Shown piece after piece: positions 1 through 36,743 of a DNA stretch of 36,743 nucleotides. This stretch comes from a virus (Duplodnaviria > Caudoviricetes): IMG/VR virus record IMGVR_UViG_3300032330_001542, positions 1 to 36,743 of that record. One strand, given 5' to 3'. The position numbers were made by a program, and so were the translations under genes. Position 1 is the first letter of the stretch; every line of letters starts with the position of its first letter. The notes under the pieces were generated by a model. That model did not search any database. It was not told where the DNA came from and saw nothing but the letters and a program-made list of their open reading frames with translations.

Positions 1-271
1 GTGTCATCACAATGCGATTGCACTGACCTGATCTCAAGGCCTGCACAGCAGCCAACATGGCCAGATAGGTTTTACCTGTGCCCGCTGGTCCCACTGTGAC
101 CACAATGTGTTGATCTGCATCCTGCAAGGCCATGATCAGGCGTTCTTGGTTCCTGGTTCTAGGTACCAAACTAACACTGCGGCGTTTTGGACTTGGATCG
201 TAACTGAGGGTGTTGCTGACTAGACTGATTTGACTGCGTTGTGCTGCTTTTGCTGCGCGATTTCTGCTCAA
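1..271 (-). CDS. phoH: PhoH-like ATPase, N-terminal part (runs off the left edge)
   Basis: Hand translation of the minus strand from TTG at 271, with an AGGAG RBS upstream: MSRNRAAK...LVPRTRNQERLIMAL...IVVTVGPAGTGKTYLAMLAAVQALRSGQCNRIVMT. This is the typical PhoH N-terminus and Walker A. Not in the ORF track. Confidence 0.9.
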   Translation of the reverse strand, partial: MSRNRAAKAAQRSQISLVSNTLSYDPSPKRRSVSLVPRTRNQERLIMALQDADQHIVVTVGPAGTGKTYLAMLAAVQALRSGQCNRIVMT

Positions 272-312
272 ATCAAACTCTCCTATAAGGTTAATGGCAT
301 TGCACCATCAAG

Positions 313-318
313 TATTTA
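313..318 (-). promoter_or_regulatory. TAAATA late-type promoter motif upstream of phoH
   Basis: TATTTA on + (TAAATA on -), about 40 nt upstream of the phoH start; resembles the core of the T4 late promoter TATAAATA. Confidence 0.45.
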
Positions 319-424
319 GACACGGGCCGCAAATAGTTTTATGGGCGGTATTTTGCTGTCGCACAGCACTAAATATTAGACTTTGCTCGGGTTTTTGTAA
401 CATACATGACCCTGGCAACAGCCA

Positions 425-430
425 TAAATA
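425..430 (+). promoter_or_regulatory. TAAATA late-type promoter motif
   Basis: TAAATA-N5-ATG(436) with no SD; a second TAAATA lies at 370-375. Confidence 0.55.
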
Positions 431-435
431 CTTGC

Positions 436-1008
436 ATGTTCAAGAGCATAAACGACAAAGAAGTTTTCAAGGACGGTGAAGATTACTGGCAGGTTGCCGA
501 GCAGATACGCAACCTGTATCTCAGCGAAGGATCCTTGCTGAGTTTGCTGGACTTTGAGCGTGTGCTAGACGAACTGGATTTGTATGCATTCCGTAACTGG
601 CAAATCGGCGAACTAGCAGCTGGTCCAGAAATAAGCAAATATCGTGTGACCTGTACCTTTATGTGGCCCGAGCAAATGATGCCGGACCCACGCGGTGCCC
701 GCAGACTGCTGCCGTTTGACTGCACAGTGAAATATCGCAAGACCACTATTACTATCCCTATTCGCATCATGAATCCTTCGGACTATCGCCCTGGTACCAA
801 AAAGGCCAAAATGGTGGACAAACGGATTTGGCTAGTGGAAATCAGCATGCCCAAAGCACTCATGAGCGACATACGCACAGGAAGTATTGAACTGGAAGAC
901 CAGGACATTGATCTAAACGATTTGGATCAAGCCTACGAAGCCGACCTTGACAAAGAAGAGTACCAACAAGATGAACAGCAACAGCAATCAGCCGCTGCCA
1001 CTATTTGA
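436..1008 (+). CDS. Hypothetical phage protein with acidic C-terminal tail
   Basis: Long ORF (track start 406). ATG 436 preferred because it follows TAAATA at the same spacing as 9532. No recognised motif. Confidence 0.7.
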   Translation: MFKSINDKEVFKDGEDYWQVAEQIRNLYLSEGSLLSLLDFERVLDELDLYAFRNWQIGELAAGPEISKYRVTCTFMWPEQMMPDPRGARRLLPFDCTVKYRKTTITIPIRIMNPSDYRPGTKKAKMVDKRIWLVEISMPKALMSDIRTGSIELEDQDIDLNDLDQAYEADLDKEEYQQDEQQQQSAAATI

Positions 1009-1525
1009 GAGCTTAGACTACAAAGACATGGAGGGCTTGATGAAGCCCACTATCCATGTGGATGAGTTTTCAAGCAAAATGGGTGAAGATGATGACATCA
1101 TTGTGGTCAGCTTCTTTGTGCGTGATCAGCAAGCAGCCAAGGATCTCATGAGCTGGTTTGAAAAGGGCTATGACTTTGTGTTGGATGCTGACCGTAGTCC
1201 AGGCGAGATCAAGCCCAATCGCTATCTAGTGTATGTGGAAATTCGTCGTCGCAGCACCGCAGGCGGTCATGTGGAAATGCTGTTGCAGGACCTCAACACA
1301 CTCACCGAGTTTGAACCTGAGGACTGGAGTATGCACTATCGGGGCAAGAATGTGCCGTTCAGTCGCGACACATTTGACAGCTTGGTACCACTGAGCCCCA
1401 AGGCCTATCGTGCTGCCCATGACGAAGACCTAAACGAAATGCGTGTGGCAGCAGGTTTGCCCACCAAACGCATACATGACCTAGAGGAAGACACCCTTGC
1501 GCTACAACGAGCAGCCGGTATATAG
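971..1525 (+). CDS. Hypothetical phage protein, possibly head-associated
   Basis: ORF 947..1525 with first ATG at 971; LFE and LNE sites and two C-terminal xxAAG[LI] motifs. Confidence 0.7.
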   Translation: MNSNSNQPLPLFESLDYKDMEGLMKPTIHVDEFSSKMGEDDDIIVVSFFVRDQQAAKDLMSWFEKGYDFVLDADRSPGEIKPNRYLVYVEIRRRSTAGGHVEMLLQDLNTLTEFEPEDWSMHYRGKNVPFSRDTFDSLVPLSPKAYRAAHDEDLNEMRVAAGLPTKRIHDLEEDTLALQRAAGI

Positions 1526-1925
1526 AAATCTAATCAATGTGCTAGAGGCCTTGGAACAAGGTTGTCCTGCACCCACACAAAGCATTGAGCTTAACCTAAA
1601 GAATCGCCAAAAGGCCATAGATGACTATGGCTACGGACCACTAGACCCTAATGCACCCAACGAAGAATTCTGGGCAGCCAAGGCCAAAGAATGGAACATG
1701 AGTGACCCAGAGCAGGCCAAATCAGCCCGCTGTGGTAACTGTGCTGCGTTTGATCAAAAGGCAGCAACCTTGGATTGTATTGCCAGAGGCATTGGCGGCG
1801 AAGAACCCGATGACTTCTCAGTGATTGACGCTGGTGACTTGGGTTACTGCCGTTTTCTCAAATTCAAATGCGCTGCCAAGCGCACCTGTGACGCCTGGGT
1901 CGAAGGCGGACCGCTTACTGATTGA
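1497..1925 (+). CDS. Cys-rich protein, possibly metal/Fe-S binding (HiPIP-like Cys spacing)
   Basis: CGNC...GYC-x6-C-x5-CDAW; start codon uncertain. Confidence 0.55.
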   Translation: MRYNEQPVYRNLINVLEALEQGCPAPTQSIELNLKNRQKAIDDYGYGPLDPNAPNEEFWAAKAKEWNMSDPEQAKSARCGNCAAFDQKAATLDCIARGIGGEEPDDFSVIDAGDLGYCRFLKFKCAAKRTCDAWVEGGPLTD

Positions 1926-1928
1926 ATT

Positions 1929-2774
1929 ATGCCAATTAAAATTTTAGTAATGGGATTACCGGGCGCAGGTAAAACTTACTTTGCACAACATCTCAAGCAA
2001 TACATAGAAAAAAATACTCCCTTTTATCGTTTGGGACGTACCACTGACATAGAATTTACAAATGTCAGCCCGGCGCGTGTGGAATGGTTCAATGCCGATG
2101 ATGTCCGCAAACGTTACAATGATTGGGACTTTTCACATGAAGGGCGTATACGCCAAAGTTTACGCATGAGTGACCTGGCCAACGAGGTAGATGCTGATTT
2201 TGTTATTTGCGACTTTGTTGCTCCCTTGATAGAAATGCGTAATAACTTCAAAGCCGACTGGACCATATGGATTGATACCATTGATGCAGGTAGATTTGAA
2301 GATACCAATCAAATGTTTGTACCTCCCAAAGTTTACGATTTTAGAGTTATTGAACAACGTGCAGAACATTGGGCTGCGTATGCAGGAGAACGCATTATAA
2401 AAAATCAACGACGTCCTAGATTTGATTGGAAACAAGAAACTGTGCAGATGCTGGGACGCTGGCAGCCTTGGCACGCAGGGCACCGTGCGTTGTTTGAACG
2501 TGCTATTTCTAAAACAGGGCAAGTGGTCATACAAATTCGCGACTGTCAAGGCTGGCAAGGGTCCAATCCTTTTGCCATTGATCAAGTTAAGAATTTAATA
2601 CATAGAGATCTAGATCCCTTGTATCAGGGACAATACGAAATACAGATTGTGCCCAATATTGTAAACATTACCTATGGTCGTGATGTTGGATACAAAATTG
2701 AGCAGGAAACCTTTGACCAGGCTATAACAGATATTTCGGCCACAGCTATTAGAAAAGCCATGGGATTGGCCTAG
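1929..2774 (+). CDS. Adenylylsulfate-kinase-like P-loop kinase fused to a HIGH-type nucleotidyltransferase
   Basis: N-terminal MGLPGAGKT, NADDVR, DFSHEGRIRQ (CysC-like); C-terminal MLGRWQPWHAGH and ISATAIR (cytidylyltransferase-like). Confidence 0.8.
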   Translation: MPIKILVMGLPGAGKTYFAQHLKQYIEKNTPFYRLGRTTDIEFTNVSPARVEWFNADDVRKRYNDWDFSHEGRIRQSLRMSDLANEVDADFVICDFVAPLIEMRNNFKADWTIWIDTIDAGRFEDTNQMFVPPKVYDFRVIEQRAEHWAAYAGERIIKNQRRPRFDWKQETVQMLGRWQPWHAGHRALFERAISKTGQVVIQIRDCQGWQGSNPFAIDQVKNLIHRDLDPLYQGQYEIQIVPNIVNITYGRDVGYKIEQETFDQAITDISATAIRKAMGLA

Positions 2775-2786
2775 TTTAAATCTCGC

Positions 2787-2792
2787 TAAATA
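2787..2792 (+). promoter_or_regulatory. TAAATA late-type promoter for the lysis cassette
   Basis: Intergenic TAAATA followed by an AAGGAG RBS and ATG 2815. Confidence 0.55.
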
Positions 2793-2814
2793 TGGGTACT
2801 AAAAGGAGCAAACC

Positions 2815-3444
2815 ATGGAAAATTGGTTCTTTGATTTTACCCCAGAAAAACTAGCACAGTGCGTGCCACACAACAAGGACCCGCAGGCCTTGTTTGAAGC
2901 CTTGGAAGCAGTGTTACCACGCTATGAGATCAATACCATGGATCGCGTGGCAGCATTCTTGGCCCAGTGCGGTCATGAAAGTGCAGACTTCAGTATCCTG
3001 CAAGAAAATCTAAATTACAAAGCAGAAACCCTGCACCGAGTATGGCCTCGTTACTTTCCAGACATGGCCACTGCCGAACAGTATGCTCATAATGCTCAGG
3101 CCATTGCCAATCGTGCCTACTCAAATCGCATGGGCAACGGCGACGAAGCATCAGGTGATGGCTACAAGTTTCGTGGGCGTGGTGCTATTCAGCTCACTGG
3201 TCACGACAACTACAAAAACTTTGCTGCGTCAATAGGATATACCATCGACGAAGCAGTGGCCTACACAGAAACACTACAAGGCGCAATCGAAAGTGCAGCC
3301 TGGTTTTGGCATTGCCATAGCCTAAACAAACTAGCCGATGATAGAGATATCACACACCTGACCATGAAGATCAACGGTGGTACCCTGGGCCTAGAAGAAC
3401 GCAAAGCACACATGATTCGTAACTTAGAAGTGTTCGGAGCGTAA
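2815..3444 (+). CDS. Glycoside hydrolase family 19 endolysin
   Basis: AAFLAQCGHES, ENLNY, RMGNG..SGDGYKFRGRGAIQLTG..NY, SAAWFW and INGG motifs; strong RBS. Confidence 0.92.
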   Translation: MENWFFDFTPEKLAQCVPHNKDPQALFEALEAVLPRYEINTMDRVAAFLAQCGHESADFSILQENLNYKAETLHRVWPRYFPDMATAEQYAHNAQAIANRAYSNRMGNGDEASGDGYKFRGRGAIQLTGHDNYKNFAASIGYTIDEAVAYTETLQGAIESAAWFWHCHSLNKLADDRDITHLTMKINGGTLGLEERKAHMIRNLEVFGA

Positions 3445-3447
3445 TTG

Positions 3448-4068
3448 ATGGCTTGGCTGGGTTGGCTGCTGAGTTTTGTGCCCAGTGAAATCTGGCTGTG
3501 GCTGACCTATGCGCTGTATGGTCTGGGTGCCGTACTCTATATTGCCTCCAAGTTGGTGTCATGGATTCCGTTCATGGGTCAGTACAAAACGCCAGCGGAA
3601 TTGATTGGTGTGGTGTTGCTTATGGTGGGTGCTTACCTGTTTGGCAGTTACGGCACAGAAATGATGTGGCGTGATCGTGTCAAAGTCCTAGAAGCCAAGG
3701 TCCATGAAGCTGAAGCAAAGTCGCAACAGACCAATGTTGTGATACAGGAACGAGTGGTAGAAAAAATAAAGGTGGTCAAACAAAATGTCTATGTCAACAG
3801 AGAAATCATCAAAGAAGTTGTGGGTCGGCAGATTGATGCTGTGTGTAGTTTGCCCGTTAGTGCTGTGGTCCTGCACGACAGCGCCAGTCGCAATGAAGTT
3901 TCCCGAGGCACCGGCAGCACTGATGCAACCCCCTCCACAGTTAAAGCCAGTGAGCTCATCGACACCGTCGTCGTCAACTACGGCACCTACCACCAAGTAG
4001 CCGAACAACTGCGTGGTTGGCAGGAATGGTATGCAGCACAGAAAAAAATATTTGAAGGAATACGCTAA
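3448..4068 (+). CDS. Rz-like inner-membrane spanin
   Basis: N-terminal hydrophobic segments, then a coiled-coil-like region; lies directly after the endolysin and contains an out-of-frame lipoprotein ORF. Confidence 0.7.
   Translation: MAWLGWLLSFVPSEIWLWLTYALYGLGAVLYIASKLVSWIPFMGQYKTPAELIGVVLLMVGAYLFGSYGTEMMWRDRVKVLEAKVHEAEAKSQQTNVVIQERVVEKIKVVKQNVYVNREIIKEVVGRQIDAVCSLPVSAVVLHDSASRNEVSRGTGSTDATPSTVKASELIDTVVVNYGTYHQVAEQLRGWQEWYAAQKKIFEGIR
3785..4000 (+). CDS. Rz1-like outer-membrane lipoprotein spanin embedded in the Rz-like gene (+1 frame)
   Basis: Basic N-terminus, hydrophobic stretch, lipobox LWS-C (Cys codon 3872), then Pro-rich TTAPVAMKFPEAPAALMQPPPQLK. Start could be 3785, 3791 or 3836. 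Confidence 0.65.
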   Translation: MSMSTEKSSKKLWVGRLMLCVVCPLVLWSCTTAPVAMKFPEAPAALMQPPPQLKPVSSSTPSSSTTAPTTK

Positions 4069-4265
4069 TGGATCACAAAGCCTATGAAAAATGGAAAGCC
4101 GAACAGCCAGTATTGGCACCACAACCGCCTTTGATTGACTTTGACGATGGTCACTACACCTGGGCCGAAACTACATTGGTAACCACAGTGGTAGTGGGCG
4201 TAATCTTGGGCCTGTGGCTGTTGGGCCGTTGGCTGTTTAAAGACCAAGAAAAAGAAAAAGAATAA
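4068..4265 (+). CDS. Small single-pass membrane protein
   Basis: One long hydrophobic segment and a charged tail; TAATG coupling to the upstream gene. Confidence 0.6.
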   Translation: MDHKAYEKWKAEQPVLAPQPPLIDFDDGHYTWAETTLVTTVVVGVILGLWLLGRWLFKDQEKEKE

Positions 4266-4282
4266 TAATAAAGGAGCACCAA

Positions 4283-4711
4283 ATGTCAGCAGAAGAACAC
4301 GAAAAACTCAGTGCCAGCGAAAAGAAAAAAGAAGACTGGATGAATTCCAAGTGGCGTCCAGCCATGGGTTGGATCTACATGGTTACCTGTATCACAGACT
4401 TTATCTTATTTCCTGTGTTCTGGGCCATAATTCAAACTGTGGCCAAACAACCTATAACACCTTGGCAACCAATCACACTGCAGGGTGCTGGGCTGTATCA
4501 TGTGGCCATGGGTGCCATAATTGGTATTGCAGCGTTTGGGCGTACCCAAGAAAAGATTGCTGGTGCCAATGTTGGTGGAGCCACTGCGCCTATGCCGGGT
4601 CCAATGAGCATGCCACCTCCCCAAATGGGACCCATGGGCAGCAGTCCAATTCCGCCCATGCCAGGTCCTGTGGCACCCCCTCCACCTCCGCCGCCAAGAC
4701 CAGTGCTGTAA
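4283..4711 (+). CDS. Holin (3TM/GTA-type holin-like) with Pro-rich tail
   Basis: KWRPAMGW...TM...TM...FGRTQEK pattern; AAGGAG RBS; within the lysis cassette. Confidence 0.75.
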   Translation: MSAEEHEKLSASEKKKEDWMNSKWRPAMGWIYMVTCITDFILFPVFWAIIQTVAKQPITPWQPITLQGAGLYHVAMGAIIGIAAFGRTQEKIAGANVGGATAPMPGPMSMPPPQMGPMGSSPIPPMPGPVAPPPPPPPRPVL

Positions 4712-4712
4712 T

Positions 4713-4741
4713 TTGACAAACACGCCGCAACACGCTATAAT
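4713..4741 (+). promoter_or_regulatory. Consensus sigma70 promoter for dnaJ
   Basis: TTGACA(4713-4718)-N17-TATAAT(4736-4741). Confidence 0.85.
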
Positions 4742-4747
4742 TACTGA

Positions 4748-5530
4748 ATGCAAGATCTTTACAGCGTGTTGGGTGTGAGTCGATCAGCCTCGCCTGACGA
4801 AATCAAGCGGGCCTATCGCAAGTTAGCCAGCCAGCACCACCCGGACAAGGGTGGCGATACTCAACGCTTTCAGCAGATCCAAAGTGCCTATGATGTGCTG
4901 GGTGATCCCAACAAACGAGCACAGTACGACAATCCACAGCCACAGGGCTTTGGTGGATTTGGTCCACAGGGTTTTGACTTCAACAACATCTTTGAAATGT
5001 TTGGCACCAGGTTTGGGCAACAGCAACAGCAACGCCAGCCCAGGTTTGCCAGAATGACATTATGGATACAGCTCAGTGATGTGGCGTCGGGTGGCATGCG
5101 CACCGTGAGTGTGGGCACACCGCATGGATCGCACAATGTGGAAATCGAAATTCCCTTGGGCATCAACGAAGGGGACACTGTACAATATCCCAAATTGGCG
5201 CCAGGCGGCATGGATCTTGTGGTCACATTTAGAATTCATCCCAATCCTGAATGGCATCGTCAGGGCCCCAATATCACCACCGAACACCGTGTGAGTGTTT
5301 GGACCTTGATCCTGGGCGGAGAAATCCAAGTTAGAGATGTATTGGGCAATCAATTCAAATTGAATATTCCTGCGGGCACACAACCTGGTACTACCCTGCG
5401 TATGCGCAGTCGTGGTTTGCCACAACGACACGCCTCTCCGGGAGATCTCTATGTGCGAGTACAGGCCCAAATTCCTAGAGACATACCCCCAGAATTAATT
5501 GAGCAGATTAGACAGCACACTGCCCAATAA
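4748..5530 (+). CDS. dnaJ: DnaJ/CbpA-type co-chaperone (J domain, G/F region, C-terminal domain, no zinc finger)
   Basis: DLYSVLGV...[16 protein letters not shown] (HPD motif), G/F linker, GDLYV. Confidence 0.92.
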
Positions 5531-5542
5531 ATATTTAGGTGG

Positions 5543-5571
5543 TTGACTGCAAATTGAACTCGTAGTACAAT
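5543..5571 (+). promoter_or_regulatory. sigma70-like promoter for clpA
   Basis: TTGACT-N17-TACAAT followed by an AGGA RBS. Confidence 0.75.
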
Positions 5572-5599
5572 AACAACATCCAGCAACTCAGGAAAGACC

Positions 5600-7864
5600 A
5601 TGCAAAACAACCCAGAAATTGAACAGATCATTGAAGCCGCAGTGCGTATTGCTCGTGACAAAAATCACGAATATGTCACAACCGAACACACCCTGTTGGC
5701 CTTGGTGCGACACAATCCATTTGCTCGCTGTTTGGCCAAATACGGGTGTGATGTAGAAATGCTGGATCAAGAGCTGGATGCCTATCTCAATACCTTGGTG
5801 GGTATTGTGCGTAAAAATGATCCACAGCCCAAACGAACCAATGCCTTGGAGCGAATGTTCAATCGTGCGCATGCACAGGTACTATTCACAGGTCGCAGAC
5901 AGATCACCACAGTGGATCTTTACCTGGCTATGATGGCCGAAAACAACAGTCACGCACACTACTTCTTGCTCAAGTACGGTGTCAAGAAACAGGAGTTTGT
6001 GGACTTCTGGCAGAAGTACTACAATCATTCCGATGTGTCCATCACAGAACAACAGGCTGATGAAATCCTAGAAGAACACTGTGACAATCTCACACGCCGA
6101 GCCCGAGAAAATCAGCTGGAGCCCATGATTGGTCGCCAAAGCGAAGTGGATGAAATGATCACTGTGCTGGCGCGCAAGTTCAAGGCCAATGTGCTCATGG
6201 TGGGCGATCCCGGCGTGGGCAAAACTGCCATTGTGGAAGGCCTAGCACAGGAAATACATGCAGGCCGTGTGCCAGAGTTCTTGAAAGGCTATGAAGTATG
6301 GGGCCTGGAAGTGGGCTCGTTGTTGGCAGGAAGCAAATACCGCGGCGAGTTTGAAGAAAAGTTCAAGATGGTTATTTCAGCACTTGAGGCCAAGAAGAAG
6401 TGCATCCTGTTCATTGACGAAGCACACACCATGAAGGGTGCAGGCGCCAGCAATCAAAGCAGCCTGGACTTTGCCAACATGCTGAAACCTGCCATTACCA
6501 AGGGCAATCTCAAGGTAGTTGCGTCAACCACTTGGGAAGAATTCTACGAGAGCTTTGAAAAAGACCGCGCACTCATGCGTCGTTTCCATAGAGTCAGCAT
6601 TGGCGAACCTGATGCTGGCACCACAGAACAAATTTTGATTGGACTAAGCCCAAGACTGGAAGCGTTCCACAATGTCATGATTGATACTGAAGCTATCACA
6701 GCAGCAGTGGAACTGAGCTCGCGTTACATACACGATCGCAAGAATCCCGACAAGAGTATTGACCTTGTGGATGGTGCCTGTGCTAGAGAGCGTGTGAAGG
6801 ATCTGGGACTTGTGACTATAAATCGTGACATGATCATGGAACAGTTGTCACGCACCACTGGTGTGCCTGTGGATAAACTGCGCAATGAAAGCAGTGTGAA
6901 GATCCGTGAGCTGGAAGGAAACATCAAGCAACGCTTGTATGGACAGGATCCTGCTGTGGATCAGGTGCTAGAGCGTGTGTATATCAACTTTGCCGGCATC
7001 GGCAATGCTCGTCGACCCATGGCTAGTTTCTTGTTCCTAGGACCCACGGGCACAGGTAAAACTGAACTGGCCAAACTGTTGGCAGAGAACTTGGACATGA
7101 CCCTGCTGAAATATGACATGAGTGAATATCAAGAGCGTCACACAGTGTCAAGCCTGATTGGTGCTCCTCCGGGCTATGTGGGCTTTGAGGATGGCAATGT
7201 GGGCGGTGGCAAACTGATTGCAGACTTGACCAAGCATCCGTTCTCTGTAATCCTGTTTGATGAAATTGAAAAAGCACACCCTGATGTTTCAAATATCTTG
7301 CTGCAGATGCTGGATGAAGCCAAGATCACAAGCAGCAATGGCAAAACGGTTAATGTCAAGAACTGCATCATTATCATGACATCTAACTTGGGTGCTAGAG
7401 AAAGCGAAGTCAATGCCATTGGCTTTGGCGCACTAGAGCGTGAAGGCGAAGATGATCGTGCCCTTAAAGAGTTCTTCAAACCTGAGTTCCGTAATCGTAT
7501 TGATCAGGTATGTAAGTTTGCTAAATTGGAACCACTAGCCATCAAGAAGATTGTGATCAAGTTTGTGGACGAACTCAAGGCCAGCTTGAGTGGCAAGAAC
7601 ATCCGACTCACACTCACAGAGCCTGTGATTGACTGGCTGGCCGAAAAGGGTTATGACAGCAAGATGGGTGCGCGTCCCCTGAATCGCAAGATTGATGAGT
7701 TAATTCGTGTGCCACTCAGCAAAAAAATCTTGTTTGATCAACTCACCGACTGTGCAATCACTGCTACCATGGAAGAGCAAGAAGTACGATTTGAAATTTC
7801 TACAGATGCGCCACACACAATCACTCCTGTGGTGGACAGCGACGGCTTTATCAGGGTAGAATAA
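5600..7864 (+). CDS. clpA: ClpA-like AAA+ chaperone / Clp protease ATP-binding subunit
   Basis: Clp N-domain, two AAA+ modules (GDPGVGKT/LFIDEAH and GPTGTGKT/LFDEIEKAH), IGF ClpP-docking loop, GARPL, no ClpB middle domain. Confidence 0.92.
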   Translation: MQNNPEIEQIIEAAVRIARDKNHEYVTTEHTLLALVRHNPFARCLAKYGCDVEMLDQELDAYLNTLVGIVRKNDPQPKRTNALERMFNRAHAQVLFTGRRQITTVDLYLAMMAENNSHAHYFLLKYGVKKQEFVDFWQKYYNHSDVSITEQQADEILEEHCDNLTRRARENQLEPMIGRQSEVDEMITVLARKFKANVLMVGDPGVGKTAIVEGLAQEIHAGRVPEFLKGYEVWGLEVGSLLAGSKYRGEFEEKFKMVISALEAKKKCILFIDEAHTMKGAGASNQSSLDFANMLKPAITKGNLKVVASTTWEEFYESFEKDRALMRRFHRVSIGEPDAGTTEQILIGLSPRLEAFHNVMIDTEAITAAVELSSRYIHDRKNPDKSIDLVDGACARERVKDLGLVTINRDMIMEQLSRTTGVPVDKLRNESSVKIRELEGNIKQRLYGQDPAVDQVLERVYINFAGIGNARRPMASFLFLGPTGTGKTELAKLLAENLDMTLLKYDMSEYQERHTVSSLIGAPPGYVGFEDGNVGGGKLIADLTKHPFSVILFDEIEKAHPDVSNILLQMLDEAKITSSNGKTVNVKNCIIIMTSNLGARESEVNAIGFGALEREGEDDRALKEFFKPEFRNRIDQVCKFAKLEPLAIKKIVIKFVDELKASLSGKNIRLTLTEPVIDWLAEKGYDSKMGARPLNRKIDELIRVPLSKKILFDQLTDCAITATMEEQEVRFEISTDAPHTITPVVDSDGFIRVE

Positions 7865-8544
7865 TGAAATTCAAACAGGTACGCAGCGATCGCTTGTTTT
7901 TTGATCACTTTGAGTATGCTGCTGAGATTGTGGTGCCTGAGATCACGGCCATACGCAGTTATGGCAAAGGTGATCCTATACGCAGTGATCGAGACATCAC
8001 AAGAGTGATAGTGGAACGCAAACAGTTCAGAGAAAACTTTCCCTATCGCTGGACCAGTCGTCCAACTGTGACTCAGAGCACCATAGACCTGGTGCTCTAT
8101 ACCGCTGAATGGATGCGTCACATCGCACAGCCCTACAAACGCTCAGTTTCGGCCAACAGACTCACCATCTACACCAGTGATCTGGAACTGATAAATCGCA
8201 TTGATCTGGACAACCACTACAAACACAAGTGGTTCCGTGAAGCAGTGGTCACCAGAACCCGCAACACCATTGCCCACCGTAACCCGCGCTACAACTACAG
8301 AGCCTACTTTAACTGGCACGAAATTGAACCCCACCGCCGCGAGCAGTTTGTGAACTTTTTTACTGCGCATCAAGCCCAGTGCCAGCTGAATCCTTCCATG
8401 CGGGCCAAGTTGTTTGAGTCAAAATGGCGCTGGATACAGCGCACAGACTTTGTGGACTATCAGGACGAAAAATGGTTGTTGATGCTGCACCTGAGTTTTA
8501 CTGGCTTGGTAAGAAAAGTCATGCCCATAGTTCAAGCTAAATAA
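7864..8544 (+). CDS. Hypothetical protein
   Basis: 226-aa ORF coupled to clpA (TAATG). Confidence 0.75.
   Translation: MKFKQVRSDRLFFDHFEYAAEIVVPEITAIRSYGKGDPIRSDRDITRVIVERKQFRENFPYRWTSRPTVTQSTIDLVLYTAEWMRHIAQPYKRSVSANRLTIYTSDLELINRIDLDNHYKHKWFREAVVTRTRNTIAHRNPRYNYRAYFNWHEIEPHRREQFVNFFTAHQAQCQLNPSMRAKLFESKWRWIQRTDFVDYQDEKWLLMLHLSFTGLVRKVMPIVQAK
8538..8543 (+). promoter_or_regulatory. TAAATA late-type promoter motif
   Basis: TAAATA-N7-ATG(8551), no SD. Confidence 0.5.
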
Positions 8545-8550
8545 TACACT

Positions 8551-8715
8551 ATGGCAAAAATTCATACCGAAACTCTTGTAGTTACATTTAATAGATTGAT
8601 CAAAGACGGCGATACACCACAGCCCGTGGCCACTGATGAAGTTGTGGCTGCAATGGCACAGGTTGCTGAAGAACTGGCTGGCGCAGGCGTTGTGGTCGAA
8701 GCTGAACGAGCATAA
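8551..8715 (+). CDS. Small hypothetical protein (54 aa), absent from the ORF track
   Basis: MAKIHTETLVVTFNRLIKDGDTPQPVATDEVVAAMAQVAEELAGAGVVVEAERA*; fills the gap exactly and is TAATG-coupled to 8715. Confidence 0.75.
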   Translation: MAKIHTETLVVTFNRLIKDGDTPQPVATDEVVAAMAQVAEELAGAGVVVEAERA

Positions 8716-9083
8716 TGAACAATCTTACCACTGAGATCATCTTGGACACCACCACCGTGGGCACGCCTTCGGGCAACTACGATGGCAGTACCGATCATTT
8801 CGTCAGTGATCCAGTGGAAGCAGTGGCCTATTATCTCGGGCGCGGCAGCATTCAAACAGTAACTATAAATGTCACAGGATTTGAGGGCATAATCACCATA
8901 CAGGGTACCCTGGGTGAAATTGCCGAAGAATCAGCTTGGTCGGATGTGTATCAATTTGACAGCGCCAGCAGCGTGGTCACTGACTATCATCCTGAAGCTA
9001 TCCTGGGCAACTTTACATGGATGCGAGCTGTGGTCACACAGTTCAACGCCGGCACCATTGATTTTGTCCGAATCACCTTTTAA
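8715..9083 (+). CDS. Hypothetical beta-rich protein, possibly structural
   Basis: 122-aa ORF rich in T/V/I and acidic residues; coupled on both sides. Confidence 0.7.
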   Translation: MNNLTTEIILDTTTVGTPSGNYDGSTDHFVSDPVEAVAYYLGRGSIQTVTINVTGFEGIITIQGTLGEIAEESAWSDVYQFDSASSVVTDYHPEAILGNFTWMRAVVTQFNAGTIDFVRITF

Positions 9084-9517
9084 TGAACACAGTAAAATTC
9101 AGTTGCACAGTAGAGCCAACCAATCCCACGGTTCCACTCAATTTCGAAGTTTTACTAGATGGCGAGTGTGTGTTCGAACTGTGTCCAGTAACCGAAACCA
9201 CCCAAGTAGCGATTGACATACCCGATGACGAAAGCAATCATAAGTTGAGTTTCTGTATGTCGGGCAAGACTCGGCGCCATACCAGGTTAGATGCTGACGG
9301 TAACATTGTGCAAGATGCCTGCTTGAAAATCTCCAACATTTCATTTGATGACATATCAATAACCGATTTACTTCCCCAAAAAGCAGTGTACCATCATGAT
9401 TTCAATGGCACAGGTTCGCCAACACAGGATCCTTTTTATCAGACCATGGGTTGCAATGGGTCGGCAGACATAGAATTTTCTACGCCAATATATCTCTGGC
9501 TTTTGGACAATATGTAG
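9083..9517 (+). CDS. Hypothetical protein
   Basis: 144-aa ORF, TAATG coupling. Confidence 0.7.
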   Translation: MNTVKFSCTVEPTNPTVPLNFEVLLDGECVFELCPVTETTQVAIDIPDDESNHKLSFCMSGKTRRHTRLDADGNIVQDACLKISNISFDDISITDLLPQKAVYHHDFNGTGSPTQDPFYQTMGCNGSADIEFSTPIYLWLLDNM

Positions 9518-9520
9518 TGC

Positions 9521-9526
9521 TAAATA
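9521..9526 (+). promoter_or_regulatory. TAAATA late-type promoter motif
   Basis: TAAATA-N5-ATG(9532) in a 14-nt gap, no SD. Confidence 0.6.
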
Positions 9527-9531
9527 CAGGC

Positions 9532-10545
9532 ATGAAAACATTGGTAATCATGCCCGGCGGATTTCACCCTTTTCACGCAGGGCACATGGCTCTTTATCGC
9601 AGCGCACTGGAAGCATTTCCTGGGGCAGATGTGTATGTGGCAGCTACCAATGACACCAGTGCTCGCCCATTTCCATTTGAAATCAAAGAAAAACTGGCTC
9701 GGTTAGCTGGCGTAGAGCCTGGACACTTTGTGCAGGTCAAATCACCGTTTCAGGCTCGAGAGATCACAGCCAACTATGATCCTGCGGATACCACACTGAT
9801 CTTTGTGCGCAGTACCAAGGATCAAAACAAGCCACCACAGCCAGGTGGTGTTAAAAAAGATGGCACAGCCAGTTACTTACAACCCTTGGGCAATAAGACT
9901 GAGCCCATGAATCGACATGCCTACATGGCCTACTTGCCCACAGTGGAGTTTGCTGATGGCATGACTTCGGCCACAGAAATCCGTGAGCGTTGGCCCGAGA
10001 TGACCCCAGAGGACAAGGCCAACATTGTGCATGAAATGTATCCGCGCACTCAAAGCAATGTGAAACTCACTGATACAGTGGTCAAAATGTTAGATGCTGC
10101 TATTCAACCCGGTGGTGTCACAGAAGCTACCTTGGTCAATGATCCCGAGCGTGGCGTGGAAATTCGTCCCGACGGCGGTTTGGGCAGTTATACCCCAGAC
10201 ACCTTGAAGAAAACTGTGGAACAACACATCATTCGTGCTCTTGAGCACTTGAAAAATGGTGACTTTGACAAAGTGGATTACATGTTGTATCAGTGGGGCG
10301 TGTTACAGAGCAAGGTGGATGCACTACGAAAGTATGCAGACTTCATGCAGCAGCAGGGTCGTAGGCCCATAGCTCGTGGCCGTGAGATCGATATTGGTGA
10401 AGACTATGTGGAAGAAACTTGGTCAAACAAGTACAAAAAGAGTATCAACTGCAGCAACCCCCGAGGATTCAGCCAAAAAGCGCACTGTGCTGCTCGTCGC
10501 AAAAGAGCCGCAGGTGGCCGGACAAAAAGTAAGCCGGTGCGTTAA
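9532..10545 (+). CDS. HIGH-type nucleotidyltransferase with appended C-terminal modules
   Basis: MKTLVIMPGGFHPFHAGH and SATEIR; then a GVTE junction, a helical module, a YVEE junction and a basic Cys peptide (WSNKYKKSINCSNPRGFSQKAHC). Confidence 0.8.
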   Translation: MKTLVIMPGGFHPFHAGHMALYRSALEAFPGADVYVAATNDTSARPFPFEIKEKLARLAGVEPGHFVQVKSPFQAREITANYDPADTTLIFVRSTKDQNKPPQPGGVKKDGTASYLQPLGNKTEPMNRHAYMAYLPTVEFADGMTSATEIRERWPEMTPEDKANIVHEMYPRTQSNVKLTDTVVKMLDAAIQPGGVTEATLVNDPERGVEIRPDGGLGSYTPDTLKKTVEQHIIRALEHLKNGDFDKVDYMLYQWGVLQSKVDALRKYADFMQQQGRRPIARGREIDIGEDYVEETWSNKYKKSINCSNPRGFSQKAHCAARRKRAAGGRTKSKPVR

Positions 10546-10552
10546 ACACAGT

Positions 10553-10582
10553 TAAATATCTTGGTACATTTTACCAAGAGGA
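10553..10582 (+). promoter_or_regulatory. TAAATA motif plus hairpin overlapping the RBS
   Basis: TAAATA 10553-10558; stem TCTTGGTA(10559-10566)/TACCAAGA(10572-10579); SD GAGGA 10578-10582. Confidence 0.55.
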
Positions 10583-10586
10583 TTTC

Positions 10587-11510
10587 ATGTCAGAACAACA
10601 AGCCCCTGCAGCACAGACCGTTGAAGGCCAACCACAAGGCCCACATAATCAAATTCAAGTCAACATAGACTATTTGAAAACCACTCGTGTGCATATCTGC
10701 ATGCCCTGCTATGGTGGTATGCTCACAGAGCAAACATTTATGAGTTACATCAAGTGGTCCAACACTTGCCGTCAGTTGGGCCTGGATTGGACCATGGAAA
10801 CCATGACCAACGAGAGCTTGATTACCCGTGCCAGAAACACACTCACAGCCAAGTTTTTGGCCAACGAAGGCAGCACACACCTCATGTTCATTGATGCAGA
10901 CATTGGTTGGGAACCCTGGCATTTGCTGGTGATGTTGAACCGTGATGTGGATGTGATTGGTGGCCTGTACCCAATGAAGAGCCTGCCCATCAAGTGGTGT
11001 GTGAACGGATTTGAAGGTGCCGAAGAAGGTGCGGATGGTCTGCAAGAAGTGTCAAAAACTGGCACAGGATTCTTGTTGATCAAGCGACATGTGTTTGAAA
11101 AGCTCAAAAGCCATCCTGCTGTAAAGCCATTCAACAACGACATTGGTTTAGACCCTGCGCTCAACACCAACATGAAAACCTACTTTGACACAGGTGTGCG
11201 TGAGAATCGCTACTACTCAGAAGACTGGGCATTCTGCGAAAACTGGCGTGACCTAGGTGGTAAAGTATATGTAGACAAGCGTGTGTTGCTCAAGCATGTG
11301 GGCACCTATGTGTTTGACAATGCTGCACAGGAGATTGCGTTCCGGGATCTCTACAATCAATACTCTGCCAGCGGTGACGCTGCAAGACTACTGGGGCAAA
11401 CACCTGCAGTAGCCGCACCTGCAGCCAAACCAGTGGACACAAGCCGTCCCAAGAGTAAGGTAATTGCCAAGAGCAAGAACAAGGATCAAGCTCAGCAGGC
11501 TGCTGCCTAA
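10587..11510 (+). CDS. GT-A fold glycosyltransferase
   Basis: ICMPCYGG, ESLITRARN, HLMFIDADI (DxD), GTGFLLIKR and SEDWAFC motifs. Confidence 0.8.
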   Translation: MSEQQAPAAQTVEGQPQGPHNQIQVNIDYLKTTRVHICMPCYGGMLTEQTFMSYIKWSNTCRQLGLDWTMETMTNESLITRARNTLTAKFLANEGSTHLMFIDADIGWEPWHLLVMLNRDVDVIGGLYPMKSLPIKWCVNGFEGAEEGADGLQEVSKTGTGFLLIKRHVFEKLKSHPAVKPFNNDIGLDPALNTNMKTYFDTGVRENRYYSEDWAFCENWRDLGGKVYVDKRVLLKHVGTYVFDNAAQEIAFRDLYNQYSASGDAARLLGQTPAVAAPAAKPVDTSRPKSKVIAKSKNKDQAQQAAA

Positions 11511-11523
11511 ACTGTTGTACCCA

Positions 11524-11529
11524 TAAATA
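11524..11529 (+). promoter_or_regulatory. TAAATA late-type promoter motif
   Basis: TAAATA-N7-ATG(11537), no SD. Confidence 0.6.
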
Positions 11530-11536
11530 CAGTTCT

Positions 11537-14500
11537 ATGAACCTCGAAGAACTGAGAAGTTACAATCTAGCCGACGCAGTGAAGTTTAACAGCCGTTTGA
11601 ACCCCCGTTTGTGGGGTTCAGACGAGCATTTGCGCCCAGAAGTGCGCGAAGCCCTGTTAAAGATTGCGGATGATTTCCGCGAATTTCTCGGCGTTGACAA
11701 CATTGATCTTGAAGATATTACTGTATCCGGATCCAATGCTGCATATACCTATACCCCACATTCCGACATTGATCTACACCTTGTGGTACGCCCACCTGCT
11801 GCCGCAGATGATGTGTATCGTGAACTGTTCAATGCCAAGAAATATCAATACAATGACCAGCATGACATCAAGATCGGCGGCTATGATGTAGAACTGTATG
11901 TGCAGGATGCTGACCAACCACATGTGAGCCAAGGCATCTACAGTGTAAAGAACAATGACTGGATTCAGGTTCCGCGTCGTCGCAGAGCCCAAGTGGATGA
12001 CATCAGCACTCGCAGCAAGTATGAAGATGTGGCCACCAGAATCGAGCAGGCCATTGCTTCGGGCAGTGAAGAACAGATGGCTGTGCTGTGGAACAAGATC
12101 AAAGCCATGCGCCAAACTGGCCTGGCCGAACACGGCGAATTTGGGCCAGAGAACTTAGCATTCAAAATGCTGCGCACTCAAGGTGCCATAGAACGCCTCA
12201 ATGCTGCTAGAAATCAAGCACATGATCAGAGACTGAGCTTGAAAGAAAAACAACCCAGCGCACCACGAGTTTATGGATTCAAGACTCCGGTCACAGAAGT
12301 AGGTCTCACACCCGATGGCGTCAGCCCCGACACCAAGATGTTTCTCAGTGAAGAACCACCACCCGACAATGATACCATAATCTCCCAATTTACAGACTAT
12401 GCCTGTGAGGCCTTGGGATTAGAACACTGCCCACGCATAAGAATCAAACGCGATCCAGCTTGGAGCGAGCGTAACCGTAGTTTTGGTCGCTATGACCCTG
12501 GCACAGATCAACTGTTTATCAGCACGGCCAATCGTCACATCATTGATGTGCTGCGTACCTTGGCACATGAACTGGTACATGCACGACAGGCCGAGCATGA
12601 GACTTTGCCCGATGATGCAGGTGAAACTGGCAGTAGCTATGAGAACGAAGCCAATGCCGTGGCCGGACAGCTCATGCGTGAGTTTGGTCGCGCACATCCT
12701 GAATACTTCAAAGAAGCCCCTATAGAAGAACAAAGTGCTGCTGGCATATTGCAAGGCATACAGGCCTTGGGTGGACTGCGCCGTATCACTCGTGCTGGTG
12801 TCAGCGATGAAGCCAGTCAAGAACTGCGCAACTATATTCGTGCACAAGGTGGAGATGCTGGATCACAGAATCAAAGTGTGATATACCAACAACAGCGTCA
12901 GCAACCGTCAGACACAGCCCCGGGTGTTACACCAGAACCAGATGCCAACCCTGCCACAAGATACATTCAGCGTGATCCACAACAACAAAACGAAGGTGCG
13001 TCAGGCTATATTCCTACAAAAAAGCAAGCCCGGGATCCTCGCTTCAGCATGGCACTTACCCAGGACATTCGCCCTGGACAGGTGGGCAAGGAAGCCAACA
13101 AGTTAGGACTGCAAACTGACAGCCAAGGTCATCCTGCATTGTTGATCAAGAACCTGAAAAATCAACTGCGTGAGTACATGGAAACTGGCCGACTGGATGA
13201 AAAGTATCACGCACCCATCAGTCAGGTGCCAGGCGAGGTAGAAGATGACCTGGGCAATCAAGAACCACCCGGACCAGAGTTTCCACCACAGTGGCCCGAA
13301 GGTACCACAAAGATTGATGTCAGCGACCTAACTGACTGGTACAGATTGGGCATGGATATTTCGGACATGGATGATGCTCGTCCTGAAGATTACAATCAAG
13401 GTCCACCACAGACAGTGATTGTGTTTCCCAGCGATGAAATGGAACAGCCTTATTTGAAGCAGTTCAAACGCTTGGGCCTAAAAACACATGACATGGATGC
13501 CGGCGGCGAACACATGCACGAATCCGTGCTGTCGGAAGAGATCTTGGATGAAATCTCACAAACACCCGGGGCCATACAAGACTGGGCTAAAGATTCGGCC
13601 ACCTGGAATATAAAAGCCGGCTTTGAAGCCGAACTGATATTTCCCTCGGTGGGGGGCAGTTCGGAGGACGAGGAGTGGGAGCCCGACTATGACATGGACG
13701 AGCGTGCCTACAGCATAGACGACATTGTGCAGTTCTACACCAGCGGCGATGCGGGTATGAGTCAGGCCGCCGGGCGAAGATTACGCGATAGAATGTTTGA
13801 GGACTGGATTGTATTCACCGACGAACAATTGGCAGAAAACTGGAATCGGGATCAATTTGCAGCAGTGATGGACTATGTAAAACAAAATGAAATGCCCAAA
13901 TTTGAAACCTGGCTCACAGAGTGGTGCGAACAGAATGGTCATGATTTTGCTGCCATCAAGGCCAGTGCCCGAGAACAAAACAAGCAAGATCCCAACTACC
14001 AACTGTATGTCACTGCCAGCGAAATGTACACTAATGAATTAGAACGCATTGTTGATGAAGCCATAGACGAAGAAAACAACATCTATGACGATGCTCGTGA
14101 CCAGTACTTTGATGAAGAACGCGAAAATGTAGCCGACGAAGAGGCCTGGTTGAGATCTCAAGGCATTAGAATGATGAGTGATGTAGGCAACGAGTATGAT
14201 GCGGAATGGCCCTACTATCGCCCCATGGGTGGTGAAGGCGATGTAGATGCCAATGAGCTGGGTGAAAGTCTTAGCTCGGCCACAGGCAAACCAGTCACTG
14301 TGAGCCAGAGCTATCACAGTGCCACTCGCAGAGCCAACACCTATATCATTGAGCCTGACTCAAGCCTGGAACCAGATGACGGCGATGGCACAGGTCTCGA
14401 AGTTGTGAGTCCGCCCATGCCCTTGCCTGAAACCTTGGCTCAGCTCAAGTTGGTGATCAACTGGGCCCGCAAGGTGGGTGCCTACACCAACTCCAGCACC

Positions 14501-16402
14501 GGCCTGCACATGAACATCAGTGTGCCCAATCAAGCCAACATAGACTATGTGAAAACTGTGTTGTTCATGGGCGATAGATATATCTTAGAAAAGTTTGGCC
14601 GCGAGAGCAATACCTACACACGCAGTGCCATGGAAAAACTGCAGGCCAAACACCAGGGTAAAGACTACACACCCCAACAGTTGGCCACAGTGTTTCAGAC
14701 CCTGCGCAGTGAAGACCAACGCGCTGCGTTTGAAGCCATACAGGCCGGCATTGGTCGTGACAAATACACTTCGGCACATCAAAAGTCCGGCTACATTGAA
14801 TTCCGCTCACCGGGTGGCAACTACTTGGGCAATGATGCCGAAGAAGTTGGCAGTTTGGAAAACACCATGCTGCGTTTTGCTCGAGCCATGAGCATAGGTG
14901 CAGATCCCACTGCCTACCAACGAGAATACAGCACCAAACTCTACAAACTGCTCACAGCGGGTGAAACTCCTCGAGGCCTGGATGTAACCATGAAACTGTT
15001 TGCCGACTACAATGCTGGCACAGTGACTCCAGAAGCCTTGAAACGAATCTGGGCTCAACAGGTGATCAAGTCGCAGGAAAAGCCCAGTGATCGACCCACA
15101 TCCAAGGCCCGGGCAGCCAAGGCCGCGGCCATCATGGACAAGCCAGTGACATCAGGAGTGCGTGCCGATCAGGTGCGCTCGGACAATGGAGTTCCCTTGT
15201 GGAACATCCTGGAACCCGGTGGTGGCGTATTGGCCACCATAGCAGATCACAATGTTGCTGCGGCCAGACAACAGGCCAACACTTGGTTGAGAAGCGTGGG
15301 CAAAACAGACCCCACAGCCTATGCAGTGGTACCACGCCTTGACCCCAACAAAGCAGCCACAGCCAATCGACTGTGGCAAATTGTGGATCACGCAGGTAAT
15401 GTGGTCAGCACATTCCTAAACAGAAATGACTTGGCCAGTGCCGAACAGTATGCAAGAACCTACATAGCCAGCTTGGACAATCAAGATGAAAGTTATTCTG
15501 TACGACCAGCTGATCAACCCCTTGTGGGCGCTGCTCGGCGAGCCGCACAGGCCGCTGCACCTGCAGGTGGTCAATTCACTGGCGAATGGCAAATAGTAAG
15601 TGCCTCAACTGGTGAAGAACTGCATAGATTTGGTGGCATAGGCAATGCTCAGGCCGATGCCAATCGTGTGGCTCAACGATGGGTGCGTAACACAGGTTTT
15701 GACGATGCCATTGAAGTAGTTCCAGTCATGGCCGAGAGTGGCCGTGTGAGTGTGATGAAGGCTTTGCTGGAAGTTGAGGATAGTTGGCAAGACTTATACA
15801 AGAAAAACATTGATGTTGTGGGCGCAGATCCCAATCTAATTAGACCTGGACAACAGTTACAGTTACCTGGCGGCGGCACTTACACTGTTAAACCTGGAGA
15901 TACCTTGAGTGGCATTGCTGCCGGACAAACACGCCCAATGCAACCCGCAGTACCTACGCCTGCAACTGCACCAGTGACCACATCTGCAACCGCTGTGCCT
16001 GCTGTCAAGCAAGATACACATGATGCAGTTTTCCAAAGCATGCTGGGTGCAGAAAGTGGCAACAGAGACACGGATCCACGCACTGGTCTGCCCATGACAT
16101 CCAGCAAAGGCGCCAAGTACGCAGCACAGGTTTTGCCCGCTGTGGCCAAAGATCCCGGCTATGGCGTAACACCTGCACAGGCCGACACTGCAGAAGAATA
16201 CAATCGTGTGGGCCGTGAATACTTTCAAGCCATGGTCAAAAAGTACGGCGGCGACACCAGCAAGGCCGTGGCAGCCTACAACATGGGTCCGGGTGCCTTG
16301 GACAAACTAATTGCCAAACACGGTGAAGATTATCAACAGCGCCTGCCAAAAGAAACACGCCACTATCTGGCCAAGGTGGCAGCAGGAACACCGACCACAT
16401 GA
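11537..16402 (+). CDS. 1621-aa polyvalent protein: pol-beta-type nucleotidyltransferase, zincin metallopeptidase, amidoligase (COOH-NH2 ligase), repeats, permuted LysM, lytic transglycosylase
   Basis: GSNA...SDIDLHL...DVELY; TLAHELVHARQ...ENEA; GFEAE...DSSL...LEVVSP...STGLHMN...IEFR; DPNLIRPGQQL plus YTVKPGDTLSGIA; AESG...SSKGA...AVAAYNMGPG...ETRHY. Confidence 0.8.
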   Translation: MNLEELRSYNLADAVKFNSRLNPRLWGSDEHLRPEVREALLKIADDFREFLGVDNIDLEDITVSGSNAAYTYTPHSDIDLHLVVRPPAAADDVYRELFNAKKYQYNDQHDIKIGGYDVELYVQDADQPHVSQGIYSVKNNDWIQVPRRRRAQVDDISTRSKYEDVATRIEQAIASGSEEQMAVLWNKIKAMRQTGLAEHGEFGPENLAFKMLRTQGAIERLNAARNQAHDQRLSLKEKQPSAPRVYGFKTPVTEVGLTPDGVSPDTKMFLSEEPPPDNDTIISQFTDYACEALGLEHCPRIRIKRDPAWSERNRSFGRYDPGTDQLFISTANRHIIDVLRTLAHELVHARQAEHETLPDDAGETGSSYENEANAVAGQLMREFGRAHPEYFKEAPIEEQSAAGILQGIQALGGLRRITRAGVSDEASQELRNYIRAQGGDAGSQNQSVIYQQQRQQPSDTAPGVTPEPDANPATRYIQRDPQQQNEGASGYIPTKKQARDPRFSMALTQDIRPGQVGKEANKLGLQTDSQGHPALLIKNLKNQLREYMETGRLDEKYHAPISQVPGEVEDDLGNQEPPGPEFPPQWPEGTTKIDVSDLTDWYRLGMDISDMDDARPEDYNQGPPQTVIVFPSDEMEQPYLKQFKRLGLKTHDMDAGGEHMHESVLSEEILDEISQTPGAIQDWAKDSATWNIKAGFEAELIFPSVGGSSEDEEWEPDYDMDERAYSIDDIVQFYTSGDAGMSQAAGRRLRDRMFEDWIVFTDEQLAENWNRDQFAAVMDYVKQNEMPKFETWLTEWCEQNGHDFAAIKASAREQNKQDPNYQLYVTASEMYTNELERIVDEAIDEENNIYDDARDQYFDEERENVADEEAWLRSQGIRMMSDVGNEYDAEWPYYRPMGGEGDVDANELGESLSSATGKPVTVSQSYHSATRRANTYIIEPDSSLEPDDGDGTGLEVVSPPMPLPETLAQLKLVINWARKVGAYTNSSTGLHMNISVPNQANIDYVKTVLFMGDRYILEKFGRESNTYTRSAMEKLQAKHQGKDYTPQQLATVFQTLRSEDQRAAFEAIQAGIGRDKYTSAHQKSGYIEFRSPGGNYLGNDAEEVGSLENTMLRFARAMSIGADPTAYQREYSTKLYKLLTAGETPRGLDVTMKLFADYNAGTVTPEALKRIWAQQVIKSQEKPSDRPTSKARAAKAAAIMDKPVTSGVRADQVRSDNGVPLWNILEPGGGVLATIADHNVAAARQQANTWLRSVGKTDPTAYAVVPRLDPNKAATANRLWQIVDHAGNVVSTFLNRNDLASAEQYARTYIASLDNQDESYSVRPADQPLVGAARRAAQAAAPAGGQFTGEWQIVSASTGEELHRFGGIGNAQADANRVAQRWVRNTGFDDAIEVVPVMAESGRVSVMKALLEVEDSWQDLYKKNIDVVGADPNLIRPGQQLQLPGGGTYTVKPGDTLSGIAAGQTRPMQPAVPTPATAPVTTSATAVPAVKQDTHDAVFQSMLGAESGNRDTDPRTGLPMTSSKGAKYAAQVLPAVAKDPGYGVTPAQADTAEEYNRVGREYFQAMVKKYGGDTSKAVAAYNMGPGALDKLIAKHGEDYQQRLPKETRHYLAKVAAGTPTT

Positions 16403-17058
16403 GGATAGCAGAAATTAAGCGCATACCACAACACCATTATGCCGGTGGCAAGGCCTGGTTGTTAGACGAGCTGACCGCTGCCGAGCGCCGTCACAGTCAA
16501 GAGCTGCCTGGTGGCCTGGGTCTGCGCTGGACCAATCTCCAACGAGACTATGAGGGTGTGGCCATATTCAATCAAGACGGTGTGATAGGCGAATTAGAAT
16601 TGATTCCTGCCGCAGATTTCCCCATGAAGGCTGTGCAGGTTTACGCTATCACTGTGGATGAAGAATGGCAAGGTCAGGGCATAGCTCGGGCATTGTACGG
16701 CATTGTGTTGTCTCTACAGAAAAAAATCTTGGTAGCAGGAGCGGAACAAACTCCGGGCGGTCGTCGTAACTGGGTGAGCTTGGCTCATGTTCCAGGCGTA
16801 GAAGTCAAGGGATATGTCAAACTCACAGACCAATGGTTTGACAGCCGAGGTGCTCGTGCAGCAAAACTGGACCAATTGTTAAAAAATATCATGGCCCTGG
16901 GTGCCGAACACATTGGTACCATGCAAGGCCAACACTTTTTTAGTTTTCCTGTGGTGCCTGGTCGCACCGAACTGCAAGCACCCGTGGTCAATGCCATACG
17001 AACCTATGGTGCCAGCGATTTGGAAACTGGATTGTATGCTAGGTGGGTAGGATCATGA
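16399..17058 (+). CDS. GNAT-family acetyltransferase
   Basis: ITVDEEWQGQGIARALY (acetyl-CoA-binding motif A); ATGA overlap with the upstream gene. Confidence 0.75.
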   Translation: MRIAEIKRIPQHHYAGGKAWLLDELTAAERRHSQELPGGLGLRWTNLQRDYEGVAIFNQDGVIGELELIPAADFPMKAVQVYAITVDEEWQGQGIARALYGIVLSLQKKILVAGAEQTPGGRRNWVSLAHVPGVEVKGYVKLTDQWFDSRGARAAKLDQLLKNIMALGAEHIGTMQGQHFFSFPVVPGRTELQAPVVNAIRTYGASDLETGLYARWVGS

Positions 17059-19955
17059 AAGTAGGCGAATTACATTGGCCTCGTGGGATGACTGTGTATG
17101 TGGACATGGACGGTGTGCTGGCCGACTTTGAAGCCGGCTATCATAGACTGTTTGGTCGCCGGCCCGGTTCCGAGTCTCGAGACGATCCCAATATCGCAAA
17201 ATTAGTTGGCACTGACTTCTTTGGTACCTTGCCCAAGTATGACTCAGCTGACGCGCTGATACAGTTGGTACTGGACCATGCCGGCCGTTACAGCATTTGT
17301 ACCGCACCCCTGCGCAACGATCACAAAAACAGCGGCCACTGGAAGCGTGAGTGGTTGGCACAACACATCTCTCCTGCACCCCGACAGATCAAGGTCAATG
17401 GTCAAAAAGAAGTGTATGCAGTGGGTGCAGATGGTGTGCCCAATGTACTAATTGACGACAAACCCAAGAATATACAACGCTGGCGTGCTGCAGGTGGCAT
17501 TGCCGTAGAATACTATGCACCAAGAGATGGCCTGGATGTGGTGGCTCAAGGTCTAAGACAATCCGCACAGTGGCGGCCTGATGCCGTTAAAGAATCGGCC
17601 ACTGGCGATTTGGAAAAAGACTTGAAGGATCCCCTGGGTTATGATGCCATAGATCACATGATGCAGACCATAAGCCGGCGCCACGGTATCACGGCAAACC
17701 GGTTACATGACTTGTTTGTTGCCAAGCATGGTTGCACACCCGATCACTGGATCAAGCAAGGTGTGACAGAAGGCCGCAGTAGCGGCTACAAAGAAATAGA
17801 GTTTATCTGTGCTAATCCTAAATTCCCTAATGCCACTGATCCCAAACTTCAAAAACAAATGTATGCAGGTTTGAAGCAAATTCCGGGAGTGATACCACTA
17901 TTTCAAGATCAAAGTGATTACAGCGAAGGTCAGTATAGTTTAACCGCGATATATAAAGACCGTGATGTGCGTGGACAAATATTAAAACTTGCAAAGCAAT
18001 TGGGTGTAAAAGTAGACTTAGAGCAACCAGTGACTGATGACTATGTTGATCGTGCCATCCGTGGTGAACACGAAGGGCAGCAAGGCATGGCGGAAGGCTT
18101 AGAAGAAGCAGTAGGTGGCAACTATCTATATCATGCCACAATGCCCGCGGGTATAATGCGTATATTGCGAGATGGATTGATCAAAGCATCATGGAGGCCA
18201 CAAGAAGCCACTAAGGCTAAAACAAAATATCCCACCGTCAGTACAACTAGATCAAAGCAATACGCAGAATCAGACAACTTTGTAAATTTCTTAAATTTAA
18301 CCAAAGATGGCAATGCGGCCATAATGGTGTTTGATCGTAATGCAGTGGCCAATCACTACAAGATGTTTAGTACCAGTCAAGGAACACAAAATGTTGGAGA
18401 CGAGTACGAAGAAGTCATAGTGGTGCCCAAAGGAGCAATGCCAATCAGAGGAACATTGAAAGGATTCTATTTCAATCCCAAACGAGCAGCAGAAATAGAA
18501 GAATATAAAGATTTTCCTTGGTTCAAAGAATTATTAAAGAGCCCTTATTACCTGGGCCCCCGGCAAGGTGTGGCGGAAGGCGGTGCCGAAACAAGTTGGT
18601 CCAATGACACCGATACAATTACACTACAGGATATTTTAGAATTAACCAAACATATTAAACAAATAAATTTACCAATTAACGATAATCTAAAGAGTAAACT
18701 ACTTCATTGGGAAGGTAACCCAGAAGAAATAGAAAGAGTTAATCAAGTAACGGTGTCTAACCAATTTCCTATTTTAATTATGGTAGATGAGCAAGGTCAA
18801 ATAGCCTGGATACTCGATGGCAACCATAGACTACACAAGGCAATACAATCACAAGCAAAAACAATACCTGCTAAACTTATTAGACCCAGCAACCTTGATG
18901 ATAAAGCAAAGAAAATATTTAATATAAAAGAGCAAGGTGTGGCGGAAGGCAAAAGCAATGATACTGCTATAAGTTTATCTCGTTTGGGTAAATTTCATCC
19001 CGGCGCAGATACACTGGCAGAGTTCGTTCCAGAAAGAGCCACTGCACAATATGCCTTGCACCCAGACAAGTGGGAATCAACCTTTTACAGTTTGACCAAC
19101 AAAGATTCTGACAAATTAAAATACTACGGTCCAAAAAAGATTTCGATTCCTCCAGGAACCTTGGTGGGAGACATGGCCATTGCTAACAAGTTCTATAGAG
19201 CAAAGACCCCCGAAGAAAAACAACAGTATGCCGAGGCATACAAAGCATCATTACAGCCATATCCGGTTGATGTCAGTGAATATCGCATGCCTGAATTGTT
19301 GATTCCCCGGCAAGGTGTAGCGGAAGGCCTTGAAGTAGATGTACCCAACGAACGCTGGTTGCAGAAAAAGATCGATTACGCTAAAAGGAAAGGTCGCACT
19401 AGCTATGGTGTGCCTTACATGGGCACAACCACAGCCTATACCTCACAGAATACACGAGTTCCTGTGGACATACTGCGACAACTGCTTGGCATGCGCCGTG
19501 AACAACAGAATGTTCGTCAAGACAACCTCAAAGCCCTTGTCAAGATCATGAAAGACACTGGTCGATTGCCCATGCATCAAGGTCAATACCCACCATCTAT
19601 TAATGTGGCCTGGAATGGTGAAGCCTGGGTAAATGACGGTAATCATAGAATCATGGCAGCGGCCGCACTGGGCTGGAAAGATCTCCCTGTACAGATACGC
19701 TACTTTGATGGTGGTGAAAGAGTCAAGTCTGGTGTGATGTATCCTGGTCGGATTGGTCTGGGTGACATCAAGGAAAACTTTGCTGATGGCCGAGGACCTG
19801 GTCGCCCTGGAGATAGCCGGCGTCACGGCATAAAGAAAGGCGTCACACTGGCACAACTGGATCGAATTGTGCATAGTAAAACTGCCAGCCCAAGAAAGAA
19901 ACAATTGGCACACTGGGCCGCAAACATGCGTAGAGGCAAAGCAAAGAAAAAATGA
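17055..19955 (+). CDS. Cassette polyprotein 1: HAD 5'(3')-nucleotidase-like domain, ART-like module, two ParB/Srx-like modules and unknown modules joined by QGVAEG linkers
   Basis: ATG 17055 (ATGA overlap); YVDMDGVLADF...LIDD; YLYHAT..STT..EYEE; DGNHR twice; five linker repeats; basic C-terminal peptide. Confidence 0.8.
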   Translation: MKVGELHWPRGMTVYVDMDGVLADFEAGYHRLFGRRPGSESRDDPNIAKLVGTDFFGTLPKYDSADALIQLVLDHAGRYSICTAPLRNDHKNSGHWKREWLAQHISPAPRQIKVNGQKEVYAVGADGVPNVLIDDKPKNIQRWRAAGGIAVEYYAPRDGLDVVAQGLRQSAQWRPDAVKESATGDLEKDLKDPLGYDAIDHMMQTISRRHGITANRLHDLFVAKHGCTPDHWIKQGVTEGRSSGYKEIEFICANPKFPNATDPKLQKQMYAGLKQIPGVIPLFQDQSDYSEGQYSLTAIYKDRDVRGQILKLAKQLGVKVDLEQPVTDDYVDRAIRGEHEGQQGMAEGLEEAVGGNYLYHATMPAGIMRILRDGLIKASWRPQEATKAKTKYPTVSTTRSKQYAESDNFVNFLNLTKDGNAAIMVFDRNAVANHYKMFSTSQGTQNVGDEYEEVIVVPKGAMPIRGTLKGFYFNPKRAAEIEEYKDFPWFKELLKSPYYLGPRQGVAEGGAETSWSNDTDTITLQDILELTKHIKQINLPINDNLKSKLLHWEGNPEEIERVNQVTVSNQFPILIMVDEQGQIAWILDGNHRLHKAIQSQAKTIPAKLIRPSNLDDKAKKIFNIKEQGVAEGKSNDTAISLSRLGKFHPGADTLAEFVPERATAQYALHPDKWESTFYSLTNKDSDKLKYYGPKKISIPPGTLVGDMAIANKFYRAKTPEEKQQYAEAYKASLQPYPVDVSEYRMPELLIPRQGVAEGLEVDVPNERWLQKKIDYAKRKGRTSYGVPYMGTTTAYTSQNTRVPVDILRQLLGMRREQQNVRQDNLKALVKIMKDTGRLPMHQGQYPPSINVAWNGEAWVNDGNHRIMAAAALGWKDLPVQIRYFDGGERVKSGVMYPGRIGLGDIKENFADGRGPGRPGDSRRHGIKKGVTLAQLDRIVHSKTASPRKKQLAHWAANMRRGKAKKK
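17756..19327 (+). repeat. Array 1 of the 18-bp direct repeat GCAAGGTGTGGCGGAAGG (5 copies)
   Basis: Copies start at 17756 (2 mismatches), 18080 (2), 18563 (0), 18932 (0) and 19310 (1); periods 324, 483, 369 and 378 bp, all multiples of 3. Confidence 0.95.
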
Positions 19956-20518
19956 AACGACTACTACTTACACTATTATTGATCATGGCAGGCACTGTGC
20001 AGGCTGCAGACTTGGCTGTGTGCAAAGGTCCATTTGCACTGTGTGCAGCATCCACTTGCAAGCCCACTGGCAAAACCATAACTGGCAATAACGGCATACC
20101 TTATCCCGAAGTTGAATGTCGTTGCCCCATACTCAATGGCCATAGCATTGCTGACACATCAGCGGGCAACATGCAAGGTTCCTGCACACCCACTGACAGC
20201 AATCATGTGTGGAGCTTGTTTGCACCAAGACTGCACTATCCACAAGAAGCCAGTAACTTCAGCAAGAATCCCAAAGACACCAAGGCCGTGGTACAAAAAT
20301 GTGATGCCAGTTTGAATCTCGGCAACAAAGCCAGCAATTGCTTTAGTTGGAACTGTGTAAAAGGTGCGGATGGCATAGCAGTTTGCTCGTGCCCCACAGG
20401 ACAAGTGGCTGCTGCCACTACATTTCTTACCGAGGCTGGTCAAGGCAATCCTGCAGCCTGCTCACAGTATCCAGTGAGTCTGCCTATTCAAGCACAGGAT
20501 TCCCCTAAGAAAAAATGA
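19952..20518 (+). CDS. Secreted/periplasmic Cys-rich protein
   Basis: Signal peptide MKRLLLTLLLIMAGTVQA; 12 Cys in the mature part. Confidence 0.75.
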   Translation: MKRLLLTLLLIMAGTVQAADLAVCKGPFALCAASTCKPTGKTITGNNGIPYPEVECRCPILNGHSIADTSAGNMQGSCTPTDSNHVWSLFAPRLHYPQEASNFSKNPKDTKAVVQKCDASLNLGNKASNCFSWNCVKGADGIAVCSCPTGQVAAATTFLTEAGQGNPAACSQYPVSLPIQAQDSPKKK

Positions 20519-20697
20519 AAACACAAGACATACTGGCCGGCTTTCGGGTATATGTGGCTCGAGTGCGTGTGAAGAATCCTGCCTACACCACCACTGTGGA
20601 AGTGGCCATCAACGCTAAGAATCCGCAGCAGGCGCGACTGTTGCTGCAGGCACAGTATGGTCGTGACAGCATAGTCAGTGGCGTCACCGAGGCCTAA
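20515..20697 (+). CDS. Small hypothetical protein
   Basis: 60 aa, ATGA overlap, MKTQDIL leader. Confidence 0.65.
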   Translation: MKTQDILAGFRVYVARVRVKNPAYTTTVEVAINAKNPQQARLLLQAQYGRDSIVSGVTEA

Positions 20698-20699
20698 CC

Positions 20700-21281
20700 G
20701 TGAAGTCGCGCGAGATCATCCCCGAAGCCAGCCCACTTACACTGGCGGGCAGTTTCACTCGCGACCTTGTTGTCAGCAAGTTATGGCTGTTGGACACAGT
20801 ACAAGCACTGGATGCTCCTAGATTTAACACTGCCTATATCTTGGGCAGTTGGTATGGCAATCTCAGTTTGTTTATGATAGCACGCCGTATGCCAGTGGAT
20901 CACATTGTGAATGTGGATCGTGGGCGTTGGCTTGGCGCCAGTGAAACACTAGCACAGCGCCTGGGCATGGCAGATGATATAGAATACATGCGGGCCGATG
21001 CCAATGACTTGGACTATAGACAGGCCACGCCTCCCAGCATTGTGATCAACACCAGTGTGAATGACATGCCCAATACAGGCTGGTTTGACAGTATTCCCGA
21101 CGGGACTTGGGTAGCAGTGCAAGGGCGCAATCATGTCAGCTCGGGTGCAGCCAACGATTATGCTAGTTTAGCGGCGTTTGATCAGGCCTATCCCTTGGGC
21201 CAAACCCTGACATTGGACAGTATTGAACTAGAGGATCCTGAGGTTAAATACAGTCGTTGGATGAAAATAGGAATAAAATGA
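20700..21281 (+). CDS. Class I SAM-dependent methyltransferase-like protein
   Basis: YILGSWYG (motif I-like), VNVD, DANDL, VINTS; GTG start, leader MKSREIIPE. Confidence 0.55.
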   Translation: MKSREIIPEASPLTLAGSFTRDLVVSKLWLLDTVQALDAPRFNTAYILGSWYGNLSLFMIARRMPVDHIVNVDRGRWLGASETLAQRLGMADDIEYMRADANDLDYRQATPPSIVINTSVNDMPNTGWFDSIPDGTWVAVQGRNHVSSGAANDYASLAAFDQAYPLGQTLTLDSIELEDPEVKYSRWMKIGIK

Positions 21282-22828
21282 AAGCCAGGGAAATAAACGA
21301 AGCCTGTTGGACCGGATATCGTCAGCAGGGCACAAAACGCAAGGGCGATAGAATGGTGCCCAACTGTGTGCCTGTGGCTGAACAGCGTAGAGATCCCACA
21401 GATCTATTTCGTCCCTCAGACGAAGAACTAGACCGGCTTCAGCATCAGTTCATACCCACATGGAGCATGTTGGACCATGATTTATTAAAAACCTCCTATG
21501 ATTTCCAGGACAATGACACAGCATTAGAATTTGTCAATGCACTGGCTGCCATGAGCGAGGCCATGGACCATAATGCAGTGATTGGTTTGGATCATGCCAG
21601 AGTCACTGTTGAAATACGCACCGGGGATGTTGATGGCCTTACACGCTTGGACTTTGAGTTTGCACTGAAATGTCAAACCTTGGCCGATGTCATGCATGCC
21701 AAGCAAGCACCACACACCACCAATGCTGTGATGGAAAATCTTCGTGACTGGTTTGGCAAAGGCAAACAGGGTGGTGCTGGAGGTGGTGGTTGGGACCGCT
21801 ACAATACCAAGGGCGAGCGTATTGGCAAGTGTGGAGACGGTAAGCCCGGTGAAGGCAAGCCCAAGTGTTTGAGCAAAAGCAAGGCAGCCAGTTTGCGCGC
21901 CTCAGGTGGCAAGGCGGCCATTGCTGCTGCTGTGCGTAGAAAGCGTGCCAATGATCCCAATCCCGAACGCCGTGGCGCAGCCAAAATGGTCCCAAATCGT
22001 GCCAAGTTAAACGAGTTTGATCGTGGTGAAGGCGGCTTTGGTCCTTTCAAGGTCTATGATACAGATTATCTCATAGGCTCGTTTGAAACATTTGATGATG
22101 CTCGAGCAGAAGTAGAAGATATAAGAGACGCAGATCCAAGAACAGCCAATACTCTGTGGCGCATTGTGGATGGCACAGGCGAAACTGTGTGGGAACACGA
22201 TCCAGGTGCGGCATGGGATGCTTGGCGCAGCAGTCAGAAAATACGTTTCTTGCCCAGGGACAAGCCAGGAGTCACCGAAGACCAAGACCGGGGTGATATA
22301 CCCGCAGCAGTGACCAAGTTTTATCAGGATGAAGTAGGCAACTTCTCTACCAAGCCTGTGGGCAACTATGCGGAAGTGGCTCGTGCTCTGGTACAAAAAG
22401 CACCCACACCCAGCATTCGTAAAAAAGTGATCGACGCCTTGGTCACTGCCAAAGACAATCCTTACATTCAAGGTGGTGTCATAACCACCATTGGTGCTGC
22501 ACTAGCCGGCGGCGTGCTGACCACAGCACAGCAAATGGGGCTAAACCCCGGTCAAACCAATATCATGTTGCAGGCCGTGCTTAACACAGTGATACCCACC
22601 ATGGTGTCAGTGGTCAATGGCAAGAGTCTTGAGGACACCATCAAGTATGTGCTGACCAGTGCTGCTATGGGCACAGGGTATGCTGCGGTAACAGAAGCTG
22701 GCAAAGACGCCTGCTATCGCAAAGTCAAAAGCAGATACAAGGTATGGCCCAGTGCCTATGCATCTGGTGCACTGGTTCGCTGCCGCAAAGTGGGTGCAGC
22801 CAACTGGGGCAACAAATCAAAAAAATAG
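21278..22828 (+). CDS. Modular polyprotein with a pterin-4a-carbinolamine dehydratase-like domain and Cys/basic micro-modules
   Basis: ATG 21278 (MKAREINE); CWTGY..VPNCVP; LKTSYDFQD..ALEFVN..MDHNA..TGDVDGLTRLDFEFA; junctions VAE, VME, LNE, VTE, VTE. Confidence 0.75.
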   Translation: MKAREINEACWTGYRQQGTKRKGDRMVPNCVPVAEQRRDPTDLFRPSDEELDRLQHQFIPTWSMLDHDLLKTSYDFQDNDTALEFVNALAAMSEAMDHNAVIGLDHARVTVEIRTGDVDGLTRLDFEFALKCQTLADVMHAKQAPHTTNAVMENLRDWFGKGKQGGAGGGGWDRYNTKGERIGKCGDGKPGEGKPKCLSKSKAASLRASGGKAAIAAAVRRKRANDPNPERRGAAKMVPNRAKLNEFDRGEGGFGPFKVYDTDYLIGSFETFDDARAEVEDIRDADPRTANTLWRIVDGTGETVWEHDPGAAWDAWRSSQKIRFLPRDKPGVTEDQDRGDIPAAVTKFYQDEVGNFSTKPVGNYAEVARALVQKAPTPSIRKKVIDALVTAKDNPYIQGGVITTIGAALAGGVLTTAQQMGLNPGQTNIMLQAVLNTVIPTMVSVVNGKSLEDTIKYVLTSAAMGTGYAAVTEAGKDACYRKVKSRYKVWPSAYASGALVRCRKVGAANWGNKSKK

Positions 22829-22837
22829 GAGCGTGAC

Positions 22838-23023
22838 ATGGCAAAAGTAAAAAAATCTGGCCCCCGGGGCATACAGCGTGAAAGACACTGGGATGGCAAG
22901 GTAGTAAGTCCAGTGCTGTGGAATGGTCGTGACAGCAAGTACATGGCAGCAGAAGTTAATGGGCAGTTGGTGTTACGGCAGGATGGAAGTCCCATGCCCT
23001 ATCGCAGTTGCCCACAGGTATAA
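22838..23023 (+). CDS. Small basic hypothetical protein
   Basis: 61 aa with an AGGAG RBS. Confidence 0.65.
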   Translation: MAKVKKSGPRGIQRERHWDGKVVSPVLWNGRDSKYMAAEVNGQLVLRQDGSPMPYRSCPQV

Positions 23024-23024
23024 C

Positions 23025-23315
23025 ATGGCATTTTTGCGTGTGATCACCGACATACATCTTGAGTGGACTGGTGATGCTCCATGCTATCGTACCTGGGTCA
23101 ACGACGAACTGTTTGTAGAACGCACTTGGTATTGGCCAGATGAATATGCTGAAGAATTGTTTCAAATTGAAGCACCCCCTGGACAGTATCAAATCAGAGT
23201 GGAAAACCTAGATCCAGACCGTGCTCAAATGAAGAACTGTAATTTACGAGTAGATTTTGGACCTGGGCGTATTTTGAACAACGATATTTTAGAGGTGTAT
23301 GATGAGAGCCAGTGA
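23025..23315 (+). CDS. Hypothetical protein
   Basis: ATG 23025 lies just after the previous stop, in frame with track ORF 22923..23315. Confidence 0.65.
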   Translation: MAFLRVITDIHLEWTGDAPCYRTWVNDELFVERTWYWPDEYAEELFQIEAPPGQYQIRVENLDPDRAQMKNCNLRVDFGPGRILNNDILEVYDESQ

Positions 23316-23499
23316 GTTTATCGCAGAAAATGCGTCTGCAGGCGCCACTAGCAGTGGCAGCGTAGCCGTGGTGGCCATGCCCATGGGCATACAAAGACGA
23401 AGTGGAGATAGTTTACTGGGTGGTAAATACACTACGGACCCGACACCAAACACACCGAAAGAATACAAGAGACTAAAAAATGCTAACAGACGATCTTAA
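23302..23499 (+). CDS. Small protein with a capsid-targeting-like leader (MRASEFIAE)
   Basis: GAGGTG RBS; leader resembles the T4 internal-protein leader MKTYQEFIAE. Confidence 0.65.
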   Translation: MRASEFIAENASAGATSSGSVAVVAMPMGIQRRSGDSLLGGKYTTDPTPNTPKEYKRLKNANRRS

Positions 23500-23920
23500 A
23501 ACATTATTGGCAACAACCTATTCATACGCAATTAAAACACAATATTTTCATTGGAATGTGGAGGGTCCGGATTTTGGCCAATTGCACGAATTCTTTCAAA
23601 CTCTGTACGAAGATGCCAATTCAGCCATTGACCCCATAGCTGAATACATCCGCGCACTGGGCGAATATGCTCCTGGCAGCTTTGAGCGTTTTGCACAACT
23701 CACACAAATCCAGGGCCAGACCAAAGTTCCGCGTGCCAGACTCATGCTGGAAGAACTGCTGGTGGACAGTGACACAATTATTGCGCTATTGAACCAGTGC
23801 TTTGCCGCTGCAGAACAAGAAAACGCACAGGATGTGGCCAACTTCATTGCCGAACGACTCAGCCAACACAACAAATATCGCTGGCAGTTACGCAGCTATC
23901 TCAAGGATGCTAGAGCGTGA
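23480..23920 (+). CDS. dps: Dps family ferritin-like DNA-protection protein
   Basis: HWNVEGPDFGQLHEFFQTLYE...DPIAEYIRALG and KYRWQLRS signatures. Confidence 0.92.
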   Translation: MLTDDLKTLLATTYSYAIKTQYFHWNVEGPDFGQLHEFFQTLYEDANSAIDPIAEYIRALGEYAPGSFERFAQLTQIQGQTKVPRARLMLEELLVDSDTIIALLNQCFAAAEQENAQDVANFIAERLSQHNKYRWQLRSYLKDARA

Positions 23921-24537
23921 GCGATGACATCCGTGTGATCTTGGAGCGCATGGCAGCTCTAGAAGCTGATCTTACTCCTGTTGGCGTCAAACATGGACTG
24001 AACAAGCAACAGCGCGGCGTGCCTCAACTGCCTGCACTGTTCAAACCCAAGCACATTACAGTGCTTACAAACAAAACAGATCCTCAACACCCAATGAAGA
24101 ATTACTTTGTGGGTGACAGTGAGGAGAATCTCAAGCAGCCAGTGGAAGAAGGTGCTGTAGAAGAAGATGTACTCAGCAAGGTCAAAAAAGGCCTCACTGA
24201 CTATTTGAAAAGCATCGAAGATGAAATCCGCGGCGACAGTGACTTGAAAGATCGTAAGCCTGACACACGCGAACTACGCGGCAAAGATGATAAAGTCAAA
24301 GATCATGAACTGATGGTGGCTGTAAGCCATCCTGTGAAAACACACACCATGGAAGATGGATCAAGTTGTGAAATACATGGTGATGAAAAGAATGGATTCA
24401 TTATTCGCCGTGGAGATCGCGAGCTGCCCACACGCTTTGAGAGCCTGGAAGAAGCCAACATGGCCTTGGAAATGTTTTTGGCACGCCGACCACGCCAGGT
24501 GGCAGATGTGGTTGCTGACTATGTGGATGAAGCATAA
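23917..24537 (+). CDS. Hypothetical modular protein
   Basis: GTGA overlap with dps; ALE and VEE junction-like sites. Confidence 0.7.
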   Translation: MSDDIRVILERMAALEADLTPVGVKHGLNKQQRGVPQLPALFKPKHITVLTNKTDPQHPMKNYFVGDSEENLKQPVEEGAVEEDVLSKVKKGLTDYLKSIEDEIRGDSDLKDRKPDTRELRGKDDKVKDHELMVAVSHPVKTHTMEDGSSCEIHGDEKNGFIIRRGDRELPTRFESLEEANMALEMFLARRPRQVADVVADYVDEA

Positions 24538-25889
24538 TGAGACTACAGGACCTATTTGAAACTCGCAAAGCGGTGGCGGAGGCCACTGGAGACAAACCAT
24601 TTGATAATATGATGAAAGGTATTGTCAAGGGAACTAAGAAGCAAGCAGCCGCAGATCGCCGAGAACAGAAAAAACAAGATCAAGAAAGAGCACGAGCCGC
24701 ATTTGGGCCTAATCCTGCTGATAAACTCAGTATTAGAAAGCCAGGTGTGGCGGAAGGTGTAATGAGCGAGATTGATTTGGAGTTGCGTGAAATTGTTGCT
24801 AATCAAGATTTTGATGCTCTGTACAATTTGTTTTCAGCTAATACTCCAGCCGGTCGCTATGTACAAAATATCTACAATGATGTTGCTATCGATCACAGAC
24901 TACATCCAGATGATGATTTTGAACGCATTGAAAAATTGGTATTTGATCGTTTGGAAGATCAATTCGGCGAGCAAGGTGTGGCGGAAGGCTCAGTCGAAGA
25001 AGGTGTCATTGACAAAGTCCGTGCTATGAACTATGATCGTTTGGCAAAGAGGTCTGACAAAAAAGTGCAAACAGCATTTGATAAAATGCAGGATTTTGAC
25101 TTCGCTGATCCGGAAAGATTCCCGCATGAAAAGGAATTTTCTGATCAAATGGACAAGATGGGACAAAGAACCAAAAAAGCAAATCAGTTGCGTACAGAGC
25201 AAGGTGTGGCGGAAGGTGAGGGTTCAAAATCTAGCCCTTACGAGCAAGGTGGTACTGATGCTTGGTATCATCGTGGATTTGATCCAAAGGCACATGGATA
25301 TAAACCCGGCACCGAAGAATACCGTGAGTACAAACGAGGCTTTGACCAAAACGACTTCGGCCCAGAAGGCGGCAAGCAATATGTTGAAGAACTCACTGTG
25401 CCTGCTGCTGTCAAAGGTGCTGGCAAGGTCATAGGCAAGAAACTGCCTCTTGTGGCCGTACCTTTGGGTGCCTATGATGCCTATGAGAGAGCCAAAGCAG
25501 GAGATATAGCCGGTGCAGGTTTGGCAGCAGGTTCTATGATAGGTGGTATTCCACATCCATTAACAATTGGTGCAAGTCTTGGATTAGATGCCATACAGGC
25601 CTTGCGCGACAAAGCACGCACAGGTGAATATTTGCCCGACTATGAAAAAATCGCAGCAGCAGTGGCCAAAGACCAGGCCAAACAAACTGCCATGCCAGCA
25701 GACAAATGGTCCGATGTGCCCACTGACAAGTGGCAGGCCAAAGACGACAAATCGGATATCATTGTTCACAGTCCCATAAAGATTGGCACTGATGATGAAG
25801 ATGACGAAGATGAAGCTCTCATTGACAAAAACCTCAAAGAAAATTCCGAACTAGACCGTATTCGGTACTACGTCAAATACACAGGCTAA
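24537..25889 (+). CDS. Cassette polyprotein 2: short unrelated modules joined by [QP]GVAEG linkers
   Basis: Leader MRLQDLFE; KAVAEA, PGVAEG, QGVAEG twice; Gly/Ala-rich hydrophobic module; LKE-NSELDRIR end. Confidence 0.8.
   Translation: MRLQDLFETRKAVAEATGDKPFDNMMKGIVKGTKKQAAADRREQKKQDQERARAAFGPNPADKLSIRKPGVAEGVMSEIDLELREIVANQDFDALYNLFSANTPAGRYVQNIYNDVAIDHRLHPDDDFERIEKLVFDRLEDQFGEQGVAEGSVEEGVIDKVRAMNYDRLAKRSDKKVQTAFDKMQDFDFADPERFPHEKEFSDQMDKMGQRTKKANQLRTEQGVAEGEGSKSSPYEQGGTDAWYHRGFDPKAHGYKPGTEEYREYKRGFDQNDFGPEGGKQYVEELTVPAAVKGAGKVIGKKLPLVAVPLGAYDAYERAKAGDIAGAGLAAGSMIGGIPHPLTIGASLGLDAIQALRDKARTGEYLPDYEKIAAAVAKDQAKQTAMPADKWSDVPTDKWQAKDDKSDIIVHSPIKIGTDDEDDEDEALIDKNLKENSELDRIRYYVKYTG
24566..25216 (+). 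repeat. Array 2 of the 18-bp repeat (3 copies plus 1 degenerate)
   Basis: Degenerate copy 24566-24583 (core GTGGCGGA kept); copies at 24740 (1 mismatch), 24971 (0) and 25199 (0); periods 174, 231 and 228 bp. Confidence 0.92.
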
Positions 25890-25904
25890 ATGGTTACATA
25901 GGTC

Positions 25905-25933
25905 TTGTTTTTCTCAAAGTAATGCTGTATAAT
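25905..25933 (+). promoter_or_regulatory. sigma70-like promoter for the replication operon
   Basis: TTGTTT-N17-TATAAT, followed by an AGGAG RBS and ATG 25961. Confidence 0.7.
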
Positions 25934-25960
25934 ACACAGATTACTTTTTAGGAGACAGCT

Positions 25961-26221
25961 ATGTCATCAAAAATTTTCAGCTCAGAAGAAAAAGCCAAAC
26001 TAACCCAAATCATCAATGAAGGCAGTCGCGTGATGCAAGAGATCGAAGATCTCAACGGTGGACTCTCAGACACTATCAAAGCCGTGGCAGAAGAAATGGA
26101 AATCAAACCCGGCGTGCTCAAAAAAGCCATTCGCCTGGCTCACAAGGCCGAATTTGGCAAAGAGCAACAGGATCACGAATTGTTGGAAACAATTTTGACC
26201 ACAGTAGGTAAAACCTTATAA
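25961..26221 (+). CDS. T4 DsbA/GapR-like double-stranded DNA-binding protein
   Basis: 86-aa helical protein, KLTQIINEG..IEDL..LSDTIKAVAEEMEIKPGVLKKAIRLAHK; size and pattern resemble T4 DsbA. Confidence 0.6.
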   Translation: MSSKIFSSEEKAKLTQIINEGSRVMQEIEDLNGGLSDTIKAVAEEMEIKPGVLKKAIRLAHKAEFGKEQQDHELLETILTTVGKTL

Positions 26222-26242
26222 TTACTGTCAAGCAGTCGATTC

Positions 26243-26292
26243 GCCCACGTTACGGGCATGCAGAACGGCCAGTGGGCCATAAGCCACAGGAG
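26243..26292 (+). promoter_or_regulatory. Structured leader upstream of the DNA polymerase (candidate translational operator)
   Basis: GCCC/GGGC and GGCC/GGCC stems, alternative GCCCAC/GTGGGC pairing, adjacent to SD AGGAG 26288-26292. Confidence 0.4.
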
Positions 26293-26296
26293 ATAC

Positions 26297-28954
26297 ATGA
26301 GTTACGTTGACAGTCTTTTTGATCGTGAACACGATCGCATACACGTTGTAGAGCGTAAAAATGGTGAACGGGTATATCAAGAATATCCGGCCAATTTTAT
26401 TTTCTACTACGATGATCCCCGAGGCAAGTTCCGCAGCATCTTTGGCACACCTGTGGCCAGATTCAGCACCAGGCAAAACAAAGAGTTCCGCAAGGAACTG
26501 CGCATCCAGTCTGGTAAGACCATATATGAGTCTGACATCAATCCGGTGTTTCGTTGCCTGGAAGAAAACTACAAAGGTCTGGATGCGCCTCGACTGCATA
26601 CAGCGTTCTTTGACATTGAGGTAGATTTCGATCCTGAGCGCGGATTCAGTCGTCCCGACGATCCATTCAATCCCATAACTGCCATTAGTTTGTATATGGA
26701 CTGGTTGGATCAAATTGTGACCCTGTTGGTGCCACCGCGGCACATGAGTGAGGAGACCGCACAGGAGATTGCAGGCGAATTCTCAAACACCTTTGTGTTC
26801 AAGACCGAAGCAGAGATGTTGGATGCATTTCTCAATCTCATTGACGATGCAGATGTGCTGTCAGGTTGGAACTCCGAAGGCTTTGATATTCCCTACACTG
26901 TGCAGCGTGTGACTCGCGTGTTATCCAAAGACGACACCAGGCGTTTTTGCTTGTGGGGGCAGTTTCCCAAGCAGCGAACCTTTGAACGCTTTGGTGCAGA
27001 GAACATGACCTTTGACCTTGTGGGTCGAGTGCACATGGACTATATGCAACTGTATCGCAAATACACTTACGAAGAACGCCACAGCTACAGCCTGGATGCC
27101 ATTGGTGAGTATGAGGATGTAGGCAGCAAGACCAAGTATGAAGGCACCTTGGATCAGTTGTTCAACAAGGACTGGAAACGATTCATTGAGTACAATCGCC
27201 AGGATACCATGTTGATTGCGCACCTGGACAAAAAACTGCGCTTCTTGGACTTGGCCAATACCTTGGCACATGAGAACACAGTGCTGCTGCAGACCACCAT
27301 GGGTGCAGTGGCAGTTACTGAGCAAGCCATTATCAATGAAGCACACGAACGAGGTCTTGTAGTTCCCAACCGCAAAGAAAGGCTCACAGATGAAGATACG
27401 CAAGCCGCAGGTGCCTATGTTGCTTATCCCAAAAAAGGGATTCACGAGTGGATCGGTTCAATCGACATCAACTCGCTGTATCCCTCGGCTATTAGAGCCC
27501 TCAACATGGCGCCAGAAACCATTGTTGGCCAACTCCGGCCGATAATGACTGATAGGTATATCAAGGAAAAGACATCATCGGGTAGTAGTTTTGCTGCTGC
27601 TTGGGAAGGCTTATTTGCCAGTCTTGAATATACCGCTGTAATGGAACAACAACGCGGCACCGAAGTCACAATTGACTGGCAAGATGGTGAGGAGAGTGTG
27701 CATTCGGCGGCTGAAGTTTGGAAAATGATCTTTGATAGTAATCAACCTTGGATGCTCACTGCCAACGGTACCATATTCACCTATGAAACCGAAGGCGTAA
27801 TACCAGGCTTGATCAAACGCTGGTATGCAGAACGCAAACAGATGCAGGCCAAACTGCGTGAGTGTACCAACAAAGAAGATGAGGAGTACTGGGACAAGCG
27901 TCAGTTGGTCAAAAAGATTAATTTGAATTCCTTGTACGGCGCTATCTTGAATCCTGGTTGCAGATTCTTTGACAAACGCATTGGTCAATCAACCACGCTC
28001 ACAGGTCGTTCAATTGCCCGTCACATGGATGCCTATGTGAATGAATGTATCACAGGCAAGTATGACCATGTGGGCGATGCTATTATCTATGGTGACACAG
28101 ACTCCTGTTACTTTACTGCGTGGCCTGCGTTGAAAGAAGAAGTTGAAGCAGGTCGCATGGAGTGGTCAAAGGAAACTTGCATTGCCTTGTACAACTCAAT
28201 TGCTGATCAGGTCAATACCAGTTTTGCTGGTTTCATGGAACAGGCATTTCACTGTCCGCGAGAACTGGGTGATGTGATCCGTGGTGGTCGAGAGATTGTG
28301 GCAGCCAAGGGTTTGTTTATCACTAAAAAGCGTTATGCTGTGCTGTACATTGACAAAGAAAACAAACGCACTGATGTCAATGGGTCGCCTGGCAAGGTCA
28401 AGGCCATGGGCCTGGATCTCAAGCGCAGTGATACACCTGTGGTTATTCAAGAGTTCCTGTCAGAAATTCTAAATAAAGTACTTACAGGAGCAGGCCGTGA
28501 GGAGATTGTGGAGCGTATTCGTGAGTTCAAGTATGAATTTACCGAACGACCAGGTTGGGAAAAAGGATCGCCCAAGCGTGTGAATAATTTGACCATGTAC
28601 GGCAAAAAGGAAGAACGCGAAGGCAAAACCAATATGCCAGGTCATGTGCGAGCAGCCTTGAACTGGAACAACCTACGCAGAATGAACTCAGACAACTATT
28701 CAATGCAGATAGTGGATGGAATGAAAACCATTGTGTGCAAACTCAAACCCAATCCCTTGGGATGGACATCTATTGGTTATCCCACAGACGAGTTACACTT
28801 GCCACAGTGGTTCAAGGACTTGCCGTTTGATGATGCTGAAATGGAAGCCACAGTAGTGGATCAAAAGATTGACAACTTGTTGGGTGTGTTGGGTTGGGAA
28901 TTGGCATCGGCAACCAACACAGAAAATACTTTCCAAACCTTGTTTGAGTTTTAA
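26297..28954 (+). CDS. polB: Family B DNA polymerase with 3'-5' exonuclease (T4 gp43-like)
   Basis: DIEVD, GWNSEGFD, YNRQD (Exo I-III); DINSLYPS, KKINLNSLYG, YGDTDS, KKRY; ATG 26297 after AGGAG. Confidence 0.95.
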   Translation: MSYVDSLFDREHDRIHVVERKNGERVYQEYPANFIFYYDDPRGKFRSIFGTPVARFSTRQNKEFRKELRIQSGKTIYESDINPVFRCLEENYKGLDAPRLHTAFFDIEVDFDPERGFSRPDDPFNPITAISLYMDWLDQIVTLLVPPRHMSEETAQEIAGEFSNTFVFKTEAEMLDAFLNLIDDADVLSGWNSEGFDIPYTVQRVTRVLSKDDTRRFCLWGQFPKQRTFERFGAENMTFDLVGRVHMDYMQLYRKYTYEERHSYSLDAIGEYEDVGSKTKYEGTLDQLFNKDWKRFIEYNRQDTMLIAHLDKKLRFLDLANTLAHENTVLLQTTMGAVAVTEQAIINEAHERGLVVPNRKERLTDEDTQAAGAYVAYPKKGIHEWIGSIDINSLYPSAIRALNMAPETIVGQLRPIMTDRYIKEKTSSGSSFAAAWEGLFASLEYTAVMEQQRGTEVTIDWQDGEESVHSAAEVWKMIFDSNQPWMLTANGTIFTYETEGVIPGLIKRWYAERKQMQAKLRECTNKEDEEYWDKRQLVKKINLNSLYGAILNPGCRFFDKRIGQSTTLTGRSIARHMDAYVNECITGKYDHVGDAIIYGDTDSCYFTAWPALKEEVEAGRMEWSKETCIALYNSIADQVNTSFAGFMEQAFHCPRELGDVIRGGREIVAAKGLFITKKRYAVLYIDKENKRTDVNGSPGKVKAMGLDLKRSDTPVVIQEFLSEILNKVLTGAGREEIVERIREFKYEFTERPGWEKGSPKRVNNLTMYGKKEEREGKTNMPGHVRAALNWNNLRRMNSDNYSMQIVDGMKTIVCKLKPNPLGWTSIGYPTDELHLPQWFKDLPFDDAEMEATVVDQKIDNLLGVLGWELASATNTENTFQTLFEF

Positions 28955-29877
28955 TGACCCCGTTAGATAAATTGGTTAGAGTACGCAATCTCATGCAAAA
29001 CATGGATTTGGATTCTAAATTACAGCGCGCCTACAAAGATTTCGAAAGCAGTTTAGATCCTGCTAGAGAAACTGAAGTTTTTGAATCACTACGGACTTGG
29101 TTGACCCCTGCCAAAGATGCACTAGACAATTACAAATCACAATACCAAAATGCCATTGACCATGTCAATCAACTAATTCAACAACAAGTACCCGTTGCTT
29201 TAGAAAAAAGTCGTCAAATTGATCTGGAATCAAGCCACGACAGCAATGAAACTATTCTGGTTCGTAAATTGTCAGTGTCTGATGAGCTTCATACTTGGTT
29301 TGCTCATAGATTACATGTATTGAGTTCCTGGCAGACCCCTGCCTTGGTGTTGAGACCCAGTGCTGAATGGTTAAACGATCTTGTGAGTAATGACCCACTA
29401 TATCTAGTAGACAAAAATTATGAATTACTAAAACCTTGTCAGGCAGGCTACCACGAAGTTTATCGACGCAGACTACGCGAATACATCATTGACGACACAC
29501 AAGATTCATTCCTAACTCATCAACTACCATTGGCTCAGTTTGGATTGGTGTTTGCCTGGAACTATTTTGAAATGCGCACTGTGGATGTGTTGGCCAAGTA
29601 TGTGGCACAAGTGGCACAATTGTTGAGACCTGGTGGTCATTTTGTTTTCACATATAACAATTGCGATCACGAAAATGGCATTAGACTTATTGATCATTAT
29701 TCAGGCACCTACATAGACCTTGCTCTGATCAAACAAATTGCCGATCAACATGATTTACTCGTGTCCAATTATCAAGGTCGGTCCAACATAGCATGGATAG
29801 AATTAAAACGGCCAGGAGAAATTGCCAGCCTAAGAGGCGGACAAAATTTGGCCAAAATTGTTGCAAAATCTAAATAA
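28954..29877 (+). CDS. Coiled-coil plus class I methyltransferase-like protein
   Basis: QFGLVFAWNYF...LLRPGGHFVFTY resembles the C-terminal half of a class I MTase; no clear motif I. Confidence 0.55.
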   Translation: MTPLDKLVRVRNLMQNMDLDSKLQRAYKDFESSLDPARETEVFESLRTWLTPAKDALDNYKSQYQNAIDHVNQLIQQQVPVALEKSRQIDLESSHDSNETILVRKLSVSDELHTWFAHRLHVLSSWQTPALVLRPSAEWLNDLVSNDPLYLVDKNYELLKPCQAGYHEVYRRRLREYIIDDTQDSFLTHQLPLAQFGLVFAWNYFEMRTVDVLAKYVAQVAQLLRPGGHFVFTYNNCDHENGIRLIDHYSGTYIDLALIKQIADQHDLLVSNYQGRSNIAWIELKRPGEIASLRGGQNLAKIVAKSK

Positions 29878-29889
29878 CCCCTGTATACT
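29861..29889 (+). promoter_or_regulatory. sigma70-like promoter with a nested TAAATA
   Basis: TTGCAA-N17-TATACT, TAAATA at 29871-29876 within the spacer, AGGAG RBS follows. Confidence 0.65.
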
Positions 29890-29908
29890 ATCACCATAGG
29901 AGAAACAC

Positions 29909-30634
29909 ATGAAAGATTATTTGTCGGATTTAGTATCACACACTCACGACCTAGGCTGTATTGACCTAGTTAAAATCACAGGCACTGACAAAGAAACTGC
30001 TATCTCAGGCATTGCTGAAGATCGCTCAGTGGTGGTAGATGGTCACTTTGCCAATCCTGTGCCAGAATTCATTGGTACCTTTGGTATGCCTAACTTGGGC
30101 AAACTCAAGATCCTGTTGAACTTGCAGGAATATCGTGAAAATGCCAAGTTATCAATCAAGGCTCGCGGCGACAACAGCGGTCCAGAAAGCATCAACTTTG
30201 AAAACGCCACAGGCGACTTCCGAAACAACTATCGTTTTATGGCACCAGAAATTGTGAATGAGAAATTGAAAACTGTGAAATTCAAGGGTGCCAAGTGGAA
30301 TGTGGAATTCCAACCCACTGTGGCTGCTATTCAGCGACTGAAGATGCAGGCCAGTGCCAATGCTGAAGAACCCAACTTTCAGGCCAAGACCGAAAACGGC
30401 GACTTGAAGTTTTTCTTTGGTGACCATAGCACACACGCTGGTAACTTTGTGTTTCATCCTGCGGTAGGTGGCGAACTCAAGCGTCAGTGGTCTTGGCCTG
30501 TGAAGACTTTCATCAGTATTATGGACTTGGTAGGTGACAAGACTGTGCGAATCAGTGATGAAGGTGCAGCTCAGATCACAGTGGATTCAGGCATTGCTGT
30601 TTACAACTATATCTTGCCAGCACAGACCAAGTGA
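29909..30634 (+). CDS. Probable DNA polymerase sliding clamp (gp45/PCNA-like)
   Basis: 241 aa, alternating beta/alpha two-domain pattern, C-terminal YNYILPA strand like other clamps, near polB; inference only. Confidence 0.5.
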   Translation: MKDYLSDLVSHTHDLGCIDLVKITGTDKETAISGIAEDRSVVVDGHFANPVPEFIGTFGMPNLGKLKILLNLQEYRENAKLSIKARGDNSGPESINFENATGDFRNNYRFMAPEIVNEKLKTVKFKGAKWNVEFQPTVAAIQRLKMQASANAEEPNFQAKTENGDLKFFFGDHSTHAGNFVFHPAVGGELKRQWSWPVKTFISIMDLVGDKTVRISDEGAAQITVDSGIAVYNYILPAQTK

Positions 30635-32199
30635 CCCAAGACAAACTCACAGCCAAGCAGAATGACTATGCTGTTTTTCTGCCAGCCATCTCGGGGTTCT
30701 ATGCCACCTACATAGGCAAACAGCGTGATCCTGTGAATGGTCCGTATGTGCCACAGACCCGAATGCCCGCAGCCTTGCAGGACATGGAGGAAATGAATTG
30801 GCTCAACAGTCAAAAAGGTTTGTTTCCCTATCGCTGGAGCCTGTATTCAGGCGGTCACGCCAATCTTGATTTGAACAAACAGGATTGGTCCGAGGACATG
30901 GTTCGTAGTCGCGAGCCTGGCACATTCATGCTTGGTGACTCGGGTGGATTCCAAATTGCCAAAGGCCTATGGGAAGGTGACTGGCGTGCCAACTCTGGTT
31001 GTGCCAAGGCACAAAAGAAACGCGATGCAGTGCTGAAATGGTTGGATGGTATTGCCGACTATGGCATGATTCTGGACATACCAACCTGGGTCATACACGA
31101 CAAAAAAGCCAGCGATGCCTGCAAGATTACCACATTGCAAGAAGCCATTGCTGCCACTAAATTCAACAACGAATATTTTATTCGCAATAGAAAAGGTCGT
31201 GAACAAGGGGGTGCACGTTTCTTAAACGTGTTACAGGGTGAGCATCATGCGTCAGCTGATGCTTGGTACGACATCATGAAACACTATTGCGATCCTGCAC
31301 AGTATCCCGGTAATCACTTTGATGGTTGGGCCATGGGTGGTCAGAACATGTGCGACGTGCACTTGGTGCTTAGACGCTTGGTGGCCCTTAGACACGATAA
31401 TCTACTACAACAAGGAGTTCACGACTGGATGCACTTCTTGGGCACATCAAAACTGGAATGGGCACTGCTGCTCACAGACATACAGCGAGCAGTGAGAAAA
31501 TATGTTAATCCCAATTTCACCATCAGCTTTGACTGCGCCAGCCCATTTCTTGCCACTGCCAATGGTCAGGTGTATCATCACATTGACTTGCCACACAACA
31601 GCAAATGGTGTTACAGGATGAGTCCCATTGCTGATGATAAAAAATATGCTACCGACACAAGACCTTATGGACAAGCCGCATTGGCAGATGGATTGATTGA
31701 TCACTTTGATGAAAGTCCCGTCAGTCTGCGTATGCAAATGAAAGATGTGTGTGTTTACCGGCCTGGTGACCTAAACAAGATTGGCAAAGAAGGCAAGACA
31801 AGTTGGGACAGTTTCAGCTATGCCTTGCTCATGGGTCATAATGTTTGGATGCACATCGAAGCAGTACAGCGTGCCAATCGTGAGTATGATGCAGGCACTT
31901 GGCCCAACATGATGTGGAACCAAGGTACCAAAGGTCGCACTGGTGACCATGCTCGATTCAAAGACATTGTGGATGCCATATTTGCCACCGCCGACCGAGC
32001 GGAATCCGAAGCCATTATTGAACACTACAGTCGCTATTGGATGGACATTGTGGGCACACGCGGTTTCAAAGGTGACAAGGTTGTGAGTGCAAGGCCTCAG
32101 TTTAACGCACTATTTGACACGGAAGAAGTTGACGAAGGTGAGGAAGATAGTGTACAATTAGATGCATCAGCCCTGGAACAACTCGAGAAGGATCAGTGA
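30631..32199 (+). CDS. TGT/DpdA-like guanine transglycosylase
   Basis: GDSGGFQI, ILDIP, NVLQG, GWAMGG, MHFLG and SFDCASP match TGT catalytic and substrate motifs; no CxCxxC zinc site; clustered with QueD-like and FolE genes. Confidence 0.8.
   Translation: MTQDKLTAKQNDYAVFLPAISGFYATYIGKQRDPVNGPYVPQTRMPAALQDMEEMNWLNSQKGLFPYRWSLYSGGHANLDLNKQDWSEDMVRSREPGTFMLGDSGGFQIAKGLWEGDWRANSGCAKAQKKRDAVLKWLDGIADYGMILDIPTWVIHDKKASDACKITTLQEAIAATKFNNEYFIRNRKGREQGGARFLNVLQGEHHASADAWYDIMKHYCDPAQYPGNHFDGWAMGGQNMCDVHLVLRRLVALRHDNLLQQGVHDWMHFLGTSKLEWALLLTDIQRAVRKYVNPNFTISFDCASPFLATANGQVYHHIDLPHNSKWCYRMSPIADDKKYATDTRPYGQAALADGLIDHFDESPVSLRMQMKDVCVYRPGDLNKIGKEGKTSWDSFSYALLMGHNVWMHIEAVQRANREYDAGTWPNMMWNQGTKGRTGDHARFKDIVDAIFATADRAESEAIIEHYSRYWMDIVGTRGFKGDKVVSARPQFNALFDTEEVDEGEEDSVQLDASALEQLEKDQ
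32129..32158 (+). promoter_or_regulatory. sigma70-like promoter inside the 3' end of the TGT-like gene
   Basis: TTGACG-N18-TACAAT about 45 nt upstream of the next start. Confidence 0.5.
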
Positions 32200-32201
32200 T
32201 T

Positions 32202-32720
32202 ATGAATCGCCAAGGACATGAAGAAGTGGATTTCTTTGTTGGTACAGAAGTTGAACAGTCACCTGCATATGGATTGACCACACTGTTTGTGGTAGGTATT
32301 CAAGACACAGATGACATCAACTACTTCGCTGAATTACATGGCTGCGAGCATATCTATTTTGGTGCCAACCACAGCTTTCAAATTGCTGAAGCAGCAGATT
32401 GGAAGTCTTGGTACATGATGATTACTGATCTTTTAGAGCGTGGTTGGTTATGCACCTTGGATTTGGATGTAAGTGAAGTAGAAAGTTTGCTGGGCAGTGG
32501 CCTGTGCGAACATCACAAATTTATTCCCATGATCAGTGTGAAATTGCCCTATGCCAATCAACTCAACTACAATGCCACACTCAAAATTGACGACAAAGAT
32601 TTCAACTTAACCAACCCCGGCGTATGGTGTCACAGCCTACATGAACTCACACGCCGTGACACATTCACTGACTGGTCAAAATATTCCAAAGATCAATGTA
32701 TAAACAAGGAACAACGATGA
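32202..32720 (+). CDS. Hypothetical protein in the deazaguanine cluster
   Basis: ORF 32196..32720, ATG 32202 after AAGGA; motif HIYFGANHSF; function unknown. Confidence 0.75.
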   Translation: MNRQGHEEVDFFVGTEVEQSPAYGLTTLFVVGIQDTDDINYFAELHGCEHIYFGANHSFQIAEAADWKSWYMMITDLLERGWLCTLDLDVSEVESLLGSGLCEHHKFIPMISVKLPYANQLNYNATLKIDDKDFNLTNPGVWCHSLHELTRRDTFTDWSKYSKDQCINKEQR

Positions 32721-33160
32721 TTCAAAGCGAACGCGACACCATTGAACGAATCAAACAAGCAGCCGAACGCAAGATCTGGGTGACCTTCCGCAAAGAAGGC
32801 ATTCACTGCTATCCTGCTGCTGCCACAGATCCAGTGTTGGCCACAGGCGATGAGTATGATGTCAGCTTCTTGGGTCACCCACATCGTCATATGTTTCATT
32901 TTTGTGTGTGGATTGATGTGTTTCATAATGACCGCGACATTGAGTTTATTCAATTCAAACGCTGGTTAGAGAACTTGTTCAATACAGGCATCATGCAACT
33001 GAACTATAAAAGTTGCGAGATGATTGCCGACGACCTATATACACACATTGCTGCTCGTTATGCTGAACGCGCAGTATGGATTGAAGTGGCCGAGGATGGC
33101 GAGAACGGCTGCTTGATCAAGTATGAAACCACTCGCCCAAACCTAACTATTAAAATTTAA
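32717..33160 (+). CDS. queD: QueD-like (6-carboxytetrahydropterin synthase / PTPS T-fold) protein
   Basis: EGIH...HPHRHMF (zinc His triad-like), IEF, SCEMIA, VAEDGENG; context with folE and the TGT-like gene. Confidence 0.65.
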   Translation: MIQSERDTIERIKQAAERKIWVTFRKEGIHCYPAAATDPVLATGDEYDVSFLGHPHRHMFHFCVWIDVFHNDRDIEFIQFKRWLENLFNTGIMQLNYKSCEMIADDLYTHIAARYAERAVWIEVAEDGENGCLIKYETTRPNLTIKI

Positions 33161-33169
33161 GGATTTATC

Positions 33170-33388
33170 ATGGCACGACCAACCTTCAAAAGCAACCCCA
33201 AGGTACAGGAAATCTTCAGTGACCTTGAATCATTTTTGGTCTTTTGCAAGGACTACGGCTACCGATTCAACGAAGCCGATCTCTACAACTTCCGCAGCTA
33301 TGCTTGGCAGCAATACACCAAGTTCTCACAGGGCAAACGCGCCAAGAACATGTGGAACGAGGATGGTGCTCGCTTTGCGGGTAAATGA
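33170..33388 (+). CDS. Small hypothetical protein
   Basis: 72 aa with an AAGGA RBS. Confidence 0.7.
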   Translation: MARPTFKSNPKVQEIFSDLESFLVFCKDYGYRFNEADLYNFRSYAWQQYTKFSQGKRAKNMWNEDGARFAGK

Positions 33389-34584
33389 TCATGCGTAAGT
33401 TATTTTATTGCGGTCTTGAATCCTACGAATCTCGCTACACCCTACAGCTCACAGAGTGGAACCGGCGTGTGTTTGATCGCCGTGGCCTGGATGTGGTCTA
33501 TGTGCCTGGCACAACCATTGACAACAGCCAAAGCATTTCAGTGGGACAGGTGTTAGACGCACACGGACGCAGTTACTTTAGTATGAGCCAAATGATGAAT
33601 CTGGTTCAGCTGATGAAGAACGGTGATGTCACTGGCGATGATGTGGTGTTGTTTGAGGACATGTTCCAGCCTGGCATTGAGAGTTTGCCCTACATCATGG
33701 ATCAGATTCCCGAGAACATGCGGCCTCAAGTTTGGGTACGCTGTCTTGCACAGAGCATTGACCCTGATGACTTTGTGCATGTATGGGGCATGGCTGGTTG
33801 GATGAGCACATATGAAAAAATGGTCAATCACTTTGTGTCTGGCGTGTTGGCAAGTAATGAAGAAATGGTTGCCCACATGCGCATTGCTGGTTGGCAGGCT
33901 CCAATCTACAATGTCAGTGGCTTGGCCTTTGGCAAAGAGGAAGTGCTAGAACGCATTGGCGGCCGTGACAACATTCAACCATTTGCAAACCGCGAACTGC
34001 GTGTGGCCTTTGCCAGTCGTTGGGATCAAGAGAAACAGCCAGACTTCTACATGGATCTTGCTGAACGCTTCGCACAAATTCATCCCAATGTGAAGTTTGC
34101 TATCTTTGCAGGTGGTCCATTGCGCAGTAACAATCCGCGCTATGTGGAACGGGCTAGGGCTATGGCTGCCGAGGGTCGATTGGAAATCCACGAGAACTTG
34201 ACCAAGAACCAATACTACGCCTTGCTCAACGACAGTCGTGTGTTGTTCAACTGTGCGTTACAAGACTGGGTATCAAACACCATCAGCGAAGCAGACACAC
34301 TAGGCTGTAATGTGTTGTTTCCGGCCTATAGATCATTTCCAGAAACCTTGGCCAATGATCACCAGCGTATGTATGTGCCTTGGAGTCAAGATGATGCTGT
34401 GGCCAAACTCACTGGACTGTTGAGAGATCCACACCCTAACCAAGGATCAATTAGTGACTGGACTGACGGTACAGTGGATCGTATTGTGGATATCATTACA
34501 GGTCAAGGCGAACAGTGGAATCGAGCAGGCAATAGATATCGTGACCATGTGGCGGGTGCTAAGTATCAGGTCAAACGGGTATAA
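33385..34584 (+). CDS. GT-B (GT4-like) glycosyltransferase
   Basis: FASRWDQEKQPDF and QDWVSNTISEADTLGC...SFPE resemble the GT4 R..K and [ED]-x7-E motifs. Confidence 0.75.
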   Translation: MIMRKLFYCGLESYESRYTLQLTEWNRRVFDRRGLDVVYVPGTTIDNSQSISVGQVLDAHGRSYFSMSQMMNLVQLMKNGDVTGDDVVLFEDMFQPGIESLPYIMDQIPENMRPQVWVRCLAQSIDPDDFVHVWGMAGWMSTYEKMVNHFVSGVLASNEEMVAHMRIAGWQAPIYNVSGLAFGKEEVLERIGGRDNIQPFANRELRVAFASRWDQEKQPDFYMDLAERFAQIHPNVKFAIFAGGPLRSNNPRYVERARAMAAEGRLEIHENLTKNQYYALLNDSRVLFNCALQDWVSNTISEADTLGCNVLFPAYRSFPETLANDHQRMYVPWSQDDAVAKLTGLLRDPHPNQGSISDWTDGTVDRIVDIITGQGEQWNRAGNRYRDHVAGAKYQVKRV

Positions 34585-34587
34585 TCA

Positions 34588-35538
34588 ATGAAAATAGCCA
34601 TCACAGGCGCAGCAGGTTTTATCGGTGGTCAGATCATGTTGGACATGCGGGCTCAAGGGCATGAAGTCTTGGCCATTGATCCAAGACCTTTGCCACCACA
34701 ACTACAAGGTCACGCCAATCGAGTGGTTCAACGCCGTGCTGCCGACCAAGGTACATTTGCATCGTTGATTCAATTTGAACCTGATGCCATCGTTCATTGC
34801 GGTGGCACCAGCTTGGTCGGTCCTAGTATGACTAATCCCAGCGAGTACTATCACAACAATGTTATCGAAACCATTAACATGTTGGATTTCCTGGTACAGA
34901 AACGAATGCAGCCCAGAATCATGTTCAGTAGCAGTGCCAGTGTGTATGGCCGTAGTGTAAAATGGGCCTGCAAAGAAGATACCATGCTGTTGCCTGTGAG
35001 TCCGTATGGTGAAAGCAAGTTCATGGTAGAAAAGGTCTTGGCCAGTTATCGCAGAGCCTATGACTTGGACTATGTGAGTTTTAGATTTTTCAATGCCTGT
35101 GGTGCTGACCCTCAAGGGCGTCATGGTCAAGAGCCCGGTGCCACACACATCATTGCTCGTGTGTTGGAAAGTGTGCGCCACAATCAACAATTTGTGTGCA
35201 ATGGCAATGACTATGAAACTGCCGACGGAACCTGTATTAGAGACTATGTGCATGTGGCAGACATCAGCTTGGCACATCAACTGGCATTGAACTCCGCTGT
35301 ACCAGCTGGTGCTTACAACTTAGGAACTGAGCAAGGTCACAGCAATCTGGAAGTGCTGGATCGAGCCAGACTGGTAACACAAAGTGCAATTCCTGTCACA
35401 TTTGGACCAAGACGCGCAGGTGATCCTGATAGTTTGACTGCAGATTCCACCCTGTTCAAGACCACAGCAGGATGGCAACCTCAATACAACCTTGAAGACA
35501 TGGTGCGTCATGCCTGGAACTGGTACAACCGGATTTAG
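34588..35538 (+). CDS. galE: UDP-glucose 4-epimerase
   Basis: ITGAAGFIG, FSSSASVYG, SPYGESK (YxxxK), RFFNACGA, DGTCIRDYVHV. Confidence 0.9.
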   Translation: MKIAITGAAGFIGGQIMLDMRAQGHEVLAIDPRPLPPQLQGHANRVVQRRAADQGTFASLIQFEPDAIVHCGGTSLVGPSMTNPSEYYHNNVIETINMLDFLVQKRMQPRIMFSSSASVYGRSVKWACKEDTMLLPVSPYGESKFMVEKVLASYRRAYDLDYVSFRFFNACGADPQGRHGQEPGATHIIARVLESVRHNQQFVCNGNDYETADGTCIRDYVHVADISLAHQLALNSAVPAGAYNLGTEQGHSNLEVLDRARLVTQSAIPVTFGPRRAGDPDSLTADSTLFKTTAGWQPQYNLEDMVRHAWNWYNRI

Positions 35539-36115
35539 TACTTTATTTGAGTTTGAGCAGGCCCTGGCCGATTACACCGGTGCGCCTTATGCGGTGGCCA
35601 CAGATTGCTGCACACATGCCATTGAACTTTGTTTGCGCATGGACTGTGTGCAATTTTGTGAATTCACTGCGTTTACCTATCTAAGCATACCTCAGTTGAT
35701 GCGCAAGTTGGGCATAGGCTACTATATGCGAACCGAATATTGGCGTTCGCAATTGGAATATCAATTTCACAATACCAACATCTGGGACAGTGCAAGACTG
35801 TTACGACCCAATATGTATAGACCAGGAATGAAACAATGCTTGAGTTTTGGTCATGGTAAACCCTTGGAATTGGGTCGTGTGGGTGCAGTTCTTTTAGACA
35901 ATGAGGCTGAGTATGAGGCCTTGAGCCGTTTGAGGTCGGATGGTAGAGACCTACGCATATCACCCTGGATCACGCAACAGGCCTTTGGTGATGGATACCA
36001 CTACTGTCCTACCTTGGAGTCCTGTGCGCTAGGCATACAAAAATTATCAACCATCAACCCAGAACCTAAGTACCAAGACTATCCGGATCTACGCACCATT
36101 GACTTTACAACTTGA
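35510..36115 (+). CDS. Short DegT/DnrJ/EryC1-family PLP-dependent aminotransferase-like protein
   Basis: FEQALADYTGAPYAVATDCCTHAIEL, WDSA, CLSFGHGKPL..G.VGAVL; only about 200 aa; start uncertain. Confidence 0.7.
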   Translation: MPGTGTTGFSTLFEFEQALADYTGAPYAVATDCCTHAIELCLRMDCVQFCEFTAFTYLSIPQLMRKLGIGYYMRTEYWRSQLEYQFHNTNIWDSARLLRPNMYRPGMKQCLSFGHGKPLELGRVGAVLLDNEAEYEALSRLRSDGRDLRISPWITQQAFGDGYHYCPTLESCALGIQKLSTINPEPKYQDYPDLRTIDFTT

Positions 36116-36127
36116 ATCTAGTATAAT
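36099..36127 (+). promoter_or_regulatory. sigma70-like promoter for folE
   Basis: TTGACT-N17-TATAAT. Confidence 0.8.
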
Positions 36128-36154
36128 TAACAAAACACAAACTTGGAGAAAGAA

Positions 36155-36743
36155 TTGTCTCAAGAAAAGAATCTAGCACAGGTAATACGCGAACGCATGA
36201 AGGCAGACAACAAACGCTTCTGGGCTGGTGACAACATCAGCGATTATGTTTCCGAACAAGATAAAACACAACTGATCAGCGAAGCCACAGCGGCATTTGA
36301 GCAAGTGCTGGACACACTGTTGATTGATAGAGAAAACGATCCCAACAGTCACGGCACTGCTCGACGACTGGCCAAGATGTACTTCAATGAGATCATGGCA
36401 GGACGCTATGATCCTGCACCATGTGCCACTGCTTTTCCCAACGACAGTGCGGAACGATATGAAGGCATGTTGGTTGTGCGCAGCGAACTGCGCAGTATGT
36501 GCAGTCACCATCATCAGCCAGTGTCAGGTGTTGCTTACATTGGAATCATTGCAGCACAGAAATTAATCGGACTTTCTAAATACACTAGAATTGCTCAGTG
36601 GTGTGCGCGGCGTGGTACCTTGCAGGAAGAGCTGTGCAATGACATTGCTAGAGAGATAATGCGTGCAACCGACTCACAGAATGTCGGAGTTTACTTAGAG
36701 GCGGAGCATGGCTGCTGTATCAATCGCGGCATTATGGCTCATA
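36155..36743 (+). CDS. folE: GTP cyclohydrolase I (partial, runs off the right edge)
   Basis: TTG start after GGAG; hand translation gives TARRLAKMY, SMCSHHHQP, GLSKYTRI, LQEEL and EAEHGCCINRGI. Not in the ORF track. Confidence 0.93.
   Translation, partial: MSQEKNLAQVIRERMKADNKRFWAGDNISDYVSEQDKTQLISEATAAFEQVLDTLLIDRENDPNSHGTARRLAKMYFNEIMAGRYDPAPCATAFPNDSAERYEGMLVVRSELRSMCSHHHQPVSGVAYIGIIAAQKLIGLSKYTRIAQWCARRGTLQEELCNDIAREIMRATDSQNVGVYLEAEHGCCINRGIMAH

Follow-up and report, generated by a model that had tools for sequence, protein, structure and literature searches.

In an uncultured giant phage from a lake, two genes chain small proteins together through one 18-base in-frame linker. On balance, we favor a reading in which this repeat is both a shared in-frame joint for swapping modules and a predicted protease site within a likely capsid-targeted polyprotein that would deliver effectors. 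The stretch of DNA analyzed here (36,743 nt; hereafter the window) is the whole of its own record, which amounts to only 36.7 kb.

The first-pass annotation of the window had placed eight copies of the linker in the two genes, and all eight positions proved correct, with 0–2 mismatches to the 18-mer and on the plus strand only (Table 1). In shuffled controls (n = 100), the mean number of matches to the 18-mer was 0.05 and the maximum 1. The common frame claimed for the copies holds for 8/8 within the genes at 17043–19955 and 24537–25889; their spacings are 108, 161, 123, 126, 77, and 76 codons, with a further 58 codons from the worn copy. The peptide x-Q-G-V-A-E-G that had been ascribed to every copy is encoded by five of the eight, the remaining three encoding the variants QGVTEG, QGMAEG, and PGVAEG. 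The degenerate copy reported at 24566 is present, but its 6 mismatches out of 18 equal those of the junction at 22264, which had been set apart as not sharing this sequence. Beyond the window, the exact 18-mer was found in about 810 IMG/VR stretches; QGVAEG lay in the longest open frame in 148/148 matches, near-exact copies were all on a single strand within each relative, and 405 of 489 instances had G or A directly after the linker Glu.

Table 1. Polyprotein genes, cassettes, and linker copies in the window
Feature	Position	Strand	Description
Worn junction, cytidylyltransferase-like gene	10110..10127	+	GGVTEA, 8 mismatches
Polyprotein gene A	17043..19955	+	970 aa; likely start 17055
Linker copy 1	17756..17773	+	QGVTEG, 2 mismatches
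Cassette A1	17774..18079	+	102 aa, GC 0.41; family search without match
Linker copy 2	18080..18097	+	QGMAEG, 2 mismatches; left end of 852-nt A2+A3 indel
Cassette A2	18098..18562	+	155 aa, GC 0.41; predicted ADP-ribosyltransferase fold
Linker copy 3	18563..18580	+	exact; left end of A3+A4 replacement in run X8
Cassette A3	18581..18931	+	117 aa, GC 0.33; ParB-like
Linker copy 4	18932..18949	+	exact; right end of A2+A3 indel
Cassette A4	18950..19309	+	120 aa, GC 0.43; stand-alone gene in many phages
Linker copy 5	19310..19327	+	1 mismatch; strain joints there
Cassette A5	19328..19772	+	148 aa, ParB-like; right boundary is a non-repeat x-x-E junction
Worn junction, gene 21257–22828	22264..22281	+	PGVTED, 6 mismatches; right end of strain-variable module
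Polyprotein gene B	24537..25889	+	450 aa; targeting-like N-terminus, cassettes B0–B3
Worn linker copy	24566..24583	+	KAVAEA, 6 mismatches
Linker copy 6	24740..24757	+	PGVAEG, 1 mismatch; left end of 231-nt B1 indel
Cassette B1	24758..24970	+	71 aa, GC 0.37; family search without match
Linker copy 7	24971..24988	+	exact
Cassette B2	24989..25198	+	70 aa, GC 0.40; family search without match
Linker copy 8	25199..25216	+	exact; L125 has different modules immediately downstream

Gene A encodes, in order, an NT5C nucleotidase-like domain, a 54-aa module, cassettes A1–A5, and a basic C-terminal module. The modules had been described as mutually unrelated, which does not hold throughout: A3 and A5 are both weakly ParB-like, and a resemblance to the ADP-ribosyltransferase fold is common to A2 and A4. 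The AlphaFold model of A2 (pLDDT 87.7) matched DarT in Foldseek (E = 7.9e-4, TM 0.51), and A2 is predicted to adopt an ADP-ribosyltransferase fold nearest to those of DarT and Tpt1; an A2 profile searched against the sequences of solved structures recovered only Tpt1 (E = 0.25–0.4). For A4, the modeled resemblance to this fold is weak: the best VIA-align match had Z 5.3, rmsd 4.5, and 105 aligned positions, with DarT chains at ranks 2–4 and 6, while Foldseek gave no match at E 0.001 and the Atlas no usable match. A3 matched phrog_17560 (E = 2.7e-9) and phrog_723 (E = 0.0055), and A5 matched phrog_1033 (E = 1.1e-4); a Pfam search of 12 modules returned nothing useful. The conflict domains of gene A comprise NT5C, two ParB-like domains, and one predicted ADP-ribosyltransferase fold together with one weak candidate. 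Six cassettes have a GC content of 0.33–0.43 compared with a median of 0.487, and between 0 and 5 of 86 background tiles were equally low, which we counted as a sign of foreign origin.

The proposal that recombination or insertion takes place at the repeat was borne out by strains 91–99% identical, in which whole modules are missing or replaced from copy to copy (B1, B2, A2+A3, and A3+A4). In L125 (96–99% identical), B1 is absent exactly copy-to-copy (231 nt), leaving one hybrid copy whose left flank is that of copy 6 and whose right flank is that of copy 7. A2+A3 (852 nt) is absent from L399/L400 and from sequencing run X5, and in run X8 A3+A4 gives way to 331 nt of other sequence bounded by copies 3 and 5. 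In run X4, one contig skips B2 (228 nt; joint 24968->25197), one is without A5 (joint 19328->19773), and a further joint, 24572->25206, lies at the worn copy, the intervening letters not being read. The joints 22006->22270 and 22006->22277 delimit a variable module that ends at the worn junction at 22264. Modules are also swapped at worn copies and at x-x-E junctions without the repeat. Among the joints listed, 12 are well-anchored, with both ends at a copy in 4 and neither end in 4; joints with a side under 30 (16/28 among the rows listed) were excluded as likely to come from other phages carrying the same repeat. Since 4/12 joints involve no copy, and close homologues of A2 have the linker peptide directly upstream in only 6/20 and directly downstream in 8/21, the repeat is one joint among several. 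No "go back" joints marking circles were listed in 8 runs, seen as contigs only, which drop rare forms; all 20 listed runs are stored as contigs, and no RNA run was listed for the region.

One of the checks set was whether a cassette appears in different host genes, and modules were found within other host genes or alone, ending at the linker start. Among 494 sampled linker instances, 54 of 59 upstream flanks that recur at least once had different downstream partners, 39 of 45 recurrent downstream flanks had different upstream partners, and 435 distinct downstream modules were present, most of them without a family. An 87% identical copy of A1 has other neighbors in L454, and in a run X7 contig containing A1 the DNA upstream of linker copy 1 is different; a 98% identical copy of A3 lies behind another module in L087. 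Homologues of A2 occur as a stand-alone protein and within about 20 other proteins, and an orthologue of the cytidylyltransferase-like gene carries QGVAEG followed by A2 where the window has its worn junction. Some modules are complete stand-alone genes elsewhere, with a stop codon at the linker position, and 25 of the 27 stand-alone homologues of A4 end where the linker starts. The linker is absent from five cultured jumbo relatives (PA5oct, Vibrio 2.275.O, Phosso, Atu_ph07, and XaC1), each of which has at most one two-mismatch match, the same as the control. No host chromosomal target was found: 596 billion prokaryote bases contained 61 matches scattered over unrelated taxa. A few of these 61 are on low-GC contigs resembling binned phage.

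Synonymous positions of the linker had been described as nearly fixed, as they are in the window (Gly GGT 7/8, Val GTG 6/7, Ala GCG 7/7, Glu GAA 8/8); GCG makes up 8% of the Ala codons of the window, yet 7/7 in the linker. Across the wider family, codon choice exceeds codon bias, one spelling with three wobble bases free being used in 56/130 contexts compared with 8/109 in the control, and linker GCG was observed 71 times in 99 open frames against 12.4 expected. With flanks below 38% GC, GCG was retained in 102/107 linkers, a set enriched by the search patterns used, and the spelling persists across local GC from 0.33 to 0.55. The first G, reported as invariant, is so in the window (8/8) but is found in only 43/68 across the family; after Lys, Glu, or Gln codons it is present in 42/52 of the family set, compared with a background of 19–33%. 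Homology alone accounts for copies matching each other, and less well for this spelling in low-GC flanks. Derivation of the linker from a mutated stop codon and ribosome site was not supported, a stop preceding GGT in 0/301 contexts. Fixed cassette content and order, breakpoints unrelated to the repeat, and mere codon bias, the outcomes named by the first-pass annotation as counting against it, were none of them found.

Close strains likely exchange modules at the repeat by short-homology recombination using the general machinery of the phage. The enzyme is probably of the RecA/UvsX type, detected in 4 of 8 relatives and not found in the other 4 records, one of them 92% complete; T4 UvsX joins DNA at 3–4 nt of identity, according to the available text of PMC8262927. 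A module with flanks of the commonest spelling could recombine into the largest number of sites, always in frame, and one spelling could thereby have spread as the standard of the whole clade, with no dedicated recombinase involved. A dedicated site-specific enzyme of phage or host that inserts or excises cassettes on recognizing the 18-mer, making the array a true in-frame integron analogue, is unlikely. Such an enzyme would suit the spelling held in some 810 stretches at GC 0.33–0.55, wobble bases of varying codons included, and the same-strand orientation of near-exact copies within each relative, but the 18-mer has no palindrome, dyad symmetry, or fold, its longest self-complementary stretch being 2 bases. 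The eight relatives searched (214–332 kb, 62–95% complete; 7 with a DNA polymerase 72–84% identical to that of the window) had no PF00589 (tyrosine recombinase) match (0/8, and 0/2 of those at least 90% complete; control positive 14/14), no PF00078 (reverse transcriptase) or PF01548 (IS110) match, and no PF00239 (serine recombinase) match above cut-off, in a search covering these four families and RecA/UvsX. No single position fits the crossover bounds, which in 28 near-identical pairs run from at or before base 6 (L399/window) to at or after base 8 or base 16, although later point mutation can blur them and base 1 already differs in 3 of the pairs; the window's own pairs had suggested a single crossover at bases 4–6, which the wider set did not bear out. 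With swapping also at worn copies and unrelated x-x-E junctions and the prokaryote matches scattered among unrelated taxa, the "in-frame integron" of the first-pass annotation is not upheld. It is still less probable, at best a slim chance, that the linker was kept only as a protease site and owes its DNA identity to descent through ordinary fusion and deletion of genes, the DNA itself being under no selection. Many junctions do have other spellings and peptides, direct repeats of any kind yield deletions, and strain indels are read without direction; however, the new modules that take the place of others in run X8 and L125, like the 54/59 partner changes, require exchange, for which deletion alone is insufficient, and silent sites are fixed between modules that are unrelated and of different GC. 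The spelling test had already strained this descent-only account. A two-tier G-quadruplex formed by four GG runs, stalling forks and making a recombination hotspot, is hardly credible: all four runs are present in 302/489 instances, but the fourth is lost in 96, where a nearby replacement GG was found in 23 versus 37 in a control window.

At the protein level, a prohead protease is predicted to cut the linker peptide (V-A-E/G), which would free the modules. Cleavage and packaging are proposed from the gp21-type protease of relatives and the targeting-like N-termini: the N-terminus would direct the polyprotein to the prohead, the protease would cut after Glu, and the pieces would be injected to act against host defences or metabolism. 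A PF03420 match above cut-off, marking a gp21-family prohead protease, was present in 3/4 related records at E about 1e-23, in a gene adjoining scaffold and gp23-type capsid genes, and was absent from the window itself; the T4, SPN3US, and phiKZ proteases cleave after Glu within short motifs (available text of PMC5694885). A targeting-like N-terminal motif, defined by our own pattern, is present in 22/27 stand-alone A4 homologues and in 4/38 window genes, all between 20700 and 24537, including gene B and not gene A; a stricter pattern matched 30/139 linker-bearing frames, chance matches being included in the 139. The repeat may instead be a DNA swap joint only, in uncut multidomain "polyvalent" proteins whose peptide is a neutral spacer, a reading we consider improbable. 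In its favor, a second hydrophobic-x-E motif lies at most 7 residues after the linker in 70/435 modules compared with 24 in a control window, so that cutting may not need the Glu of the linker itself, and the N4 virion RNA polymerase is packaged unprocessed (available text of PMC5512222); frame and Glu are nevertheless kept, a hydrophobic-x-E ending is shared by junctions that lack the repeat, and the modules occur elsewhere as complete small proteins. With a shared coding joint, every exchange stays in frame and each module is likely freed.

A bolder version, a clade-wide coded connector in giant freshwater phages that is at once the exchange site for a dedicated recombination factor and a protease site, is doubtful. 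If it were true, hundreds of injected effector modules would be interchangeable among the cargo genes of all these phages, as a natural in-frame cassette library of anti-defence proteins. The linker offers a base-resolution view of how phage multidomain effectors acquire their shifting architectures, and it provides a search handle, the 435 modules being candidate injected anti-host or anti-defence proteins with defined ends.

Integrons are arrays of unrelated low-GC cassettes with a repeated site between them and gain or loss of single cassettes, mediated by the tyrosine recombinase IntI at attC inverted repeats that fold as a hairpin, with a fixed crossover point. The linker array is alike in its unrelated low-GC cassettes, repeated site, and single-cassette gain and loss, but no IntI-type integrase was found in the eight relatives and no attC-like inverted repeats in the 18-mer, its cassettes are joined in frame and lack a start or stop of their own, and its crossover bounds, which point mutation can blur, fit no single position. 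Our literature search found no description of the linker peptide or of the polyprotein and cassette arrangement. The PeSL cassettes of RB49 and phi1 are likewise short repeated elements in a T4-type genome, where strains lose one gene and one element while a hybrid element remains and crossovers fall at varying positions, no dedicated recombinase being invoked in the available text (PMC2839356). Mini-circles have been shown for PeSLs, which are intergenic promoter-plus-terminator elements flanking whole genes (available text of PMC2839356), whereas the linker is 18 bases long, coding, in frame, and without a stem-loop, and shuffles domains within one gene. As with T4 IPI-III and Alt, relatives here have a gp23-type capsid and a protease of the gp21 family, stand-alone modules have targeting-like N-termini, the linker ends in hydrophobic-x-Glu, and the predicted cargo includes an ADP-ribosyltransferase fold, as in Alt; the T4 cargo, as far as the available text describes it, differs in being separate end-trimmed genes, not chains of unrelated modules with a DNA-conserved internal linker (PMC9026906, PMC5694885). 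Polyvalent proteins are similarly virion-associated conflict proteins of several domains, which combine ADP-ribosyltransferase, ParB-like, and nucleotide-metabolism domains in different ways, but their processing is ascribed to zincin-like peptidases, and the available main text describes no shared DNA joint, the terms "linker" and "shuffl" being absent from it (PMC5512222). The zincin-like (MPTase) family gave no match in genes A or B. A nearby 1621-aa gene has an HExxH motif in its sequence. Set against these systems, one 18-base element would bring together repeat-mediated shuffling and the processing of injected cargo by the head protease, both of them known ideas.

The 18-bp linker repeat occurred eight times in the window with 0–2 mismatches, versus 0.05 occurrences expected, bearing out the copies reported in the first-pass annotation. 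The copies lie in a single frame within two polyprotein genes. Their peptide, given in that annotation as x-Q-G-V-A-E-G, was QGVAEG in five copies, and QGVTEG, QGMAEG and PGVAEG in the remaining ones. The site at 24566 had been taken as a degenerate copy and the junction at 22264 as unrelated; both differ from the 18-mer by six mismatches alike. GC content of the six cassettes lying between copies was 0.33–0.43, and 0 to 5 of 86 background tiles (300 bases, other window genes, median 0.487) were equally GC-poor.

Polyprotein genes containing linker copies
Gene	Coordinates	Strand	Linker copies	Cassettes
Gene A	17043-19955	+	1-5 (17756, 18080, 18563, 18932, 19310), all in one frame	A1-A4 between successive copies, A5 after copy 5
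Gene B	24537-25889	+	6-8 (24740, 24971, 25199), same frame	B1 and B2 between successive copies

The exact 18-mer was present in an estimated 810 IMG/VR stretches (one stretch not equating to one genome), and 596 billion bases of prokaryote genomes contained 61 scattered matches. The QGVAEG frame was the longest open frame in 148 of 148 matches examined. Freeing the Gly/Val/Ala wobble bases gave approximately 2300 matching stretches, versus approximately 870 for a reordered control, and the spelling GGT GTG GCG was found in 56 of 130 distinct contexts, versus 8 of 109 for the top control spelling. Among 99 contexts inside open frames of at least 100 codons, with expectations from those same frames, GCG was observed 71 times (12.4 expected), GTG 67 times (19.1) and GGT 82 times (37.1). 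As proposed earlier, the spelling is conserved beyond the needs of the peptide, and is constrained at the DNA level. The preceding base had been noted as G whatever the codon. Lys, Glu and Gln codons at this place ended in G in 42 of 52 cases (background 19–33%), but the overall figure was 43 of 68, so that G is favoured but not invariant.

Cassettes were gained, lost and replaced at the repeat among strains. The stored sequence L125 (96–99% identical) lacks B1 (231 nt) and carries a hybrid copy, with its left flank from copy 6 and its right flank from copy 7; downstream of copy 8 its modules differ from those of the window. A2 and A3 (852 nt) were missing from L399 and L400, which may represent a single population, and from one contig of metagenome run X5. 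A3 and A4 were replaced by 331 other letters in run X8, and B2 was skipped in run X4. Runs X1–X4 come from one study, X1 perhaps being the window's source, and X5, X7, X8 and X9 from four others. The 28 joint rows listed included 12 well-anchored joints (at least 30 anchoring letters): four had both ends at a linker copy (in one case the degenerate site 24566 served as a copy, intervening letters not known), two reached copy 5 on one side, another two met the worn junction 22264 on one side, and four had neither end at a copy. Another sequence, L401, departs from a 1621-aa gene at a V-M-A-E-S junction spelled differently from the linker. Given this junction and the mixed joint ends, the repeat is a frequent swap joint, but not the only one.

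The 1621-aa gene (11537–16402) combines nucleotidyltransferase-like, HExxH-motif, amidoligase, LysM and lytic transglycosylase parts, and its C-terminal LysM/transglycosylase part differs in L401 from approximately 15740. The C-terminal part of gene B (25382–25960), which includes a glycine-rich segment matching tail-lysin PHROGs, was absent from strains in runs X3, X5, X8 and X9, and in the latter three was replaced by 90–93 other letters; the joint lies away from the repeat. Three further pairs (L086/L098, L204/L206 and L105/L725) have identical upstream flanks and different downstream modules, and are additional strain-level swaps in other phages.

Other neighbours were seen for A1 (87%), A3 (98%) and A4 (95%), and A2 was present in approximately 20 further proteins, varying in size and position. 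One of these, P0068, is orthologous to the cytidylyltransferase-like gene in the window (70% across 192 residues), with similarity stopping just ahead of QGVAEG and A2, at the site of the window's worn junction 10110; the same cassette thus occurs in different host genes, as anticipated. Among the matches listed, drawn from overlapping scans, at least 494 linker instances had at least 415 upstream and at least 435 downstream flank types. Of the flanks listed more than once, 54 of 59 on the upstream side and 39 of 45 on the downstream side had several partners. Modules also occur elsewhere as complete genes: 27 of 53 A4 homologues were 120–136 aa long, of which 25 end within three residues of the window's linker start point and 22 carry a targeting-like N-terminal motif (our own pattern). 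A2 likewise has stand-alone forms. Two small modules, at 17595–17756 (54 aa) and 19773–19952 (60 aa), were found in dozens of relatives, where they follow a targeting-like start immediately or are joined to other parts at x-x-E junctions of various kinds.

The N-terminal part of gene A is an NT5C-like nucleotidase, and A3 and A5 are ParB-like; no family was found for A1, B1 or B2. The predicted structure of A2 (pLDDT 87.7) matched DarT (E 7.9e-4, TM 0.51) and next Tpt1, a predicted shared fold rather than proof of function. For A4 (pLDDT 92.4), the best structural matches were weak (Z 5.3 and below) and included several ADP-ribosyltransferase folds, a predicted likeness that is no proof of function. 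Elsewhere in the window, DnaJ-like and ClpA/B-like genes (by sequence reading) and a Dps/ferritin-like gene (Pfam) lie within 4748–7864 and 23480–23920. After the DNA polymerase, 29909–35538 holds a family-less 522-aa gene with glycosyltransferase-like and epimerase-like genes, labelled by sequence reading, which may form a pathway modifying DNA or surface.

Head proteases of T4, SPN3US and phiKZ cleave after Glu at short motifs; in T4, the internal proteins have targeting propeptides of 10–19 residues (PMC5694885 and PMC9026906). A PF03420 protease was encoded by three of four relatives. A targeting-like start was present in gene B and three neighbours, and in none of 34 other window genes, gene A among these. 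A second hydrophobic-x-E lay within seven residues after the linker in 70 of 435 modules, versus 24 in a control window (among the matches listed), so the linker Glu may not be strictly required. Of the dual role first proposed, recombination site and protease linker, the former is supported by the swaps; we infer cleavage at the linker and packaging of the polyproteins. The gene run 9451–25889 resembles a head-cargo cluster, with several M-[KR]-x-x-E-hydrophobic starts and modules ending x-x-E. Within it, gene 21257–22828 contains a pterin dehydratase domain, together with modules in common with cyanophage proteins. A 65-aa gene (23302–23499) starts with a sequence (…ENASAG…) that also occurs in the major capsid protein of the related large phage G003, close to its N-terminus and at a possible propeptide cut site.

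The window's record is a 36.7-kb fragment. Its DNA polymerase was 72–84% identical to that in seven of eight linker-bearing IMG/VR records of 214–332 kb. The closest matches among cultured phages were distant (polymerase 42–50% to Phosso, Atu_ph07 and Rak2-like phages), and the G003 capsid was 66% identical to that of PA5oct. Labelled runs containing the region were freshwater, lake or aquatic metagenomes. Linker-joined low-GC modules were also found on contigs from two Bacteroidetes genome bins (L790:1-1278 and L788), possibly mis-binned phage DNA and a weak pointer to the host.

The integron-like system suggested earlier was not supported: no dyad symmetry was found in the 18-mer, and the eight related records (62–95% complete) gave no match to a tyrosine recombinase, reverse transcriptase or IS110 transposase, and a single, below-cut-off match to a serine recombinase. 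RecA/UvsX was present in four of these eight, downstream of a single-strand binding gene at both loci read. Among the matches listed, variants at linker positions 1–2 followed the upstream module (10/25 and 7/12 shared, versus 3/21 and 0/15 for the same downstream module), and those at position 18 followed the downstream module (5/8 versus 3/42). Crossover was bounded at or before base 6 in the L399/window pair, at or after base 8 in L180/L061 and L713/L714, and at or after base 16 in L171/L714. These conflicting bounds would fit crossover at any shared base, as in PeSLs (PMC2839356), although subsequent mutation can mimic this. T4 UvsX is able to join ends sharing 3–4 bases (PMC8262927). Swapping via short-homology recombination, coupled with protease release, is the most likely mechanism, and we favour it with moderate confidence. 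The most abundant spelling would then have the most recombination partners, a network effect in which every exchange product would keep the reading frame.

The linker is real and module swaps were observed. The literature searched, largely open-access main texts, yielded no description of the linker, although supplementary alignments of polyvalent proteins (cf. PMC5512222) may show it. By the features tested, the linker system is neither an integron nor a PeSL: it works as PeSL shuffling does, but inside a gene, and couples linker shuffling to a predicted T4-type cargo processing.
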